A stretch of DNA of 64,000 bases from Thermoanaerobaculia bacterium (GCA_963715895.1 OY970284.1:5069777-5133776); one strand, 5' to 3'; numbered from the stretch's first letter, positions 1 through 64,000 are shown. Program-made: numbers and translations. The notes: generated by a model not told the origin, from the letters alone.

Positions 1-208
1 GCTCGATGGCGGTGCCGCAGCCGACGCACTGCGCCGTTCGCGTTTCCGGGGGCGGGCGAAGTCTTTCTGAGCGCGGCGGCATCGTTCCCGGCCCGCCGAA
101 AGCGGCGGGATGCGTGACGCCCGCCTGTCGTCGCGCCGCATCGAGCTTCGAGCGCAGCTCGTCGTCGGTTAACTCCGGAACCACAACTACCGCTGCGGCA
201 TCGTTCAT
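1..208 (-). CDS. Partial phage replication gene with CxxC (possible DnaC/IstB-like helicase loader N-terminus); runs off window
   Basis: ATG at 208 overlaps the TGA of the upstream initiator (ATGA). Manual translation MNDAAAVVVVPELTDDELR...AQCVGCGTAIE is open to the window edge. Function inferred from position after the initiator. Confidence 0.5.
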   Translation of the reverse strand, partial: MNDAAAVVVVPELTDDELRSKLDAARRQAGVTHPAAFGGPGTMPPRSERLRPPPETRTAQCVGCGTAIE

Positions 209-1059
209 TCGAATGTCCTCATGTCGTCAAATTCGTTGAATCGTTTTGGATCTGGACGAGCCGCGCGCTTGGGTCGCTTCTCTCGTTTCGCAGCCAGGTC
301 GCGCATCCACGTCAGACCCCAATCGGACTTCCTGCCTTTCGGTGAGCTGGCGCGGCGTTCCCAGAAGGCTCGGAATTCGCCGAGGTCTGCGTCGAGATCG
401 AAGTCCGGGTAGAGCATCCGCATGCGCCCCAGAAGCGCTGCGTCGGGTCGCCAATCATCGGGAATTGGAACTGCGGCCACGGCCGATCTGCCGCCTCGCG
501 CGCGCGAACCTGGTTTCTTTTGATCTTGGGAAAGAAAAGAGTCAAAACCAGAGTCAGAAACAGAGAAAGAAGAAGAGGAAGACTGCGTAGCATCGCGTTC
601 GCTATGCGAACGCAATGCGAACGCATCGGCCTCCCCCACCTCACGGCCTTCAATTGCCTCGTCCTCATCCTGCCTCTCAGAACGCCATTTGGAGTTGGCC
701 GAGCGGCGCGCCTTGTCCGACTTGTCCCTCGCTTTGGCAACCTCTTCGAAGAGACGTCCGTTGCGGAAGAACCCGTCACCCGTTGCCTCGAACATTGGCC
801 GCGGGCCGGTGAACAGGCGTCTTCGGGTTCTCATCCATTCGTCGGCCGTCTGTCCGACGACGTCTTGGAACATCTCGTCGTCATCGGGCAGGTCCGTCTG
901 ATCGCGGCCGTGCAGGAAGGCGTGATCGAGCAGGTCCCTGAAGGCATGCTGCGTTGCCTTTGGCAAGTGAGAGACCATGGCGCGGAAGTCACCCGGAGAC
1001 CAGGCGAACCAGTCGAGACGCTTGGCCTCGGCCGGCCGCTTCTGTTGTGCGACAGTCAT
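205..1059 (-). CDS. DUF1376/YdaU-family phage replication initiator with C-terminal DnaT-like domain
   Basis: N-terminal WFAWSPGDFRAMVSHL...LPDDDE...FRNGRLFEE...KSDKARRSANSKW pattern, low-complexity linker, C-terminal IPDDWRP...FRAFW...KSDWGLTW. Start placed at ATG 1059 (GGAG upstream) rather than 1224. Confidence 0.75.
   Translation of the reverse strand: MTVAQQKRPAEAKRLDWFAWSPGDFRAMVSHLPKATQHAFRDLLDHAFLHGRDQTDLPDDDEMFQDVVGQTADEWMRTRRRLFTGPRPMFEATGDGFFRNGRLFEEVAKARDKSDKARRSANSKWRSERQDEDEAIEGREVGEADAFALRSHSERDATQSSSSSFSVSDSGFDSFLSQDQKKPGSRARGGRSAVAAVPIPDDWRPDAALLGRMRMLYPDFDLDADLGEFRAFWERRASSPKGRKSDWGLTWMRDLAAKREKRPKRAARPDPKRFNEFDDMRTFE
515..626. other. Putative iteron-type replication origin inside the initiator gene
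   Basis: TGCGAACGC at 605 and 616 (11-bp period), inverted GCGTTCGC at 595, next to a purine-skewed A-rich tract (~525-582). Resembles the layout of lambda ori within gene O. Confidence 0.55.
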
Positions 1060-1144
1060 GCGGTCTGGCTCCGTTCGGCATGCGAACGCTCTGCGAACGC
1101 ATACCGAACGCATCCCGAGGGCATATGCGTCTTGCGGGTCGCGC

Positions 1145-1453
1145 TCACAGCGTGGGCATCTCCGACTCGAGAAACCGGTCGACGCGCCGCACGATGAGGT
1201 AGTAACGCCGGCCCGAACCATCACCGGAGTAGCTCACCGGTAAGAGCGCCTTCGCCTCTGCGATCGTGAGGCCATACATCCGTCGGAGTAGTTCGGCGAA
1301 CTTCCGCTTGAGCGGGATCATTCTCGGTTCGACGCTCGGAGGGCGAAGACGAACCGCGTGCGTTCTGCCTCGAAGGCGATGAATCCGCACGGCGGTCATC
1401 TTCGGGTTCATGAGGTCGAGCGGCTCTCGCCTGGCTCGCGCGAGGGTAGTCAT
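1145..1453 (-). CDS. Small phage protein, possible excisionase-like DNA-binding protein
   Basis: Coupled to the upstream Cro-like gene. LTIAEAKALL...RRYYLIVRRVDRFLE resembles Xis/winged HTH. Confidence 0.4.
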   Translation of the reverse strand: MTTLARARREPLDLMNPKMTAVRIHRLRGRTHAVRLRPPSVEPRMIPLKRKFAELLRRMYGLTIAEAKALLPVSYSGDGSGRRYYLIVRRVDRFLESEMPTL

Positions 1454-1797
1454 CGCGACGATGCGCTCCGGCGTGCTTGGCGGACAGGACGCCCAGGTGC
1501 GCGAACCGCCGTCGGTTCTTCGCGAGAATTGCCAGTCGCGAGCCGCCTAGAATTAAATTCTTCGCATGCGTCGAGCACGCGGCCGGGGGAAAGGCTGAGC
1601 AACTCCGCGAGGAGCCTGAGTTTGTCGGCCGGAGGCATGTAGATGCCCCGCAACTGTTTGTAGAGCGCGTCGGCTCCTCCGGCGTACCCGAGGAAGATGG
1701 CGAACTCCGTGAAGCCCTTGCCACGGTTCGACTTCTGCCACGCTGTGAACGCCTTGCGAATGGGGTGAATCGGTCTCTTACCTGAAGTTATGTGCAT
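1450..1797 (-). CDS. Cro-like HTH regulator
   Basis: FTEFAIFLG...ALYKQLRGIYMPPADKLRLLAELL XRE-type HTH; divergent from the CI-like gene. Confidence 0.6.
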   Translation of the reverse strand: MHITSGKRPIHPIRKAFTAWQKSNRGKGFTEFAIFLGYAGGADALYKQLRGIYMPPADKLRLLAELLSLSPGRVLDACEEFNSRRLATGNSREEPTAVRAPGRPVRQARRSASSR

Positions 1798-1931
1798 AGA
1801 TTGGAGGCGGAGTCTAAGAGTAAGATTCGTGTTTGGTCAATGTTTTCGAAACCCAAGAGTCACATAGGAGTCTGCATTCTTAGAATCCAATTCTTGACTT
1901 ACTCTCGGCAGAGGAGCTACCTTTCGCGTCC

Positions 1932-2348
1932 ATGGACGCACATCTCTTTCTCAAGGCTGAGCGTGAACGGCAGCGGCACAGCGCCGGTGAAGTTGCCGAC
2001 TATCTTGGGCTTACCGAAGACATGGTGAGGCGGTACGACAGCGGCCGAAGCGATATCAGTCTCCGCACCGCAACCCGCTACGCCGAGTTTCTCGGCAAGC
2101 AACTCGGCGACATCCTTCCGGCCTCGAACGTTCGACTTGCCGAGGCCGAACCCATCATGAAGGTGCTGCAGGAATTTGAGCCCGAGGAGCGCGAGGAGAT
2201 CGTGCATCACGTGCTGCGGACGATCGCCTTCATGGGGCGGATGATGAGGATGCGGGCGGCGAATGAGATATCGCGTTCGGCGTCGAACGAGTCAGAGCCT
2301 GCCGAGCCAAATGAAACCGCGGCCACGACGCCGTCGGAGGAGAAATGA
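1932..2348 (+). CDS. XRE-family HTH repressor (CI-like)
   Basis: LKAERERQRHSAGEVADYLGLTEDMVRRYDSGRSDISL HTH_3 pattern; GAGGAG RBS; ATGA-coupled to the integrase. Confidence 0.8.
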   Translation: MDAHLFLKAERERQRHSAGEVADYLGLTEDMVRRYDSGRSDISLRTATRYAEFLGKQLGDILPASNVRLAEAEPIMKVLQEFEPEEREEIVHHVLRTIAFMGRMMRMRAANEISRSASNESEPAEPNETAATTPSEEK

Positions 2349-3661
2349 GCGGCTACGTTCGAGTGACATGGGAGTTCCGGCGGAATGCTTACGTCATTCG
2401 GCCTAGACAGTGGCAACTCGACCTGAACGGGCGTGCCACTCGGATGGATACGCAGCTAAAGATCCCGAAGGAAGTGTTCCGGAAGGCGGGCGTGCCGGGC
2501 GACGTGCGCAGCAAACGCGCTGACGTCATCGCCGCGAACTACGCGGCCAAACGCGAGCGCGAGTTGAACGAGCCGGACCGGAAACTGCGCATGACGCTTT
2601 CCGAGATCGGCGATCAGTGGCTCGAGTCACGAAAGCGGAAAGACCCCAAGACGCTTGCCAGCGACCGGCTGCTCATTTCCTACGCCGTGGCATTCTTCGC
2701 TGATCGCGACCCCTCGACGATCGACATCGGGGCAGCCGAGCTGTATCGCGACTGGTTGTTCGAGCGCGGAGTTGTGGCACGCCTGGGCAAGCGCGAGCTG
2801 CGCAAGATGTCTCCGCGCTCGGTCTACAACGCCGTGGCCTTCCTCCCGCGCCTCTTGGAGTTCGGATACGAGCGCAAACGCGACACCGGCATGACAGCGC
2901 TCGAGCTGCGCGCCGTACCGGAAGTCGAAGGCAAGGCGGGCCTCGGCGGCGCACGCAAGATGAGCATCGACGAATTCTGGCGCGCGTACGAAGCTGCCGG
3001 ACGCCTCCCGCGGGTAGGAACGAAATTGCAGGTGACCTTGGCGCTCGGCCTCGCCACATGGCTGCGGCTCGAAGCGCTCCTCAACCTTCAAGTGACATGG
3101 ATCGATGCCGTCGAAGCCACGGTCAGAGTTCCACCCGAATTCATGAAGGGCGGCAAGACAGAGCTGATTCTGCCTCTCAATCGCTTCGCAATGGCATCAA
3201 TCCAGCGGGTGACCATGGCGTTCCCCAAGGCGCTCCATGTCTTGCCGGTGAACCCCAGGACGCATCGCCCCGCGACAAACCTGTTTCACACCCTGCGGGC
3301 AATCGCGGCCGGCGCGGACATGCCGCCGTTCTCGCTGCACAGCATTCGAAAGACCGCAGCGTCGCTCATTCTGAACCACCGGTGTGATTACTGCCGCCAC
3401 TGCCGAATGTTCCTCGCCGATCACAAGCGTGACCGTTGCGCGAACGGCGAGACGACCTTCTTCCCCACCCACGCGGCCGGCGTGAAGAAGATCGTCGCGG
3501 ACCGTATCCTTGCGCACGCGATGCCGCAGATGGACACGGCCTACTTCGAGGTCGACTTGGAATCAATGCGTGACGCGCTGAGCGTCATCGATGAGGAGTG
3601 GGAGCGCTACAACCGCCGCAGCGAGGGCAAGGTCATCGAAATAGCCGCGCGACGTGCATGA
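2345..3661 (+). CDS. int: Tyrosine recombinase/phage integrase
   Basis: Catalytic residues in order: R (TWLRLEAL), K (FMKGG), HxxR (LHSIRKT), H (ILAH), Y (DTAYF). Confidence 0.9.
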   Translation: MSGYVRVTWEFRRNAYVIRPRQWQLDLNGRATRMDTQLKIPKEVFRKAGVPGDVRSKRADVIAANYAAKRERELNEPDRKLRMTLSEIGDQWLESRKRKDPKTLASDRLLISYAVAFFADRDPSTIDIGAAELYRDWLFERGVVARLGKRELRKMSPRSVYNAVAFLPRLLEFGYERKRDTGMTALELRAVPEVEGKAGLGGARKMSIDEFWRAYEAAGRLPRVGTKLQVTLALGLATWLRLEALLNLQVTWIDAVEATVRVPPEFMKGGKTELILPLNRFAMASIQRVTMAFPKALHVLPVNPRTHRPATNLFHTLRAIAAGADMPPFSLHSIRKTAASLILNHRCDYCRHCRMFLADHKRDRCANGETTFFPTHAAGVKKIVADRILAHAMPQMDTAYFEVDLESMRDALSVIDEEWERYNRRSEGKVIEIAARRA

Positions 3662-3735
3662 GCTTCAAGACGGAAACGATCGTACGTTGAAGACTGTTCG
3701 CCCCCCTCACATAGCTTCGCAAATTGAGTGGCACC

Positions 3736-3999
3736 TCATTCCCTTGGACTTTCGCCCATTTGCGCTTGCGGCCTACGTCGCCTCGTGCGCATCAAGATCA
3801 CGATAGATGCGATGAGCAAGGCTCCCGGCAAACTGAGCGCGTACTCCCATCGTAACGCTTCGTGCCGGGCGTCACCCGGATAGTTTGGCGCACCACTTAA
3901 CGACGCTATCGCCGTAATCGCCAGCAGGCAATATGCAATGGTCAAGCAGGCCGCGATCAGACTCATCCAGGCGTAGGGTCTTAGACGTCGCGCCTCCAT
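3736..3999 (-). CDS. Small two-TM membrane protein (possible immunity protein)
   Basis: Two hydrophobic helices, GGAGG RBS region, last gene downstream of the RHS operon. Confidence 0.5.
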   Translation of the reverse strand: MEARRLRPYAWMSLIAACLTIAYCLLAITAIASLSGAPNYPGDARHEALRWEYALSLPGALLIASIVILMRTRRRRPQAQMGESPRE

Positions 4000-4051
4000 C
4001 AGAAATACCTCCGAAATTGCCCTGCAAATGGCAATATCGGCCCCACGCCGC

Positions 4052-5038
4052 TCACTGCTTGCTGCCTGCCAGTCGCAATTCGTTCAGCACCTCTTCGGCT
4101 TCCACCCTTACCGCGCCGTCGCCGGTCAACATCAGTGCCTTCGCTTTTTCAGTCGCCACTTGCCGAAAGCGCTCCGCATTCACCTTGTCGTCGACAAGGT
4201 CGTAATACTCTGCCTTCGCTTTAAGGAGCCGAGGCGAATCGGGGTGCGATATAAGGCCGGCATCGAGTATGGCCAAAGCGTGCCGCTTGTAATCGTCGCC
4301 AAATCCGTCTTGCCAGCACAGAAGATCAACTTGAGAGTACATCGTATACCACATCTTGTCCGACGACGGATTCGCTTTCAGATATTCAATTGCGCCATTG
4401 CAATCACGAACGACTATTAACTGCCACGTACGCTGCTGCCATACCGGCCGTGCGTCCTCTAGGTCTGTAGCTGAGTTTGTCATCGTTATGGTGTGTGACG
4501 GGACTGTACTTAGAGGCGGCTGTTCCTCGCCAAGGCGCCGGAGCACGAATCGATCTTCCCGCGAGTCTGGTTTGCGCCGGAGATTAGCTGTAGCAACTTG
4601 CGCGGCGCGCTCGTAAAAGACGCGCGCGCCGGTCACGTCGCCAAGCATTTCCAACAGCCCGCCTTTGTCCATGATGAGCAAGGCCGACTCCGGATAACGG
4701 TGCATTCCCTCATCGATTGCCGACAGAGCTGCTCGCTTGTCCACATCACTGCGGGAGTGTGACCAACACATCGCTTCTCCGAGCCCGCGCAACTCATACC
4801 ATTCCTCCGATACCTCTGCGGGCGGTATTGTTTTGAGGAACGCTCGTAGCTCATCACATCGCTTCGAACCTAAAAGGCTAATGCCCCGCTCTACCCATGC
4901 TGGTGGCCGACCTGATGCGGATGCGGTCAGTGTCGGCGGCAAACTAGGAGGTAACTTTGGCCTATTGCAGGCCGATCCTGCGAGCAAGCTTGTTGTGATG
5001 ATAAAGAAGACCTCTACGCCGACAGTGCGCGTCGTCAT
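4052..5038 (-). CDS. Exported/lipoprotein-like protein with two tandem TPR-like domains; candidate RHS immunity protein
   Basis: ATG 5038 overlaps the RHS TGA (ATGA). Hydrophobic N-terminus ends LLAGSAC. Internal duplication (PxW...C...WY...CW...KRxAL..D.G...P.S..L...K). Confidence 0.65.
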   Translation of the reverse strand: MTTRTVGVEVFFIITTSLLAGSACNRPKLPPSLPPTLTASASGRPPAWVERGISLLGSKRCDELRAFLKTIPPAEVSEEWYELRGLGEAMCWSHSRSDVDKRAALSAIDEGMHRYPESALLIMDKGGLLEMLGDVTGARVFYERAAQVATANLRRKPDSREDRFVLRRLGEEQPPLSTVPSHTITMTNSATDLEDARPVWQQRTWQLIVVRDCNGAIEYLKANPSSDKMWYTMYSQVDLLCWQDGFGDDYKRHALAILDAGLISHPDSPRLLKAKAEYYDLVDDKVNAERFRQVATEKAKALMLTGDGAVRVEAEEVLNELRLAGSKQ

Positions 5039-8000
5039 TGTGGCGGCTCCGGACACGGAATGCCAAAGTTAGTACCCAAGAATCTCACGCCGTGCGTTAA
5101 GACCCCCTTGCTCTTGCTGACTATCTGATCCGACTGTCCAAAGTTGAAGCCGCCATCGGAACTCGTGTACTGGAACGGGCAGAGGCACAGAGTGTGAAAG
5201 GTGATCTTCTCCTTCCAAAACGCCGTAGAGACCAGATATTTCACCCAAATGCATTCCTCATCGAAAAATGGCCAGAACCCGAATTCGCCGCCCGCATTAC
5301 TGTCGGGAGGGCCAAACTTGTAACCTCCAGCCTGCGCAATCGCGCCATTCGTTCCCTTGTACCCGGCGTCCATCTCCGGCTCGTGCGGATGTTCGTAGGT
5401 TCCTGCCTCTTGCCACCCGGTCCACCTTGGAAGCGTGTTGAAGTACACCTGTTTCGCGCCCATCGTCGTGAAGCTGTGGCAGATCAGGCCGAAAGGATCA
5501 TCGTAACCGATGGGATTATTGTCCGCATACGAATACGCTCGTAAACTTGCAATCGTGAGGTGCTCTTGAAGAGGATCTTCGCTGAGGAAGCGACCGTGCG
5601 GGGCGTCGTAATAGCGCGCGCGGTAGTACCATGACGGACCACCGGTTTCGCGCCCCGTGTAGCCGAACAGCTCTGCAGGCGGACTTGCCGTCTCTCCCCA
5701 GGGCGAATAGCCCGTGGAGTTCAAAACAGAGCCAATGGAGTCTGTCGAAACCACGATGGAGCCAAGACCATCTACGCCGAAGTACGTAACACTGCCGTTC
5801 GCCGTACGTTTAGCGAGCGGCTCATCAATCCCTGGGCCAAAGACGTAGTCGGTGGCCACACCCGCAGTGGAATTCCGTTCGCCGACGGTGTTGCCGCCCA
5901 TGCCAATGTACCGGGTAGTACTCCCGCCCGACGCGGTTGACGCCCTACCGAAAGCGTCGTAGGTATAAGTCTTCCCACCATAGGAGGTCATGCGACCTGC
6001 GTAATCCCATCCGTAGGCGTTCGACACGCCGGCCGCGGACGCTGCCGTCACATTACCGGCCGCATCATACGTAAACTCGTACGAACTGTCGTTGCGAAGG
6101 CGTTGGCTATTGCCGCCACTGGCATTGGTGTAATAGGTGTATGGCAGGGTATACCCGAGGCTCGGAACGCGTCTGCTGAGGCGGTTGCCGATCGCATCGT
6201 ACGTCCAGGCATCGTAAGTGTTATTCGGGTAGTCGGCTCGGACAAGCTGATAACGGTCGTCATAGGAGTACTTTGTGAGACCGCTGACGATGTTCGGCGC
6301 TCCTGGCGCTGTGGCCGAAACGCTGGTCCTCTGGCCACGCATTGAATAGTCGCCCGCCTGCCAGTTATAGTCATATGCATAGTCGAACGACACGATGGTG
6401 TCGCCGCCGGGAGATGTATTGTTGACGTTGGTCAGGCGATCCTGGTTGTCGTACGTGAACCGCCGCTGTTGATTGTTGGGAAAGGTGATCCGATTGTACT
6501 GACCGCTCGGCGTATAATCGAAGATGAACTGGCCGCTCAGCCAGCTCCATGTCTCGCTGGTCACCTGCCCATTCGGGCCATAGCCATAGGCAACGCTTTG
6601 CGGGGACGTGTTTGTTCCGAATGGTGGCTGAATCGTATACGAGCTGAGGAGTGAACCTGTACCACCATACACGTAGGTCTTCTTCTCGCTACCTGCAGTG
6701 TCGTCCACGGTAAGTCGCCACGAACTGTCGTAGCTGTAGTTGTGAACCATCACGGCGGATGTCTGGCTGTCCTGAAGCTGGATCAGCTTCTGACCATCGT
6801 AGGTATAGGATTGCCCAAGAGGGCCACCGAAATTATTGTAACCGTTGTACTGGAAAGAGAGTATCCGGCCGAGTCCGTCGTAAACATATTGAATGGTGTT
6901 TCCGCGGCGATCGGAGTGCCAGCTAAGCTTGCCATTGAAGGTGCTGTAGGTGTCTATTGAGCCGTCAGGGTATGTGACGGTCGCCAGTTCTCTGGTGGGG
7001 CTGTAGCCGTAGCTCGTTTCGTTGCCGTTGGCATCACGAATCTTTTGCAGGAGGCCATGTTGATACGTGAACAGTGTGACGTTGCCGAGGGCATCGACGG
7101 CTTGTACCAAGTGTCCAAGCGCATCGTATCCCGACTTCGTGAGTCGGCCGTTTGGGTCGGTAACATTCGTGAATGTCAACCCGGTGGTCGAATCGTAGTT
7201 ATCGTACGAGTAGGTTGTAACCGTCTCGTACGGAGAGGTCGGGCTGGGTTTTGGTAGCGTCACGGTAAGGATTCGGTTCAACGCGTCGTACGTCGTTGTC
7301 GTGGTGTGACCGTTCGGATCGGTCGCTGAGATCGGTCGTCCCAGAACATCGTATGATATTTGAGTAACGCTCGGCGCACCGGATGTCGTGATCGAGGTGA
7401 GATCGCCCGCGGCGTTGAAGCCATATGCTGTCACGATGCCGTTGTCATCTGTCGCGTTCGATAGCCGGCCATGCGGTGTGTACTGGAATGATGCAACCAA
7501 GTCCTTCGTGATCGTATCCGCTCGTACTCGCCAGACTCGATAGAGTTCTCCAGGTCCGGCCACATTCGCGGCGTTATAGTCGTAGTACCATCCGGCCCAA
7601 TTCGTCTTGAGATTACCGGAATAATCTTTAGGAATGATGCTGGCGACCTTCTCCGGCCAGATCGGGTCGTAGGTGTACCACCAAACGGCGGTTCCGCTGC
7701 CGGACGAGGGTGGCTCGGGACTTGGTTTTGTGACCGTAACAACCCGGCCGAGAGCGTCGTACTGGAGCTGCGATTGGCCCCCGCTCGGACTTGTGACGGT
7801 TATTGGTTGGCCATTTACATAATTTCCAGCGTCGACCAAACCTGTCGAGTCATAAGAATAGGAACCGCCGCCGAGCGAATTGGCCTTTGCGGTGTTCTGT
7901 TGCGATGGCTGATATTGATAGGTGTACTTCTCGCCGGCTGAGGCCGCCGGTGCGGCTTCATCAAACGCCCCGTCCGTGTAGCTTTTCAATTTGCCATCGG

Positions 8001-8901
8001 CGTACCATTCGAGAGCACTGATGACGCGGCTCCAGCGGTCGGTAATCGTCGTGAGTACCTTTCCAAAGCGCCCCGCCCCATAGGTATAGTTTGTCGAGCG
8101 GAGCGACCCGTTCCCGGACACCGTTGGGTCGGCCACGCCGGTTAGTGTACCGTCGTTCGTGTCGTAGTAGTACTTCACCTGCCGCCCACTGTTGTCGGTC
8201 AGGGCGCTCAACCGTCCGTCCGCGCCCCACGTGAGATCGATGTAACGACCGGAGCCAGCGCTGTCGGCGACCCGCTGCACGCGGAGCGCGGAGTCGTACG
8301 TCCAAGTGATGACATTGCCGAAGTCGTCGGTGAGCGACGACAGGGAGCCGTCGATACCGAACGCCCAGACGGTGTGGGTATGCTCAATGGTCAGCGAATA
8401 CGTCCCGTCGCCGTTCCGGACCAACTTGTCGTTTCGCCCCGCCGGAGGCGAAAACGTCCCAGAGCTGTCGGCTGGGAAACGGTAGACAACTCCGTCAGGC
8501 AGGACGACATCGGCTTCGTGTGAATAGGTGCTTGGCGCTGCAAAGAGATAGGTTGCGTAATAGAGTCGGGGCATCAGGCTGGACGACCAACCCACACCTA
8601 CCGGACCGTCAGTGGCGCGGCTGCTGTCGTAAAGCCGCGACGCGACCAAACTGAAGCTCCCCGCGGTCGGGATGGAAAGGTCGACGGCGTCCGTCGCGTA
8701 GATACCCGTCGCGACGTAGCAGGGTGATTTCGTGCACTTGTCGCATTCTTTTGGCTGGCAAATCGGCGGCGGACTTGCCGGCGGCGGTGGTTGAGGCACG
8801 GTGGTCGGCGTCAGGCAAAATGTCTGCGCCTCCGCTCCAGCGGCAAAGAGTGAAGCAGCAATGATCAGGCAGGCGATGGTGAGAAACGTTCTCGATGACA
8901 T
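5035..8901 (-). CDS. rhs: Secreted RHS/YD-repeat protein with DUF6531-like N-terminal region and C-terminal toxin-like tip
   Basis: Sec signal peptide, RLYDS...GVGWS, many YD repeats, RHS core YYRARYYD...GRFLSEDP...YSYADNNPIGYDDPFGL, then a ~150-aa unique tip. Confidence 0.92.
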   Translation of the reverse strand: MSSRTFLTIACLIIAASLFAAGAEAQTFCLTPTTVPQPPPPASPPPICQPKECDKCTKSPCYVATGIYATDAVDLSIPTAGSFSLVASRLYDSSRATDGPVGVGWSSSLMPRLYYATYLFAAPSTYSHEADVVLPDGVVYRFPADSSGTFSPPAGRNDKLVRNGDGTYSLTIEHTHTVWAFGIDGSLSSLTDDFGNVITWTYDSALRVQRVADSAGSGRYIDLTWGADGRLSALTDNSGRQVKYYYDTNDGTLTGVADPTVSGNGSLRSTNYTYGAGRFGKVLTTITDRWSRVISALEWYADGKLKSYTDGAFDEAAPAASAGEKYTYQYQPSQQNTAKANSLGGGSYSYDSTGLVDAGNYVNGQPITVTSPSGGQSQLQYDALGRVVTVTKPSPEPPSSGSGTAVWWYTYDPIWPEKVASIIPKDYSGNLKTNWAGWYYDYNAANVAGPGELYRVWRVRADTITKDLVASFQYTPHGRLSNATDDNGIVTAYGFNAAGDLTSITTSGAPSVTQISYDVLGRPISATDPNGHTTTTTYDALNRILTVTLPKPSPTSPYETVTTYSYDNYDSTTGLTFTNVTDPNGRLTKSGYDALGHLVQAVDALGNVTLFTYQHGLLQKIRDANGNETSYGYSPTRELATVTYPDGSIDTYSTFNGKLSWHSDRRGNTIQYVYDGLGRILSFQYNGYNNFGGPLGQSYTYDGQKLIQLQDSQTSAVMVHNYSYDSSWRLTVDDTAGSEKKTYVYGGTGSLLSSYTIQPPFGTNTSPQSVAYGYGPNGQVTSETWSWLSGQFIFDYTPSGQYNRITFPNNQQRRFTYDNQDRLTNVNNTSPGGDTIVSFDYAYDYNWQAGDYSMRGQRTSVSATAPGAPNIVSGLTKYSYDDRYQLVRADYPNNTYDAWTYDAIGNRLSRRVPSLGYTLPYTYYTNASGGNSQRLRNDSSYEFTYDAAGNVTAASAAGVSNAYGWDYAGRMTSYGGKTYTYDAFGRASTASGGSTTRYIGMGGNTVGERNSTAGVATDYVFGPGIDEPLAKRTANGSVTYFGVDGLGSIVVSTDSIGSVLNSTGYSPWGETASPPAELFGYTGRETGGPSWYYRARYYDAPHGRFLSEDPLQEHLTIASLRAYSYADNNPIGYDDPFGLICHSFTTMGAKQVYFNTLPRWTGWQEAGTYEHPHEPEMDAGYKGTNGAIAQAGGYKFGPPDSNAGGEFGFWPFFDEECIWVKYLVSTAFWKEKITFHTLCLCPFQYTSSDGGFNFGQSDQIVSKSKGVLTHGVRFLGTNFGIPCPEPPQ

Positions 8902-8916
8902 TCGTCGCGCTCCCTC

Positions 8917-10764
8917 TTAGTATCGGACGGTGACCAGCGGCCGCACGGTCGCAGCGCTGCCGGCGGAGTCGGTGGTGGTCAGGATGATTTCGTAGACATC
9001 TGGGGCAACCCAGTCGCCGTTGTCGGCCCGCCCATTCCAGTGGACGGTGAGATGGCCTGCTGGTTGCGCAGCCAGAGCGATGGTCCGTAGTATTGATCCC
9101 GAGCCGGTGTTTCGGAACTGACAGGCGGTTGTGACGCTCCTCGACTGGAACGTCGCCACGTCGAATGACACATCAAGGCCGGTCGCGATCGAGGTCGCGG
9201 ATGCCGGGTTGAAGATCGACGATGAGATGGCGAGATTCGAGATCGCGGGATTCGTACCGAAGACGAGCACCGCGTTCTTCGGCCAGTTGTCGTTCCGGCG
9301 AATGACCGCCAAGTACGGCGCGGACGGCACATAGATCGATGAGGTCGTGCGGCCGAACCAAGCGATTTCGTGCGCGCCCGCGGACTGGTAGTCATTCGTG
9401 ATGCACTCGGTTGGATTGCAGGAGGTGTCCGCTTCCGGACTGGTGCCTACCTTGACGACGACAATCGCAGGCGTCGAGCCGGTGCACGCGGGCGGATCGC
9501 CGCCGCCGACGCAGTAATTGATGCGCAGCGGTTTGTTGGTGAACGGATCGAAGATGACGCTTGAGTCGTTGCAAGCCACGAGCGCGCCTGCGCCGTTGCG
9601 ACACTTTCCGTATGGCAGTTGCGTCACGCCGCCCACGAACTGTGTGCTCTGGTCCCAGGTGACCGTGCCGGACCCGGAGACGGCGGTGGCGATGTACTGG
9701 TAGGCTCCGTCCGCGACCACCACGCCGGCGTCGTTCGTCCCGTTCCAGACGTCCGTGTACGTGGCCGGGGAACGCTGCGCATTCACGAGCGTTCGGACGA
9801 CCGTTCCGGTTTGCACGGAGCGGATGGTGATTGTCTCGGTGAGCGTAAACGGGACGACTGAGGTGTAGGTGACCGTGCCGCTTGCGGCAGCGTTCAACTG
9901 GTAGACGCTTTGACTAACCGTGAAGCTCGGCAGCGTGACTGTGACATGGAAGGAGCCGAACGCGGAGTTGGCGTGCGCGTCGGTGGCCGAACAGAGCACC
10001 GTCGTCATACCTGTTGGAAAGGTATCGCCCGATGCCGGCGCGCAGGTGACGGCGATCGAGCCATCGATGGCATCGGTCGCCGTCGCGGTAAAGGTCACGA
10101 CCTGCGTGCTGCTCGCGATGTCTGCCGGCACATGGATCACCGGCGAACCGGTATCTGAGACGTAAACCTCAAAGCTGCCGGAGGTGCTACCGGAGCTGTC
10201 CGTCGCGGTGCAATTCACAGTCGTGCTATCGAGCGGGAACAGCGAGCCCGAGGCGTGGTCGCAAGTGATCGTCGGTGCCGGTGCTACGAAGCTGTAGCCA
10301 GTGACGGTGAAGGAAACGTTCGCGCCGGCGGGACCGGTTGCTTCCGCGAAGACCGACTCGGGCAGGGCAAGCAGCGGAGCCTGCTGGCCGGGTCGCGCGA
10401 GCACGTCGAAGGAAGCGGGGCCGATCGTGCGTACGCCCGTATCATCGGTCGCGATGACGGTGATGGAGTAATGGCCCGTGACCATGAGCACCTGATCGGG
10501 AATCGCCAGATAGACCGTGTCAGAGCCCGAGGCCGGATCGTGGAACCCGCCGCTCCAATCCCGCGTGAAGGAGCCTGCGGGACCGGAGATGACGCACTGC
10601 GTGGTGAGGGTGCCGATCAGATTCACGCCCTGGAGCGTCACGAACTCCTCGACGTCAAAGACGTAGTAGAACGAGGGGCTCACCGAGGTGATCGAGTCAG
10701 CGAAAGCCGCGGATGAGACGAGCAGAAGAAGAGAGAGAACCGCGGCGATCCTTGCGCGGTTCAC
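8917..10764 (-). CDS. Secreted protein with two HYR domains and two FlgD Ig-like domains
   Basis: GTG start overlaps the upstream stop; signal peptide (AVLSLLLLVSSAAFA); HYR motifs SGSLFPLDSTTVNCTATD and SGDTFPTGMTTVLCSATD; FlgD motifs WNGTNDAG.VVADG.Y and WNGRADNG.WVAPD.Y. Confidence 0.8.
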   Translation of the reverse strand: MNRARIAAVLSLLLLVSSAAFADSITSVSPSFYYVFDVEEFVTLQGVNLIGTLTTQCVISGPAGSFTRDWSGGFHDPASGSDTVYLAIPDQVLMVTGHYSITVIATDDTGVRTIGPASFDVLARPGQQAPLLALPESVFAEATGPAGANVSFTVTGYSFVAPAPTITCDHASGSLFPLDSTTVNCTATDSSGSTSGSFEVYVSDTGSPVIHVPADIASSTQVVTFTATATDAIDGSIAVTCAPASGDTFPTGMTTVLCSATDAHANSAFGSFHVTVTLPSFTVSQSVYQLNAAASGTVTYTSVVPFTLTETITIRSVQTGTVVRTLVNAQRSPATYTDVWNGTNDAGVVVADGAYQYIATAVSGSGTVTWDQSTQFVGGVTQLPYGKCRNGAGALVACNDSSVIFDPFTNKPLRINYCVGGGDPPACTGSTPAIVVVKVGTSPEADTSCNPTECITNDYQSAGAHEIAWFGRTTSSIYVPSAPYLAVIRRNDNWPKNAVLVFGTNPAISNLAISSSIFNPASATSIATGLDVSFDVATFQSRSVTTACQFRNTGSGSILRTIALAAQPAGHLTVHWNGRADNGDWVAPDVYEIILTTTDSAGSAATVRPLVTVRY

Positions 10765-11897
10765 CGCGCGCCTCGCGATGCCGCTTTGACAACTTCGCCT
10801 CGCCGGGCGCGGATCGTGTCGGTTGCGAGCGGCCCCCACTCGCTCCGCCAGTTGATCGAGACTCGCTGCACCGATTGATCGTGCTGCAGCGGAACGTCGA
10901 CAATCTTTCCCACTGCGACCGTCTCGCCAACGCGACGTCCATTGATGAAGCGGTGGATGCGCGAGGGCTGACGAGCGAACGCGGCTGCCGTCGGTCCACT
11001 GAGCGAAAGGCGGAGCCGTATGGCATCGTCGTGAACGATCCACGTGCGCTCGGCGGCCGACCAAGTGGCATTGAGCGGCTCGACCCGCAATGAAGGCGAG
11101 ACATCGTCAATCGTCGAGAGGCCGCCGTGATGTTCGAACGCAGAGTGCCGATGCGAAAAAACCGAGGCACCCTTGCGCCTAACCGCCTCCCCGACGAAGG
11201 TTCGCTCGTGATTCCCGTAGGCGATCACGGTCCCGTCCGCGAGCGGCTCGGCGGCGATGGACACCGCAAATCCATCGAGGTCTGCGATGAAAACTCCACC
11301 GCGATCATCGAAGCCGTTCCAGTGCTCGGCGATCGTGCCGCCGGAGCGCGGTTCGCGGTTGACGATGGTCTTCATGACCGGCCCGTCGATCGCCTTACCT
11401 TGCGCGTCGAAGACTGCGCTGCCCGCCTGAATGTGAACGCGAGACGCGCGAGGAAGAGTGTAGGCCAGCGTGCCGCTACGCCGGTCGAAGTAGCGCGGCG
11501 GAATCGAAACTGGCGTTGACGGGTGATCGGCGGGGAACCACAGCTCGCGGCTCTTCGCATCTGACCATGCGATGCGGAACGAATACGCTTCATCTGCCAC
11601 AACCCGGCCGGCGTCATCTCGTCCGTCCCACGCAAATGAGCAATTCCCCTTAACCGTGTGCGCCGCGGCGATCGAACGCACGACGAAGCCGTCGCGGTCG
11701 ACGACCTGAATGGAAGCGCGTCCCGCCTTCAGGAACGTGACGGCCAGATCGACCGTCTCGGCGGCTTTCGGATTGAACGTGTCGCGTTTCAGCGAAACGG
11801 TCCCGATCGCGCGCGTCCCCTCAGCGATGAGCGGCGAAACCAAAAGGCAGGAGGTCAGAAGAAGGAGCGTGATTTTCACCGAATGACGCATCGCCAA
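10761..11897 (-). CDS. Secreted FlgD Ig-like domain protein
   Basis: Signal peptide; FNP...VVRSI...FAWDGRDDAGRVVADEAY and a second WNGFDDRG motif. Confidence 0.75.
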   Translation of the reverse strand: MAMRHSVKITLLLLTSCLLVSPLIAEGTRAIGTVSLKRDTFNPKAAETVDLAVTFLKAGRASIQVVDRDGFVVRSIAAAHTVKGNCSFAWDGRDDAGRVVADEAYSFRIAWSDAKSRELWFPADHPSTPVSIPPRYFDRRSGTLAYTLPRASRVHIQAGSAVFDAQGKAIDGPVMKTIVNREPRSGGTIAEHWNGFDDRGGVFIADLDGFAVSIAAEPLADGTVIAYGNHERTFVGEAVRRKGASVFSHRHSAFEHHGGLSTIDDVSPSLRVEPLNATWSAAERTWIVHDDAIRLRLSLSGPTAAAFARQPSRIHRFINGRRVGETVAVGKIVDVPLQHDQSVQRVSINWRSEWGPLATDTIRARRGEVVKAASRGAR

Positions 11898-12012
11898 TCT
11901 CCATGTTCGTATCGTGGTTAGACGCCTGGGACCACAGGATCGAAACCGGTCTCGCCGACCTTGTGCCGTCTATTGATGGAGTGCCGCAGCCGACAAAAGT
12001 CCCACCCTTCGG

Positions 12013-12249
12013 TTAGTGGCTTCCAATCCCGAAGAAGAGCTCTGCTTCCGTGACCCGTCGCCCAATGAGGGCCGAACACGCCGCGACGAGCCTGGAGCTC
12101 GTTCTCGCTGAGGCAAGGCTGCCCTTTCGCAAGCGGAGGATCGTCGGCCGGCTGACGTTCGCCTTCCGTGAAAGTCGGAGCGGTCGAATGTGGTGATCGC
12201 GCAACCATCTGTCGAACGTCGTGTCGAATCTGATCGGCATCGAATTCAC
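12013..12249 (-). CDS. Small XRE-like HTH protein
   Basis: FDRWLRDHHIRPLRLSRKANVSRPTILRLRKG; similar to the HTH of the 13323-14744 protein. Confidence 0.65.
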   Translation of the reverse strand: MNSMPIRFDTTFDRWLRDHHIRPLRLSRKANVSRPTILRLRKGSLASARTSSRLVAACSALIGRRVTEAELFFGIGSH

Positions 12250-12330
12250 CCCTGGGCAGGCGTAGTTGAAGCGAACGGGTGGCGGCTGGCGGCGAGATGC
12301 AGAGAGAGATTGTCCGGGCCCGGTCCATCA

Positions 12331-13035
12331 TTACGCTGGGCAAGTGGCACGAGGTTGAAGCAGGTGTGCCTTTCGAGGTGAGGTTCGGCCGCCAGCCGCC
12401 ATAACAGTTTCGTCTTTGTTCTCTCTCCTTCTGCGTAGTCCAGCGCCACCGCTGACTACGGCAAGCGCCGCGCGACCAAGAATGGTCCCCATCGCGTCGC
12501 GAAGCGCTACCTCTATTGTTCTGAAGAACCGTTTTTCCGCCGCACTCTGACGACGCCCGCGGCGCGCAAACTCGGCGTCGCTCTCAGCGATGTCGCGGGT
12601 GGAGAGCTCGGGTTGCAGTACAAGAACGATCGGTAACACGCCTTCGCCGGTGGATTGCAGCGAGTCCATAAAACCCTCGACTACTTCGTGAACGATGAGC
12701 GAGAGCGCGCTCAAAAACTGACGCGCAGGAACCTTCGAGCCCACTGCTTCTACGATCGGCTTCCGGACTCTCCGCATGCGATCCGTAGCTTGGATGGGAC
12801 GCCGGCGAGTGGTGCTGGTCGGAGCGGCGCCGGCTTGTCGGCTGTGCGATCGTGAGGGACGGGTTGGGTTCATGTTCTGGCTTTCCGTGGGGCGATGAAG
12901 GGCCAACCTCGCCCCTTGGCGGTTAAGATACTTATGGACGTGTTTACGAACGGCAGCAGGAAACCACGCCGACCCTGTCAGGTCAACCATGGTGCAGATA
13001 TGCGTCATGTGGCTCAACCCGAGCACATCAGACAC
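12331..13035 (-). CDS. Hypothetical protein (true start uncertain, possibly ~12873)
   Basis: Long ORF upstream of the small HTH gene; no motif recognised. Confidence 0.35.
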   Translation of the reverse strand: MSDVLGLSHMTHICTMVDLTGSAWFPAAVRKHVHKYLNRQGARLALHRPTESQNMNPTRPSRSHSRQAGAAPTSTTRRRPIQATDRMRRVRKPIVEAVGSKVPARQFLSALSLIVHEVVEGFMDSLQSTGEGVLPIVLVLQPELSTRDIAESDAEFARRGRRQSAAEKRFFRTIEVALRDAMGTILGRAALAVVSGGAGLRRRRENKDETVMAAGGRTSPRKAHLLQPRATCPA

Positions 13036-13095
13036 ATTTCTGCGTCATTTGATCCGAGGGGTAGGACTTCTTTCTGTCGGTGCACTCCCTAAGAG

Positions 13096-13293
13096 ATGAT
13101 GCCCGGCGACGACCAAGCTGAACCGACGTGCTCTCCATCGACAGCCGATGCGTGGTTATTGATCGACTACCGCCTGATGTGCGACTGCGTGGGGCCGCTC
13201 AGCCTTGCCGACTTCATCGCGGGCTACCGGTCGATCGATGAGTGGTTCGCACACCATCATTTGCCGCTGCCGGAGATGCAACTTGCGAGTTGA
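13096..13293 (+). CDS. Small hypothetical protein
   Basis: 65-aa ORF with protein-like composition directly upstream of the XRE-TPR gene. Confidence 0.35.
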   Translation: MMPGDDQAEPTCSPSTADAWLLIDYRLMCDCVGPLSLADFIAGYRSIDEWFAHHHLPLPEMQLAS

Positions 13294-13322
13294 CGGATGC
13301 CGGTAAACACACGAGGGCTGCT

Positions 13323-14744
13323 GTGCTGACGCGACTCGAGATCTTCAGGGTGTCGCGGGGCATCGCGGTCGGAGACCTGATCGCGGAAGCGGGTATCAGC
13401 CGCCAGCATCTGCTCCGGATGCGCAAAGGCGAACTCCAGCCCCGCCGCGACATGATCGCGGCGGTCGTATCGGCATTGCGGCAGCTCTCACTCGAAGACG
13501 TGCAGCCGGAAGACGTTATCGAGCTCACGGTCGAGGAATCCGGACCTTGGCGACGGCAAGGCCGGCAACGCCTCTCTGCAGATATCAGCGAGTGGAAACG
13601 CGAGCGCGACGCGGCGGCTGATCTCCTTGGGGCGCTGCCGAAGATGCCTATCGATGATTGGCTTCCATTCTTGGAGAAGCGCGCACACTCCGACGCAGCC
13701 GTGCGTGCACTGCTCTTCGAGGGTCGCCGCATCATCGACGAAGACCCGCGGCATGCCCGTGCGCTCTTTCATGTGGCGACCCAACTGGCAGAGCGTCTGA
13801 CGACCATTCGCCGCGAATACCGGCTCGCGCTCGTGGGGAGAGCCTGGCTTGAACTCGCGAACGCGCTCCGACAACTCGGCTTGATTCGAGAGGCCTTGGG
13901 TCCGCTTGAAGAGGCGGAGCGCCGATTCGAGGGAGAGCCGTACTGCACGAAGGAGCTTGGCCGCGCATGGCTCGCGCGCGGCACGATTCTCATGAAGATG
14001 GGCGATCTTGCCGGAGCGGAGCACTACCTCGCCTGCGCGGTGAACATCTTCGCCGCTGTCGACGATCCGGTTCGCATCGCGAAGGTTCGGATGGTGCAAG
14101 CGGGGGTGCTCTTCGAACGGAGCGATTTCGAGGGAGCGCGCTCGCTCTGGCTCGCGGCGGTACCCGCCTTGAGCGCCGGCAGGGAGCGCCACGCGCTGCC
14201 GGTCGCGTGGTTGAATCTTGGCCTCTGCGACGTGGAACAGAACCGTATCGGGTCGGCAAGAACGTGGCTCGAAAAAGCGTTGCACGCTTTTCAACGCATT
14301 CGCTGCGAGGTCGAGGTGCTTCGAACGCAGTGGGCGCTCGCGCGTATCAACGCGCTCTTTGAGGATCGGAAGTCCGGCTTAGCGGCGTTGTTCCAACTGC
14401 GTGCCGCCTTCGAGAAACGCGGCCTTCTCACCGATGGCGGGATGGTGATGCTCGATGCGACGGAAGCATTGCTCATCCCACCGCGACGGCCGGGAGCAGC
14501 GGCTCAAATCTGCAACTCGCTACCTCAGCTCTTTGACCGCGCCGGTGCGACGCGGGAAGCACTCAAGGCTCTGGCGTATCTCCAGGAGGCGGCAGCGGCG
14601 CATCGCCTCACGGTGGAAGATGTCCGTTCCGTAAAAATCTTTTTGGATCGCGCAGAAGACGGACAAGAGGATGCGTTCGTGCCGCCGAAGAAAAGAAGCG
14701 CGACGAGGAGCGAGCGGCCTGCAGGCCCCTCGTCGGACGGGTGA
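13323..14744 (+). CDS. XRE-HTH + tetratricopeptide repeat regulator
   Basis: N-terminal HTH (DLIAEAGISRQHLLRMRKGELQP) followed by TPR helices. GTG start at 13323 after GAGG (ORF track begins 13242). Confidence 0.8.
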   Translation: MLTRLEIFRVSRGIAVGDLIAEAGISRQHLLRMRKGELQPRRDMIAAVVSALRQLSLEDVQPEDVIELTVEESGPWRRQGRQRLSADISEWKRERDAAADLLGALPKMPIDDWLPFLEKRAHSDAAVRALLFEGRRIIDEDPRHARALFHVATQLAERLTTIRREYRLALVGRAWLELANALRQLGLIREALGPLEEAERRFEGEPYCTKELGRAWLARGTILMKMGDLAGAEHYLACAVNIFAAVDDPVRIAKVRMVQAGVLFERSDFEGARSLWLAAVPALSAGRERHALPVAWLNLGLCDVEQNRIGSARTWLEKALHAFQRIRCEVEVLRTQWALARINALFEDRKSGLAALFQLRAAFEKRGLLTDGGMVMLDATEALLIPPRRPGAAAQICNSLPQLFDRAGATREALKALAYLQEAAAAHRLTVEDVRSVKIFLDRAEDGQEDAFVPPKKRSATRSERPAGPSSDG

Positions 14745-15015
14745 CCCACAGGTGCGCTTATGGATGCGGAACTGAAATGCGGCTTTCGAGCAGCAAGTCG
14801 AACAAGAGATCCAACATGGACAGACCCTCCTCCTCCCGCCGCGATACCTGCGGCAGCGATGGTTGATGGAGAGGGCCGGCCCTCGCTCGGTCTAGGGATT
14901 ACCGATGTCGCAAATGTATGACCCCGAAAATCATCCTTTCGCCGGGTCGGAAGGGCTGTTCGCTATACTTCCGGCCATTCCGGCACCGCATCGACTTCTG
15001 CGGTCGCGCCTCCGT

Positions 15016-15537
15016 ATGTCCGAACCCACAGATACATCGCTCCTCGATGTGGACACGCAGGTCACGGCGGCGTATCACGAGCACTACCGAGTGCTGGAAT
15101 ACGTCGCGGTGCAGAAATTCCGCATCCCGGACGAGGACGTGCGCGGGCTTATCCACGAGGTATTCGTGGCCTTCATCAAGGCGCGAAATAAGGTGTACGA
15201 CGAGCGGGCGTGGCTAGTCGGCGCGATGTGCAACCATTGCCGGCTGTATTGGCGCGCCCACGGCCGGGACGCCGGCGCTCTTCCCCTCGACGAGGAACGC
15301 GCGTGCGACGCCGAGGATGTGGCGAGGCGCGTCGACGTGAGCACGGTGCTGCGGCGTCTGCCGCAACGCTGCCGCGAGATCCTGCACCTGCGGTTCTTCG
15401 AGGAATACTCATCCGAGGAGATCGCGAACCATTTCGCAACGACGGTCCAGTACGCCAGAAAGATGGTCTATCGGTGCGTATGTGCTGCCCGGCTAGTTCT
15501 CACGCGCATCACGGTTCGCAGGAGCCAGCAGCCGTGA
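15016..15537 (+). CDS. ECF (sigma-70 group 4) RNA polymerase sigma factor
   Basis: Region 2 (EDVRGLIHEVFV...AWLVGAMCNHCRLYWR) and region 4 (LRRLPQRCREILHLRFFEEYSSEEIA); TATACT -10-like box at ~14964. Confidence 0.88.
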   Translation: MSEPTDTSLLDVDTQVTAAYHEHYRVLEYVAVQKFRIPDEDVRGLIHEVFVAFIKARNKVYDERAWLVGAMCNHCRLYWRAHGRDAGALPLDEERACDAEDVARRVDVSTVLRRLPQRCREILHLRFFEEYSSEEIANHFATTVQYARKMVYRCVCAARLVLTRITVRRSQQP

Positions 15538-16874
15538 TCGATGGCCACTACGAGAGCTGGGAACTCCTTGCGTTCATCGAGGAGGCCCGTGACATCGTTG
15601 ATATGGATGCCGCAGCCATCCACATCGATACGTGCGATATCTGCGGCGCTGGGATGCGCGAGTGGCGCGCTTTCATCGGTCTTTTCTTTGATCGGGACGT
15701 GTATGAATTCGCCCGCCGAAAGACGATGCGGCTGCTTGCTGCACAAGTTGCCGATGCCCAGAATGTCGCCCGGCGAGTCATCGTGGAGGACGCGGCAGCG
15801 GAGCACACCTTTGCGACGCTTTCGGACTGTCCGATCGAGTCCTGGGCGGCCTACCTTTCGGCGAGGCCGGGGCTGCGGACTGAAGGACTGATTCGGCGGA
15901 TCATCCGCGACGCTCGCGACGAATATGACATTCACGCGGAACGTGCGCTGAAGCTCCTTGAGGTGGGTGTCACGATCGCGAATTCTCTCTCCGACGTCAC
16001 AGCGATCGCCGAGCAACGCGCGACGCTCGCAAAGGAGCGCGCGAATGCACTCCGGATGCTGAGCCGCTATCCGGAAGCCTTGGAGTCGCTCGACGAAGCG
16101 GAGCGGTTCCTGGACGTTGTCCCGATCACTGGTGCCGATCGCGCGCTGATAGATTGGGCGCGCGCGACAGTCCTCTTCTATATGACACGGTACTCGGAGG
16201 CGTTGCCGCTCGTCCGCGCCGCGAGTGCTGAACTGATGCGCTTCGGTGAGCTTCCGCGCGTCCAACAAGCAAGGCTGCTTGAAGCGGGAATTCTGTATGA
16301 GATGGGCGAGGTGGAGTCCGCTCTCCGGATGTACGAGGAACTGACATCGTACTTCTTCAGTCTCGACGACGCCGAGACCACGGCGCGCATTTTAGCTAAC
16401 CGCGCTGAGTGCGAGATGCGTCTGGATCGGCCGGGAATCGCGCGCGCACACGCCGCGCGGGCGATCCGATTGTACGAAGAGCTTGGGAAGCCATCCGAGA
16501 AGACACGGGTGCAGTGGACGCTTGCACACATGCTCCTACGCCAAGGGCGGGCGAATGAGGCGCTCGATGATCTCCGTGCCGTCGCGAGCGCGTTTGAGGC
16601 GCTCGGAATGCGGGCAGAGGCAGGCGGAGCTTTGCTCGATATCGTTGAAATCCACGTTGGCCTGCATGAGTGGGAAGATGCGATCCCGCTCGCACGCCAC
16701 CTCGCCGGGCTCTTCACCGTGCTCGAGACGTCGCTACATGCGGCGACAGCCTATGCGTATCTCCGCGAAGCGGTTGAGGCGCAACACGCATCCCAGGAGT
16801 TGGTGGCGTACATTCGGACGTACGCAGAGTTGCCCGACACAACCGAAGCTCCGTTCGTGCCGCCGCAAACGTAG
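15534..16874 (+). CDS. ZAS (zf-HC2) anti-sigma domain + TPR protein
   Basis: GTG start overlaps the sigma stop (GTGA); H..W.L..F...HIDTCDIC (HxxxCxxC) followed by TPR helices; no TM. Confidence 0.8.
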   Translation: MIDGHYESWELLAFIEEARDIVDMDAAAIHIDTCDICGAGMREWRAFIGLFFDRDVYEFARRKTMRLLAAQVADAQNVARRVIVEDAAAEHTFATLSDCPIESWAAYLSARPGLRTEGLIRRIIRDARDEYDIHAERALKLLEVGVTIANSLSDVTAIAEQRATLAKERANALRMLSRYPEALESLDEAERFLDVVPITGADRALIDWARATVLFYMTRYSEALPLVRAASAELMRFGELPRVQQARLLEAGILYEMGEVESALRMYEELTSYFFSLDDAETTARILANRAECEMRLDRPGIARAHAARAIRLYEELGKPSEKTRVQWTLAHMLLRQGRANEALDDLRAVASAFEALGMRAEAGGALLDIVEIHVGLHEWEDAIPLARHLAGLFTVLETSLHAATAYAYLREAVEAQHASQELVAYIRTYAELPDTTEAPFVPPQT

Positions 16875-16910
16875 TCTGCGCCGCGCCGCTGCTTTAATGA
16901 TGGAAGTTGA

Positions 16911-17016
16911 GGGTACATTCGTGGGTACATCGGGTGACCCGGAAGCGGAGAAACGTAGGTTCCATGCGGGTTTTAGGGTGGTGCGCACACGGGTTCAAAT
17001 CCCGTGTGCGCTACCA
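16911..17016 (+). mobile_element. Attachment site (attR-type): tRNA 3' fragment (tRNA-Glu-like) with core symmetry and arm-type repeats
   Basis: ACGGG-TTCAAAT-CCCGT T-arm, acceptor 3' strand GTGCGCT-A-CCA (16987-17016), no D or anticodon arm upstream. 11-bp perfect inverted repeat around the T loop; GGGTACAT direct repeats at 16911 and 16923. Confidence 0.75.
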
Positions 17017-17078
17017 ACCTGACATGCCCTACTCGCTCGACGCACCGAGCAGCGCCGGCATCGTCCACCGCGGTTCAC

Positions 17079-19589
17079 TCACTTGTGCTGTCGCGGCTCC
17101 GCGTTCTTCACGTACTTGTCGAACCAGCGCAGTTCCTCGTAGGCGAGCTGTTCGTTCGACTCCATGGACGCGTACCAGTGCGGCTCGTGAGGCAGCATGA
17201 CCAGACGGACGACGCCCCCGTTGCCGCGGATGGCCTGGAAGAGCTGCTCGGACTGAAGCGGGGTCGTGCCGGGGTTGGCGTCGTCGGAGCCGTGCATGAG
17301 GAGCAGCGGAGCCTTCATCTTGTTGGCGAAGAAGTAGGGGGAGACTTTGAGATAGACGTCTTGAGCGTTCCACACCGAACGACTCTCGTTCTGGAAACCG
17401 AACGGCGTCAGCGTCTTGTTGTAGGCGCCACTGGTGGCGACGCCCGCCCGGAACAGATCGGTGTGGGCGACCAGGTTCGCGGTCATCAACGCACCGTGGC
17501 TGTGCCCCGTGACACCGATGCGGTCCCGATCGACGACGCCGAGCTCCACGGCTTTGTCCACCGCGGCCTGCGCGTCATCGACCAGCTGATCGATGTACGT
17601 GTCGTAGGCCTTCTTCGGGTCTCCGACGATCGGAAATGCCGCGTTGTCGATGATCGCGTATCCGGAGAGGAGCAGCAGTTGATAATTGCCCAGTCGCGTG
17701 AACGTCTGCTCGGAGCCGCTGACCTCGCCGGCGGTCTTGGAGCTGGCATAGTCGAGCGGGTAGGCGTAGAGGATCGCCGGCACCCGCGTGCCCTCTTTGT
17801 AGCCGGGCGGGGTGTAGAGGGTGAACGAGAGCGCCACGCCGTCCTTTCGCTTGTAGGTCACCAGGCGTTTCCTGATTGCACGCACGGCGGGCGTCGGGTC
17901 AGGGATCTGCGTTACGGCGCGCGCGGTCGAGGCGATCGTTGCTTCGCCTGGGGCGGCGCTCGGCACCGGCGCTCCGAGTGTGCGCAGCATGAGATTGGGC
18001 GGTTCCGAGGGGGTCTGGTGCCAGGTGAGAAGCGCGTCGGAGGCGTCGTTGGCGAAGGTCAGGAAGTACTCGTACGCGTCCTTGCCGCTGCGGAAGAGGC
18101 GTCGCGGCTTGCCGGTACGAAGATCGAAGCTGTCGAGAAACGGACGGTCCCCCGCCGTTGACGCCCCCTGGCCGCTCAGGAAGATCGTGTCGCCTTTCTG
18201 ACGTATGGCCCACTGGCCGTTCGGCAGGATGCGATAGACAGGCTGGCCCGGATCGTCATAGGTCTCGTCACTCGACAGGTCCCAGATCAAGCGCGGCTTG
18301 GTCTCGGGGTGGTCGGCGTCGATCAGGAACGTTCGGCGCCAGTGACGGTTGTCGTCGTACTCCCGGAGCAATCCGGCGCCGCGTCGCTCGCTCCATTCGA
18401 TCCCTTCGTATCGTTGCTCGGTGCGCGCGATCTCGACGGGGTTGGTTGTGAACGGCGCGCTCTGCATGAAGACTTTGTCGCGCGCGGGTACGCTCGTCTT
18501 CCAGTCTCCCCCATCGAGCGCCTCGGCCCATACCAGTGTCGCGGGCTCGGTGGGACGCCATTCGTGGTCGCGTGGACCGGTGGGCACGCCGTGGATCGGC
18601 ACGTGATCGGCGATGGGCAACTTCGCGAGCGGCGTCGCTTTGCCGGTGCGGTCCCATACTTCGACGTCGTTCGCAAAGCGGCCGTAGGTCACCGCATAGG
18701 AATACGGTTTGCGGATCGAGGTCACCAGGATGTGCTCACCGTCGGGCGAGAGGTCGACGTCGCTCAAGACCGCGGGCGCGCCGACGCGGGTGACAGCGCC
18801 GCTGGCGACGTCGACCAGCGCGAGCTGGCTCGTGCCGTAGTATTCGAAGAGTGCCGCGTCGGCCTGGTTTCTCAGCGTGTCACGCGCCTCATAGGTGCTG
18901 AACTCGCCGCCTCCCGTCGACTCCTGAATACGCGGGCCGTCGGTTCCCGCCTCGGCCGCCGGCGGCGCGCCAATGTCGTCGGGAACCAGCTTCACCAGCA
19001 GAGTCTTGCCGTCGGGCGTCCACCGGTGCGAGCTGCCGAGCATCGGGTTGAGCCGCACGCCGCCGACGCGGTGCGTGGTGCCGTCGCGGGCGCCGGCCCA
19101 GAGCTCAACCGCGTCGCGAGAAGTGTTGCGGAACGCGAAGCTCACGCCGTCGGCTGCCCACGAGAAGCCGTCGGCGCAGCCGCCGGGTGGCAGCGCGATC
19201 GGCGTCTCGTGACGGGTCACGATGTCCACGACGGAGAGCGTCTGTGCGCACGGTGCCACTCCGTAGCCGCCGGGCGTGTCGTGCTTGCGGCGCGTCCGTG
19301 GCTCGACGCGCACTCCGGCCAGTTTCAGAAATGGCTCCGCCACCTGCGCAATGGCCGGGTATTGAACCCATGACACGAGAAGCGCGCTCCCGCGCGTCGG
19401 ACTCAGGATCGGTCGCGGCGGCGTGGGCGCGTGCAGGACGTCGAGCACGTACTGCGGCGGCAGGTCGTAACCTGAGAGGCGCTCCGGAGCCGGCCCGGGC
19501 GGGGCCGATGCCGCGATCGTTGCTGTCGAGAGGAGAGCCACCGTCAGAACGAGAGAGCTGCGAGAGACCCGACGAGTTGAAGGTGCCAT
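17079..19589 (-). CDS. S9 family prolyl oligopeptidase/glutamyl endopeptidase-like serine peptidase
   Basis: Signal peptide, beta-propeller, nucleophile GHSHG, HGSDD, EPHWY. Confidence 0.9.
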   Translation of the reverse strand: MAPSTRRVSRSSLVLTVALLSTATIAASAPPGPAPERLSGYDLPPQYVLDVLHAPTPPRPILSPTRGSALLVSWVQYPAIAQVAEPFLKLAGVRVEPRTRRKHDTPGGYGVAPCAQTLSVVDIVTRHETPIALPPGGCADGFSWAADGVSFAFRNTSRDAVELWAGARDGTTHRVGGVRLNPMLGSSHRWTPDGKTLLVKLVPDDIGAPPAAEAGTDGPRIQESTGGGEFSTYEARDTLRNQADAALFEYYGTSQLALVDVASGAVTRVGAPAVLSDVDLSPDGEHILVTSIRKPYSYAVTYGRFANDVEVWDRTGKATPLAKLPIADHVPIHGVPTGPRDHEWRPTEPATLVWAEALDGGDWKTSVPARDKVFMQSAPFTTNPVEIARTEQRYEGIEWSERRGAGLLREYDDNRHWRRTFLIDADHPETKPRLIWDLSSDETYDDPGQPVYRILPNGQWAIRQKGDTIFLSGQGASTAGDRPFLDSFDLRTGKPRRLFRSGKDAYEYFLTFANDASDALLTWHQTPSEPPNLMLRTLGAPVPSAAPGEATIASTARAVTQIPDPTPAVRAIRKRLVTYKRKDGVALSFTLYTPPGYKEGTRVPAILYAYPLDYASSKTAGEVSGSEQTFTRLGNYQLLLLSGYAIIDNAAFPIVGDPKKAYDTYIDQLVDDAQAAVDKAVELGVVDRDRIGVTGHSHGALMTANLVAHTDLFRAGVATSGAYNKTLTPFGFQNESRSVWNAQDVYLKVSPYFFANKMKAPLLLMHGSDDANPGTTPLQSEQLFQAIRGNGGVVRLVMLPHEPHWYASMESNEQLAYEELRWFDKYVKNAEPRQHK

Positions 19590-19726
19590 GAAGAGATTAT
19601 CTACCGAACGGCGTGGAGTGTCGTTTCAAGTTCCAGCAAAGGGCGATGAAACAGATTCTCTCTTTTCAAAGCTAACCCGTTGATTCTTAGGATTTAAACG
19701 TCTGTTCTGCGGATCAAACCTTCTTG

Positions 19727-19850
19727 CTCTGCAGAGCAAGCCTTCTGCACTGCGTAGCTGACTTTCTGCTCTGCGTAGCTGACTTTCTGTTCTGCGTAGC
19801 TGACTTTCTGCTCTGCGTAGCTGACTTTCTGCTCTGCAGAGCAACTTTTC
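19727..19850. repeat. 21-bp tandem repeat (CTGCGTAGCTGACTTTCTGCT; 4 near-perfect copies plus degenerate flanks)
   Basis: Read directly from the sequence. Confidence 0.9.
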
Positions 19851-19890
19851 AGTTCCAGAGCCTCAACGACTTGTTCCGCGGATGAAACAC

Positions 19891-20276
19891 GTTGATCTGA
19901 CGGATCAAACTGGGTGTTCTGCGGATCAAACACGTTGATCTGACGGATCAAACTGGGTGTTCTGCGGATCAAACACGTTGATCTGACGGATCAAACTGGG
20001 TGTTCTGCGGATCAAACACGTTGATCTGACGGATCAAACTGGGTGTTCTGCGGATCAAACACGTTGATCTGACGGATCAAACTGGTTGTTCTACGGATCA
20101 AACATGTTGTTCTGACGGATCAAACAGGGTGTTCTGCGGATCAAACATGTTGTTCTGACGGATCAAACCAGTTGATCTGAAAGATCAAACTCTTGATCTG
20201 ACGGATCAAACCAGTTGTTCTGAGGAATCAAACGTTTGATCTCGGGCATCAAACCAGTTGTTCTGAAGGATCAACC
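19891..20276. repeat. 43-bp tandem repeat built from two ~21-bp GGATCAAAC subunits, decaying rightward
   Basis: GTTGATCTGACGGATCAAACTGGGTGTTCTGCGGATCAAACAC at 19891, 19934, 19977, 20020; variants at 20063, 20106, 20149; single subunits beyond. Confidence 0.92.
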
Positions 20277-20398
20277 TGTTCATCTCGCGGGGCGAGCGAT
20301 TCCCTACCCCGCATTGAACCACCCCTACCATTTTAGGTAGTTGCATACATCCCACGGCTGGGACATGATGGGGACGGTCCCAAAATTTTATTTAGCCT

Positions 20399-23300
20399 AT
20401 GTCAACCTTCTCGCGCAACATCCTGCTCGCGTTAGCTGTCGTCATCCCTTGCTTCGGAAACGCCTACGCCTTGCCGGCACCGCGCCGGCCGGTGCCGAAG
20501 GCAAAGACGGTGGCGAAGGGGACGGACGTTCCTAACGGCACGCGTCATGCGTCGGTCCCGATCGTCCAGGCGCCCTATACCGGCGCGCCGCCGCTCGCGG
20601 TCGCGAACGCCGTTCGGACGCCGCCCCTGAGCAAAATGAAGGTCATTCCGCCGCCGTTTCGCGGTGAAGACGAGGACCGCTTCGAGCCGGTCCATCCGGT
20701 GCGTCCCACCGATACTCCGGCCGAGGATGGCAAACGGCAGATGATCATGGGGCAGACTCGCTCCGCTCCTGTCTCCACGGGCCTCAGCTTCGAGGGCGTC
20801 GGCACCGGCCTTCCGGGGTTCTTCCCCTGCTGCGTTCCGCCAGACACCAACGGACACGTCGGCGCCACGCAGTACGTACAGTGGAACAACCTCAGCTTCG
20901 CGGTCTGGGACAAGAGCGGGAACAAACTCTTCGGACCGGCGGCCGGCAACACCCTCTTTCAGCCGCTCGGCGGGGTTTGCGCCTCGCACAACGACGGCGA
21001 CCCGGTCGTCAACTACGACGTTCTGGCCGGGCGCTGGGTCGTCTCGCAACTGGCCGTCTTTGCCAATCCCGGCTTCTCGCACCAATGCGTGGCCGTGTCG
21101 CTCACCAGCGACGCCATCGGCGCCTGGTACCTCTACGACTTCATCACCGATCCGGTGAACTTCGTCGATTATCCGAAAATGGCTGTCTGGCCCGACGGCT
21201 ACTACATGTCCGGGCATATCTACGACGGCAGCGGCTCGTCCTACCTTGCCGGACGAATCTATGCCTTCGAGCGCGACAAAATGCTCAATGGCCAGCCGGC
21301 CCGGATGCTGAGCAAGGATCTCAAGCAATACGGGGGGTTTCCCCAGTACGGTTTTCTGGCGGCGGATCTCGACAGCCCCCTGCCGCCCCCTCCCGGCGAA
21401 GCGGAGTTCGTCATCGGGCCCGATCCCGCATCGACCACCCTCCTCGATTCGACCAGAGTAGCGGTCACGTGGGGGGTAACGCCGGCGATCGCGTTCACCG
21501 AGACGCAAATCAGCGCCAGTTGGGGCATACCACCGTGTGTGAGCGGCGCCGGCAGCCGCGCCTGCGTTCCGCAGCCACCGCCGGCCTCGGGATCCGACTA
21601 CCTCGACAACCTCGATCAGATCATGATGTACCGGCTCGGCTACCGCAACTTCGGAGGATCGCCGGTACAGGAGTCGCTGGTCGGCAACATCACCGTGGCC
21701 GGCAGCACGAGTACTCCCCCGCACGGCGCCATCCGCTGGTTCGAGTTCCAGAACGCCGGCGACTCCACGGCCACGCCAACGGTTTACCAGGCCGCCACGT
21801 TCGATCCCGACAGCGACTACCGCTGGATGGGCTCGATCGCCATGGACAAAGACCACAACATCGCGCTGGGCTACAGCAAGTCGAGCACGACCGTCCTGCC
21901 GTCGATCTTCGTCAACGGACGCCTCGGCACCGATCCCATCAACACGCTCGGCACCGAGACACAGATGATGGCCGGAGCCGGCGTGCAGTTTTCGTATAAC
22001 CGCTGGGGCGACTACAGCTCCATGACCCTCGACCCCATCGACCAGTGCACTTTCTGGTACACCAGTGAGTATCTGCAGGCGAACGGTGCCTTCAACTGGG
22101 CCACGCGCATCGGCGCGTTCAAGTTCCCATCGTGCACCCCCGTATCGTGGGGCAACCTCAGTGGGAACATCACCTCGTGCGCGACCGGCGCGCCGATCGG
22201 CGGCGTCATCGTTTCGCTCGGCAACGGATATTCCGTGGCCAGCGACGCCTCGGGGCACTACTCGGTGGCCGTCCCGGCCGGCACCTACACCGCCACCGCC
22301 GCCGGTACAGACCTCAATTGTTCGTCCAGCTCGCCCGCCACGGTCAGCGTGATCGTGCCGGTCGACGGCACGGTGACGCAGGATTTCTGCATGGCCGGGA
22401 GCTCGAAGCTCGAGTCCGGCGCTGTTTCCATCAGCGACACCGCCGCCGGCAACGGCAACGGCATCGTCAACCGGAACGAGTGCTTCGACCTCAGCGTCAA
22501 CGTCGCCAACAACGGCTGCGCCAGTGAGTCCGCCATCAGCGCCACGCTGACGACGTCGACACCTGACGTGACCGTCACGCAGGGCAGCTCGTTCTATCCC
22601 GACCTGGCCGTTGGCGCCAACGGCGCTAATTCCATTCCATTCAGGATCAACACGGCATCGACGTTCGTCTGTGGTACGGCCATCAACTTCACGCTGAATC
22701 TCACGTACGCCAGCGGCAGCAAGTCGGTCGGCTTCACGGTGCCGACCTGCGGCAACGGCGGGAGCGCCGTCATTCCGATCAGCTCCCTCAGCCCGACCGA
22801 CCCGAGCCAGCCCGACCGGCTGTACCGCATTGGCACTCCAAGCAGTTGCGGCAACAAAGCCTGTCCCGGTCCACTCGGTGGCGGCACCTACTACTACAAG
22901 ACGTTCAAGTTCACCAATTCCAGCGCCGCGACCGCCTGCATCACCGTCACCATGAACGGAGCATGCGGGTCGAGTGGCGGCCAGGTCGAGACCTCGGCCT
23001 ATCTCGGAAGTACCTATACGCCTCCGGCGACCGGGGGCGGCAATATCTGCAACAACTACCTGGGCGATGCCGGCAGCAGCGTCGGCTCGATTCTCCCCAG
23101 TGTCACCTTTTCCTTCAACGTCCCCGCCCTTTCGGACTTCGTCATCGTCGCCAACACCGTGGACGTGGGTAGTTGCACGCAGTTCTCCGGCACCGTCAGC
23201 GGCTTGATCGACAACACTGCCGGTCCCGGCCCATGCCCAACCTGCACGCCTCCGGCGACGCCGGCGATCACCCCGGGCGGCCCGACGACGTTCTGCGCCG

Positions 23301-26300
23301 GCGGCAGCGTGACGCTCACCTCCAGCGCCGCAAGCGGCAACCAGTGGTACCGCAACGGCGCCCCGATCGCCGGCGCAACCGGCGCCTCGCAAGCCGCCAC
23401 CGCCGGCGGCAGCTACACCGTCACCACCACCACGGGCGGCTGCATCAGCGCGCCGGCGCCTGCGATCACCGTGACGGTCAATCCGATTCCCGCCACGCCA
23501 ACGCCGTCGAACGGCGGTCCGTTCTGCGAAGGGTCGACGATCTCCCTCTCGACTCCGGCCGCGACCGGCGCGACCTACGCCTGGACGGGGCCGAACGGCT
23601 TCACCTCCGCGCTTCAGAGCCCGACCCACGCGAACGCGGCGGCCGCCGATGCCGGCACCTACTCCGTCACCGTCACGGTCAACGGTTGCACCTCGGCCGC
23701 CGGCACGACCAGCGTCGTCGTCAATCCTCTTCCGGCGACGCCGGCGCCGTCGAACGGCGGCCCGTTCTGCACCGGTCAGACGATCTCGCTCTCGACGCCG
23801 GCGCTGAGCGGCGCGACCTACCATTGGACGGGCCCGAACGGCTTCTCCTCGTCCCTGCAGAATCCGACGCACGCGAATGCCACGGCGGCGGATGCGGGCA
23901 CGTACTTCGTTACCGTCACGGTGAATGGCTGCCCCTCGGCCGGCGGAACGACAGCGGTCGTCGTGAGCCCGATTCCGACGGCGCCGGCAGCGTCGAACGG
24001 CGGGCCATACTGCGCCGGCTCGACCATCGCGCTCTCGACACCGTCCATCAGCGGCGCCACCTACGCCTGGACCGGGCCGAACGGCTTCACCTCCGCGCAA
24101 CAGAACCCGACGCGCGCGAACGCGGCCACCGCCGACGCCGGCACGTATTCGGTCACCATCACCGTCAACGGCTGCACCTCGGCCGCGGGGACGACGACCG
24201 TCGTCGTCAACACCGCCGCACCGGCAACGCCCACCGCCGGCAACAGCGGTCCGTTCTGCGAAGGGAGCGCGATCGCACTTTCCACCCCGGCTGTCGCGAA
24301 CGCGACCTACGCCTGGACGGGGCCAAACGGCTTTACGTCTTCGCTGCAGAATCCGACGCGGGCCAACGCCACCGCTGCCGATGCGGGGACCTACTCCGTC
24401 ACCATCGCCACCGGCGGCTGCAGCTCGGCGGCCGGAACGACGGCCGTCGTGGTCACACCGAAACCGGCCACGCCGGCGGCGGGCAATGGCGGTCCGTACT
24501 GCGAAGGAAACACGATCGCGCTCTCGACGCCTGCGGTGAGCGGCGCGACCTATGCGTGGACGGGTCCGAACGGCTTTGCATCGCCATTACAAAACCCGAC
24601 GCGCCCGAACGCCGCCGCCGCTGACTTCGGCACCTACGCGGTGACGGTCACAGTCAACGGCTGCACCTCCGCGGCCGGTACGACGAACGTCATCGACTCC
24701 AATGCCGCGGCGGTGGCGAGCAACGGCGGTCCGTACTGCGCCGGCGACACGATCGCCCTCTCCACGCCGGCGGTGCCCGGCGCCACCTACGCATGGACCG
24801 GCCCGAACGGCTTCACCTCCGCGGCCCAAAGCCCAACCAGTCCGAACGCCACCGCCGCCGATGCCGGCACGTACTCCGTGATCGTCACGACGACCGGCTG
24901 CGTCTCGCTGGCAGGCAGCACCAGCGTCGTCGTAAACACCTCCGCGGCGACACCGGCGGCGTCGAACGACGGTCCGTATTGCGAAGGCTCCACGATCTCG
25001 CTCTCCACCCCCTCGGTGCCGGGCGTCGTGTCGTATGCCTGGACCGGCCCGAACGGCTTCACGTCATCGCTCCAGAATCCGACCATCGCCAACGCCACGA
25101 TCGCCGTCGCCGGCACCTACTCGGTGACCATCTTCAATGGCTGCACCTCAGCGGCAGGCGACACCACGGTCGTCGTCAACCCCGCGCCGGCAGCGCCAAC
25201 GGCCTCCAACAGCGGCCCGTTCTGCGCCGGCGGGACGATCTCTCTCTCGACACCGCTCGTGACCGGGGCGACCTACGCCTGGAGCGGCCCGAACGGCTTC
25301 ACCTCGCTGCTGCAGAGCCCCACTCGCGCCAACGCCACCGCCGCCGACGCCGGCACCTATTCGGTGACCGTCACCGTCAACGGCTGTACGTCTCCGGCCG
25401 GCACGACGGACGTCGCCGTCAACACGCTCGCGGCGCCCTCCCCGGCGAACGGCGGGCCGTACTGCGCCGGCGCGACCATCGCGCTGGCAGCTCCCATGGT
25501 GACGGGCGCGACGTACTCGTGGAGCGGCCCGAACGGATTCACTTCGTCCCTGGTCAACCCGACGCGACTGAGCGCGGCGGCCGCCGACGCCGGCACCTAC
25601 TCCGTGACGGTCACCGTCAGCGGCTGCACATCGCCCGCCGGGACGACGGACGTCATCGTCAACCCCATCCCGTCGACACCTGCCGCGTCGAACGGCGGTC
25701 CGTACTGCGCCGGCAGCACGATCTCCCTCTCGACACCGCTCGTCAGCGGCGCGGCCTACGCCTGGACCGGCCCGAACGGCTTCACCTCCTCGCTGCAAAA
25801 CCCGACGCGCGCGAACGCGGCCACCGCCGACGCCGGCACGTACTCCGTGACGGTCACGGTCAACGGCTGCACATCCCCCGCGGGGACGACAAACGTCGTC
25901 GTCCATGCCATGCCGTCAACTCCGGCGGCGACGAACGGCGGCCCGTACTGCCCCGGCGCCACGATCCTGCTCTCGACACCGTCCGTCAGCGGCGCGACCT
26001 ACGCCTGGACCGGCCCGAACGGCTTCACCGCCTCGCAGCAGAACCCGACGCGCGTGAACGCCACGGCCGCCGACGCCGGCACCTACTCGGTCACCGTCAC
26101 GGTCAACGGCTGCACCTCGCCGGCGGGCACGACGAACGTCGCCGTCAACACACCCGCGGCACCGACGATCATCGCGAACGGCCCGACGACGTTCTGCTCC
26201 GGCGGCAGCGTCACGCTGACCTCGAGCAGCGCCACCGGCAACCAGTGGCGAATGAACGGCTCGCTGATCATCGGCGCGACGAACACCACCTACACGGCCA

Positions 26301-27568
26301 CCGCATCCGGCAGCTATACGGCCGTCGTGATCGCGAACGGCTGCGCCAGTGCGGCCTCGACGGCAATCAACGTGACCGTCAACCCGAAGCCCAACGCCAC
26401 GATCGGAACCGCCTCGTTCACTTCCGCCGGCGCGACGAATTCCGCAAGCGTCATCAATGCCGGCGTGGGTGCGACGTATGCCTGGACCATCACCAACGGC
26501 ACGATCATCTCCGGCACAGGTACAACCACGATCGGCTACACCGCCGGCAGCTCCGGGGCTACCATCCTCAACGTCACGGTCGCGGCCGCCGGCTGCAGCG
26601 ACACGAAATCAGCGAGCATCGCCATCCTTCCCGGCGTCCCCACCGTGACTCCTTCCATCGGCCGCACCGCGGGCGGGACGAACGTCACCATCACCGGCAG
26701 CGGATTTCAAAGCGGCTGCTCCGTCACTTTCGGGAGCTTCGGCTTCAACGCCACGAACGTCGTCCGCGTCAACTCCACCACAATCACCGCCACCACCCCG
26801 GCGCACACTGCCGGCCCGATTACCGTCGTCGTCACCAACCCCGACAACTTCGCCGCGGCGCGCCCGAACGGTTTCACCTACGTCGTGCAACAGTTCGATG
26901 CTAATGGCGACGGCATCGTCACTTCGTCCGACATCTTCTACCTGGTCAACTATCTCTTCCTCAACGGTCCGGCGCCGAGGGGCTCGGCCGGCATGATGTC
27001 GGGCGACGCCAACAACGACGGCAAGGTCAACTCGTCCGACATCTTCTATACCGTGAACTACCTTTTTCTCCACGGTCCGGCCCCTGCGTCCGTCCCCGCT
27101 CCCGTTTCGGCGCAATCAGCCGGCGGGCCGCTTTCCGGCTCGGTTACCCTCGGCAAACCGGTTCGCAAAGGCCACCACTACACAATTCCGGTGATCGTGG
27201 CCGCCTCACCCGGTTCCGCGGCGCCGCAGTCGCTCTCGCTGCGCGTGACGTTCAGCGGCGACCCGGTGAGCAACGCCGTCATCCACCACGCCGACGGAAT
27301 CCAGACGCTGTTCGAGCTCAGCCCTCCCGCGGCGAATACCCTCTCGTACCTGGTCACGTTTGCCGCCCCAGCGCAGGGCATCGTCGCGGAAATCGAGCTC
27401 GACGCCAGCAGCGGCGCGAACGTCAGCATCGACGTCGACCCGACCCTGACGCTCCTCGCCAACCGCGCCGGAACGCGGAGCGCCACCCTCGAAGCCGGCA
27501 CCCTGCAAGTGAGCGGCACGAAGATCGAAGCACCGGAACGGCGCGCGCCCGGAAAAGAGATCAATTAG
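20399..27568 (+). CDS. Large secreted/surface protein: N-terminal globular domain, carboxypeptidase-regulatory-like domain, 11 tandem Ig-like repeats, IPT/TIG, dockerin-like pair, C-terminal beta domain
   Basis: Signal peptide; 11 x ~80-aa repeats (GP[YF]C.G.TI.L...YAW[TS]GPNGF.S..QNP......DAGTY.V....GC); IPT GGTNVTITGSGF; duplicated D.N.DG.V..SDIFY.VNYLF. Confidence 0.9.
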   Translation: MSTFSRNILLALAVVIPCFGNAYALPAPRRPVPKAKTVAKGTDVPNGTRHASVPIVQAPYTGAPPLAVANAVRTPPLSKMKVIPPPFRGEDEDRFEPVHPVRPTDTPAEDGKRQMIMGQTRSAPVSTGLSFEGVGTGLPGFFPCCVPPDTNGHVGATQYVQWNNLSFAVWDKSGNKLFGPAAGNTLFQPLGGVCASHNDGDPVVNYDVLAGRWVVSQLAVFANPGFSHQCVAVSLTSDAIGAWYLYDFITDPVNFVDYPKMAVWPDGYYMSGHIYDGSGSSYLAGRIYAFERDKMLNGQPARMLSKDLKQYGGFPQYGFLAADLDSPLPPPPGEAEFVIGPDPASTTLLDSTRVAVTWGVTPAIAFTETQISASWGIPPCVSGAGSRACVPQPPPASGSDYLDNLDQIMMYRLGYRNFGGSPVQESLVGNITVAGSTSTPPHGAIRWFEFQNAGDSTATPTVYQAATFDPDSDYRWMGSIAMDKDHNIALGYSKSSTTVLPSIFVNGRLGTDPINTLGTETQMMAGAGVQFSYNRWGDYSSMTLDPIDQCTFWYTSEYLQANGAFNWATRIGAFKFPSCTPVSWGNLSGNITSCATGAPIGGVIVSLGNGYSVASDASGHYSVAVPAGTYTATAAGTDLNCSSSSPATVSVIVPVDGTVTQDFCMAGSSKLESGAVSISDTAAGNGNGIVNRNECFDLSVNVANNGCASESAISATLTTSTPDVTVTQGSSFYPDLAVGANGANSIPFRINTASTFVCGTAINFTLNLTYASGSKSVGFTVPTCGNGGSAVIPISSLSPTDPSQPDRLYRIGTPSSCGNKACPGPLGGGTYYYKTFKFTNSSAATACITVTMNGACGSSGGQVETSAYLGSTYTPPATGGGNICNNYLGDAGSSVGSILPSVTFSFNVPALSDFVIVANTVDVGSCTQFSGTVSGLIDNTAGPGPCPTCTPPATPAITPGGPTTFCAGGSVTLTSSAASGNQWYRNGAPIAGATGASQAATAGGSYTVTTTTGGCISAPAPAITVTVNPIPATPTPSNGGPFCEGSTISLSTPAATGATYAWTGPNGFTSALQSPTHANAAAADAGTYSVTVTVNGCTSAAGTTSVVVNPLPATPAPSNGGPFCTGQTISLSTPALSGATYHWTGPNGFSSSLQNPTHANATAADAGTYFVTVTVNGCPSAGGTTAVVVSPIPTAPAASNGGPYCAGSTIALSTPSISGATYAWTGPNGFTSAQQNPTRANAATADAGTYSVTITVNGCTSAAGTTTVVVNTAAPATPTAGNSGPFCEGSAIALSTPAVANATYAWTGPNGFTSSLQNPTRANATAADAGTYSVTIATGGCSSAAGTTAVVVTPKPATPAAGNGGPYCEGNTIALSTPAVSGATYAWTGPNGFASPLQNPTRPNAAAADFGTYAVTVTVNGCTSAAGTTNVIDSNAAAVASNGGPYCAGDTIALSTPAVPGATYAWTGPNGFTSAAQSPTSPNATAADAGTYSVIVTTTGCVSLAGSTSVVVNTSAATPAASNDGPYCEGSTISLSTPSVPGVVSYAWTGPNGFTSSLQNPTIANATIAVAGTYSVTIFNGCTSAAGDTTVVVNPAPAAPTASNSGPFCAGGTISLSTPLVTGATYAWSGPNGFTSLLQSPTRANATAADAGTYSVTVTVNGCTSPAGTTDVAVNTLAAPSPANGGPYCAGATIALAAPMVTGATYSWSGPNGFTSSLVNPTRLSAAAADAGTYSVTVTVSGCTSPAGTTDVIVNPIPSTPAASNGGPYCAGSTISLSTPLVSGAAYAWTGPNGFTSSLQNPTRANAATADAGTYSVTVTVNGCTSPAGTTNVVVHAMPSTPAATNGGPYCPGATILLSTPSVSGATYAWTGPNGFTASQQNPTRVNATAADAGTYSVTVTVNGCTSPAGTTNVAVNTPAAPTIIANGPTTFCSGGSVTLTSSSATGNQWRMNGSLIIGATNTTYTATASGSYTAVVIANGCASAASTAINVTVNPKPNATIGTASFTSAGATNSASVINAGVGATYAWTITNGTIISGTGTTTIGYTAGSSGATILNVTVAAAGCSDTKSASIAILPGVPTVTPSIGRTAGGTNVTITGSGFQSGCSVTFGSFGFNATNVVRVNSTTITATTPAHTAGPITVVVTNPDNFAAARPNGFTYVVQQFDANGDGIVTSSDIFYLVNYLFLNGPAPRGSAGMMSGDANNDGKVNSSDIFYTVNYLFLHGPAPASVPAPVSAQSAGGPLSGSVTLGKPVRKGHHYTIPVIVAASPGSAAPQSLSLRVTFSGDPVSNAVIHHADGIQTLFELSPPAANTLSYLVTFAAPAQGIVAEIELDASSGANVSIDVDPTLTLLANRAGTRSATLEAGTLQVSGTKIEAPERRAPGKEIN

Positions 27569-27594
27569 CCGCAGTCCTCACAGTCTCACTTAGG

Positions 27595-27683
27595 TCGTCG
27601 GCACCTTGTTACCCGTCGAGAGCCTTCTCCCCCCGCGGTTTTTTGCGGGGGGAGAAGGTGCGACAGGCGGATGAGGGGGGCGT
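27595..27683. repeat. REP-like palindromic element, copy 1
   Basis: CCTTCTCCCCCC...GGGGGGAGAAGG hairpin followed by GGCGGATGAGGGG. Its inverted partner is at 27788-27818 plus 29412-29468, split by the IS110. Confidence 0.8.
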
Positions 27684-27925
27684 ACACGTGAATGCGCGAC
27701 TTACCGACGCTGGTCCGGAAACCGCTTTGAAGGCGCCGCAAGCATGGTTGCCATTCGGCTCGCGCGTTCGAATGACGTCCGTGTGAAACGCCCCCTCATC
27801 CGCCTGTCGGCACCTTCTGCTCTGAAGTTTGGGTGGGTGGGGAGACAGAAAGGTACTGGGCGGCTCGAAAGGCCGTTCGAGGGGAGGTTGTTTTGTCGGC
27901 CGTGGGCGCGGCCCGCGAGAGCAGG

Positions 27926-29152
27926 TTAGGTGTTCAGTGGCTTACAGTTCACCTCATAACCGAGCTTGGTGAGCTCACGCATGAGATGGCGCGAGCGTTG
28001 TTGTCGGGTGACCTCGGGATCAGCATTCCGGGGTGGGGTGTACGGGACCTTCTTGGAGATCATGTGGTAGAGCGCGACAGCGATTTCGCGAGCGACAGCC
28101 ACGAAGGCACGTCGAGGTCCGCGGCGCGCAGCAAGGCGGTGGAAGCGGTGCGCGAGGTGCGAACCGATGGTCTGTGAGGCACCCACTGCGGCCTGAATGA
28201 GGATGGTTTTCACGTAGGGGTTCCCTTCGCGAGCCTTTGCCTTTTTGCGAACGCCGGCACTTTCGCGATTGCCGGGACAGGTTCCCGACCAGGCTGCGAA
28301 CTGACGATCAGTCTTCCAGGCCGTCATGTCCGTTCCGATCTCAGCGATCAGATCGATTGCCAATATCCGGTTCACGCCGGGAATGGTGTCGAGCAAGGCG
28401 ATCACGTCTTCGAAGGGGCCGACTTTCTTCTGAATGAGCTTTTCTAATTGCTCGATCTGAGCTTCCAGATCGGCGATGACCTTCAATTCCACTCGCAGCA
28501 GGCTCGCGTCTTCCTTGCTGAATGATCCTCGAAAGGCACGCATCAGCGCCCCTCGCTTCCCACGCAGCCTCCCTTTGGCCAACTCCGACAACTCCCGAGG
28601 ATCCGTCACTCCGCCAGCCAATCCGGCCAGCATCAGACGTCCAGAGACCCCGAAAATATCTGAGGCAACCGAAGACAGCTTGATGGTCGCGCACTGCAGA
28701 AGCTTCTCCACGCGCAGCAGACATGCCGTGCGCGTCTGCATCAGCTTGCGCCGGTAACGCGAGGCCTGTCTCAGATCACGGATCGGCCGCGGTGGAACGA
28801 AGTTCGGTTGAATCAGGCCATGTCGCAGAAGCTTGGCGATCCACTGCGCATCGGAAACATCCGTCTTTCGTCCGGGTACATTCGCCATGTGGCGGGGGTT
28901 CCCGAGGATGATTTCCAGTACTCCCTCCAGCACTTGGTATACCGGCATCCAATACACGCCGGTGCTTTCCATCGCCACATGCGTGCACTGCCTTTGGATC
29001 AACCAATCACGCATGCGCTCGATCTCATCGCGAAACGTTCCGAATGTGCACGTGACCACCGTCGGCGGGCTGCTCCGCCCATCGATACAACACGCCACGA
29101 TTTTCTTTTTGTGCACGTCCAGACCTGCTCCCACTACAACGACTACTTCCAT
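27926..29152 (-). CDS. IS110-family recombinase/transposase
   Basis: DEDD RuvC motifs GLDVHK, AMESTG, KTDVSDA; TIPGV; catalytic Ser in GNRESAG; AGGAGG RBS. Confidence 0.95.
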   Translation of the reverse strand: MEVVVVVGAGLDVHKKKIVACCIDGRSSPPTVVTCTFGTFRDEIERMRDWLIQRQCTHVAMESTGVYWMPVYQVLEGVLEIILGNPRHMANVPGRKTDVSDAQWIAKLLRHGLIQPNFVPPRPIRDLRQASRYRRKLMQTRTACLLRVEKLLQCATIKLSSVASDIFGVSGRLMLAGLAGGVTDPRELSELAKGRLRGKRGALMRAFRGSFSKEDASLLRVELKVIADLEAQIEQLEKLIQKKVGPFEDVIALLDTIPGVNRILAIDLIAEIGTDMTAWKTDRQFAAWSGTCPGNRESAGVRKKAKAREGNPYVKTILIQAAVGASQTIGSHLAHRFHRLAARRGPRRAFVAVAREIAVALYHMISKKVPYTPPRNADPEVTRQQRSRHLMRELTKLGYEVNCKPLNT

Positions 29153-29409
29153 GACACCCTCCTTTCATGAGGTGTCCAAGAACGCGTACGCCGCCATTCG
29201 AACTCAGAATCTGCTCTGCGTGCTTGTTCGGACTTCCGAACGTCATCAAACGGTGGTACCTATGCCGGCGCGGGATCAGCCTCCCCCACGGGGCTCTGTA
29301 GCCTCAGTTAAGGTTTCGACCTCTTCGCGTCTTAGACACCGCAAAAGGTCGGTCCGGCTGGTCCCGCCTGCAACTTCGTCCACGGCGGTCGGCCGAAGGC
29401 CGGCGGGCC
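29153..29409 (-). ncRNA. Putative bridge RNA (seekRNA) in the IS110 non-coding end
   Basis: Contains CTCCCCCAC (29281-89; target flank CTCCCCCGC), AAGGT (29310-14; complement of target ACCTT) and CTGCTCTG (29211-18; donor junction). Confidence 0.75.
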
Positions 29410-29519
29410 CTCCCCCGCAAGGAACCGCGTGGGAGAAGGCCCTCGACGAGTAACAGAGTTGCCGGCGATTCAAGTGAGTGTGTGAGAAATGCGGCTAGCC
29501 CGGGGCTAGCGCTCCACGA

Positions 29520-30440
29520 TCACTTGCAGGGCACGGCACCGCCTCCGGAGCCGTCCACGTATTGGACCGTGTTCCAACAGCCGGGCGTAGCGCTAAGGGT
29601 GCTGTACTGGGGGCCGATCGCATAGGGTGTCGATGACCAGCCGACGTTCCCTTGCGAGCAGATCGCATTCCATGTGCACGCACTGCTATCCGAGACGAAC
29701 GTCGAGTTGACCGTGCAGTTTGCCTGGGCATCGCAGCAACGGTAGGCGCAGGAGGCGTGGTACGTCGCCTGCAGCCAACCGAATTCCGCCGAGACGTTCG
29801 TGGACGCCGTCGGAGAGAGGGTGCAGGGATTGCCCTGACCGGCACAGGCTCCCGACCAGCCGGCGAACAGGATTTGATTGTTGTTGTTGTTGTTGGGTGT
29901 GGCTGTGAGCGTGATCTTCGGCCCGGTTGCCGGAGCCGAGCAGGTGCCCGAGCCATTGTCGCAACTGAGGCCGCCGCCGCTGATCGTTCCTCCGAAGATC
30001 GACGGGCTGACGGTGATCTTAGGTGCCGCGGCCACCGTGAGGTGAAACTGCAGGGGTGGTACCGAGGCCGCGCTTGCCGTTGCCGTGACCGTGACCGTTC
30101 CGCTATCCGGCTGAAGGGTCAGACCCGTGAGCGACGCCTTGCCGCTGTCATCGGCACTGACTTGCGACCCGTTCGGCATCCCGCAAGAGACCGGCGCACC
30201 GCTGCCGTTCGTGCAACTGAAGGTGACCGCCACGGACGGGATCGGGGTGCCGCAGATGGTCACCTGCACCGTCAACGGCTGGAACGACACCGGTTGTCCG
30301 TACGCGGTCACCGTTTGACCGTCGCCGCTGACCAGGAGGAGCTTCGATGGCTTCTTGCAGGGTTTCGGGTGCGACACGGCGAAAAGAGGAGCTGCCGCCG
30401 AGAGTCCAAGCACCAGGGCAGCTGAGAAAGTGATCCGCAT
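29520..30440 (-). CDS. Secreted protein with Big_1-like Ig domain, InlB B-repeat-like domain and Cys-rich C-terminus
   Basis: Signal peptide; VSGDGQT...PLTVQV; ITLTATP...FAGWSGAC.G..C.L......V.A.F. Confidence 0.7.
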   Translation of the reverse strand: MRITFSAALVLGLSAAAPLFAVSHPKPCKKPSKLLLVSGDGQTVTAYGQPVSFQPLTVQVTICGTPIPSVAVTFSCTNGSGAPVSCGMPNGSQVSADDSGKASLTGLTLQPDSGTVTVTATASAASVPPLQFHLTVAAAPKITVSPSIFGGTISGGGLSCDNGSGTCSAPATGPKITLTATPNNNNNNQILFAGWSGACAGQGNPCTLSPTASTNVSAEFGWLQATYHASCAYRCCDAQANCTVNSTFVSDSSACTWNAICSQGNVGWSSTPYAIGPQYSTLSATPGCWNTVQYVDGSGGGAVPCK

Positions 30441-30531
30441 GAGCCATTCTCTCACGATGGCCGCGGCTACCCTTCGGCGGTCACACTTGGCTATCTGCCG
30501 ACGCGCGACCGCTTTCTGCAACTCCGCCGCG

Positions 30532-31230
30532 TCAGAGTGCTGGCGTCCCGTCCGACCACTTGCCCAACGGGACGAGAAACACGGTCATCCGGCCGAGATC
30601 GTCCCTGATGCCGAACAGAGGAGCGCCCGGCAGGCCTGCGCCCCAAGTTGCAGGATCGGTCGGTGGAAAAAAGAACATCAGGTGAGGGTGCCAGTGTCCG
30701 TCATGGCTGTTCAAGTACCCTTGCTTTGACATCATGTAGCACATCGCCCCCGGTCCCGGCGGCGGCAATTCCTTTCTGTCGAGGGCGGCTTTGATGTCCT
30801 TGATCATCGCAGCTTTGGATCGTGTCGCCAGGATCACCTTGGTTTTCCTGATCGTTAGCGCGAGATAGGATGGCACGGCCGCCGCGTTGAAGCAGTTCGG
30901 AGACCGCAGCCTGGGGTTCCAGAAATCGGCATCGTCGACTGGGGAAGCCCATGACCGTTCCACCATGCAGACGAAACCGTTCCTGCCGTTGACCGCGGTT
31001 TCGTAGCCATGTTGTCCGAGAACCATGACCTCGGCATCGCGTGAGATGGAATCGGGAGCAGCAGTCCGCGCCAGCGCGATCTCAGCCTTTCGCTCCATCA
31101 GGTATTGGTCGAGCGTCGCCATGTCGGGATACTTTGTTTTGGCGTCCTCGGCCCCCGCCGGCCACCCGGCTGTCAGCACGACAAGGAGCACGAAGCTCGT
31201 GAACGCAATCGTCCAGGCCTTCTGCTTCAT
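30532..31230 (-). CDS. Secreted hypothetical protein
   Basis: Signal peptide; EIALARTAAP...GFVCMVER...YMMSK.GYL...WHPHLMFF; coupled to the DoxX-like gene. Confidence 0.75.
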   Translation of the reverse strand: MKQKAWTIAFTSFVLLVVLTAGWPAGAEDAKTKYPDMATLDQYLMERKAEIALARTAAPDSISRDAEVMVLGQHGYETAVNGRNGFVCMVERSWASPVDDADFWNPRLRSPNCFNAAAVPSYLALTIRKTKVILATRSKAAMIKDIKAALDRKELPPPGPGAMCYMMSKQGYLNSHDGHWHPHLMFFFPPTDPATWGAGLPGAPLFGIRDDLGRMTVFLVPLGKWSDGTPAL

Positions 31231-32009
31231 TGATCTCTCCTCTTCTGAATGCCCACCGTGCCCGCCAGCATGAACGCGACGGCGCTGTCGGAAACCGCCT
31301 GAAAGCTACGTGAGACCTCGCTGACCGTCTTCGTATTGATGGCCAGAGGGATGTGAACGAGGAAGACCCAACTGAACACCATGATTCCCGACAGCATCGC
31401 CGCCAGGCGGGCCGTTTTCGGCACGAGGAGGCCCACACCGCCGGCGATCAGCGCGATTGCGGCGAAGTAGGTCCAGAACATGTGCCATGGAATCCACGGC
31501 GGGATCAGGCTGGCCACGTACTTGGCGTACGGGAAGTGGGACAAGCCGCAGAACGCCAGGAATGCGCCGAGCGCCAGCGGCGCGAAGCGCGCGACCGTTT
31601 CGAAAACACGGTCGAGGGAGCTGCCGTCGCCTCGAGCGCCGAACAGGCCCACACCGCCGAAGATCGCCAGCACCATCAGAGGATCCACCCACACGTATCC
31701 CGTCGAGGCATGCGCGAGCGCCACCGGGAGGCCGAACCCAAAGAACAACACCAGCAGCAGCACCCCCAGCACGACGGCAGCCGCCGAAAGCGTTCTCCGG
31801 ACGAGCAAGCCCAGGCCGATGAGAATGAAGAGCACGCCGAACAGGTAGAGCAGCCACAGGGGCGGGAGCCGGGCGGGATTCACAGGCACGAGGTTCACCC
31901 AGCGGCCCGTCACGAGTTGGTAGATCCCGGAGGCGACGACAGAAAGGGCGAAGAGGAGCCGGCCGGTCCTCAGCAGCAGCGACGGCGTTTCCGGAAAGTG
32001 ATCGCCCAT
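31227..32009 (-). CDS. DoxX-like membrane protein (duplicated)
   Basis: About 8 TM helices; HF.YAKYVASLIPPWIPWHMFWTYF motif. Confidence 0.75.
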   Translation of the reverse strand: MGDHFPETPSLLLRTGRLLFALSVVASGIYQLVTGRWVNLVPVNPARLPPLWLLYLFGVLFILIGLGLLVRRTLSAAAVVLGVLLLVLFFGFGLPVALAHASTGYVWVDPLMVLAIFGGVGLFGARGDGSSLDRVFETVARFAPLALGAFLAFCGLSHFPYAKYVASLIPPWIPWHMFWTYFAAIALIAGGVGLLVPKTARLAAMLSGIMVFSWVFLVHIPLAINTKTVSEVSRSFQAVSDSAVAFMLAGTVGIQKRRDQ

Positions 32010-32315
32010 CGCCGCGCAGGCTAGCATCGCGGCGGTCTCGCAATCGCGTCCAAACGGTGACGTTTCCGAGACGTCGATTCGCGGCTCCGCGCCATGCTGC
32101 GCCAGGGACCAGAACGGACGCGCCGGTTGCAATCAGTTCGCGGGAGCGGGTGACCTGAAGGATAGTCCTTCCGCTCTTCAGGAGGGTTCGGAAGGCTTCG
32201 GGATGCCTTCAGCTAGAATATCTGCTGGAGAAGTCAGCCGGTGTTGTCAGAATGGCCGTAACTGGTGAAACCGGCGTGGCGGCTTCAATCTGGCAAGAGG
32301 TTGTGGAGAACGTAC

Positions 32316-32774
32316 ATGGAAAACTTACAGCAACCCAAGTCTTTAGAAGAGCTCAAGAAACTCAGGAAGCCGGTTCGCAACGTTAACCGCGAGTTCCGCC
32401 CACGTCTGAGCGGTCTTGAAAGACTGGCCGTGTGGATCACCGACCACGTTGGTACCATGGGTTTCTTTTTGATTATCTTTGGCTGGACTGTCGTCTGGTT
32501 GTCCTGGAATATGTTTGCTCCACAGAAGCTGCGCTTTGATCCTTATCCGGCATTTGTTCTGTGGTTGTTCCTTTCAAACATGATCCAGATCTTCCTCATG
32601 CCGCTGATTATGATCGGTCAAAACCTGCAGGCCAGGCATGCCGAAGCGAGAGCAGAAGCGGACTTTGAGGTGAACACGAAAGCAGAGCGGGAAATAGAAA
32701 CGATCCTTATACATCTGGAGAATCAAAACAATGTCATGCTGAAGATCTTGACGAAACTCGGGGCTGACCACTAA
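32316..32774 (+). CDS. DUF1003 family membrane protein
   Basis: FDPYPAF...LMPLIMIGQN...ADFEVNTKAE.EIE. Confidence 0.85.
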   Translation: MENLQQPKSLEELKKLRKPVRNVNREFRPRLSGLERLAVWITDHVGTMGFFLIIFGWTVVWLSWNMFAPQKLRFDPYPAFVLWLFLSNMIQIFLMPLIMIGQNLQARHAEARAEADFEVNTKAEREIETILIHLENQNNVMLKILTKLGADH

Positions 32775-32783
32775 CCACCACGC

Positions 32784-33629
32784 TCAGCGCCGCGGCTCCT
32801 TGTTTGGATTGGCATGATGCGCGAGGGTGGAGAGCCGGTGCGCCGCACGTGTCAGGAGTTGATAGCAGCGAACACGCAGTTTGTTCATCCCGGTGTGCTT
32901 TCCGTGCTGCTGCCAGTAGATGTAGGGATCTCCGCTGAAGCGGACCGTGTCGTGACTGCTGTAATAGTAGAGGGCGAGCGAACGGCGCCAATGGCCGGCG
33001 GCGACGGGAGTGGAAAAGCCGTGCACGGAGCGGTCGTCGGTCCGGAAGATCACGAACGTGCCCCACTTGGGGATCACCAGCCTGGCCGGCTGCTTCGCCC
33101 CTTTTTCCCAAAGCTCCAGGCAGCCGCCGAAACTCTCTTCCCATTCCGGGTTCAGGTAGAGCAGCACGTTGATGCGCCGGTAGAGTCGCAGCCGTTCGTA
33201 ATAGTGGGCGTCCGTGTGGGGCATGAGCACGCCCCCCGGCGCGCTGCAATGAAGTCCTCCCCCTTCATAGTAGGGATCGGGAATCAGCCCGGCGATCCCG
33301 CTCACCGACTCCAGAAATCGGAGAAACGGCGGAGCCGTAAGCTCATAGAGCATCGATGAGATCAGCGGCGGAAGGATGTCGGTGTCGCGGCAATACATCT
33401 TGCCGGATTGGTAAAAATCACGGCGCTTGTTCCAGTATGGCGAGTCAGGTGCGGGGTAGACGTCCGCCATCTGATCCGGTGTCAGATTGAGAAAGTTCTC
33501 GAAGACGAGGTGCGAGAAGGGTTGGGCCAGCGTGAATTCCGACGCCAGCCGCTCCACGAGCTCCGGAGAAAAGGCTCGATAGGCGAAGAACCCCTGCCGT
33601 TCGCTCGTGATCGTGACCGGTACTGTCAT
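32784..33629 (-). CDS. 2OG-Fe(II) oxygenase
   Basis: GGGLH...HTD...LLYLNPEW...GG.LELW...HGF...R.SLALYYY. Confidence 0.88.
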   Translation of the reverse strand: MTVPVTITSERQGFFAYRAFSPELVERLASEFTLAQPFSHLVFENFLNLTPDQMADVYPAPDSPYWNKRRDFYQSGKMYCRDTDILPPLISSMLYELTAPPFLRFLESVSGIAGLIPDPYYEGGGLHCSAPGGVLMPHTDAHYYERLRLYRRINVLLYLNPEWEESFGGCLELWEKGAKQPARLVIPKWGTFVIFRTDDRSVHGFSTPVAAGHWRRSLALYYYSSHDTVRFSGDPYIYWQQHGKHTGMNKLRVRCYQLLTRAAHRLSTLAHHANPNKEPRR

Positions 33630-33660
33630 TCCAACTCCCGATTCCTCCGCGTTCCGGAAT

Positions 33661-34430
33661 TCACGTCAGCGCCTTCCGCCGGAACTGGCGAAGGCCGAAG
33701 AGGAGAAGGCCCGTGTCGAAGGCCACCAATACGGTCAGAATGACCACCTGGGGGAGATGTGGCGACTGTGGCACGAGGGCGCTGCGGAAGCCCTCGCTGG
33801 CGTAGACCAGCGGATTGATGAGCACGACGCGCTTGAGGATGGGGAACTTGGCCAGTGCAGTCCATGGGTAATACGTGCAGCCGAAGAAGATCATCGGGGC
33901 CATGACCATGCTGAACATCAGCCCGACCTGCTGCTGGCCGACCGAGCAGCCGAGGACCAGGCCGAGCGTTGACGAGAGAGCGGCCACGAGCAGGGCCGTG
34001 AGGATGAAGAGTCCAATGTTGGCGCCGCTCATATTCGACGCCCCCCATCACCAGCCAGCCGAGGGGAATCACCACCAGACCGGAGACAAGGGCCTGGATC
34101 ATTCCCGGCCACGATCTTCTCCACGGCCAGCCATTCCAGATCCATGGGGGCCAGCAGACGGTCCTCGATCTCCTTGGTGAACTGGAGCTCGGCGATGAGC
34201 GGCATCGTCACCGCCCAGGTGCCGGTCATGATCATGCTCAGGGCGATGATGCCGGGAAGGAGCAGGGCCTTGTACTGCGCCGACATCAGGCCGCTGGAGG
34301 TCATCACCCTGCCGAAGATGAAGACGAACATCATCGGCTGCAGCAGGGTCTGAAAAGCCAGTTGCACGGAGTTGCGCCGGGCCACGTGCGCGTCGCGCGC
34401 CAGCATGGCCAGAAAGGTGGTCACGTTCAT
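33661..34430 (-). pseudogene. ABC-2 permease with two frameshifts (or sequencing errors)
   Basis: Permease sequence continues across three frames: ...EKIVAG | MIQALVSG...LVMGGV | SGANIGLF...RKALT; shifts near 34102 and 34035. Confidence 0.75.
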
Positions 34431-35386
34431 TCGCGCAGACTCCGTCCTGTGTGGTGCAGAAATAGGTTCTCGAGGCTGGGCTCGGAAATGTGCAGGTCGT
34501 GGATGGCCGCCCCCGAGGCAGCAGCGGCGGCGACGACGTCCGGGACGAGCGAGCCGCCGTGATCGGCATAGACGTCGAGCTGCCCTTCGCCCGGCTCGCG
34601 GACTTCGGACACTCCCGCCAGCCGCCGCACGGCGTCGGCCAGGCCGGCCGGCTTGCTGCCGACCTGCAGGCGCACCAGGTACCCGCCGGGAATGGACTGC
34701 TTCAGCTCCTCGGGCGTGCCGAGGGCGATGACCTTGCCGTGATCGACGATGGCCACGCGATGGCAGAGGGTGTCGGCCTCCTCCATGTTGTGCGTGGTCA
34801 GCAGGATGGTCTTGCCTCGGGCGTTGTACCCTCGGATCATCTCGCTGAGGAGGAGACGCGTCTGGGGATCGAGCCCCGCGCTCGGCTCGTCGAGAAAGAG
34901 AACGTCGGGGTCGTGCATCATGGCCCGGGCGATGGAGAGGCGTTGCATCATCCCGCCGGAGAAGCCGAGCGGCTTCTGATTGGCGCGGTCGGTGAGCTTG
35001 AACTGTTCGAGAAGCGCGTCGGCCCGTTTCTTCCGCTCCTCTGACGAAAGGCCGAAGTAGGCGCCGTGAAAGGTGAGGATCTCCCGCGCGGTGAGGGCGA
35101 AGTCGAGGTTGGGACGCTGCGGCACGACGCCGATCAGCCGTTTGACGGCCTTGCCGTTCTTCCAGACGTCGAGGTCCCCGACCCAGGCCCGCCCCGCCGT
35201 CGGCTGGACCCGGGTGGTGACGATGCCGACGGTGGTGGATTTGCCCGCGCCGTTCGGCCCGAGGAGTCCGAAGATCTCGCCCGGCTGGACCTCGAGCGTC
35301 AACCCGTCGAGAGCGACGACGTCGCCTCTCTGCTGCGCGGCCGGGTAGACCTTCCGCAACCCTTCCGTTCTGATTCCGATCGGCAT
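34427..35386 (-). CDS. ABC transporter ATP-binding protein (DrrA-like)
   Basis: Walker A GPNGAGKST, FSGGM signature, LFLDEP Walker B, TTHNM. Confidence 0.92.
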   Translation of the reverse strand: MPIGIRTEGLRKVYPAAQQRGDVVALDGLTLEVQPGEIFGLLGPNGAGKSTTVGIVTTRVQPTAGRAWVGDLDVWKNGKAVKRLIGVVPQRPNLDFALTAREILTFHGAYFGLSSEERKKRADALLEQFKLTDRANQKPLGFSGGMMQRLSIARAMMHDPDVLFLDEPSAGLDPQTRLLLSEMIRGYNARGKTILLTTHNMEEADTLCHRVAIVDHGKVIALGTPEELKQSIPGGYLVRLQVGSKPAGLADAVRRLAGVSEVREPGEGQLDVYADHGGSLVPDVVAAAAASGAAIHDLHISEPSLENLFLHHTGRSLRE

Positions 35387-35415
35387 GGCGGGGATTGTAA
35401 ACGCAGAGCTCATTT

Positions 35416-35479
35416 CACGCGGAGACGCGGAGGCGCGGAGGAGATGACGGGAAAGGTCTTTCTCCGCGCCTCAGCGTGA
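35416..35479. repeat. Short palindromic intergenic repeat (CACGCGGAGACGCGGAGGCGCGGAG...CTCCGCGCCTCAGCGTG)
   Basis: CGCGGAG direct repeats plus an inverted arm. Confidence 0.55.
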
Positions 35480-35551
35480 GTCCCTCGCTCGTCCTCACGG
35501 CCGCCGCTCCCCGATCCGCGCGATCCCTCGGGCGCGTATATCCTTCCCGCC

Positions 35552-35896
35552 ATGACTGACCTCTTCCTCCACAACCCGCGCTGCAGCAAGAGCCGCGCTG
35601 CGTTGGCGCTCGTCCGCGAGGCCGGCGTCGAGCTACCGGTCCGCGAATATCTGCGCGACCCGCTGTCGGTCGATGAACTGCGCCGGATCGTGCGGTTGCT
35701 CGGCGTTCGCCCGATCGACATCGTGCGTCGCGGCGAACCGCAGTTCAAGTCGCTCGCCCTCGGCGACACCACCCCGGACGACGAGGTACTGCGCGCGATG
35801 GCCGAGCATCCAATCCTCATCGAGCGCCCGATCGTCGTCCGCGGCGGCCGGGCAGTGGTGGGACGGCCCCCGGAGAGGGTGCGGGAGATCCTGTAG
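35552..35896 (+). CDS. arsC: Glutaredoxin-type arsenate reductase (ArsC family)
   Basis: HNPRCSKSR and HPILIERPIV...GRPPE. Confidence 0.85.
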   Translation: MTDLFLHNPRCSKSRAALALVREAGVELPVREYLRDPLSVDELRRIVRLLGVRPIDIVRRGEPQFKSLALGDTTPDDEVLRAMAEHPILIERPIVVRGGRAVVGRPPERVREIL

Positions 35897-35900
35897 CGGG

Positions 35901-36164
35901 GAGGCCGTTAACGGACTCCCAGAGGTCGTTAACAGACTCCCAGAGGCCGTTAACAGACTCCCAGAGGTCGTTAACACACTCCCAGAGGCCGTTAACGGAC
36001 TCCCAGAGGTCGTTAACAGACTCCCAGAGGCCGTTAACGGACTCCCAGAGGCCGTTAACAGACTCCCAGAGTCCGTTAACACACTCCCTGAGTCCGTTAA
36101 CACACTCCCAGAGTCCGTTAACACACTCCCAGAGTCCGTTAACAGACTCCCGAAGGCCGTTAAC
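35901..36164. repeat. 21-bp tandem repeat, 12 full copies plus 1 partial (GAGGCCGTTAACAGACTCCCA consensus)
   Basis: Read directly; each unit contains the palindrome GTTAAC. Confidence 0.95.
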
Positions 36165-36251
36165 GACCTCACACCCCTGCCCTTGGCACCCCTGATGCTG
36201 GTCTGGTGGGGCGGTGTCTGGAGTGACGTCACCCCTCAAGGAGGGCAGGCG

Positions 36252-36653
36252 ATGGAGACCATGGTCGAGAAGGCGGCAGAGCCGTTGGCGGCGGTGCGGA
36301 GCTACGCTCACGCCTTTGAAACGCTCGATCCGCAGACGGTTGCTCCGTATTACGACGAGCCGTGTCTCGTCATCTCATCGCAAGGCTCCGTGGCGTTGCC
36401 AACGCATGCCGAGGTGGAGCGGTTCTTCGAGCCTTTGATGGGAGATCTCCGGAATCAGGGCTACGCGGCGACGGAGCTTTCGCACATCGAGGAAACGCGC
36501 TTGAGTGACACGCTGGCGATGGTGACGGGGCGAGGCATCTGGCGGAAGGGGGATGGCGCCGAGCTGCGCCGTTTCGGGGCCGTTTACATCCTTCGCAAGA
36601 CGAACGATGCGTGGCGCATCGCCGTCGCCGCGTTTCACGATGGTCTTCGCTGA
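36252..36653 (+). CDS. NTF2/SnoaL-like protein
   Basis: GGAGG RBS; YAHAFETLD...YILRKTNDAWRIAV NTF2-fold pattern. Confidence 0.7.
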   Translation: METMVEKAAEPLAAVRSYAHAFETLDPQTVAPYYDEPCLVISSQGSVALPTHAEVERFFEPLMGDLRNQGYAATELSHIEETRLSDTLAMVTGRGIWRKGDGAELRRFGAVYILRKTNDAWRIAVAAFHDGLR

Positions 36654-36692
36654 GTAAGGCGGGCCATCATCCGCTCCGAGGAAGGAACAGCA

Positions 36693-37563
36693 ATGCCGCA
36701 AGCGACAACCAAAACGCCCGTCTCCTCCGGCTACGCCGAGGCGAACGGCATCAAGCTCTATCACGAGATCTACGGGGAGGGCGAACCGCTGGTCCTGCTG
36801 CACGGCGGCCTGATGACCATCGGCGAAATGTCCACGCTGCTCGATGCGCTCGCGAAGACCCACAAGGTGATCGCGGTCGAGCTGCAGGGGCACGGCCGCA
36901 CGGCCGACACCGACCGTTCGCTCACGATGGAGACGATGGGCGACGACATCGCCGCGCTGCTGGACCATCTCTCCATTCCCAAAGCCGACATCGCCGGCTT
37001 ATCGCTCGGCGCCGCAGTCGGCCTGCGCACCGCCATCCAGCATCCGGAAAAGGTCCGCCGCCTGGTGGTCATCTCCAGCCCGTATGCAAAGAACGGCTGG
37101 TACCCGGAAGCGCAGACAGGCATGGGCGAGGTCAGCGCCGCCATGGCCGAAAATATGATGCAGACGCCGACCGGAAAACTCTCGCGAGCCTGGCCGGAGC
37201 CGCAGCGGTTCCCGCGGTTCCTCGACAAGATGGGCAGGATGCTGGGCGCGTCCTATGACTGGTCCGCCGATGTGAAGAAACTCCCCATGCCGGTCCTGCT
37301 GGTCTATGCCGACAATGACTCCATCTCGCAGAAGCACGTCGCGGAGTTCTTTGCCCTGCTCGGCGGCGGCGTGAAGGAGCCGGGATGGATGAACACCCAG
37401 CTCTCGAGAGCGCGCCTGGCCATCATCCCCGGCTACAGCCACTACAACTTCATCACCTCGGTCGAGCTGGCCCCAGACCATCGAGAAATATCTCGCCGAT
37501 CCGCTCACCAACCCGCCGTCCGGCGCAGCGGCCGCCTCGCGGGCAGGGGTGGCGACAGGATGA
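36693..37563 (+). CDS. Alpha/beta hydrolase, probable frameshift near the C-terminus
   Basis: LHGG, GHGRT, GLSLG nucleophile elbow, GYSHY. A natural-looking end (IEKYLADPL...VATG*) lies in another frame after ~37475. Confidence 0.85.
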
Positions 37564-37724
37564 CCCGCCCGCCGCGCGCGGCATGGCCGCCGTAGGTTTC
37601 CACGGCCCACAGCTCGGTGCCGATGTTCACTTCGCCGGCGCACGTCGGAGGCGATGAAGACCCTCGGCCTGGGCGTAGTATCCTCGCGGTCTTGGCGTCC
37701 ACGAGAACGCCGGAAAGGTGTCTC

Positions 37725-39305
37725 ATGAATCGTCAACACATCCAGAGGATCGTCGTCTGCGTGATCCTGATTGCCTCCCTCGGTGCGGCGGCTTCCGAGG
37801 CCTGGGCACAACTGTTTGTCGGCAACGACCATGCGCCGGGTGCCGTGCAGCAGTACAGCCTTCCGATCAGCGCGAGCTCCACGCCAAACTTTTCCATAGC
37901 CTCGAACAGCGTCGTCGCGCTCGGGGTGGACGCAAAGGGGAATCTCGCCGTCGGCGCGTTGGGTGGCGCGATCACGTTCTTCACCGCGCCGTTATCCGGT
38001 TCGAGTACGCCATCCGCAACGTTCAACAACGGCGCGGCGGGGAACGTGGGCCAGATCGCATTCACGGCGGCGGGCGACTTTTTCACCACAGGGTTCACCA
38101 ACAGCGTCAACCTGTTCACGCATCCGTTCAGCAACGCTACCGTGCCGTCGCTGTCGATCACGAACGCCAACATCAGCTCCGCCGGCGGCGTGGCCGTCGA
38201 CGCCGCGCAGAACCTGTACATTTCCAACACGGGAGGATCTGGCGCGAACACGTTCGGCTACCTCCTCGTGTATGCGCCACCGTACACAGGCACGCCCATC
38301 ATCACGGGGCCCGCGATCGGGGCGAACTACCGCAAGGTGGCCCTCAGCGGCACGCAGCTATTCGCCGCATCGGTCTCTGGTACGGGACGAGTCGATGTCT
38401 ACACGCTCCCGATCACCGGGTCGGCTCTTCCCGCGTTCTCGATCACCAACGGCATGAATCTTCCGGAAACGGTTGCCGTCGACGTCGTGGGAAATCTTCA
38501 CGTGGGGAACCTCGGCAGCTCGACGGTCACCGTCTATTCGCCGCCGTTCTCGGCATCGAGCGCGCCGGCGATCACGCTGGTCCCCGGTCCGGCGCCTTTC
38601 TCGATCTTCAGTATCGCCATCGGGCCATCGCAGTCGGGGATTCTCCCGGCCGTGGCCTCGGCGAACGGATCGTTGGGCTCCTTCTTCCGAACCGGCGTGC
38701 AGCTTCAAAATCCAGGTTCCTCGACGATCGCCGGCAGCATCGTCTTCCACACCGCCGGAGTTTCCGGCGTCACCTCCGATCCGTTCCTCTCGTACACGCT
38801 GAGTCCGGGCCAGACGCAAACCATCGCCGACCTTCTTCCAGCGTTGGCGCGGTCCGGGCTCGGCAGCGCCGATGTCGTCAGCACGTCGGGCAGTCTGCCG
38901 ACCGTGGTGGCGCGCGTCTTCAATGACGCCGGAGACAAGGGAACCTCAGGCTTCACGGAAGATCTCATGAAGCCGCAAAACGCACTCAGCGCCGGAGATC
39001 AGTTCGTTCTCCTGGTACCGTCGGATCTGGCTCGCTTCCGCTACAACATCGGCGTGCGCACGCTCGGCACTGGATCTTCGATTACGGTTACGCGGCGGAA
39101 CAGCTCGGGAACGGTCGTGGGAACGGTGAGCAAGACGTACGCGCCGACCTACTTCGAGCAGGTGGACGCGACGACGTTCCTCGGCACTGCGCCGTCGGCA
39201 AACGATAGTCTGACCGTCAGTGTGAATTCGGGAGCCCTGTTCATCTACGGCGCAACCACCGACAACACGACGCAGGACCCAAGCGTCCAACTCGGCAGGA
39301 AGTGA
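37725..39305 (+). CDS. Secreted NHL-like beta-propeller protein with C-terminal beta-sandwich domains
   Basis: Signal peptide; repeated [GA]VDA.GNL.V blades; C-terminal PAVAS..G..GSFFRT...DNTTQDPS. Confidence 0.75.
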   Translation: MNRQHIQRIVVCVILIASLGAAASEAWAQLFVGNDHAPGAVQQYSLPISASSTPNFSIASNSVVALGVDAKGNLAVGALGGAITFFTAPLSGSSTPSATFNNGAAGNVGQIAFTAAGDFFTTGFTNSVNLFTHPFSNATVPSLSITNANISSAGGVAVDAAQNLYISNTGGSGANTFGYLLVYAPPYTGTPIITGPAIGANYRKVALSGTQLFAASVSGTGRVDVYTLPITGSALPAFSITNGMNLPETVAVDVVGNLHVGNLGSSTVTVYSPPFSASSAPAITLVPGPAPFSIFSIAIGPSQSGILPAVASANGSLGSFFRTGVQLQNPGSSTIAGSIVFHTAGVSGVTSDPFLSYTLSPGQTQTIADLLPALARSGLGSADVVSTSGSLPTVVARVFNDAGDKGTSGFTEDLMKPQNALSAGDQFVLLVPSDLARFRYNIGVRTLGTGSSITVTRRNSSGTVVGTVSKTYAPTYFEQVDATTFLGTAPSANDSLTVSVNSGALFIYGATTDNTTQDPSVQLGRK

Positions 39306-39393
39306 GAGAGGGATGGTGCCGCGCGATTGCGCCGCACCATCCCGTCATTTACGGTGAACGTCCGCGTGGCGAATCGATCCGTCCGACTCGCCA

Positions 39394-40167
39394 TCACTGC
39401 CGTCCGGCGCGGAGCACGTAGCATGGATAGTCGGCCTGCGCTGCCGCCGCCGCGGAGAGGTCGATGTTCACCGTCGCGAAGGGGGCGTCGGGGTTCGTCA
39501 GGGCCAGGATGTGTCCGGAGGGGTCGATGATCCATGCGACGCCGCCACAGGCACCGGTCGGTTCCACCCGGTTGGACGACAGGCTGAAGGCACCCGAGCG
39601 CACCGCCGCCACCACGCCGGCCGACAGCCACTTGGCCGTCGTGGCGGCTGCCGTGGCGCGCGGGGAGAGGACGGCCTGAACGCCGCGCGCGGCATAGGAG
39701 GCGTAGGTCTCAACGGCCCACAGCTCGGTGCAGATGTTGAGGCCGAACGACAAGGCGCCGGCGTGATATTCGATGAAGTCGGGATCGCCGCGGTCAAACC
39801 AGCGCGCTTCCCAGGTGCCCGGTTCATCCGGCAGGTAGAACTTGCTGCGCAGCGGCACCGGGTTCCCGGAGGCTGACCAGAGGAACCCCTGGTTGAATGG
39901 CCGGCCGTCGATGGTGGCGGGAAGGGTCCCCACGACATGCGCGACGCCCAGCTCAGGTAGGCGATGGCGCCAGACCTCGCTGAGTTCCTGCGCGGCCGCC
40001 CAGCGGGAAGCGTCGAAGAGCTGGTCCTCCCAGAGCGGATCGACCATCGCCAGCTCCGGCAGCAGCACCAGCTCGGAGGAGTGTTGCGCCGTGTGTTCGC
40101 ACAGCGCCGCCCAGGCGGCGGACAGCGCTTCGGGTTCATGAGGAAGCTCACAGACAGTTACGCGCAT
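39394..40167 (-). CDS. Carbon-nitrogen hydrolase (nitrilase superfamily)
   Basis: E-K-C triad: LLPEL, RSKFYLP, NICTELW. Confidence 0.88.
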   Translation of the reverse strand: MRVTVCELPHEPEALSAAWAALCEHTAQHSSELVLLPELAMVDPLWEDQLFDASRWAAAQELSEVWRHRLPELGVAHVVGTLPATIDGRPFNQGFLWSASGNPVPLRSKFYLPDEPGTWEARWFDRGDPDFIEYHAGALSFGLNICTELWAVETYASYAARGVQAVLSPRATAAATTAKWLSAGVVAAVRSGAFSLSSNRVEPTGACGGVAWIIDPSGHILALTNPDAPFATVNIDLSAAAAAQADYPCYVLRAGRQ

Positions 40168-40187
40168 AATCGCTCCAGGACTCGCCG

Positions 40188-42332
40188 TTACCAGACCCGC
40201 ACGCGCGCCGAGGGCTCGAGGTAAAGCCTCTGGCCGGAGCGGACGTCGAAGGCTGCGTACCATGCATCGAGATTGCGGACCGTGTCGGCGCGGAAGTCTT
40301 CCGGCGCGTGGTCGCTGGTGGCGATCTGCTTTCGGTTTGCCTCCTCGCTGATCTTCCGCCGCTGGGTCTGCGCGTAGGCGATGAAGAACTCCCGGTCCTG
40401 CGCGCGCACGTAGTCCCTATCGGTCACCCGGCTGCCGAGCGTCTTGCGGTAGGCGTCGAAGGCGGCAGCGAGGCCGCCGAGGTCGGCGATGTTCTCGGTG
40501 AGCGTCAGCTTGCCGTTGATCGAGAGGCCGGGGAGCGGCTGGTATGCGGAGAACTGATCGACCAGCGGCTGCGTGAGCGCCTGAAAGTGCTGCATATCCT
40601 CCGGGGTCCACCAGTGGAACAGCCGGTGCCCGGTGTCGTAGTCGGCGCCGAGCACGTCGATGTAGTGCGTGAGATCGTGTCCGATGAGCGCCCCGACGGA
40701 ACCGTAGGCCGCGGCGTCGGATGAGGCGTGATCGTATTTGGGAGGCTCGAGCAACGCGGCCGCCATGACGTAGGCGTTCTGCTGGAACACCAGCACCGCA
40801 CCGACTTTCTGCGGCGCGATGTACCAGTACTTCAGGTTCACAGGCTGGCCAATACGGCCCACGGCCTTGCGGTAGTTGCGTTCCGAGACGCGTTGTACGT
40901 TGCCGAGCGCGTCGGCCGGATCCACGGTCAGCGACGAATCGTCCTGCCACTGATCGGGGTACCCGAGCCCCACGTACAGCGTGCGCAGCTTGATCAGCGC
41001 GCTGGCCTTGGTTGTCGGCGACATCCAGGTAGCAGCCTCGACCCGTTTGATGAGCGCCGCCCGGACGTTGTCGGAGATTCGCTCCAGGCGCGCCTTCTGC
41101 GCGGCGGGGAAATAGCGCTCGACGTACATCCTCCCGAGCGCGTCGCCCATGGCCGATTGCGTGGCGGCGAGCGCGCGCTCGTCACGGGTGGGCCGTGGTC
41201 CCTTCATCGCCATCGCCTCTTCGGCGAATGCGCGCGGCAGCACGTCGGCGTAATCGTGGATGGCGTGGAAACGCAGGTAATCCTTCCAGGTGCCCAGCGG
41301 CTGCGACGCGACCAGCGCCGCCAGCCCGGTCACGGCCGTCGGCTGCCATGCCACCAGCTCTCCCTGTTTTGCCAGTCCCGCGGCGTCGAAGAAGACGTTC
41401 CAGTCCATCCCGGGGGCGCGCTGGACGAAGTCGGACCGCGTCCAGACGTTATCGGCGTTGTGGTCGGCTCCCGAGGCTTCGGCCGTAGCGTGGGTTTGCG
41501 CGATCGCGGTCTCCAACGCCAGCACGGCGGTGGCGCGTTCGTCTGCGCGGTCGAAGCCGGCGAACGTGAGCATCTTCGCGATATATGCGCGGTACCGTGC
41601 GCGAAGAGTCTCCTTCTCCGGGCCTGCGCTGAGATAGTCCTCTCGGTTCGGCAAGCCCAGCCCCCCCTGCACCAGGAATGCGACATTGGTCTTCTCTCCG
41701 TGAATGCTCTGCTCGACGGAGAGACCGAGCACGCTGGCGGAGTTGTAGATGCCGAATCCCATCAGATCGACGTCGGCGCGCATCCCGCGGCCCAACAGGC
41801 GCGTGAGCTCCGCTTTGTCCGAAACCTTCTCGACGCCATCGAGCATAGGTTTGAGCGAGGTGAGACCCCTGGCCTCGATGGCAGCTTCGTTCAAATAGCC
41901 TGTGCGGAAGTCCGCGACCTTGCGCGCCGCCGAGGAGGCTCGCACCGCGCCGGCGGTATCGAGCAGCGCCGCGATGCGTTGGCGGGCCTGGGCCTCGAGC
42001 TCGTCGCGGGCTCCCCAGCGCGGGTTGCCAGCCGGGATCGTGGTGGCCTTGAGCCAGGCGCCGTTGGCGTAGGCGAAGAAATCGTCGCCGGGAGTGATGC
42101 TGGCGTCCACCGTGCTCTCGAGCGGCGACGGTCTCCCGTCCGCCGCCTGTGCAGCGGATGAAGAGACGAGCCACCACGAGAGTGCCGCCGCCATGAGGAT
42201 CGGCAACGCCAGGGCGAGAAGGTGGCCACCGGGCCGGCTACGAGGAAGCTTGTTTTGGAATGCGTCAAAGTCCATGCGGCGAAGGTACCGGCGGCCCGCT
42301 GTCGTGTCGCGGCGCAAGGCGACATCTTTCAA
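40188..42332 (-). CDS. M13 family metallopeptidase (neprilysin/PepO-like) with HDxxH variant motif
   Basis: PGDDFFAYANG.W, QGGLGLP.R.DY, GHDLTH, ENIADLGG, H.P..R; start may be 42275. Confidence 0.9.
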   Translation of the reverse strand: MKDVALRRDTTAGRRYLRRMDFDAFQNKLPRSRPGGHLLALALPILMAAALSWWLVSSSAAQAADGRPSPLESTVDASITPGDDFFAYANGAWLKATTIPAGNPRWGARDELEAQARQRIAALLDTAGAVRASSAARKVADFRTGYLNEAAIEARGLTSLKPMLDGVEKVSDKAELTRLLGRGMRADVDLMGFGIYNSASVLGLSVEQSIHGEKTNVAFLVQGGLGLPNREDYLSAGPEKETLRARYRAYIAKMLTFAGFDRADERATAVLALETAIAQTHATAEASGADHNADNVWTRSDFVQRAPGMDWNVFFDAAGLAKQGELVAWQPTAVTGLAALVASQPLGTWKDYLRFHAIHDYADVLPRAFAEEAMAMKGPRPTRDERALAATQSAMGDALGRMYVERYFPAAQKARLERISDNVRAALIKRVEAATWMSPTTKASALIKLRTLYVGLGYPDQWQDDSSLTVDPADALGNVQRVSERNYRKAVGRIGQPVNLKYWYIAPQKVGAVLVFQQNAYVMAAALLEPPKYDHASSDAAAYGSVGALIGHDLTHYIDVLGADYDTGHRLFHWWTPEDMQHFQALTQPLVDQFSAYQPLPGLSINGKLTLTENIADLGGLAAAFDAYRKTLGSRVTDRDYVRAQDREFFIAYAQTQRRKISEEANRKQIATSDHAPEDFRADTVRNLDAWYAAFDVRSGQRLYLEPSARVRVW

Positions 42333-42348
42333 TCACTTTCGGACAATG

Positions 42349-42388
42349 AGTGGATTAGTGATTAGTAGATACGAATCACTAATCTACT
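42349..42388. promoter_or_regulatory. AT-rich 15-bp inverted repeat between divergent genes (putative operator)
   Basis: AGTGGATTAGTGATT-N10-AATCACTAATCTACT (14/15 complementary). Confidence 0.55.
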
Positions 42389-42445
42389 GGCTTGGGACGC
42401 CAGAGGCGCTAGACAACTCTGCTGCGAGGTGGGACGATCGCGCCG

Positions 42446-42895
42446 ATGACCGTCAGGCCCGCCCCAGAGCAACACCTGCGGGATCTCGCGCGGCTGCGAC
42501 GCGTTCGCGACCGGATCGATCGGGAGTACGCGCAGCCGCTGGACGTCGAGGCGCTCGCCTGCGGCGTGAACATGTCGGCCGGGCACCTCAGCCGTCAGTT
42601 CCGGCTGGCCTACGGCGAGTCGCCGTACGCCTATCTGATGACGCGGCGCATCGAGCGCGCGATGGCGCTGCTGCGCCGTGGCGACCTCAGCGTAACCGAG
42701 GTCTGCTTCGAGGTCGGCTGCTCGTCGCTGGGGACCTTCAGCACTCGCTTCACCGAGCTGGTCGGCGTACCTCCCAGCGTCTATCGGCGTGAGGCGGCGC
42801 AGGCAACGGAGGGGATGCCGTCCTGCGTGGCGAAACAGGTGACCCGACCGATCAGGAATCGAGAAGCGCCGGCTCCCGACCCGCCCCTATATTGA
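42446..42895 (+). CDS. AraC-family single-domain regulator
   Basis: LSRQFR.AYGESP..YL..RRIERA..LL...SVTEVC..VG.SSLGTFSTRF. Confidence 0.9.
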   Translation: MTVRPAPEQHLRDLARLRRVRDRIDREYAQPLDVEALACGVNMSAGHLSRQFRLAYGESPYAYLMTRRIERAMALLRRGDLSVTEVCFEVGCSSLGTFSTRFTELVGVPPSVYRREAAQATEGMPSCVAKQVTRPIRNREAPAPDPPLY

Positions 42896-43311
42896 TCGGC
42901 ATGAACATCAACATTCACGCAAGCTTCCTCCCCCACACCGATCCCGACGTCTCCCTCGCCTTCTACCGCGACACACTCGGCTTCGAGGTTCGCGCTGACG
43001 TCGGATACGGCGGGATGCGCTGGATCACCGTCGGCCCCGCCGGCCAGCCCGGCACATCCATCGTCCTGTATCCGCCGTTCGCCACCCCTGGCATCACCGA
43101 CGACGAGCGCCGCGTCATCGCCGAGATGATGGCCAAGGGGACCTTTGCCGTCATCCTCCTGGCGACCACAGACCTCGAGGGCACATTCGAGCGGCTGCAA
43201 GCCAGCGACGCCGAGGTCGTCCAGGAGCCGACCGATCAGCCGTACGGCGTTCGCGACTGCGCCGTCCGCGATCCCGCGGGCAACCTGGTCCGCATCCAGA
43301 AATTGGGCTGA
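42892..43311 (+). CDS. VOC/glyoxalase family protein
   Basis: FYRDTLGF...RWITV...QPYGVRDCAVRDPAGN. Confidence 0.9.
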   Translation: MIGMNINIHASFLPHTDPDVSLAFYRDTLGFEVRADVGYGGMRWITVGPAGQPGTSIVLYPPFATPGITDDERRVIAEMMAKGTFAVILLATTDLEGTFERLQASDAEVVQEPTDQPYGVRDCAVRDPAGNLVRIQKLG

Positions 43312-43378
43312 AGATTCACCGTGCACGGGACTGGCTGGCCGTCGATGCGGCATACTGTAATGCGCTGGCCCTTTCCAC

Positions 43379-44428
43379 ATGAACACCCGCGCCCAGCTCA
43401 TCGACGTCCTCTTCGTCATCGTGCCGCATTCGCTGCTGCTCGACATCGCCGGGCCGGCGGAAGCCTTTCGTCTCGCCAACCAGCACCGGGAACTTCGCGG
43501 ACTGCCACCGCGCTTTCGTCTTCGCTTCGCGGGGCCGGAGGCGACTCTGCCGACGTCGGTCGGACTGGCGCTCGGCGACCTTCTTCCGTTGCCGGACGAG
43601 CTCAGCGCGCCGACTTGGGTGGTGGTGGTCGGTCAACCGACGGCTCACGTAACGAACGTGACACCGGAGATCGCGGTCACCGCGCAATGGCTGCGCGAGC
43701 GGCTGCATGACGCGCTCCGTGACCCCGATATGCCTCATCGTCTGGTGACGATCTGCTCGGGCACCCTGCTGGCCGCGCGGGCGGGCCTGCTCGGCACGCG
43801 AAGCTGCACCACCCACCACGAGCTGTTGCAGATGCTTCGGACCCTGGCGCCGCGGGCAGAGGTCATCGACAATCGGGTCTTCGTGGTGGACGGTCCGATC
43901 GCGTCGAGCGCGGGCATCACGGCGGGGATCGACGTGGCGCTGCATCTCATCGCCGAGGAGTGCGGTGAGGCGCTCGCGGCCATCGTCGCCGAGGACATGG
44001 TGGTGTACCTGCGGCGCTCTCCGCGCGACACCGAGCTCTCGCCATTCCACATGCACCGCCGCCACCTCCACCCGACCGTGCACCGGGTACAGGACGCCAT
44101 CGTGTCCGAGCCGCAGCGCGACTGGGACATGGCCTCTCTGGCCGACGTCGGCCACGCCGCCGAGCGTCACCTGTTGCGGCTCTTCATCGACAACGCCGGC
44201 ATCTCGCCGTTGCACTACCTCCGTTTGATCCGCCTGGAGCGCGCCCGTCAGTCGCTGGAATACGGCGCCACCGTCACGCGCGCCGCCGCCGTCGCCGGCT
44301 TCGGCTCCGACGTACAACTGCGCCGCGCCTGGAGCCGCCAATGGGGCGGCTCACCTCGCGATGCGGCGAGGGCGGCGGGGGCCGGGGCTGCGGCACCGCG
44401 CGCGACACGGTCTCGAGCGAGGCGGTGA
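43379..44428 (+). CDS. GlxA-family regulator (DJ-1/PfpI + AraC HTH)
   Basis: ICSG.LLAA.AGLL, TTHH, SSAGITAGID, C-terminal AraC HTH. Confidence 0.9.
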   Translation: MNTRAQLIDVLFVIVPHSLLLDIAGPAEAFRLANQHRELRGLPPRFRLRFAGPEATLPTSVGLALGDLLPLPDELSAPTWVVVVGQPTAHVTNVTPEIAVTAQWLRERLHDALRDPDMPHRLVTICSGTLLAARAGLLGTRSCTTHHELLQMLRTLAPRAEVIDNRVFVVDGPIASSAGITAGIDVALHLIAEECGEALAAIVAEDMVVYLRRSPRDTELSPFHMHRRHLHPTVHRVQDAIVSEPQRDWDMASLADVGHAAERHLLRLFIDNAGISPLHYLRLIRLERARQSLEYGATVTRAAAVAGFGSDVQLRRAWSRQWGGSPRDAARAAGAGAAAPRATRSRARR

Positions 44429-45172
44429 TCACCGTCGGTTTTCAAGACGGCGACACTGCCACCACGGGATGCTGTTGTCGATCGCCCATGTAAACCAGAG
44501 AGTGCCTCCAACTCCCAGGATGATGAGCAAGAGACAGGAGACGTAGTAGAGCTGAACCTCGTCCCGCATCATGAACCGTAGTACCCAGGCTCCAACTAGG
44601 AAGACGGCAACGACCGCGATGATCTTCGATCGACGACTGATCTGTGACCAGGCAATCGCGGAAGCGACGGAAAGAATCAGGAAACACATCGCCGCGATCC
44701 GAACGTCTCCTCTGCCCATGCTGTCGCCGGTTCCTAGAAAAAACGCAATTGAGACCGCGTAGATCAGCAGGCCGATGATGATTCGTTTGAACCGGAGAAG
44801 GTTTCGCCGGGCGACTGCCAGGAAAATGTTCGGAATGTACATCAGGACGAAGTACGTCGGAATCGCGATCCGCATCTGAAGCCGGAACATCCCGCCGGCC
44901 GGGCAGAAGTCACACCATGAGTTGTGATCGTTGAAGACGAGTTCCATGCCTCGGATCGGATAGAGCAGTTCACCTGAGAGAGCGACCGGGAAATCGAGTA
45001 TCCGAACGAACGCGATGATGGCATTGCGGGAAAGAGGCAGCCGGTCGAACGGAGTAGTAGCGAGCCACCAAACCAGCAGGCTGATGAGTATTGCGATGAC
45101 AAGCCTGATGACGAAGCCGATGGAGACCCTACGCGGGTGAAACATGAGAAAGACAAGATAAACCCTAATCAT
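44429..45172 (-). CDS. Hypothetical multi-pass membrane protein
   Basis: About 6 hydrophobic helices; CxxC (WCDFCP) in a loop. Confidence 0.55.
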   Translation of the reverse strand: MIRVYLVFLMFHPRRVSIGFVIRLVIAILISLLVWWLATTPFDRLPLSRNAIIAFVRILDFPVALSGELLYPIRGMELVFNDHNSWCDFCPAGGMFRLQMRIAIPTYFVLMYIPNIFLAVARRNLLRFKRIIIGLLIYAVSIAFFLGTGDSMGRGDVRIAAMCFLILSVASAIAWSQISRRSKIIAVVAVFLVGAWVLRFMMRDEVQLYYVSCLLLIILGVGGTLWFTWAIDNSIPWWQCRRLENRR

Positions 45173-45291
45173 TCAAGGCACTGCTCCCGTCGCGTTCTCT
45201 CGCATTCGCGGTGAACCGTTACGCCTGTTGCCGCGTTGTCACTCCGGTCAGCGATCAGGTTGTGTTCTCCTACCCGTTTCGGGAGAGAGCA

Positions 45292-46140
45292 ATGAAGAGA
45301 CTGATCCTTCTGGCCGTTCTGGTCGTGACCCTGCCCGTGGCCGCGCAGGAAACGAAGATCCACTGGTTCGGGCATTCCGCCTTTTCGATCACTACTCCCA
45401 AGGGCAACGTCCTTCTGATCGATCCGTGGATCAGGAATCCTTCGAATCCTGACGCGAAAGACGGCAAGGATCCGTTGACGAGCATTACCAGGGCCGACTA
45501 CATCCTCCTCACGCATGGACACCGCGATCACGTCGGCGATGCAGTCGAGATCGCGAAAAAAACGCAGGCTGTCCTAATCTGTAACCCGGAGCTGGCCGGC
45601 AATCTGGTCAAGCTTGCCGGCTTCCCTAAAAAACAGGCCGAGACCGACGCCATCATGGGAATCGGCGGCGAGATCGAGATCGCCGGCGGCGAGGTGACCG
45701 TGGCCATGACCTCGGCCGTTCATTCGAGCAGCGTCTTCAACCCCAACGCCGGCGCCAACGAGGCCGAGCGGGCCTATGGCGGCGATGCCGCCGGCTTCGT
45801 CGTGATCATCAAGAACGGACCGACGATCTATCACAGCGGTGACACCGCCTATTTCAAGGACATGGAGACGATCGGCGAGACCTACTCGATCGACCTGGCC
45901 CTTCTCAATATCGGCGGGCATTACGGGATGGAGCCGAAGATGGCCGCGAGAGCCGCGCAATCCGTCCGCGCCAAGCTGGCCGTGCCCCATCACTTCGCCA
46001 CCTTCCCGGGAATCGCTCCAAACTCCGATGTCTTCGCCGCCGAGCTGAAGAAGTTGAAGATCAATTTCCACGAGATGAAACCCGGCGAGACGCTCACGTT
46101 CCGCGGCAAGCAGTTGCTGGCACCGATGAAGAGGAAGTGA
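45292..46140 (+). CDS. Metallo-beta-lactamase-fold metal-dependent hydrolase (UlaG/UPF0173-like)
   Basis: Signal peptide; WFGHS, THGHRDH, HSS, YHSGDT. Confidence 0.88.
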   Translation: MKRLILLAVLVVTLPVAAQETKIHWFGHSAFSITTPKGNVLLIDPWIRNPSNPDAKDGKDPLTSITRADYILLTHGHRDHVGDAVEIAKKTQAVLICNPELAGNLVKLAGFPKKQAETDAIMGIGGEIEIAGGEVTVAMTSAVHSSSVFNPNAGANEAERAYGGDAAGFVVIIKNGPTIYHSGDTAYFKDMETIGETYSIDLALLNIGGHYGMEPKMAARAAQSVRAKLAVPHHFATFPGIAPNSDVFAAELKKLKINFHEMKPGETLTFRGKQLLAPMKRK

Positions 46141-46182
46141 GACGACTTGATCTCAGGAAGGAGTAGCGCGAAGCGCATCACT

Positions 46183-46300
46183 CGGAGCGCTGGCGTCTCG
46201 CCGGTTGGCTCGGGGGCGTCTCGCCCCCGTGCGCGTCTCACGCCGATGTGACCTAAATCGCCCCAGCGCCCCGACTGGAAGGCGAGACGCCAGCGCTCCG
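46183..46300. repeat. REP-like element with 20-bp perfect inverted arms (CGGAGCGCTGGCGTCTCGCC)
   Basis: Arms at 46183-46202 and 46281-46300, internal hairpin 46211-46229; identical 20-mer at 57178-57197. Confidence 0.8.
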
Positions 46301-46383
46301 GCGAAAAGCAGGCTTCGCCGGTTCGCTGCACGTTACACGATCGATACAAAAAGGGCCTCGGCGCCCGCTCTAAGATTGCGGGC

Positions 46384-47439
46384 ATGAAGAACATTGCGAT
46401 CGGAACCGCCCTCTTTCTTGCCGCGCTAACCGCCGCCGGGCAGTCGGCGATCAGACTGCCGGAGCCGAGTCCTGCTGCCACCGTTGGCCAGACTATCGGT
46501 GTCACCGACGTCACGATTACCTATCACCGCCCCACGGTGAATAAGCGAAAGATCTGGAACGGCCTCGTGCCGTACGGCTCCCCGTGGCGCGCCGGGGCGA
46601 ATGAGAACACGACGATCTCGTTCTCCACGCCTGTAAAGGTCGAAGGACAGCTGCTGCCCGCCGGAACCTACGCCCTGTATGCCATTCCGGCGGCGTCGCA
46701 GTGGACGATGATCTTCAGCAGGTTCACCGGCGACTGGGGTGTATACAACTACGACCCAGCCGAGGACGTCCTGCGCGTGACCGTGACGCCGCAGACGTCG
46801 ACCGATTCCGAGGAGCGGCTCACCTATAGGTTCGACGATGTGACAAACAGCTCGGCGATCGCGTCATTACGGTGGGAAACGCTGCGCGTTCCGATCAGGA
46901 TCGAAGTCGATCTCAAGGCCACCATCCGCGCTTCGATCAGCGATTCGCTACGCGGCGGAAAGCACTGGGATCCGAATGCGTGGGCTGCCGCGGCGCGCTG
47001 GGAGCTGCGCAACGGCGACCCCGACACCGCGTTGACATACGCCGATCACTCCCTCGCGCTCGGTACGACATTCGGCGGGCTGCGCACGAAGGCGGCGGTG
47101 CTCGAGAAGAAGGGCGATGCCAAAGGGGCCGCGGAGTTTCGCGATCGCGCGGCGTCGATCGCCACCGAGGCGGAGACGATCGCATTCGGATACAACGCCC
47201 CGCTGAGCGCAAAGAAATACGACGAGTCGATCAGCTACCTGATCAACTACGCCGCCGCGCATCCCTCCAGCCGGGAGCTTTGGCGCGTCTACACCGGCCT
47301 CGGCGAGACGTATGCAGCGAAGGGCGATCCGGCAAAGGCGAAGGAGTATTTCGACAAGGCCATGGCCACGGCTCACGACACCGCCGAGAAAACGGAGGTA
47401 TGGGACTCGATCAATACCGCTGCGGCAGAGGCGAAGTAA
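46384..47439 (+). CDS. DUF2911 domain protein with C-terminal TPR
   Basis: SPAATV.QTIG.TD.TI.YHRP..N.RKIW.GLVPYG..WRAGANE.T. Confidence 0.88.
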   Translation: MKNIAIGTALFLAALTAAGQSAIRLPEPSPAATVGQTIGVTDVTITYHRPTVNKRKIWNGLVPYGSPWRAGANENTTISFSTPVKVEGQLLPAGTYALYAIPAASQWTMIFSRFTGDWGVYNYDPAEDVLRVTVTPQTSTDSEERLTYRFDDVTNSSAIASLRWETLRVPIRIEVDLKATIRASISDSLRGGKHWDPNAWAAAARWELRNGDPDTALTYADHSLALGTTFGGLRTKAAVLEKKGDAKGAAEFRDRAASIATEAETIAFGYNAPLSAKKYDESISYLINYAAAHPSSRELWRVYTGLGETYAAKGDPAKAKEYFDKAMATAHDTAEKTEVWDSINTAAAEAK

Positions 47440-47589
47440 GCCCTCGGCGGACGAGCTCCGCCTCATCACCGCGTCAGAACTGAATCCCATTCGGCTGCGT
47501 GAGAACGTGACGATTGGCGATGCCGCCTTTCAAAGACTTGAAATGCTTTTGGGTGCGGCGACACTATGGAGTAGGGATTTGGTTCGCTG

Positions 47590-48582
47590 ATGACACTCCT
47601 TGACGAAGGACAGACCATGACGTCGCCGAAGCCGCTTCCGCCATTCAAGCCGAGGCGGTTCACATACCACGCCGCGTTCTCGTACTCCTCGACGAACGAG
47701 CGCTATGTCAGTCGTGTGCTAGCTGCGCTGCTTCCGAAGGGAATCAAGATCTTCGACTACAAGACCGAGGAAGGGAACATCGCTGTAGCGGGCCACACGA
47801 TAGAGTATCTCGAGCATATCTATGAATACGAGGCGATGTTGGTCTTCGCCTTCCTCTCGAAAGCGTACGCCGATAGCGATTTTACGAAAGACGAGTGGGA
47901 GGCTGCGAGCCGCGCCACGAAGCGCAAGCCCAGATACCTCATCCCGGTACTTTTTGACGAAACGCTTGAAGAAACGGGGATGTCCGTGTCGAGCATCTGC
48001 CTCGGCGGAAAACTTTCGGCTGAGGAGCTGGCCGTTCGGATCGAAGGCGCAATCCGCCTTCCGCCGCCGAAGCCGTGGTGGTTCTACCTGTCGACGGAGA
48101 TGAAAGCCGCCACGGCCGCCGCGCTGTTCGCGCTGATCGTCGCCCTCATCCTGATCCAACCCTCCCGGACAAAGATCCTGTCCGCCGATGCGAACGCGCA
48201 GGCGATCACCGCCCACATCGCGAATATCGGACCGAAAAGCGCTACAGTCGTCGGACAGCGGCTGAAGTTCGGCGCGCTCCCGATCGAGGACGCGGAACTG
48301 GGTATCGACAACACGAGGATCGCTCCCGGCGTGCACGATGTGACACTGACCACAATGGAGATCCTGACCAAATGCAACGACGATGGCATCCGCCCGAACA
48401 AACACAAGGTCGAGGGACTCCTCGATCAGCAGCCCGCCAAGCTCGTCACGCTCGAAGTCGATATCCAGGAGTCCAACGACGCTCCCGGCCGATCGACGCG
48501 GCAGGTCGTGATGTTGCCAGCCGCGCGTCTCAAACCTCTCGTCGAAAGGTTGGTATCGGGCCGTGATACGCAATGTCCATAA
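47590..48582 (+). CDS. TIR-domain transmembrane protein
   Basis: N-terminal TIR (AAFSYS...FLSKAY.DS.FTKDEW...LIPV), one TM (AAALFALIVALILI), C-terminal beta-rich domain. Confidence 0.8.
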   Translation: MTLLDEGQTMTSPKPLPPFKPRRFTYHAAFSYSSTNERYVSRVLAALLPKGIKIFDYKTEEGNIAVAGHTIEYLEHIYEYEAMLVFAFLSKAYADSDFTKDEWEAASRATKRKPRYLIPVLFDETLEETGMSVSSICLGGKLSAEELAVRIEGAIRLPPPKPWWFYLSTEMKAATAAALFALIVALILIQPSRTKILSADANAQAITAHIANIGPKSATVVGQRLKFGALPIEDAELGIDNTRIAPGVHDVTLTTMEILTKCNDDGIRPNKHKVEGLLDQQPAKLVTLEVDIQESNDAPGRSTRQVVMLPAARLKPLVERLVSGRDTQCP

Positions 48583-49321
48583 GATTCTAGTCTGCGTTCT
48601 CCTCAGCGCGGCTGCGGTGCAGGCCGGGATCACGACTCCGAAAGTGTACGTGCTGGTCTCCGACGATTGTAAAGACTTGAAGGACGTATCCCTCATCATC
48701 AACGGCGACGAAGCGCACAAGATCAATCTCCTCCCCCCGGGAGCTTGCCACTGGACGATCAACCTCGGTGACGGCACGATCTCGACAAGCACAGCGACAT
48801 TCAGTCTTCGCGCCGACTTAAAGCGTTCCGGATGCCAGCGGGCCGCTGCGGACAACGAGACGCGCTACGCCAACATTGAGTTCCATTGCTGCGCCAAGAA
48901 GGGCAAGTTCCGCAATGTGAGTGTGACGATCAAGCCGCCGATGCCAGCCAGCTATGTCCGCCGCGTGCGGCCGTTCCCGGACGATCGGGTTCCCGGGATC
49001 GACTGCCGCGAAAGCGCGCCGTTCGACGAAGGGCAAGGCGTGATCCCCAATACCCTATTCGATCTCGAGGATGTCTATCTCCAACTCGGGCCATACGACC
49101 GGAAACGGCAGGCGCCCGGCCTACTGCACCTCAACGAAATCGTGTTCGAGGACGGCGTGCGCGTGCTGATGCGTGACGACGTGATCTATCGTCTGATGGT
49201 GAAGCGCGCAAGAGGGAAACTGCAGAGTGCGCCGACAACCTCGCCCAACGCCATCTCGCTCGACATCAAGAAGCTCACTGAACTGAAGTTCGAACGCGCC
49301 GAGTTCGAGGTGATCAAGTGA
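48563..49321 (+). CDS. Secreted Cys-containing hypothetical protein
   Basis: Signal peptide (ILVCVLLSAAAVQA), six Cys in the mature part, overlaps the TIR gene end. Confidence 0.65.
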   Translation: MIRNVHKILVCVLLSAAAVQAGITTPKVYVLVSDDCKDLKDVSLIINGDEAHKINLLPPGACHWTINLGDGTISTSTATFSLRADLKRSGCQRAAADNETRYANIEFHCCAKKGKFRNVSVTIKPPMPASYVRRVRPFPDDRVPGIDCRESAPFDEGQGVIPNTLFDLEDVYLQLGPYDRKRQAPGLLHLNEIVFEDGVRVLMRDDVIYRLMVKRARGKLQSAPTTSPNAISLDIKKLTELKFERAEFEVIK

Positions 49322-49354
49322 TGCGACACCATCGCAGGTGAGAAAGGTGGACTC

Positions 49355-49762
49355 ATGCAGCATCGCGCAACCGGAACATTCGAGGTCAAGGTGGAACCCA
49401 TCCCGGCGAACAGCAAAGGGGATCGTCCTTCCGTTCCGCGCTTCACCCTCGACAAACAGTACCGCGGCGATCTTGAAGGGACGAGTCAGGGCGAGATGAT
49501 GACCGTGAATGGCACCGTGGAAGGATCAGCGGCTGCCGTCGCCATCGAGCACTTCAACGGGTCGCTGAACGGCAGAAAGGGATCATTCGCTCTCGTCCAC
49601 AGCAGCACCATGAGGCGGGGCGGCGAATTCTCGATGATCATCCGTGTGGTGCCTGATTCCGGGACCGAACAACTCGAAGGTCTGACCGGCACGCTGGAGA
49701 TCGTCATCGAAGGCGGACAGCACCGCTATCACCTCGATTTCAGCCTTCCGGAATCGAAGTGA
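49355..49762 (+). CDS. DUF3224 family protein
   Basis: ATGTFEVK...K.Y.GDLEG.S.GEM...VVPDSGT..L.GL.G. Confidence 0.88.
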   Translation: MQHRATGTFEVKVEPIPANSKGDRPSVPRFTLDKQYRGDLEGTSQGEMMTVNGTVEGSAAAVAIEHFNGSLNGRKGSFALVHSSTMRRGGEFSMIIRVVPDSGTEQLEGLTGTLEIVIEGGQHRYHLDFSLPESK

Positions 49763-49782
49763 GGACGTGTTGACGCGGTTTC

Positions 49783-51162
49783 TCACGACTTCGTGGCATG
49801 CCGCGCCGCAGCCCTGTCGAGCTCCGATCGGACCGTATTCACCCACGGCAGCTCTTCGTTGCGCCTCTTCCGCGCCTCGGCGATGAGACGCAGATTGCGC
49901 GCGGTCGATTCCGGTTCCCAGCTCGCCCGCACCAGAGGAAGAGCGTTGCCGAGGGCATCGAGCGCCTCCTCTTCGTTGCGCAGCAGGACTGCTGCCTCGA
50001 GAAGGGTCGCGTAATCCCAATAGTCCGGCTGCCCGGCCTCGACGCGCCGGATGGCGGCGTAGCGGACGAGCGGAAGAAGCTCTTCCCGTTTCGGATCGGG
50101 CGGCTCCTTTAGTTCCATGAGCGTGACGGCGTTGATCCCGGGATACGCATCGCGCCAGTCGGCTTCGAATCCTTTCCGGTACGCGCCGATCGCTTTCTCG
50201 AGAAGGCCGCGAGCGAGGATCATCTCGTCCGCCTTCGAGGCCTCCTCCCACCGGTCCTTGTAGACCCGGCCGAGTATGCCGTAGGTTTCACTGCTCGGCC
50301 CGCGCCTGGCGATGAGCTCGAGGAGGATCTTCTCCGCCTCATCGCCTCGCCCGGCGCTGTTGAGCGCGAGCGCGAGTTGCTCCTGCACCATCACCGAATC
50401 GGCCAGCGGCCTCGGCATACGCCCCGCCAGGTCAATCATCGCCTGCCACGCCTTCACGCTCCGGTACGTCAGGAAGAGGTCGAGCAATACACCGACGTCG
50501 GCATATTCGATGTCACCGAGCGACCGTTCGAAGGCAGCAAGGGCGCTCTCGCCCCCTTTCTTTGCCTCGCCGATCTTCCGGTGCCGGTCATCAGAGTCCG
50601 CTACGGCCTGCTGGAAGGAATCGGTCTTCAGATGCTCGACATCGGGGAACGGGAAATCATGGACGAGAGCTCGTATCGGACTGTCGCCACCCTCTCTCTC
50701 CTTCACCGCCGCTTCCTTCGCGGCGAGAAGAGCCTTCGTCAGCATCTGGCACTCATCCGCGGCGTTCTGCGGCACACCGGCTTTGTCGAGCGTATACGGC
50801 ATAGCACGAAGTAGATTGAGATCGAACGGCAACTGACCTCTCCCCTGGGCAAAGATCAGCACCGTCGTTCGCGGCCGCACCGCGTGGCGGACGCCGAGCT
50901 CGTAGGCCACGTTTGCATTCGCGCTGGTCAGGTCGCCGACCGCGAAGCGGCAGAGGATGAGCCGTTCGAACATGGCCTTGTGAATGACGCCGCCGCCCGG
51001 CTCGTGGTCGGCGCGCAAGGGCTCGAGACCGGCAGCGACGATGGCCGGGGCGATCAGGTCGCGATAGACAGCGTCGAAGTCGACGATACCGGCAATGTCC
51101 GCCTTCTTGCCGAACAGCATGACCACGAAGCAGAGATCGTTCATGCGGACGATTCCAGTCAT
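49783..51162 (-). CDS. DUF4071 (MAP3K TRAF-binding-like TPR) protein with N-terminal deoxyribohydrolase-like domain
   Basis: CFV.M.FG.K...DFD.VY...RAD...DL...NANV.YELGVRHA; ET.G.LGRVYKD.W; YPGINA; DYWDYAT. Confidence 0.85.
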   Translation of the reverse strand: MTGIVRMNDLCFVVMLFGKKADIAGIVDFDAVYRDLIAPAIVAAGLEPLRADHEPGGGVIHKAMFERLILCRFAVGDLTSANANVAYELGVRHAVRPRTTVLIFAQGRGQLPFDLNLLRAMPYTLDKAGVPQNAADECQMLTKALLAAKEAAVKEREGGDSPIRALVHDFPFPDVEHLKTDSFQQAVADSDDRHRKIGEAKKGGESALAAFERSLGDIEYADVGVLLDLFLTYRSVKAWQAMIDLAGRMPRPLADSVMVQEQLALALNSAGRGDEAEKILLELIARRGPSSETYGILGRVYKDRWEEASKADEMILARGLLEKAIGAYRKGFEADWRDAYPGINAVTLMELKEPPDPKREELLPLVRYAAIRRVEAGQPDYWDYATLLEAAVLLRNEEEALDALGNALPLVRASWEPESTARNLRLIAEARKRRNEELPWVNTVRSELDRAAARHATKS

Positions 51163-51201
51163 TCACGACCAGTCACGAAACCGGATGTCGTTCGTCCCTT
51201 C

Positions 51202-52005
51202 TCAATTTCCCCTCTCGGCCGCTACCGATTCCTCCTGGTGAAGAAGCGATCGCACTTCCTCCGGGACTTCAAGCGTTGGTGGCGCTCCGGGGATGGCCAG
51301 GAGGAAGCCCTGGACCAGCGAGATGTTCATCGCGCGCAGCGTGAACAGGTCCTCCATCCTTTCCACCCCCTCGGCGATGACGGCGCAGTCGAGTCTCACG
51401 CCTATATGCTGGACCGACTCGATGAGCGCGCGGCGGCGGTGGTCTTCGGCGCAGCCGTGGATGAAGTAGCGGTCGAGCTTCAGATAGTCGGGATGGGCGT
51501 CGAGGATGAGCCGGTAGTTTCCGTGGCCGAGGCCGAGGTCGTCGATGCTGATCCGGACGCCGAGGGAACGGAGGTCGTCGAGCGCCCGGATGAGATGCGT
51601 CGAGTCGAAATACGTCGACTGCTCGATGATCTCCACGACCAGATCGCACGTATCGATCCCGTAATCGGAAGCGGTTCTCTCCACATAGGCAGGGAAGGTG
51701 CGGTCGCGCTCGAGCGTCCCGGCGTGCACGTTCACCGTCAGGCGGGGAATGGATTGCGGCAGGAGGCGTTGGCGCGCGGCGAAGGCCGCGGCGATGCAGC
51801 AGCGGTCCGCGGCCACCTCTTCCTGTTTCAGTCGGATGTAGTCGAAGAGCACGGAGGCGCGCTCGAAATGCGTGCCGGCCGGTCCGCGCGTGAGCGCCTC
51901 GAGTCCCCAGACCTCGCAGTCCGGAGAGGAGATGTCGAAGATCGGTTGAAATACTGTCGAAAGCTGCTGCCCATTGAGTAGGAGACCGAGCTTCTCACTG
52001 ATCAC
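51202..52005 (-). CDS. EAL-domain c-di-GMP phosphodiesterase
   Basis: FQPI, EALTR, VNV, EIIE, IDDLG, KLDR, AEGVE, QGF; GTG start overlaps the RR stop. Confidence 0.9.
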   Translation of the reverse strand: MISEKLGLLLNGQQLSTVFQPIFDISSPDCEVWGLEALTRGPAGTHFERASVLFDYIRLKQEEVAADRCCIAAAFAARQRLLPQSIPRLTVNVHAGTLERDRTFPAYVERTASDYGIDTCDLVVEIIEQSTYFDSTHLIRALDDLRSLGVRISIDDLGLGHGNYRLILDAHPDYLKLDRYFIHGCAEDHRRRALIESVQHIGVRLDCAVIAEGVERMEDLFTLRAMNISLVQGFLLAIPGAPPTLEVPEEVRSLLHQEESVAAERGN

Positions 52006-52379
52006 GCCGGTACCTCGGCGACCGCGGTGAGTGCTGCGGCCAGAACCGCCAGCGACGTAGGCTTCTGCAGAACGACGGCGGCGCCGAGGCGGAGGGCCTC
52101 CGCCTGGAGCTCGGGCGTGCTGTGCGCCGTCATCACCACCAGCCGCACGTCGAGCGCCCGCTCGCGGATGAACGAGAGGACCCGCAAGCCGTCCGCCTCC
52201 TGAAGCGGAGAGATATAGATGTCGGTGAGGACGACGTCGAAGTGGACGTTCGCCAGAAGCGCCTGCGCTTCGGCCACCTCGGCCACACACTCGCAGATGA
52301 AGCCGCGCTGTTCGAGATAGTCGCGAAGGGCCGTCATCAGCGCGGGCTCGTCGTCGATGATGAGAATTTTAGAAGACAT
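52002..52379 (-). CDS. Single-domain response regulator
   Basis: ILIIDDE...VLTDI...VMTA...LQKP. Confidence 0.88.
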   Translation of the reverse strand: MSSKILIIDDEPALMTALRDYLEQRGFICECVAEVAEAQALLANVHFDVVLTDIYISPLQEADGLRVLSFIRERALDVRLVVMTAHSTPELQAEALRLGAAVVLQKPTSLAVLAAALTAVAEVPA

Positions 52380-52489
52380 CGATGTCCATGGTGACGCTCC
52401 AGCGCAACGGACGTGCCATCGGCGGGTGCTCACGCCGCGGCGAAGAGATGAGGGTCAGGCCGTCCTGATTCCGGAAAACGGTCCGGGAT

Positions 52490-53833
52490 TCAGACTCCCC
52501 CCTTGTACGATTTCATTTTCTGATACAGCGTGCTGCGTGGAATTCCGAGGCGCACAGCGGCGCGCTCCACGTTCCCGCTCTCCTCGCCGACCACGCGGAG
52601 GACGTGCAGTCGCTCGACGTCGGCCAGCTTGTCCGCGGCGTTGGAGACCGCCCCCAGACCGCGCCCGTCGAAATCGAACCGGAGGTCGGCGGCGGCGATG
52701 GTCTCTCCGTGCGACAGCAGCAAGGCCCGCTCGATGACGTTCCGCAGCTCGCGCACGTTGCCCGGCCAGGAGTAGCTCTCGAGGGCGGCGATGGCGTCGC
52801 GCCGCAACCGCCGCTCCGTCGCACCGATCTCCGATCCGAGCGACCGGAGGAACGTCTCGGCCAGCATGGGGATGTCCTCCACCCGGCGCCGCAGCGGCGG
52901 TACGTTCAACGTGATCGTGCTGATGCGGAAATAGAGATCGCTACGGAACTTCTCCTCGCGTGCCAGCGCCACCAGATCGCGGTGCGTGGCGGCGATGAGG
53001 CGGATGTCGGAGTAGCGGTCGTGCAGCTCCCCCACCCGGCGGAATTGCTTCTCCTCCACCACCTTCAGCAGCTTGGCCTGCATCGGAAGGTCCATGTCGC
53101 CGATCTCGTCGAGAAAGACGCTGCCGCCGTCGGCAATCTCGAGCAGGCCGGCCTTCTTCGTCACGGCGCCGGTGAAGGCACCGCGCTCGTGGCCGAAGAG
53201 CTCCGACTCCACGAGGTCGCGTGCGAAGCCGGCGCAGTTCAGCTCCACGAACGGCTCGTCGCCGCGGGGGCTGCTGCGATGCAGCCAGCGCGCGAGAACG
53301 CCTTTCCCCGATCCGGTCTCACCGCAGACGAGCACCGTGCGGTCCGAGCCTGCCACGCTCTCGGCATCGGCGCGCAGCCGCTGGAGCGCCTCGCTCGTCC
53401 CGACGAACGGATCGACGGCGCGCACCGCGGAGCGCGAGCGGACGGCGGCGTCGCGTTTCAGCACTTTCCGGGAAGCGAGCAGGCGTTGCAGGATGACCAG
53501 CAGCGTGGCCAGTTCCACCGGCTTGGTGAGGAAGTGGTCGGCGCCGAGCTTCACCGCCGTCACGGCCAGATCGACGGAGGCGTGCCCGGTCAGGACCACC
53601 ACCGGCAGCGTCGGATGAACGGCCTTGATCTCCGACAGCAGCGTCAGCGTGTCGCCGTCCGGCAGCCGGTAATCGAGGACGATCGCGTCGGGATGCGCGG
53701 TGCGAAGCGCAGAGCGCGCGGATCGGACGTCGGCCGCTTCCTCCACGGTCCAGCCCTGCACCTCCAGATAGTCGCGGACGGCGAAACGGATCGCTGCTTC
53801 ATCGTCGACGAGCAGAACGCTGGGGCGCTTCAT
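52490..53833 (-). CDS. Sigma-54-dependent NtrC/AtoC-family response regulator
   Basis: REC domain, GETGSGK, GAFTGA, FLDEIG, WPGNVRELRN, Fis HTH. Confidence 0.95.
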   Translation of the reverse strand: MKRPSVLLVDDEAAIRFAVRDYLEVQGWTVEEAADVRSARSALRTAHPDAIVLDYRLPDGDTLTLLSEIKAVHPTLPVVVLTGHASVDLAVTAVKLGADHFLTKPVELATLLVILQRLLASRKVLKRDAAVRSRSAVRAVDPFVGTSEALQRLRADAESVAGSDRTVLVCGETGSGKGVLARWLHRSSPRGDEPFVELNCAGFARDLVESELFGHERGAFTGAVTKKAGLLEIADGGSVFLDEIGDMDLPMQAKLLKVVEEKQFRRVGELHDRYSDIRLIAATHRDLVALAREEKFRSDLYFRISTITLNVPPLRRRVEDIPMLAETFLRSLGSEIGATERRLRRDAIAALESYSWPGNVRELRNVIERALLLSHGETIAAADLRFDFDGRGLGAVSNAADKLADVERLHVLRVVGEESGNVERAAVRLGIPRSTLYQKMKSYKGGV

Positions 53834-56700
53834 CCGGCCGCGGAGCCCCCGCGTCGCCGGGCAACCTCATTCGAATTCTCAGAATCTCCCGTCGCCGCCG
53901 TGGCGCGCGCGGCCGGTATGACGATCGTCACCACCGCCCCATCCGCGTCCTGGCGGTTGGCGATCGTGATCTCGCCGTGGTGCGCGGCGACGATCTTCCG
54001 GGTGATGGAGAGTCCGAGCCCGATGCCTCCCTTGCGCCGGCTGTAGAACGGCGCGAAGACCCGCTCGGTCTCCTCGGTCTGCAGTCCCGGACCTTCGTCG
54101 GTGACCATGCAAACGATCTCCTCGCCGCGGCTCATCGCCGCGACGCGAACCTCGGAACCGTCGGGCGAAAGCTGGACGGCATTGGCGATCACGTTCTGGA
54201 AAACCTGCTCCATGCGCGCGCTGTCGATCCGGGCATCGGGCAAACCGTCTTCGATGGAGGTGACGATGCGGATCCCCCGCGCCGTGGCGGCGACGAAGCA
54301 CTCGCAGACGGCGGCGGCGATCGGCGTGGCGATCGGCGCCGCGTGCATCGCCAGCGCGGGCGGCTTTCCGTACTCGAGAAGGTCGCCCATGAGGCGGTTC
54401 AGACGGTCCACCTCCTCGCGCAGCGGGACGATGTAGCGGCGCAGGTGCGGCGTCTCGCCGAGGCGCGCCTCCCACGCGTCGAGTGTGGCGGAGATCGTAA
54501 AGAGCGGATTGCGGACCTCGTGCGCGACGCCGCCGACGATCGCACCGAGCGTGGCCGCGATCTCCGTCTGCCGGAGCGATTCCTCCAGACTGGTGACCAG
54601 GGTCAGGTCGTACACGACCACCGTGACCAGCCGCTCGGTTCTGTCCAGATCGGTCACGAAGCTCGAGACCTGCCACACCGACCCGATCTCAGGATCGGTG
54701 GCGCGCGACTCCGCCGAGCGTCCGAAGTCGTTCGCGTAGCGCGCCAGCCGGCTTACCGTCTGCCACGGCTCGCCCGGGAGGTCGCCGACAGGACGGTGCA
54801 GCAATTCCTGGAAGGGAAGCTTTGCCAGCCGCTGCGCGGCCCGGTTGAGCCGGCGAATCTCCCCCTTGCCGTCGAGCAGGATGATCGGAACCTGCACCGC
54901 GTCGAAGGTCTGCCGCCATTCCTCGGCGACGTTCGACACGGTGTTGAAGATTTCCTGCTGCGTCGACTCGTACCGCTTCAGCTCCGTGACGTCGCGGGTG
55001 ATCTTGGCGAATCCGCGCAGCGCCCCGTTCTCATCGACGATGCGCGTCACCGTCACCGCGCCACGGAAGCGGCTGCCGTCTTTGCGGACACGCCATCCTT
55101 CGAGCTCGGCGCGCCCCTCCTCCGCCGCCATCAACAGCTCGGCCGCGGCGGCCGGCACGTCTTCAGGGAGGAAGAAGATCGAGGTATCGCGGCCGAGAAT
55201 CTCCGTGGCCGAGTAGCCGGTGATCCGCTGCGCTCCTTCGTTCCAGCTCACCACCTTCCCTTCGCTGTCCAGCATGAAGATGGCGTAATCGGTCACGCTC
55301 TCGAGAAGGAGGCGGAAGCGCTCCTCGCTCTCGCGCATCGACCGCTCGGCGGCGCGGCGCCGGGTAACGTCGCGGTTGATGCTGAGAATGACCTTCCGGC
55401 CGCCGTACCACGCCTCCGCTGCGTTGATCTCGACGTCCATGATCGTGCCGTCGCGGCGGTATTGCTGCGATTCCATCGAGGAGTAACGGCCTGACTCCTC
55501 GTGCATCGTGCGCAGCATGCGCTTGCCGCGTGAGGGATCGACGGAGAGGGTCTCCATCGACCGGCCCACCAGCTCGCCCCGCGGAAAGTCGTACATGATG
55601 CAGGCTTGGTCGTTGGCGTCGAGTACCTCCTCGGTCACCGGATCGAGGACGAGGATAGGGTCGTAGGCGTGCTCGAAAAGGCCGCGGTATTCGCGCTCCG
55701 ATTCGCGGAGCGCCTCGATCATCCGCTTCCGCTCGGTGACATCCCGCGCCAGTCCCTGGCAGCCGATCAGCGTTCCCGAGGCGTCGAAACGTGCCGCGGC
55801 GGTGATGAGGCAATCGAGAATGCGGCCATCGCTCGCCACCAGGCGCAACTCGTAATCGATGACGAAGCCACGCCGCAGCGCGTGCATGAACGGAGCGATG
55901 TCGTCGGCGTCGGCGACGAGATCCCGCAACGGCTTGCCGATCATGGCCTCGCGCGAGGCGCCGAACAGCGCCAGCCCGGCGGTATTGACGTCGAGGACGG
56001 CCCCGTTCTCCGTGATCAGCGCCGCGTCGCGGATCTGCTCGAACAGTTCCGTATAGCGGGCGGAGGTCCGGCCGAGCTCACGCTGCGCGGCCACGCGGTC
56101 GCTGACCGATCTCCGGCTGAGGATCGCCAGAAACAGCAGCATCGCGCAGGCGCTTGCCAGCAGCAGCGACAGGGCGCCCATGAGAATGCCGTGGCGGCGC
56201 ATGCGGTCGGTGTAGAACTGGCGCGCCATGTCCTCGACGTCGTGCATGCGCACGAAGGCGTCGGTCGTGACGGCGTTCCGGGTCCGCGCGTCAAGTGTGG
56301 CACTCGACGATAGCGATCGGCGCACCCTGGTCAGTTGATCGACGATCCGAGGCTGGATGGTGTCGAAGAGGTCGCTCTCCTGTTCCAGGCTCCACAGGTC
56401 GTTCGTCGCCTGAGCAGCCAGACGGGAGATATCGCCCTTCCCTTCGAAGGGTCCCACCGATGCCTCGTGCAGCTCACCGAGCGACCGCTCCGCTGCCGTG
56501 ACCAGGACGAAGAAGCGCACGCGCTGCTCCATCATCTGGTGCTGCCGGACCGCGAGAAAGATCAGCCACGCCGAGAGGATCGTGAGAACCACGACGACGC
56601 CGATCGTCATCGAGAGAAAACGCGGGCGCCAGACCCGGCCGGCGGGTGAGATCGAAGGGGACATTGATTGTTGGGAGGTCTGGAGGTCTGGACCGGCCAC
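53830..56700 (-). CDS. Membrane PAS-domain sensor histidine kinase
   Basis: Two TMs, about four PAS/PAC domains, H-box AHEVRNPL, N/G boxes (NA, DEGPG, GIGLGL). Confidence 0.93.
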   Translation of the reverse strand: MAGPDLQTSQQSMSPSISPAGRVWRPRFLSMTIGVVVVLTILSAWLIFLAVRQHQMMEQRVRFFVLVTAAERSLGELHEASVGPFEGKGDISRLAAQATNDLWSLEQESDLFDTIQPRIVDQLTRVRRSLSSSATLDARTRNAVTTDAFVRMHDVEDMARQFYTDRMRRHGILMGALSLLLASACAMLLFLAILSRRSVSDRVAAQRELGRTSARYTELFEQIRDAALITENGAVLDVNTAGLALFGASREAMIGKPLRDLVADADDIAPFMHALRRGFVIDYELRLVASDGRILDCLITAAARFDASGTLIGCQGLARDVTERKRMIEALRESEREYRGLFEHAYDPILVLDPVTEEVLDANDQACIMYDFPRGELVGRSMETLSVDPSRGKRMLRTMHEESGRYSSMESQQYRRDGTIMDVEINAAEAWYGGRKVILSINRDVTRRRAAERSMRESEERFRLLLESVTDYAIFMLDSEGKVVSWNEGAQRITGYSATEILGRDTSIFFLPEDVPAAAAELLMAAEEGRAELEGWRVRKDGSRFRGAVTVTRIVDENGALRGFAKITRDVTELKRYESTQQEIFNTVSNVAEEWRQTFDAVQVPIILLDGKGEIRRLNRAAQRLAKLPFQELLHRPVGDLPGEPWQTVSRLARYANDFGRSAESRATDPEIGSVWQVSSFVTDLDRTERLVTVVVYDLTLVTSLEESLRQTEIAATLGAIVGGVAHEVRNPLFTISATLDAWEARLGETPHLRRYIVPLREEVDRLNRLMGDLLEYGKPPALAMHAAPIATPIAAAVCECFVAATARGIRIVTSIEDGLPDARIDSARMEQVFQNVIANAVQLSPDGSEVRVAAMSRGEEIVCMVTDEGPGLQTEETERVFAPFYSRRKGGIGLGLSITRKIVAAHHGEITIANRQDADGAVVTIVIPAARATAATGDSENSNEVARRRGGSAAG

Positions 56701-56792
56701 CCGGGCGAAATATACCGCCCCGGATGCTCGCCTGACTACTTATTTGAGCCCGGTGGGTAGGGAAATGTCCGCTTGAAGACCCTTGTAGGTGT

Positions 56793-57170
56793 ATGCACGT
56801 CCTCTCGGCACTCTCCAAGCCGGCGGCATCGGCCGCCTGTGCGGACTATTTCGTCACCCTCGGCTGGGAGGTCGACAGCATCACCGAGCCGGCGATTGCC
56901 GAGCGCATGCTCACCTTTCGCCGGTACGACGCCGTCATCACCGACCTTCAGTTCGATGGCTTGTGCTGCACGGCCGGGCTGGACGTCGTTCGCGCGGCCA
57001 AACGGCGCGGCCGGAACCCGGTGGTGGTGGTGCTGGCTACGGTGGTCTCGGAGGAAGTGCTGTCCGAGACGCACGCCGCCGGCGCCGACTGCCTCCTGCT
57101 GAAGCCCCAAAGTCTCGACGTCATCGCCGCGCAATTGAGCGCGCGAGTGCCGGCCGCCGGCGCGAAGTAG
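56793..57170 (+). CDS. Atypical single-domain response regulator
   Basis: YDAVITD...GLDV...LLKP present; N-terminal acidic pair absent. Confidence 0.7.
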   Translation: MHVLSALSKPAASAACADYFVTLGWEVDSITEPAIAERMLTFRRYDAVITDLQFDGLCCTAGLDVVRAAKRRGRNPVVVVLATVVSEEVLSETHAAGADCLLLKPQSLDVIAAQLSARVPAAGAK

Positions 57171-57473
57171 ACTGAACCGGAGCGCTGGCGTCTCGCCGCT
57201 GAGGTCTTGAAGATAGGCATCCGTCACGTCTTGGTCGCGTCGTAGAGCCGCAAGTGCTCCGACAAACCAGCAACGGTGCTTCGTTGTATCCTTCCACCTT
57301 CTCCCGACATTTGAAGTGACGTCCGGACCGATTCGCTTGCGAACAGGGATTCCTTTTTTCGAAGGGGTTCCGCGCTGAACTGCGCGAAAAGGTCCGTCTA
57401 TCGACTTCGAGAGATGACGGGAATGGCAGGAGCTGCAACCTTGACGTTTGGATACCACCGACCGCAGCGGGTC

Positions 57474-60400
57474 GTGATCAGCAAACGCCTCATTGCCACG
57501 ATTGTCGTCCTGGCGGCAGCGGGAGGGGTGCTCCTGGCGCCGCGCGATCGATCGTCCGCGCCAACGTCCCTTGCGGCACTCGTTTCCTCATCGAGTCTGC
57601 AGGCGCGCACCGTCGAGCCTCGGCTGTCCGGAGGTTTCGCCTGGGCGCCTTTCCAATCAGCGGCCCGGGGTGAGTCCGCTGCGGATGGCGCCATCACCTC
57701 GGCCATCGGAAAGACTCTCGAGAATGTTCGCGGCATGTCGACACCATCGGCCCGCCACACCGAGGCGGTCGCCGAGCTACTCGGAGGTCATCCTCGTAAT
57801 GCGCTGTCGACCTTGACGATGGCGGCAGAACACTCTGATGATCCGGCCGTCTGGAGCGATCTGGCCGTTGCACTCCACGAGACAGCGCTCCACGAGGACG
57901 CACCGGAGCTGCTGGCGGATGCCCTGGCGGCATCTGACCACGCCCTTTCGCTGCAGCCTCAGTTTCCCGAAGCGCTTTTCAACCGTGCCATCGTGCTGGA
58001 GCGCCTCGGGTTGAGGGATGACGCGAGAGAGGCGTGGGAGCGATATCTGGTGAGCGACTCCACCAGCGCGTGGGCCGGCGAGGCTCGTGAGCACCTCATC
58101 GCGATGGCACCGGAAGAGGCCTTTCTCGATCGGCTCGACCACGAGTACGACCATGTTAGAAGTGATCCGGCTGCAGCGACGGCGCTCATCCGGCGCGATC
58201 CGTTCCAGGCTCGAGGAATGGGTGTCAAGGAAGTCCTCGGCAGATGGGGGGAGGCCGCTCTGCGCCACGACAACCGTGAGGCGGATCGCCATTTGAGCGT
58301 GGCACGGCAGCTCGGACACGCCGTCACACTCGCCGAGGGTGATCGGATGCTCGAAGAATCCGTTGCCGTCATCGACGCCGCCGGCGATACGGCCCGCTTA
58401 CTGCTGGCGTCCGCGCACTCCGACTATCGCGATGGATTGAAGGCCCTTCAGGAAAACCGTCCAGGCGACGGAGAACTGCTGCTCCGCCGCGCCGCCTCCG
58501 CATTCGAAAAAGCGCAGAGCCCCATGGTTCTGCCGGCCCGGTACTTCATCGCTAATACAGACTTCGAACAAGGTCATCACGATGACGCGGAACACCAAAT
58601 CAATGCACTCTCCGCTACGGCGTCCGACGATTTTCCCGGGTATCAGGCTCTTCTACTACGGACGCTCAGTGCGTGCCGCGTCTCCCAGGCTGACTGGGGA
58701 GCAGCGATCACCCTTCTCGAGCGAAACACGTCTCAATTCGACCGTCTCGGCGAAATTCAGAACGCCTCCGAGGCCCGGCGGCTTCTCGCCTTCGTGTATG
58801 ACCGCATCGGAGACCCTGCCACCGCCTGGAAGTATCGCCTGACCGCGCTGCATTGCGCGGGTGTGCGGTCCAATGCCGCTCTCGAAAAGGGAGTGGCATC
58901 GATCGCCGATGCGGCGATGCTCCGTCACGAATGGCGGACCGCGTCGTCATTCCTGAGTCTGGAGATCCGGATCGCGCAGCGGCTTCGCGACGACTTTCAA
59001 CTGGCAGCAACGCTGCTTATTCGGGCGGCTGTCCGCGACCGGATGAACGATGAAGCGGGGGCGTTGGCCGATATCGCCGAGGCGAAGGCGGCCATGGTGC
59101 GGACGAAGGACCCTGCCTATCGCACATACCTGCACGTCGCGGAGTTGCGTGCCTCGGCCATGCTTTCCGGTACGCCTTCGGCGGAGGCTGATGCGCTGCT
59201 CACCGGAGCGATCGAATATCAATCGACGCAAAGCGATCCCCTCAGGCTGCCGGGCCTCTTCCTGCAGAGGGCGCGTGCGCGCAGGAAGATTGGTAACTCT
59301 GCCGGTGCCCTAGCCGACGTTCAGCGGGGCATCGCGGAACTGGAACTGCATCGCCAGTCGCTGCCGCCGGGAGAGGCGCGTTGGGGGGCGTTTCACGCCG
59401 GCGAGGAGTTGTTTGATGAGGGGATCGATCTGGCCATGTCGGTTGACGATGCCGAGGCAGCCTTTCGATTTGCGGAGAGAGAGCGCGCGCGTGCCCTGCT
59501 CGATTCCTATGGCCGCTCGCCCGTGCTCGACTACCGCCGGCTGCCGGCGCGCACCGCCGTCGTCGAGTACGTCTCGCTTCCGTCGCGGCTGATCATCTTT
59601 ACTGCCGATGCGTCCGGTGTTCGGGCGGCGACGGTGGAATGCAGTCGCGAAACGCTGGCGGCCGAGGCCGACGCGTTGAGTGAGGCCCTCCGCCGGAAAC
59701 CGACAATCGGTCCCAATGCTCAGGCAGCGGCAGTGTACCGGCGTCTCATCGAACCTGTGGCACCCCGGCTTCTCGGTGCGACAACGGTCGTTTTCGTTCC
59801 GGACGGCGTGACGTCGACCGTGGCCTTCAGCGCGCTGGCGGACGCCCGCGGCCAGTATTTGATCGAGCGGCACACGATCGTCAGGGCGCTGAGTGCGGCG
59901 GCATTCGTCGCGGCCTCGGAACGTAGAGGGAAGCCTCTCGCTCCGCGTTCCGCGCTGGTGATCTCGGCCTCTGAACCGGGGGCCGACGCCGGCGCACTCT
60001 CGTTTGTCAACTCCGAGGCGCGGCATGTCGCAAGGGCCTACCGGAACGCGACACGACTGGCAGACGACGAGGCGGAGCTCGATGCGTTGATCAAACGCGC
60101 GCCGGAGGCCGACGTCATTCACTTCGCTGGACATGCCATAGGAGACGACAGCGGCATTGAGCCGGCATCGATCGTTCTCCGGCAGAAGGGGCACGAGCGG
60201 CGGATCGGAGTGGCGGAGATTGCCAGGCTGCGGCTCCGTCCGTCGTCGGTCGTCGTTCTGGCCGGATGCAGCACAGCGCGCGGCGAGCGCCGCGCGGCGG
60301 AGGGTGTCATCAGCGTCGCCCACGGCTTTCTTTCCGCCGGCGCGCCGTCGGTCATCGCCACGCTCTGGCCGATCGACGACGAGGCGGCCTCGATCTTCTT

Positions 60401-60533
60401 CCCGCGCCTGCACGAACGGCTCGCCGAGGGGCTGTCCCCCGCCGAGGCATTACGCCAGACACAACTCGAATCGATTCGCCGCGGCGACGTGCCCGCGTCG
60501 TTATGGGCAGCGGTGCAAAACATCGGCAGTTGA
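57474..60533 (+). CDS. TPR-CHAT (caspase-like) protease with N-terminal membrane anchor
   Basis: Hydrophobic N-terminus, EPRLSGGFAWAP, TPRs, HFAGH and VLAGCST dyad, VIATLWPIDD. Confidence 0.9.
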   Translation: MISKRLIATIVVLAAAGGVLLAPRDRSSAPTSLAALVSSSSLQARTVEPRLSGGFAWAPFQSAARGESAADGAITSAIGKTLENVRGMSTPSARHTEAVAELLGGHPRNALSTLTMAAEHSDDPAVWSDLAVALHETALHEDAPELLADALAASDHALSLQPQFPEALFNRAIVLERLGLRDDAREAWERYLVSDSTSAWAGEAREHLIAMAPEEAFLDRLDHEYDHVRSDPAAATALIRRDPFQARGMGVKEVLGRWGEAALRHDNREADRHLSVARQLGHAVTLAEGDRMLEESVAVIDAAGDTARLLLASAHSDYRDGLKALQENRPGDGELLLRRAASAFEKAQSPMVLPARYFIANTDFEQGHHDDAEHQINALSATASDDFPGYQALLLRTLSACRVSQADWGAAITLLERNTSQFDRLGEIQNASEARRLLAFVYDRIGDPATAWKYRLTALHCAGVRSNAALEKGVASIADAAMLRHEWRTASSFLSLEIRIAQRLRDDFQLAATLLIRAAVRDRMNDEAGALADIAEAKAAMVRTKDPAYRTYLHVAELRASAMLSGTPSAEADALLTGAIEYQSTQSDPLRLPGLFLQRARARRKIGNSAGALADVQRGIAELELHRQSLPPGEARWGAFHAGEELFDEGIDLAMSVDDAEAAFRFAERERARALLDSYGRSPVLDYRRLPARTAVVEYVSLPSRLIIFTADASGVRAATVECSRETLAAEADALSEALRRKPTIGPNAQAAAVYRRLIEPVAPRLLGATTVVFVPDGVTSTVAFSALADARGQYLIERHTIVRALSAAAFVAASERRGKPLAPRSALVISASEPGADAGALSFVNSEARHVARAYRNATRLADDEAELDALIKRAPEADVIHFAGHAIGDDSGIEPASIVLRQKGHERRIGVAEIARLRLRPSSVVVLAGCSTARGERRAAEGVISVAHGFLSAGAPSVIATLWPIDDEAASIFFPRLHERLAEGLSPAEALRQTQLESIRRGDVPASLWAAVQNIGS

Positions 60534-60569
60534 TGTGATGAAGCGTGTTGCAGAGAGAGGAGAGACCAT

Positions 60570-61505
60570 ATGTACACAGTCAGCTTCGTTGGGTTGAACT
60601 ATTTCGACGCTTGTACGGTCGGAAAAAAGAAGGTGATGATTCCAAATGGCACGAGGGCCGGCGGGCACATGCCAACGCACTATGCCAGCCTGTTCATCGA
60701 GGCCGATCGCCTTGACTCGGACGACTGGTGGTCGGATCAGAGAATCCGCCGCCGGCTCAGGCTGGAGGCCAGGCTCGGCGAGTTTCGCACCGTCGATGTG
60801 ATCGAGTTTCGGATCCCCAAGAAGGTCGAGCTCACGTTCCGTTGCAGCGACGACGCGCTTTCGAACGTGAATCTCGACGACGGACTTCCAAAACTTCAAG
60901 CGGCGAAAGGTTTCAAGCTCGATTCCGTCGGAGCCGATACGATCGCGGAAGTCCCGATTCCTGGAGGGGTGATTGAGGGCTTCCGCTTCGGCTCTTCAGC
61001 CCTTGTACGCTGGCTGATCGAAAAACATCACGATCCGATCACGATCACCGCGGGCGACGGTGAAGAGACCAGGCGCATCACGCTGAAGGAGTCCGACAGT
61101 CAATTACCGACCGAGATCGTTCTCTCCAATACCGTCGATCTCCTGACGCGCGCCAATGGTCGCGGTCACAGTCAGAAAAGTGGCGCCGGCAATGGGAACG
61201 GCGGCGATATGTCAGGTGCAGACATGCCTGGCGCCGCGATGCAGAGCGGCTCCATGGCAGGCGACTCCATGGGGATGGTTCCCACAAACGGCAACGGTAA
61301 TCACAGTAGCGCAGGGTATGGGAACGCCGGACACTTCATGCTTTACGCCAAGCTCGATTTGGACCGGGATGAAAGCAAATTCCTACATCCCGATCTCTCC
61401 GGATTGAAGAATTTCAAGCCCTTACCCTTCCATCACCCTTATCTGGCGTTTCTCTGCACACTGAAAGAGGTGCCGGATCCGCCCTGCGTGCCGTCATGCT
61501 GCTAA
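60570..61505 (+). CDS. Hypothetical protein downstream of CHAT
   Basis: AGGAG RBS; beta-rich N-terminal part, G/M/N-rich linker, C-terminal PPCVPSCC. Confidence 0.75.
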   Translation: MYTVSFVGLNYFDACTVGKKKVMIPNGTRAGGHMPTHYASLFIEADRLDSDDWWSDQRIRRRLRLEARLGEFRTVDVIEFRIPKKVELTFRCSDDALSNVNLDDGLPKLQAAKGFKLDSVGADTIAEVPIPGGVIEGFRFGSSALVRWLIEKHHDPITITAGDGEETRRITLKESDSQLPTEIVLSNTVDLLTRANGRGHSQKSGAGNGNGGDMSGADMPGAAMQSGSMAGDSMGMVPTNGNGNHSSAGYGNAGHFMLYAKLDLDRDESKFLHPDLSGLKNFKPLPFHHPYLAFLCTLKEVPDPPCVPSCC

Positions 61506-61517
61506 AGGAGACGAACC

Positions 61518-62537
61518 ATGACTGACCAAATCTTTCCAGAGCCCTACGATCGCCGAGGCTTGGCGAAGCGTACAATCGGTGATCTTCTCAGCCGCCGGCA
61601 TCAGGTTGATCGTGACCTCGGTGCCCTTGACACCAACATCACCTCTACATTTTCCGGCGCGCAAAACCTGGCGTCATTCAGAGAGCTTCTCGACCGCCGC
61701 AGCACATTCGCTCATGACCTCGGTCTGGTCGACGCACAAATCGAATATACCCTGCACGACCTTTGCGGGACGATGGACGATCCCCAGGATGTCGAAACGT
61801 ACGACGGCACGCTCGGCGTTTCTCGTGATTTCGTCGACAAGCACGAGGCTCAGGTCGGACAACTGGTGTGGCTCGATGATTTGCCGCAGCGTTACAACGG
61901 AGCCAATGACGATCCGGGGACCGTGAACGGACAGAGATGGGGGACCGGCGCACTCATCGACAAAGATCTCTTTCTGACGGCCGGCCACTGTTTCCAGCCG
62001 GATCCTCGCCGATGGAAGGTCCCGAGTCAGAACGGCACAGCAATCACGGCAGAGGAAATGGCGCAGCTCATGTGTGTCTGCTTCAACTACCAGAAGAACG
62101 GCGCCACGGGCAATATGCGGCCGGGCGCGGTCTTTCCGGTCCTTGCCCTGATGGAGTATTCGGCTACCGACCTCGATTACGCAATCGTCAAGCTCGGTCC
62201 GGATGCTTTGGGGCGTTTACCGGGGGAGCTTTATGGCACGCTCACCCCAGCCACGAAACACTTCCCTGCAAAGAACGACATCCTCTGCATCATTCAGCAC
62301 CCGAATGGAAATGAGAAAAAGGTGGAAGCAGGGCATCTGCTGGACGTTCGCGGCGGACGCATCGCCTACAACGACATCGGAACATTCGGAGGAGCCTCGG
62401 GGTCACCGATTCTCTACGGGAAAACAGGTGAGATCGTCGGCGTGCATGTGAAAGGCGGCTCCCTTCCAATCGGCGGCTTCAACTCCGGCACGGCCATCGG
62501 CGCGATCCGGGCCGCGTCGAAGCTGATCCCCCGCTGA
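61518..62537 (+). CDS. Trypsin-like serine protease with N-terminal helical extension
   Basis: LTAGHC, DLDYAI, GGASGSP triad; AAGGAG RBS; no signal peptide. Confidence 0.88.
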   Translation: MTDQIFPEPYDRRGLAKRTIGDLLSRRHQVDRDLGALDTNITSTFSGAQNLASFRELLDRRSTFAHDLGLVDAQIEYTLHDLCGTMDDPQDVETYDGTLGVSRDFVDKHEAQVGQLVWLDDLPQRYNGANDDPGTVNGQRWGTGALIDKDLFLTAGHCFQPDPRRWKVPSQNGTAITAEEMAQLMCVCFNYQKNGATGNMRPGAVFPVLALMEYSATDLDYAIVKLGPDALGRLPGELYGTLTPATKHFPAKNDILCIIQHPNGNEKKVEAGHLLDVRGGRIAYNDIGTFGGASGSPILYGKTGEIVGVHVKGGSLPIGGFNSGTAIGAIRAASKLIPR

Positions 62538-62561
62538 GAGGCGTCCATCGTCACGAGTAGC

Positions 62562-62597
62562 CTGGTCATGGGTCAGTTTGAAGCGACCCATGACCAG
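62562..62597 (+). terminator. 13-bp perfect stem-loop after the CHAT operon
   Basis: CTGGTCATGGGTC-N10-GACCCATGACCAG; weak U-tract. Confidence 0.5.
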
Positions 62598-62651
62598 TTC
62601 ATGACCAGCTGTCGAGCAGGCGGCGCAGCGCATCGATAAGATGTAATCTCG

Positions 62652-64000
62652 TTGGCCAGCTTGCGTACTATCCGCCGGGTCGCGCTGGTCGCCGCGCTCG
62701 TTCTTGCCACCAACGTTCTTGCGCTCGATCCGCGCCGGGCGCTGACGCAGTCGCGCCTCTCCGTCTGGACGAATGAGTCCGGCTTGCCGCAGGCGACGAT
62801 CAACACCATCGTCCAGACAAGAGACGGGTACTTGTGGATGGGATCCGAAGAGGGGCTCGTCCGCTTCGACGGCGTGCGTTTCGTCGTCAGCGATCGCCAG
62901 AATGCGCCCGCCCTCCGCAGCCCGTTCGTCTCGGCACTCTTCGAGGCCCCAGACGGGACGCTGTGGATCGGCACCTACGGCGGCGGCATCGCGCGATTGC
63001 GGAACGGACGGATCGAAGCCTTTCACCCGGAGTTGCTCGGATCCGACCGCATTCGCGCCTTTCACCTCACAAACGGCGGCGTGCTCTTCATCGCCACCGC
63101 AGGCGGCGGTCTGCTCCGCATCGACGGCGAGAACGTCACCCGCTTCACCACCCGTGACGGACTACCCAGCGACAGGATCTGGACGATAACCGGCGCCGAT
63201 GACGGCGGCTTGTGGATCGCCACTCACGGCGGAGGGGTGGTGCTCTGGCGCGACGGAAAGGTCCAGCAGAGGATCACCACGCGCGAGGGTCTCCCCAACG
63301 ACTTCGCGCGCGCGCTGCTGCTCGATCCCGACGGCACCATGTGGATCGGAACCGACGGCGGCGGTCTCGTGGCCTGGCGGGCCGGAGCCATCGTCCGCAC
63401 CGTGACCACCCGCGACGGTCTTCCAAACGATTTCATCCGCACGTTGCTCCGCGACCGCGATGGAAGCCTCTGGATCGGAACCGATGGCGGGCTGGCGCGA
63501 TGGAGAGGAGAGCGCGCGGAGTCTCTCGGCGTCGCCGAGGGTCTCCCGAGCCTCGGCGTGCGCGCGCTGATCGAGGATCGGGAGGGAAACCTCTGGGTCG
63601 GCACGACCGGCGGCCTGGTCCGGCTGCGCGACACGCGGTTCCTGTCGTACACCAGAAAAGAAGGACTGCCGGTCGATACCGTCCGCGCCGTCTTCGAAGC
63701 GCGCGACGGCCACGTCTGGGCAGGGACGGAAGGGGGCGGGCTCTGCGAAGTGCTGCCCGGTCCGGTGCACTGCTTCACGAAGGCGGAGGGACTTCCGCAC
63801 GACACCGTCTACGCCCTGATCGAGAGCCGCGACGGCGGACTATGGGTCGGGACCGACGGAGGCGGCGTCGTCCGCTTCCGGAACGGAGCCTTCACCGACA
63901 GGATCGACATGCGCAGCGGTCTGCCGAACGACCGCGTGCGCGGCCTCGTCGAGACCGCGGACGGAGGCCTCTGGGTCAGCACCTCCGCGGGCCTGGCCTT
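62652..64000 (+). CDS. Two-component regulator propeller (Reg_prop) sensor protein, partial
   Basis: Manual translation: signal peptide, then LDPRRALTQ...GLPQATINTIVQTRDGYLWMGSEEGLVRFDG and repeated DG.LW.GT.GGG blades; open to the window end. Confidence 0.88.
   Translation, partial: MASLRTIRRVALVAALVLATNVLALDPRRALTQSRLSVWTNESGLPQATINTIVQTRDGYLWMGSEEGLVRFDGVRFVVSDRQNAPALRSPFVSALFEAPDGTLWIGTYGGGIARLRNGRIEAFHPELLGSDRIRAFHLTNGGVLFIATAGGGLLRIDGENVTRFTTRDGLPSDRIWTITGADDGGLWIATHGGGVVLWRDGKVQQRITTREGLPNDFARALLLDPDGTMWIGTDGGGLVAWRAGAIVRTVTTRDGLPNDFIRTLLRDRDGSLWIGTDGGLARWRGERAESLGVAEGLPSLGVRALIEDREGNLWVGTTGGLVRLRDTRFLSYTRKEGLPVDTVRAVFEARDGHVWAGTEGGGLCEVLPGPVHCFTKAEGLPHDTVYALIESRDGGLWVGTDGGGVVRFRNGAFTDRIDMRSGLPNDRVRGLVETADGGLWVSTSAGLA

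Follow-up and report, generated by a model that had tools for sequence, protein, structure and literature searches.

A conserved cassette of soil Acidobacteriota joining an ECF sigma/anti-sigma pair to an HTH-TPR protein and a small-peptide gene

ComR and ComS form a receptor-peptide pair that controls sigma X, and RRNPP systems that reside on mobile elements control the behaviour of these elements. Among zinc-binding anti-sigma factors, RsrA and ChrR are soluble proteins. As described in PMC10075063, RRNPP systems are recognised by a propeptide of 10-100 residues, its export, a receptor of 250-500 residues containing TPRs and the adjoining position of the two genes, with export proceeding either via a Sec signal or via the basic-then-hydrophobic SHP type of peptide for PptAB. 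TPRs have also been connected to ECF sigma factors: according to PMC7826278, they constitute a C-terminal extension of the sigma factor itself in ECF42, the partner anti-sigma of ECF267 is FecR-like, and soluble anti-sigma factors are reported for only 10 ECF groups, while others probably exist.

The locus described here is located in a window of 64,000 nucleotides from a Thermoanaerobaculia bacterium and is one of the copies of a regulatory cassette conserved in one Acidobacteriota order of soil bacteria. The cassette combines four genes, those for an HTH-TPR protein, a convergent small peptide and an operon of an ECF sigma factor and ZAS-TPR, with two DNA elements, a GC-rich palindrome and a TATACT promoter box (Table 1). 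With a probability of about 0.55, we regard it as a peptide-controlled gene switch that combines a soluble sigma/anti-sigma pair with a RRNPP/ComRS-like receptor-peptide pair, where we infer the binding of the peptide. Four genes had been recognised in an earlier note on this DNA (solo HTH, HTH-TPR, ECF sigma and ZAS-TPR), and ORF calling recovers all of them; the predicted tiny peptide gene beside HTH-TPR was missed at that time and is a previously unnoticed component. The nearest named records are Thermoanaerobaculia MAGs, the host phylum being Acidobacteriota.

Table 1. Features of the locus, with positions counted from the first nucleotide of the window.
Feature	Position	Strand	Basis
Solo Cro/C1-type HTH protein, 78 aa	12013..12249	-	ORF; Pfam HTH_26 E 0.0014; BLASTP vs HTH-TPR
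ORF-X, conserved protein without assigned function	12331..13035	-	Directly upstream of solo HTH gene
36-nt element	12934..12969	.	blastn, L049
HTH-TPR ('XRE-TPR'), 473 aa	13323..14744	+	ORF from 13242; Pfam TPR_12 5.5e-9
Small-peptide ORF, 19 codons	14758..14817	-	Script: 15/15 triads and 2/2 further loci
14-bp palindrome GAGGGCCGGCCCTC, candidate operator	14871..14884	.	Single occurrence in window
TATACT box, candidate -10 element of sigma/anti-sigma operon	14964..14969	+	46 nt before sigma ATG
ECF-type sigma, 173 aa	15016..15537	+	TIGR02937, Sigma70_r4
ZAS-TPR anti-sigma, 446 aa	15534..16874	+	Conserved H5/H30/C34/C37; profile matches; complex model
tRNA-Glu(CTC) 3'-end copy, 34 nt, candidate right-hand attachment site	16987..17020	+	blastn vs genome, ARAGORN

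The start of HTH-TPR is most likely the GTG at 13323, which corresponds to residue 28 (V28) of the ORF opening at 13242, and most of the 21 homologs that were compared start at the equivalent residue. For the sigma factor, the ATG at 15016 is the most likely start, with the equivalent codon being ATG in 13 and GTG in one of 14 homologous genes examined. ZAS-TPR starts with the GTG at 15534, which overlaps with the stop codon of the sigma gene (15535-15537) in the sequence GTGA. An NTGA overlap of this kind is found in 14 of 15 triads of HTH-TPR, sigma and ZAS-TPR, which agrees with the translational coupling of ZAS-TPR to the ECF sigma claimed previously.

The two TPR proteins of the locus are related beyond their repeats. 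In a BLASTP alignment, HTH-TPR and ZAS-TPR share 95 identities over 367 residues (26%, E 3e-19) in a colinear manner, extending from the linker preceding the TPRs to the F-V-P-P end. A family HMM based on the copies present in this genome identifies 18 paralogs there at 139-593 bits, compared to 99 bits for the top generic TPR protein, and the likeness is therefore specific to the family instead of reflecting generic TPRs. Both results confirm the proposed homology of the two regions. The shared C-terminal signature, which had been considered unusual, is real in both proteins but not private to the pair, since this signature and the A-N-A-L-R motif are present across the whole family of 18 paralogs. 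Most of these paralogs are part of plain sigma/anti-sigma pairs without HTH-TPR. Their N-terminus is of the ZAS type in 14 cases (13 with an H-x3-C-x2-C and one with a D-x3-C-x2-C motif), 13 of which are directly preceded by a paralogous ECF sigma. As judged from these sequences, ZAS-TPR is a member of a large family of cytoplasmic anti-sigma factors that is specific to this lineage, and HTH-TPR contains the TPR module of ZAS-TPR with the HTH replacing the ZAS domain.

The sigma factor contains regions 2 and 4 only and no C-terminal extension. It scores 47.2 bits against the NCBIfam model TIGR02937 of sigma70-ECF proteins (cut-off 42.9) and matches Sigma70_r4 (4.1e-7) and, weakly, region 2 (0.066) in Pfam, with SigL of M. 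tuberculosis as its nearest solved relative (E 1.5e-8). In its partner ZAS-TPR, H5, H30, C34 and C37, which define an H-x3-C-x2-C motif and an upstream histidine, are invariant in 17 homologs, and in one subclade of triads, which includes the copy at 751 kb of this genome, Asp replaces the second His. Profile searches with the N-terminus of ZAS-TPR find weak in-register matches to RsiW (E 0.0093), RslA (E 0.056) and DdvA (E 0.19). The Pfam family zf-HC2 did not match residues 1-99 of the window's protein at E <= 0.01 and matched one of 17 homologs (E 0.0045). ZAS-TPR contains neither a membrane segment (highest Kyte-Doolittle mean over 19 residues 1.29) nor a match to a CHAT domain, and its C-terminal superhelix of eight TPRs (AF2 model, pLDDT 88.3) is the only candidate input domain.

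A model of the sigma-ZAS complex reaches an ipSAE of 0.74 (0.74-0.75 in three runs) compared to 0.00 for the best of three controls; in calibration, 116 of 157 solved complexes and 2 of 215 mismatched pairs attained this mark. The runs have at least 87% of contacts in common, with a pLDDT of at least 82 for the partner. In this model, contacts involve sigma residues 8-57 and 104-162, and the prediction inserts the ZAS domain like a wedge between regions 2 and 4. The score may owe something to the likeness to solved sigma/anti-sigma complexes; being well above controls, the prediction supports the interaction between sigma and ZAS domain that had been proposed.

The pair shares several properties with SigL/RslA of M. 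tuberculosis and SigW/RsiW of B. subtilis, namely a sigma factor restricted to regions 2 and 4, a coupled anti-sigma, an H...H-x3-C-x2-C ligand set and the predicted insertion between the two sigma regions. It differs from class I zinc anti-sigma factors by the absence of a membrane segment and by a cytoplasmic TPR superhelix of 350 residues where these carry a periplasmic domain, a cupin or no domain at all, and also in that zf-HC2 misses the window's protein and 14 ZAS-type copies are found in one genome. In DdvS/DdvA of Myxococcus xanthus, an ECF sigma is similarly paired with an anti-sigma consisting of an N-terminal ZAS domain and TPRs, whereas the single transmembrane helix and the periplasmic TPR-CHAT domain ascribed to DdvA in PMC11506125 are not found in ZAS-TPR, which is soluble, 446 residues long and devoid of CHAT. 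With ECF42 and ECF267, as described in PMC7826278, the locus has in common that TPRs serve in regulating an ECF sigma, although its sigma factor of 173 residues is bare, without the fused TPRs of ECF42.

HTH-TPR begins with a Cro/C1-type HTH, which is followed by a linker containing an invariant S-G-P-W, a TPR superhelix of eight repeats in the AF2 model (pLDDT 79.6) and the F-V-P-P tail. Among 22 aligned members, the HTH domain is matched by HTH_26 in 11 and by HTH_3 in 10 cases. Both TPR modules of the locus match the peptide-binding superhelices of LGN/Pins and, behind it, those of Rap and NprR (Foldseek, lowest E 3e-8). VIA-align assigns Z-scores of 24.8 to LGN (rmsd 4.9 Å over 299 residues), 21.2 to RapJ, 20.5 to NprR and 18 to DdvA, and in a profile search with ZAS-TPR, LGN is the best match (E 7e-9), with RapJ at 3.4e-4 and NprR at E 0.008. 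In both comparisons, NprR and RapJ stand behind LGN. In general, TPR superhelices score high against one another, with LGN found above every RRNPP protein. LGN/Pins shares an eight-repeat superhelix that encloses extended peptides and is the best match of both profile and structure; it is, however, a eukaryotic scaffold of cell polarity, and the likeness concerns fold and repeat type and not function or ancestry.

The small-peptide gene is convergent with HTH-TPR and divergent from the sigma gene, with a GGAGG-type ribosome-binding site in front of it. All 17 examined loci contain a small ORF of 17-24 codons, located on the opposite strand between the HTH-TPR and sigma genes, which retains the ribosome-binding site, an ATG or GTG start, the reading frame and the stop. 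The stop codons of HTH-TPR and the peptide gene are 13 nt apart in the window, and the two genes adjoin or overlap in each of the 17 loci, the 3' ends overlapping in several. The N-terminal part of the predicted peptide is acidic and amphipathic, and its end is conserved, reading S-R-I-S-V-P-H-P in the window copy and following the motif S-x-[ILF]-[SGT]-[VIF]-P-[HDNK]-[PG] throughout the 17 loci. Synonymous codons vary at the conserved residues, with differences at third positions, and differences in the peptide tail follow the division of the receptors into clades. Only four such small ORFs are found genome-wide; two of them belong to the two triads of this genome, and a third is an orphan that adjoins a housekeeping-like gene and lacks a TPR partner. 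By inspection, the peptide contains no signal-like segment, its N-terminus being acidic without a basic N-region and its mean hydropathy 0.69, and its length is insufficient for a signal and a mature part. For this reason, the export expected of RRNPP peptides appears not to apply, and the peptide may work inside the producing cell instead of as a secreted pheromone.

The arrangement of the cassette is strongly conserved. The order HTH-TPR, sigma, ZAS-TPR is kept in all 15 loci that were retrieved through full-length matches of HTH-TPR and in both of two further ones, so that the gene order, whose conservation elsewhere the earlier note had made a test of its proposal, is maintained in all 17 loci examined. 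The TPR modules of 14 first genes form a single clade (SH-aLRT 98) with subclades that mirror those of the third genes, and the trees indicate that the HTH-TPR clade diversified together with its sigma/anti-sigma partner. Nested within a triad clade is a sigma/ZAS-TPR pair at 751 kb of this genome that contains neither HTH-TPR nor peptide gene; its TATACT box is kept and its palindrome degraded. By its placement, HTH-TPR and the peptide gene appear to have been lost together from this pair.

Between the peptide and sigma genes of the window lies a perfect, GC-rich palindrome of 14 bp. In a scripted search, 8 of 15 triads contained perfect GAG(R)G...C(Y)CTC palindromes 50-79 nt before the TATA[CA]T box; imperfect versions are readable in most others, and the locus L058 contains a perfect form of 22 bp. 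The length of the GC core differs between clades and ranges from 10 to 22 bp overall, which is unusual for a fixed dimeric operator and counts against this assignment. A TATACT-type box precedes the sigma gene in all 17 loci, with TATA[CA]T located 27-52 nt before its ATG in each of 15 triads. The genome contains 11 sigma genes outside triads, of which only those of the 751-kb pair and at 3972018 show the box. A -35 element was not recognised.

Together with an HTH-TPR receptor, the presence of a very short hydrophobic peptide with conserved C-terminal part and of a palindrome between the peptide gene and that of an alternative sigma factor resembles ComR/ComS, Rgg/SHP and NprR/NprX, and the conserved peptide gene strengthens the analogy to RRNPP receptors that had been drawn from the HTH-TPR architecture alone. 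Four of the five properties taken from PMC10075063, peptide size, receptor size, TPRs and adjacency, are found here, whereas inspection of the peptide does not reveal the fifth, its export. There are further differences. The host belongs to the Acidobacteriota and not to the Firmicutes, the peptide has an acidic N-terminus without export signal, RRNPP receptors are only marginally related in sequence (NprR E 0.008, RapJ 3.4e-4) with LGN matching better, and the sigma factor is equipped with a dedicated anti-sigma bearing a paralog of the receptor's sensor module. In the proposed peptide-controlled switch, which would come closest to ComR/ComS, the small peptide would be the ligand of HTH-TPR, which would use the palindrome as its site for controlling how the peptide gene, the sigma operon or both are transcribed. 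Sigma might be released once the paralogous TPR of the anti-sigma detects this peptide signal or a related one, which would correspond to the ligand-binding module with two outputs suggested in the earlier note. A more far-reaching version, which we consider doubtful, views the cassette as a system of the RRNPP kind outside Firmicutes where one peptide gates both a DNA-binding receptor at a palindromic operator and a soluble ECF anti-sigma, resulting in two layers of sigma control. The x-V-P-x-[PG] end of the peptide may then displace the family-wide F-x-P-P tail, which would act as built-in pseudo-ligand. If true, the 11 non-triad sigma-coupled pairs of the genome would constitute a large reservoir of cytoplasmic TPR sensors.

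The family itself suggests a different use of the TPRs. Since A-N-A-L-R, the most conserved TPR motif, and F-x-P-P are found in all 18 paralogs and, in this genome, the peptide gene accompanies only the two triads among them, the conserved groove may bind something family-wide instead of the peptide. TPRs might bind to one another, to a cellular partner common to all of them or to the F-x-P-P tails of their own proteins, with HTH-TPR acting as transcription factor or anti-anti-sigma and the small ORF encoding an unrelated micro-protein. Such an exchange of protein partners would suit the fact that most paralogs have no nearby peptide gene, the top structural match to the protein-protein scaffold LGN/Pins and the orphan peptide gene; we still find it unlikely in view of the linkage of the peptide gene to HTH-TPR in 17 of 17 loci, its absence along with HTH-TPR at the 751-kb pair and the covariation of its tail with receptor clades. 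The same linkage, and the paralogy of HTH-TPR, would be left unexplained if the ZAS domain were the sensor as in RsrA or ChrR, with oxidation freeing sigma and the TPRs serving as scaffold or stabiliser. The invariant zinc-ligand set and the solubility of ZAS-TPR, which it shares with both proteins, would be compatible with a response to redox or thiol stress, yet one triad subclade contains Asp in place of the second His and thirteen separate redox sensors in one genome appear implausible, which makes this explanation improbable. It is hardly credible that the small ORF is untranslated and conserved for a role in DNA or RNA, for instance as terminator of HTH-TPR or as structured leader. Its very short length and the overlap of 3' ends in several loci would allow for it, but ribosome-binding site, start, frame and stop are kept in all 17 loci and third codon positions vary at conserved residues; moreover, there is no match to an Rfam family, and the folding of the upstream leader is not superior to that of shuffled sequence (z = -0.61).

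The wider proposal of the earlier note, a decision circuit on a mobile element that would control the divergent RHS operon or prophage-like functions, concerns the surroundings of the cassette. Its mobile setting has gained support. A 34-nt repeat found 113 nt after the stop of ZAS-TPR is identical in 33 of 34 positions to the 3' end of tRNA-Glu(CTC), whose intact gene is located on the same strand 48 kb upstream (G000 5038703-5038778; blastn, ARAGORN), with no third copy of the repeat in the genome. The cassette resides at the end of this 48-kb segment, which contains an integrase and a replication-initiator-like gene and is a candidate island with the repeat as putative right-hand attachment site. 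Mobile RRNPP systems would provide a precedent for such a circuit, and the L049 triad is also accompanied by an RHS operon and a solo HTH. We nevertheless give the circuit little credence: neither a tRNA gene nor a tRNA-Glu fragment is found in the flanks of the 16 other loci, and control of the RHS operon is disfavoured by its presence near only 2 of 15 triads and by the single match of the palindrome in the window, away from the operon. A role in prophage decisions found no backing either, as triad proteins match no family of PHROGs (phage) or PADLOC (defence).

The solo HTH gene is located upstream of the FlgD_ig/HYR/RHS operon on the same strand. That it repeats the HTH of HTH-TPR is confirmed by 14 identities in 33 residues (BLASTP, E 0.001); its Pfam match to HTH_26 stays under the curated cut-off. 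As a part of the system it recurs strongly, with close homologs (E < 1e-29), near triads at only three further loci (L046, L049 and L050), and weakly at others. For the neighbouring ORF-X, Pfam gives no credible family and PADLOC and PHROGs no match. Alignments to the homologs of L050 (E 1e-62) and of L049 (E 6e-24) begin at residue 43-51, and the true start of ORF-X is probably located further in, near 12873. The 36-nt element retains 94% identity in L049 despite diverged flanking DNA and, upstream of ORF-X, may serve as a site of regulation.

For most ECF sigma factors, control is attributed to membrane-bound anti-sigma factors sensing extracellular signals, and to our knowledge only a few soluble anti-sigma factors have a known input. 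The window encodes, on one strand, a triad consisting of an HTH-TPR protein, an ECF sigma factor and a ZAS-TPR protein, the last combining a zinc-type anti-sigma (ZAS) domain with tetratricopeptide repeats. The start of the sigma gene was assigned from 14 homologous loci, which all begin at the equivalent position (ATG in 13, GTG in one), and its stop overlaps the start of the ZAS-TPR gene in the sequence GTGA. Since most HTH-TPR homologues (n = 21) begin at the residue equivalent to V28, the HTH-TPR protein probably starts at the internal GTG codon listed in the table. In an alignment of 22 HTH-TPR sequences, HTH_26 matches 11 and HTH_3 matches 10. The sigma factor scores 47.2 bits with the NCBIfam ECF model (cut-off 42.9), and its closest solved relative is SigL, the partner of RslA.

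Features of the cassette and its surroundings in the window
Feature	Position	Strand	Remarks
Solo HTH gene, 78 aa	12013-12249	-	ORF; weak Pfam match to HTH_26
HTH-TPR	ORF 13242-14744; probable start GTG 13323, 473 aa	+	Pfam TPR_12, weak HTH_26
Small ORF	14758-14817	-	19 codons; ends S-R-I-S-V-P-H-P
Palindrome (14-mer)	14871-14884		One occurrence in window
TATACT box	14964-14969		Window instance of the TATA[CA]T box before sigma
ECF sigma, 173 aa	15016-15537	+	ATG start from homologous sigma genes; NCBIfam ECF model
ZAS-TPR, 446 aa	15534-16874	+	GTG start at 15534; Pfam TPR_12
tRNA-Glu 3'-end copy, 34 nt	16987-17020	same as tRNA	113 nt past ZAS-TPR stop

The Pfam model zf-HC2 does not match residues 1-99 of the window ZAS-TPR and recognizes one of 17 homologues. 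The residues H5, H30, C34 and C37 are invariant in 17 ZAS-TPR sequences with identities down to 30%, and a profile of these sequences shows weak but in-register matches to RsiW (E = 0.0093, residues 15-69 on 15-69), RslA (E = 0.056) and DdvA (E = 0.19). The interaction between the sigma factor and the ZAS domain, which had been proposed in the earlier note, is supported by structure prediction. Models of the sigma factor with zinc and residues 1-100 of the ZAS protein reached an ipSAE of 0.74 in three runs (0.74-0.75) compared to 0.00 in all three controls. In calibration, 116 of 157 solved complexes attained this mark, as did two of 215 mismatched pairs. The runs have at least 87% of their contacts in common, the pLDDT of the partner is at least 82, and the modelled ZAS domain contacts region 2 (residues 8-57) and region 4 (residues 104-162) of the sigma factor. 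Because similar complexes have already been solved, this result signifies likeness rather than proof. As no paralog contains a hydrophobic segment between its ZAS and TPR parts (the highest 19-residue mean in the window protein is 1.29), we consider these proteins to be soluble anti-sigma factors, a class that includes RsrA and ChrR. A mechanism in which the ECF sigma factor would be held by a soluble ZAS-TPR anti-sigma factor is well supported by sequence and modelling.

The TPR regions of HTH-TPR and ZAS-TPR are homologous beyond the generic repeat, as had been supposed. BLASTP aligns them colinearly from the linker preceding the repeats to the F-V-P-P end, with 95 identities in 367 residues (E = 3e-19), and a family HMM built from the copies in the window's own genome (G000, 6.64 Mb) retrieves 18 ORFs at 139-593 bits from this genome, followed by a generic TPR protein at 99 bits. 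Conversely, the signature described as an unusual property of the two proteins turned out to be common, since both A-N-A-L-R-x-L and the C-terminal A-L-A-Y-L-x-E-A...F-V-P-P run through the whole 18-member family. The N-termini of these copies carry H-x3-C-x2-C in 13 cases, D-x3-C-x2-C in one and an HTH in two (the window copy and one at 1.085 Mb), with one other and one fragment, and 13 of the 14 ZAS-type copies are located directly 3' of a paralog of the window sigma factor. Tandem duplications of the sigma/ZAS-TPR pair are found at G000:C1:6316057-6320449, where two complete pairs lie back to back, and at 3252085-3255279, which holds one pair and a C-terminal fragment.

A search with HTH-TPR as query (E ≤ 1e-20) identified matches in 42 of 201 genomes of the class, a tally that takes in G131 and G175, both marked as unpublished. 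By family, these numbers amount to 40 of 48 genomes in f1, the single genome of f2 and none of 151 genomes in 18 other families. With ZAS-TPR as query (E ≤ 1e-15), seven of 301 genomes of a phylum-wide sample show a match, all belonging to f1, f2 or being G000, and none was found in the other 294. In a library of 1.84 billion representatives, relatives of ZAS-TPR number 1484 at E ≤ 0.001, 699 at 1e-10 and 119 at 1e-30, and most of the 150 listed are full-length proteins of about 440-460 residues. Family proteins are named 'TPR repeat protein' or 'hypothetical' only, and the named records originate from Thermoanaerobaculia or Acidobacteriota MAGs. Judged from sequence, ZAS-TPR defines a large unannotated family of predicted cytoplasmic anti-sigma factors in soil Acidobacteriota.

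To describe the triad as a unit, we used the enlarged flanks of every full-length HTH-TPR match (E ≤ 1e-20), which comprise 13 places and the second copy of G000 and, together with the window, 15 loci. The gene order is conserved, as the earlier note would demand, with HTH-TPR, sigma and ZAS-TPR following each other on one strand in all 15 loci and in both of two further loci from named MAGs; in one homologous locus (L048), HTH-TPR is split into three pieces. The sigma stop and the anti-sigma start overlap as NTGA in 14 of the 15 loci and are separated by 8 nt in the remaining one. A locus search with the single HTH-TPR protein gave three weak matches to unrelated TPR sequences, and an alignment-based scan returned four loci, two of which were already in the set and two new. 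The phylogenetic tree of TPR modules contains 42 rows and leaves out the window and L043 as duplicate rows of G000 as well as three fragments shorter than 250 residues. In this tree, all 14 first-gene modules group in one clade (SH-aLRT 98), the non-triad copies of G000 in another (98) and the third-gene modules together with a support of 85. The subclades of first- and third-gene modules mirror each other, indicating that the triad has diversified as a whole. A sigma/ZAS-TPR pair of G000 at 751 kb nests inside one triad subclade although it lacks an HTH-TPR gene.

Between the stop of HTH-TPR and the sigma ATG lies a gap of 169-384 nt in the 15 loci. It encloses in every case (17 of 17 loci, including two extra) a GGAGG-type ribosome-binding site on the opposite strand, followed by ATG or GTG and a frame of 17-24 codons. 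This small ORF ends with S-x-[ILF]-[SGT]-[VIF]-P-[HDNK]-[PG] and zero to two residues before the stop, and in the window its N-terminal part is hydrophobic with acidic residues at about every fourth position. At conserved residues, the choice of synonymous codon varies from locus to locus, which is the pattern expected for a translated sequence, and variants of the peptide tail track the receptor clades. As a genome-wide control, a looser tail motif was searched in the six-frame translation of G000, where four of 35 occurrences combine the motif with a ribosome-binding site and a hydrophobic core, namely those of two triads, one orphan and one probable chance match. The orphan gene (G000:C1:4050345-4050404, plus strand) shares the tail motif and the ribosome-binding site, has no TPR family member nearby and sits between a small uncharacterized gene and one resembling glucose-6-phosphate dehydrogenase. 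Within triads, the peptide tails bear a loose likeness to the C-terminal tails of the TPR proteins (x-V-P-x-[PG] versus F-x-P-P), and no clear co-variation between both was found across triads. A structured leader upstream of the peptide gene is not supported, as the minus-strand RNA of 14818-14900 is predicted to fold with no greater stability than shuffled sequences (z = -0.61); Rfam shows no match within 11800-17200 at E ≤ 1.

In all 15 loci, the same gap contains a TATA[CA]T box, which precedes the sigma ATG by 27-52 nt. A GC-rich palindrome is located 50-79 nt 5' of this box. By script, eight of the 15 loci have a perfect palindrome built on a GAG(R)G...C(Y)CTC core, shorter GC-core palindromes occupy the same place in two more, and imperfect versions are readable in most of the remaining ones. 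In L058, the palindrome is perfect over 22 bp. The 17-mer version has one other near-match in G000. Among the 11 non-triad sigma genes of this genome, none carries the GAG(R)G palindrome at the triad position (one distal script match resides at -203 before the sigma gene at 6318492), and two carry the TATA[CA]T box, the gene at 3972018 and the 751-kb pair. In this pair, the TATACT box is preserved, but the peptide gene is missing and only a degraded palindrome is left. The combined loss of an HTH-TPR gene, a peptide gene and an intact palindrome next to a retained sigma/anti-sigma pair provides, as a single case, the best evidence that the three would cooperate. Their arrangement with the sigma/anti-sigma pair as one conserved cassette is well supported by the sequence comparisons. 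A sigma-70 promoter scan of the region gave no sites, alongside two weak terminator-like sites, and a -35 element pairing with the TATACT box was not seen by eye. Two non-triad sigma genes (G000:C1 6114262 and 4330411) have a common GGGTAGGGAA...TCTGTCACTCC stretch about 30-60 nt before their start. It differs from the triads' TATACT box and may represent an autoregulated promoter of the ECF type. In L055, the gap (6486-6868) contains an extra, nearly perfect inverted repeat of ~180 nt beside the HTH-TPR stop, by its appearance an insertion of a small mobile or REP-like element.

In light of this organization, the small peptide is a candidate ligand of HTH-TPR, which itself would act at the palindrome, and the same peptide or a relative of it could be sensed by the paralogous TPR region of the anti-sigma factor. 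The confident AF2 models of ZAS-TPR and HTH-TPR (pLDDT 88.3 and 79.6) both find LGN/Pins as first match in Foldseek searches of the PDB, followed by Rap proteins, and VIA-align superimposes HTH-TPR on LGN with a Z-score of 24.8 (rmsd 4.9 Å, 299 aligned residues), on RapJ with 21.2, on NprR with 20.5 and on the TPR of DdvA with 18. LGN, Rap and NprR each enclose extended peptides within their superhelix, which makes peptide binding plausible, but since TPR superhelices match one another broadly, such matches are not diagnostic of it. As the main reservation, all paralogs have the F-x-P-P tail and the best-conserved motif of the groove in common, while a peptide gene is lacking for most of them; the ligand of the groove may thus be something shared by the whole family, possibly the F-x-P-P tail itself. 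Returning to the cassette peptide as ligand, the nearest functional analogy is found in ComR/ComS, which controls sigma X. With respect to the criteria for RRNPP peptide-receptor systems given in PMC10075063, the cassette corresponds to these systems in four of five features, which are peptide size, receptor size, TPRs and adjacency, and differs in export, as the N-terminus of the peptide is acidic without a signal-like segment. For this reason, a secreted pheromone is rated no more likely than a micro-protein ligand that acts inside the cell.

The ECF classification in PMC7826278 reports 10 ECF groups for which soluble anti-sigma factors are predicted and expects more. It assigns TPRs to the sigma factor for ECF42 and to a FecR-like partner for ECF267. 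In the literature, supplements apart, we found no account of an RRNPP-type system or an HTH-TPR/peptide pair in Acidobacteriota, nor of a soluble ZAS-TPR anti-sigma family, although the supplementary tables of the ECF classification might contain a group with such a partner. While the parts are familiar, their combination is not, as it joins a sensor module common to a transcription factor and an anti-sigma factor with a cassette-encoded peptide and a lineage-specific expansion. One ZAS-TPR subfamily thereby gains a concrete candidate ligand, encoded in its own cassette. If the peptide binds, receptor-peptide signalling of the RRNPP kind would reach beyond Gram-positive bacteria, and one sensor module would be re-used on both classes of regulators. 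With four genes and one intergenic control region, the cassette is compact and therefore suited to reconstitution in a laboratory host.

On the minus strand, the solo HTH gene and ORF-X (12331-13035), which is conserved in the homologous loci L049 and L050, precede a FlgD_ig/HYR/RHS operon. Upstream of the conserved part of ORF-X, a 36-nt element (12934-12969) is 94% identical in L049 within diverged surroundings. The RHS operon, previously regarded as a possible target, accompanies only one triad apart from the window (L049), which speaks against this role. Small HTH paralogs are located divergently upstream of HTH-TPR in six of 15 loci, with two more loci ending at contig ends, and relatives of the solo HTH elsewhere in G000 are often near integrase genes. 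A common regulon is not readable from the triad neighbourhoods, where shared neighbours are limited to small subsets of loci. Pfam finds nothing for five conserved neighbours in L053, PADLOC shows no match for nine proteins, and PHROGs matches are confined to the sigma factor, an integrase and a replication-initiator-like protein.

The proposed location on a mobile element gains support for the window copy. The repeat past the ZAS-TPR gene is identical in 33 of 34 positions to the 3' end of tRNA-Glu(CTC) (G000 5038703-5038778), with no third copy in G000; it surfaced only genome-wide. A direct-repeat search within window positions 1-32000 revealed no att-like pair. The enclosed 48 kb have a G+C content somewhat below their flanks (0.56-0.65 vs 0.65-0.67) and contain the integrase and the replication-initiator-like gene. 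The triad has no DNA-level counterpart in five same-genus genomes, one of which harbours the S9 peptidase just outside the segment with 87% identity. At the 16 other triad loci, neither a tRNA gene nor a tRNA-Glu fragment was found in the examined flanks. The distance of 33 kb between integrase and tRNA could mean that the island is composite. A Pfam search located integrases at 13 places in G000, with the weak integrase of the window not among them and none between tRNA-Glu and the window.

Between the genes of the S9 peptidase and a giant Ig/PKD protein, positions 19674-20290 hold dense tandem arrays of 43-nt and 21-nt units with about 9-10 copies each, whose relatives are numerous and scattered in one same-genus genome (G123). 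The giant gene (20399-27568) encodes a secreted-type protein of 2389 residues with Ig_7, PKD, TIG and dockerin domains and about 10-12 internal repeats of 243 nt. It is followed by an IS110-family transposase gene (27926-29152) and, beside it at about 27570-27818, a short stretch (about 110-250 nt) of which same-genus genomes contain many further copies.

Follow-up and report, generated by a model that had tools for sequence, protein, structure and literature searches.

The 1,593-bp element that interrupts a REP-like hairpin in this Thermoanaerobaculia genome is very probably an autonomous insertion sequence of the IS110 family, moved by a complex between its recombinase and a bridge-type RNA that is encoded in the 5' non-coding end and presents its guides in two internal loops. 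Within one arm of the REP hairpin, the target loop would recognize both DNA strands around a 2-bp core, and the 3' strand of the donor loop would read the tip of the right end together with that core. The boundaries of the element, its copy number, its site and orientation specificity, the fold of its upstream end and the covariation between guides and DNA were established from the sequences. The element lies in a window of 64,000 nucleotides (GCA_963715895.1 OY970284.1:5069777-5133776), which is the whole stretch that was analyzed, and the positions of its features are given in Table 1.

The Element, Its Copies and Their Sites

Element boundaries were set by comparing the flanks of the copies with empty REP sites. 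The genome (6.64 Mb, one contig) harbors nine copies with a rounded identity of 100%, and the core is the sole 2 bp common to both junctions in all nine. On the + strand, the right-end junction reads GGCACCTT-CT followed by GCTCTG, and the left-end junction reads GCGGGCC followed by CT-CCCCCGC; the flanks GCGGGCC and GCTCTG around CT are thus those given in the first-pass annotation, which had also described an element splitting an inverted REP copy, with CT at both junctions, as is found. The split REP and the intact one located nearby (Table 1) are copies in opposite orientation. On the transposase strand, the nine copies uniformly show gcggggg, AG and GGCCCGCC at the left junction, and CTTCAGAGC, AG and aaggtgcc at the right junction. 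They occupy the identical REP position in the identical orientation, in line with the expectation that other copies would be found there. Insertion is site- and orientation-specific at the 2-bp core, and no target duplication accompanies it (9/9 copies).

The genome contains 84 empty GGGGGAGAAGGT sites, against 1.5 expected, and the 40 of them that were listed with their context all fall in REP-like hairpins. The complementary arm of the REP is the same 11-mer lacking the T at +5, and GGGGGAGAAGG sites number 184 in all in the genome. None of the nine copies is inserted in that other arm, as expected if the base at the 5' extremity of the guide pairs with the T at +5.

By its sequence, the protein is an IS110-family DEDD recombinase. 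It matches the Pfam families PF01548 (DEDD_Tnp_IS110; 8.6e-27) and PF02371 (Transposase_20; 2.2e-17), as well as the NCBIfam equivalog NF033542, 'IS110 family RNA-guided transposase', at 249.5 bits for a cut-off of 140, so that the NCBI name of the protein family already refers to RNA guidance. In an alignment with 17 relatives, residues D12, E62, D98 and D101 do not vary and S298 hardly varies. The only relative of the recombinase in the PDB is IS621, and it is a distant one (E 1.3e-9, over two partial stretches). Judged by its sequence, the insertion sequence looks active.

Both ends carry further conserved features. A hairpin with a stem of at least 5 bp is found in the left end of 46 of 61 elements, compared with 30% of shuffles, and its arms have 51 different sequences. 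The subterminal inverted repeats are short (5-8 bp), and their left and right copies covary across relatives: the left/right pairs are AAAAT/ATTTT in most elements, AAGTT/AACTT in the present element and in its relative L010, AAGAT/ATCTT in L049, L106 and L107, and GTAAAT/ATTTAC in L130. The covarying repeats and the left-end hairpin go beyond the first-pass annotation, as do the handshake dinucleotide and the same-sense copy in the donor loop that are described below.

Table 1. Features of the element, its upstream RNA and its target sites (positions in the window; no entry under strand where none applies).
Feature	Position	Strand	Remarks
IS110-family element	27819..29411	-	1,593 bp including one copy of the 2-bp core; 9 genomic copies
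Recombinase gene	27926..29152	-	408 aa; DEDD RuvC-like domain and Transposase_20
Right (downstream) non-coding end	27819..27925	-	107 bp
Upstream non-coding end	29153..29409	-	257 nt
Core dinucleotide, right-end junction	27817..27818		CT on +, AG on transposase strand
Core dinucleotide, left-end junction	29410..29411		CT on +
Target half-site GCGGGGG (transposase strand)	29412..29418		Predicted to be read by 3' target guide
Target half-site AAGGTGCC (transposase strand)	27809..27816		Predicted to be read by 5' target guide
Neighboring intact REP hairpin with empty target site	27595..27683		Among the 84 empty sites
Conserved two-loop RNA core (target and donor loops)	29182..29325	-	Model R1, 79.9 bits, E 5.9e-25
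Target-loop outer stem, 5' strand GGUCG	29317..29321	-	Pairs with 29274-29278
Target-loop 5' guide ACCUU	29310..29314	-	Complementary to core-adjacent flank AAGGT; core unmatched (AA)
Target-loop inner stem-loop	29289..29306	-	Helix 2, 95.6% paired
Target-loop 3' guide UGGGGG-AG	29281..29288	-	RTG type; identical to left flank and core
Handshake position GC	29279..29280	-	1/2 bases match first element bases GG
Donor-loop outer stem, 5' strand	29262..29271	-	Pairs with 29188-29197; constrained single-sequence fold
Donor-loop 5' strand ACCACCGU	29250..29257	-	Same-sense copy (7/8) of left-end +21..+28, ACCGCCGT
Donor-loop inner stem-loop	29219..29248	-	Helix 3, 92.9% paired, 6/8 pairs compensatory
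Donor-loop 3' guide CAGAGC-AG (CAGAGCAG)	29211..29218	-	RDG type; equals right-end tip and core
Conserved GC hairpin, left-end +8..+20	29390..29402	-	
Left-end segment ACCGCCGT, +21..+28	29382..29389	-	Copied by donor-loop 5' strand
Left subterminal inverted repeat GAAGTT	29372..29377	-	
Right subterminal inverted repeat AACTTC	27824..27829	-	

A Conserved, Predicted Two-Loop RNA Upstream of the Gene

Relatives of the element were collected from species genomes and metagenomes. For the latter, a single pattern scan confirmed 577 of 598 candidate stretches, of which the best 80 were kept; the clade, to which ISArsp3 belongs, therefore comprises at least 577 metagenome relatives by that scan. 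The upstream ends of the relatives align to a conserved pattern. A plain MAFFT alignment submitted to RNAalifold recovered 12 pairs only, and the structure was hence set by hand before model building: the covariance model, called R1, comprises three such helices and 17 sequences. A search of 100 sources with R1 gave 91 hits, almost all of them directly 5' of the gene, and the hit given in Table 1 is the only one in the window. In the R1 alignment, 94.9% of the cells are paired and 14 of the 17 pairs show compensatory changes, the observed pairing was reached by none of 500 shuffles, and slid controls pair at 23-51%, the pair counts being biased towards the model since the alignment was fitted to it. 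The upstream RNA has no family in Rfam, where the sole match up to E=1 is a chance snoRNA hit inside the coding sequence.

Both loops are built as one module, which consists of a 5' strand, a U, an inner stem of the form UGK.GC...GC.MCG, and a 3' strand of the form N6 that ends in AG. Two closing pairs are UG in 79 of 87 and in 88 of 90 sequences, respectively. The outer stem of the target loop (helix 1) is 98% paired, with compensatory changes in all four pairs, and it is also formed in the constrained fold. That of the donor loop lies outside the R1 model, and a similar stem was judged by eye to be present in L011.

The guides are thus predicted to sit in two internal loops of a fold that is supported by covariation, as the first-pass annotation would require. 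This holds for the covariation-based fold and for the fold computed with the guides held open, which yields the two-loop architecture closed by a basal helix; it does not hold for the single-sequence minimum-energy fold (z-score -1.96), in which the guides are partly in stems.

Proposed Recognition of the Target

As originally noted, the 257-nt end contains ACCUU, GUGGGGGAG and CAGAGCAG in this order. In 200,000 first-order Markov simulations of that end, the chance of finding an 8-mer equal to the right-end tip plus core was 0.005, that of a 9-mer with C/U allowed was 0.009, and that of the three guides in order, with the middle one in its 7-mer version, was 5e-6. The string ACCTT occurs twice in the end, at positions 61 and 96, and the second occurrence is the guide. 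As for GUGGGGGAG (29281-29289), its first G closes the inner stem in the family alignment, which leaves UGGGGG-AG as the guide proper.

In the proposed mechanism, ACCUU would pair with AAGGT, and UGGGGG-AG would pair with the other strand on the other side of the core, the choice of site being set by ACCUU and UGGGGGAG. In the orientation that places CT on top, ACCUU is a guide of the LTG type, only 5 nt long, that skips the core. The 3' target guide of this element matches at 7/7 positions, to which an rU.dG pair is added at the eighth.

That such guides can be read for the REP target and for the element's own donor site was the central claim of the first-pass annotation, and it is borne out by covariation in dozens of relatives, measured against non-cognate pairings among the same elements, which control for chance and not for phylogenetic relatedness. 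Of 86 elements, 61 show a 3' target guide of at least 7 nt at the upstream position where it is expected, compared with 1.3% of 7,288 non-cognate pairs, and 57 of 73 elements show a 3' donor guide of at least 7 nt after the gene, compared with 2.4% of 6,131 non-cognate pairs. For the remaining guide tests, element boundaries were defined by these 3' target and 3' donor guide matches themselves. The 5' strand of the target loop proved complementary to the core plus right flank of its own element, with a diagonal in the position matrix; runs of at least 5 nt were present in 25 of 62 cognate pairs against 4.0% of non-cognate ones, and runs of at least 6 nt in 16 of 62 against 0.7%. No signal was detected between this strand and the left-end tip. 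The two loops name the core concordantly in most cases, with AG/AG in 70, AA/AA in 12 and a mixed pair in 4 of 86 elements.

The handshake position directly follows the 3' target guide and would be matched to the first bases of the element. The 2 nt at this place equal left-end +1 in 95% and +2 in 87% of 61 elements, against 34% and 37% in the non-cognate controls, and they bear no relation to the right flank across elements. Both their position and their partner fit the handshake guide in the target-binding loop (TBL) of IS621. For the 2 nt that follow the right donor guide, the correspondence with the right flank is at most weak, at 42% and 32% in cognate pairs and 31% and 25% in non-cognate pairs (n=57).

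Two relatives appear from their sequences to represent natural retargeting. L010, whose recombinase is 94% identical in amino acid sequence, sits in a different hairpin, the left half of which is an exact match of UGGGGG-AG, and L049 (69% identity) differs in target loop and site while its donor loop and right-end tip are the same. The enrichment of hairpins in the left flank of relatives is no more than modest, with stems of at least 7 bp in 12 of 55 cases against 9% of shuffles.

Proposed Recognition of the Donor

The donor loop is complementary to the right-end half of the end-to-end junction, and its 3' strand, CAGAGC-AG, would read the right-end tip and the core. In 61 elements, the loop is not complementary to the left-end half. 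A canonical left-donor guide is absent from this element, where it had already been reported as not evident, and from 61 relatives, that is, across the clade. Between the donor-loop 5' strand and the core plus left-end tip, the mean longest run is 2.77, compared with 2.90 in non-cognate pairs (n=61), and the matrix of this strand against the core plus left-end +1..+14 has no diagonal, the largest excess being a scattered 0.20 (n=61).

The donor-loop 5' strand resembles another part of the left end in the same sense. Same-sense runs of at least 7 nt to left-end +9..+50 were found in 16 of 61 elements, against 3.6% of non-cognate pairs, and the identity follows a diagonal to about left-end +19..+30, over seven positions, with an excess of 17-43% above non-cognate pairs at the variable ones (n=57). 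The copied segment is bordered by the left inverted repeat on one side and by the conserved terminal hairpin on the other. No enrichment of a complementary partner of the strand was seen in eight regions within and beside the element (n=49), namely the left flank, left-end +1..+18, +15..+40, +40 to the start of the model, the target loop, the leader after the donor guide, the last 60 bp and the right flank; its comparison with the right flank gave no signal.

These observations might also be obtained if a canonical left-donor guide existed and had been missed, its pairing being discontiguous or in a shifted register, and if the same-sense copy had another cause, such as a shared protein-binding motif. 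One donor guide of IS621 indeed pairs discontiguously, and a conserved CACC at the start of the loop strand raises the background of identity, with runs of at least 6 nt in 12% of non-cognate pairs. Such an explanation nevertheless appears unlikely, given the flat matrix over the core and left-end +1..+14, the position of the identity diagonal on variable positions, and the lack of a complementary partner in the eight regions.

The simplest reading of the sequences is that both strands of the donor loop, one being a same-sense copy of the right-end tip plus core and the other of left-end +19..+30, would pair with the single strand that bears CT, since same-sense copies would both have this strand as their partner. 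The donor-loop 5' strand would then bind the CT-bearing strand beside the left inverted repeat. As the two donor sites of the integrated element succeed each other, 5' to 3', as they do in the RNA, the latter could hold the ends of one strand together as a splint. It is assumed, with low confidence, that no reading takes place at the left end next to the core; recognition of this end may use the handshake bases, the terminal hairpin and the pairing of the donor-loop 5' strand at +19..+30, the hairpin and the 2-nt handshake substituting for a left-donor guide. That the donor loop of the clade, unlike that of IS621, does not read the two halves of the junction on opposite strands is a tentative idea, and a rather doubtful one. 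If true, it would amount to a distinct mode of donor recognition, affecting how such systems are reprogrammed, and if the donor is read through one strand and a hairpin, the donor-design rules of IS621 would not carry over to this large group. Text searches on ISArsp3, on ISAar29 and on donor loops with subterminal repeats found no account of the clade's donor geometry; ISAar29, which possibly belongs to the clade, figures in Durrant (2024, Extended Data Fig. 10c), and this display may already show the same geometry.

Expression and Proposed Mode of Action of the RNA

Contigs from two soil metatranscriptome runs, which belong to different studies, cover 29071-29289 and 29101-29290. They reach from the beginning of the gene across the donor loop, and both end at the edge of the variable target guide, possibly at 29290 because related elements differ there. 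They are at most a weak hint of RNA made from the upstream end, and could stem from DNA carry-over. Because the donor loop and coding sequence are joined on these contigs, the structure is probably also part of the mRNA leader. Contigs of a DNA run cover the entire element. No joints, circle junction or empty-site join were seen in the run contigs. Parts of the element that the RNA runs leave uncovered are uninformative. A search for sigma-70-like promoters yielded none in the element and none across the computed circle junction, with a consensus that may not be that of the host.

By analogy with the experiments on IS621, ISEc21 and IS1111 elements, the guides would act as RNA bound to the recombinase, and the element would pass through a circle. 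An alternative is that the matches act at the DNA level, with subterminal DNA of the left end pairing with target and end DNA in the manner of the hairpin-adjacent guide sequences of IS200/IS605 elements and no RNA taking part. Covariation as such does not separate RNA from DNA, and both the conserved hairpin in the left end and the negative promoter search would suit this mechanism. It is nonetheless most improbable: the recombinase is a DEDD enzyme of the IS110 family and not an HUH transposase, the guides are embedded in a fold whose compensatory changes and U.G pairs are typical of RNA, and the members of the family for which bench experiments exist depend on the RNA. Still less credible is a structure that merely controls recombinase expression as a 5' leader, the guide-like matches being by-products of site-specific insertion: while the RNA-library contigs do continue from the donor loop into the coding sequence, a leader would not be expected to follow the flanks on both strands, the right-end tip and the core in both loops, or the first two bases of the element across elements with different targets. 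The proposal that this is a natural RNA-guided recombinase programmed for the REPs of its host is thus supported by the protein family, the genomic copies, the covariation and the fold, with action as RNA argued by analogy to the characterized systems. Against it weigh the minimum-energy fold, the negative promoter search, the shortness of the 5' target guide and its omission of the core, the single matched base at the handshake position, and the absence of a canonical left-donor guide.

Comparison with Known Systems

One characterized system is IS621 of E. coli (PDB 8WT6). According to Durrant et al., in whose work loci are oriented by the gene, IS621 has a CT core, the 5' strands of its loops pair with the bottom strand over 8-9 nt, and the 3' strands pair with the top strand over 4-7 nt. 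The two elements share a DEDD and serine recombinase; an RNA encoded 5' of the gene, with the target loop preceding the donor loop; loops in which an inner stem-loop separates the 5' strand from the 3' one; an AG at the end of the 3' strands, whose predicted partner is the CT-bearing strand; a handshake guide of 2 nt located 3' of the right target guide; and a 2-bp core, no duplication, and a REP target. They differ in that the recombinase has 408 aa here and 328 aa in IS621, to which it is only distantly related, and in that the CT-bearing strand is here antisense to the gene, so that the core is AG on the sense strand. In the reverse of the IS621 arrangement, about 5-7 nt of the 5' loop strands would pair here with the top strand, and 7-8 nt of the 3' strands, counting the core, with the bottom strand. 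Moreover, the present element has 5-8 bp subterminal repeats and a left-end hairpin, and neither a left-donor guide nor a junction promoter was found in it. The first-pass annotation had described the difference as one of guide geometry, with long core-containing second guides and a first target guide that lacks the core. Both statements are correct, the long core-containing guides being the 3' ones, and a reversed polarity of the site describes the difference better. As the target loop, the handshake and the right donor guide are canonical when CT is placed on top, it is the site that would be inverted relative to the gene and the RNA.

With the core AG on the transposase strand, the order of the guides relative to the gene is reversed, as in IS1111. 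Siddiquee et al. report that in IS1111 elements the match to the top strand precedes that to the bottom strand, and that the order is opposite in ISEc21. The present element thus resembles the IS1111 group (ISEc11, ISPa11, ISKpn4), whose guide is termed seekRNA, in this order, in its subterminal inverted repeats, and in the targeting of REPs by some members. It differs from that group in that the non-coding region of IS1111 elements is described as 3' of the gene and their transposase as 330-350 aa long, compared with an upstream region and 408 aa here. With ISEc21, of the IS110 type, it shares an upstream non-coding region, which encodes a seekRNA in ISEc21, and matches to both target strands; the top-strand match of ISEc21 is 3' of the bottom-strand match, whereas it is 5' here. 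The size of 408 aa falls within the range of an IS110 subgroup of 395-455 aa given by Siddiquee et al. From its sequence, the element appears to combine an upstream RNA and a 408-aa protein with an IS1111-like guide order.

Closer relatives are ISArsp3, from a plasmid of Arthrobacter sp. FB24, and IS110-family elements of Streptomyces, with about 43-44% amino acid identity. They have R1 matches 5' of the gene, at 42.9 and 46.6 bits, and ISArsp3 and a Streptomyces element share the AG core, the handshake bases, the left-end hairpin, the inverted repeats and the same-sense copy, in contrast with their other targets and other hosts. Text searches on them gave no description of their RNA. ISPpu10 of P. 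putida can be likened to the present element: it is an IS110 element that inserts next to or inside a GC-rich stem-loop of a repeated intergenic sequence, and the target stem-loop is reported as a second determinant of specificity. By analogy, the REP hairpin or the left-end hairpin might serve here as a structural signal, which is offered as a suggestion.

Bridge RNAs and REP targets are already established for IS110 elements, and in that respect the present instance is ordinary. It provides a cleanly resolved natural example, with nine copies, 84 empty sites and naturally retargeted relatives, and it indicates that the handshake rule of IS621 holds in a distant clade. Judging from the sequences, the RNA departs from the characterized types in site polarity and in donor recognition, the clade having a site polarity that is reversed relative to the gene and lacking a canonical left-donor guide.

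Core dinucleotides and junctions

Among the relatives of the window element, a sub-group is found in which AA replaces AG at the end of both 3' guides (12 of 86 elements), and the junctions agree. These elements, which include L104, L013, L019, L073, L114 and L083 among others, occur at both metagenome and genome loci. This is a natural change of core dinucleotide in which both loops are altered together. The loci L027, L031 and L032, from one sub-branch, have a left junction that reads ...T-AA-C..., with AA standing where their guide has a terminal AG. For this reason no cognate 7-mer was found at these left junctions; their left end may have a different boundary or core.

Hairpins at insertion sites

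In several relatives (e.g., L014, L015, L022, and L024), the insertion lies at the 3' end of the 3' arm of a left-flank hairpin, or 2-3 nt off. Left-flank hairpins with stems of at least 7 bp were present in 12 of 55 relatives versus 9% of shuffles, a modest enrichment overall. In the window, the intact REP hairpin is preceded, at a distance of 27 bp, by the end of an open frame of great length (2,389 aa).

Adjacent and paired elements

On each of two contigs, L062 and L113, the bridge-type RNA model matches twice, ~1.5 kb apart, which suggests tandem or adjacent elements. In the genome, the element copies L005 and L004 are separated by 1.7 kb in opposite orientations. One copy of this pair has a right flank that differs from the usual REP tail; since the same sequence recurs next to an empty site elsewhere, a larger repeat may be involved.

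Positions of the RNA-model matches, paired copies and neighboring features
Feature	Sequence	Position	Strand
RNA-model match	L062	541-680	
RNA-model match	L062	2039-2178	
RNA-model match	L113	534-681	
RNA-model match	L113	2070-2126	
Element copy L005	G000:C1 (genome contig)	3613830-3615422	
Element copy L004	G000:C1 (genome contig)	3617096-3618688	
Empty site with recurring flank		~2,132,577	
Open frame	window	20399-27568	+
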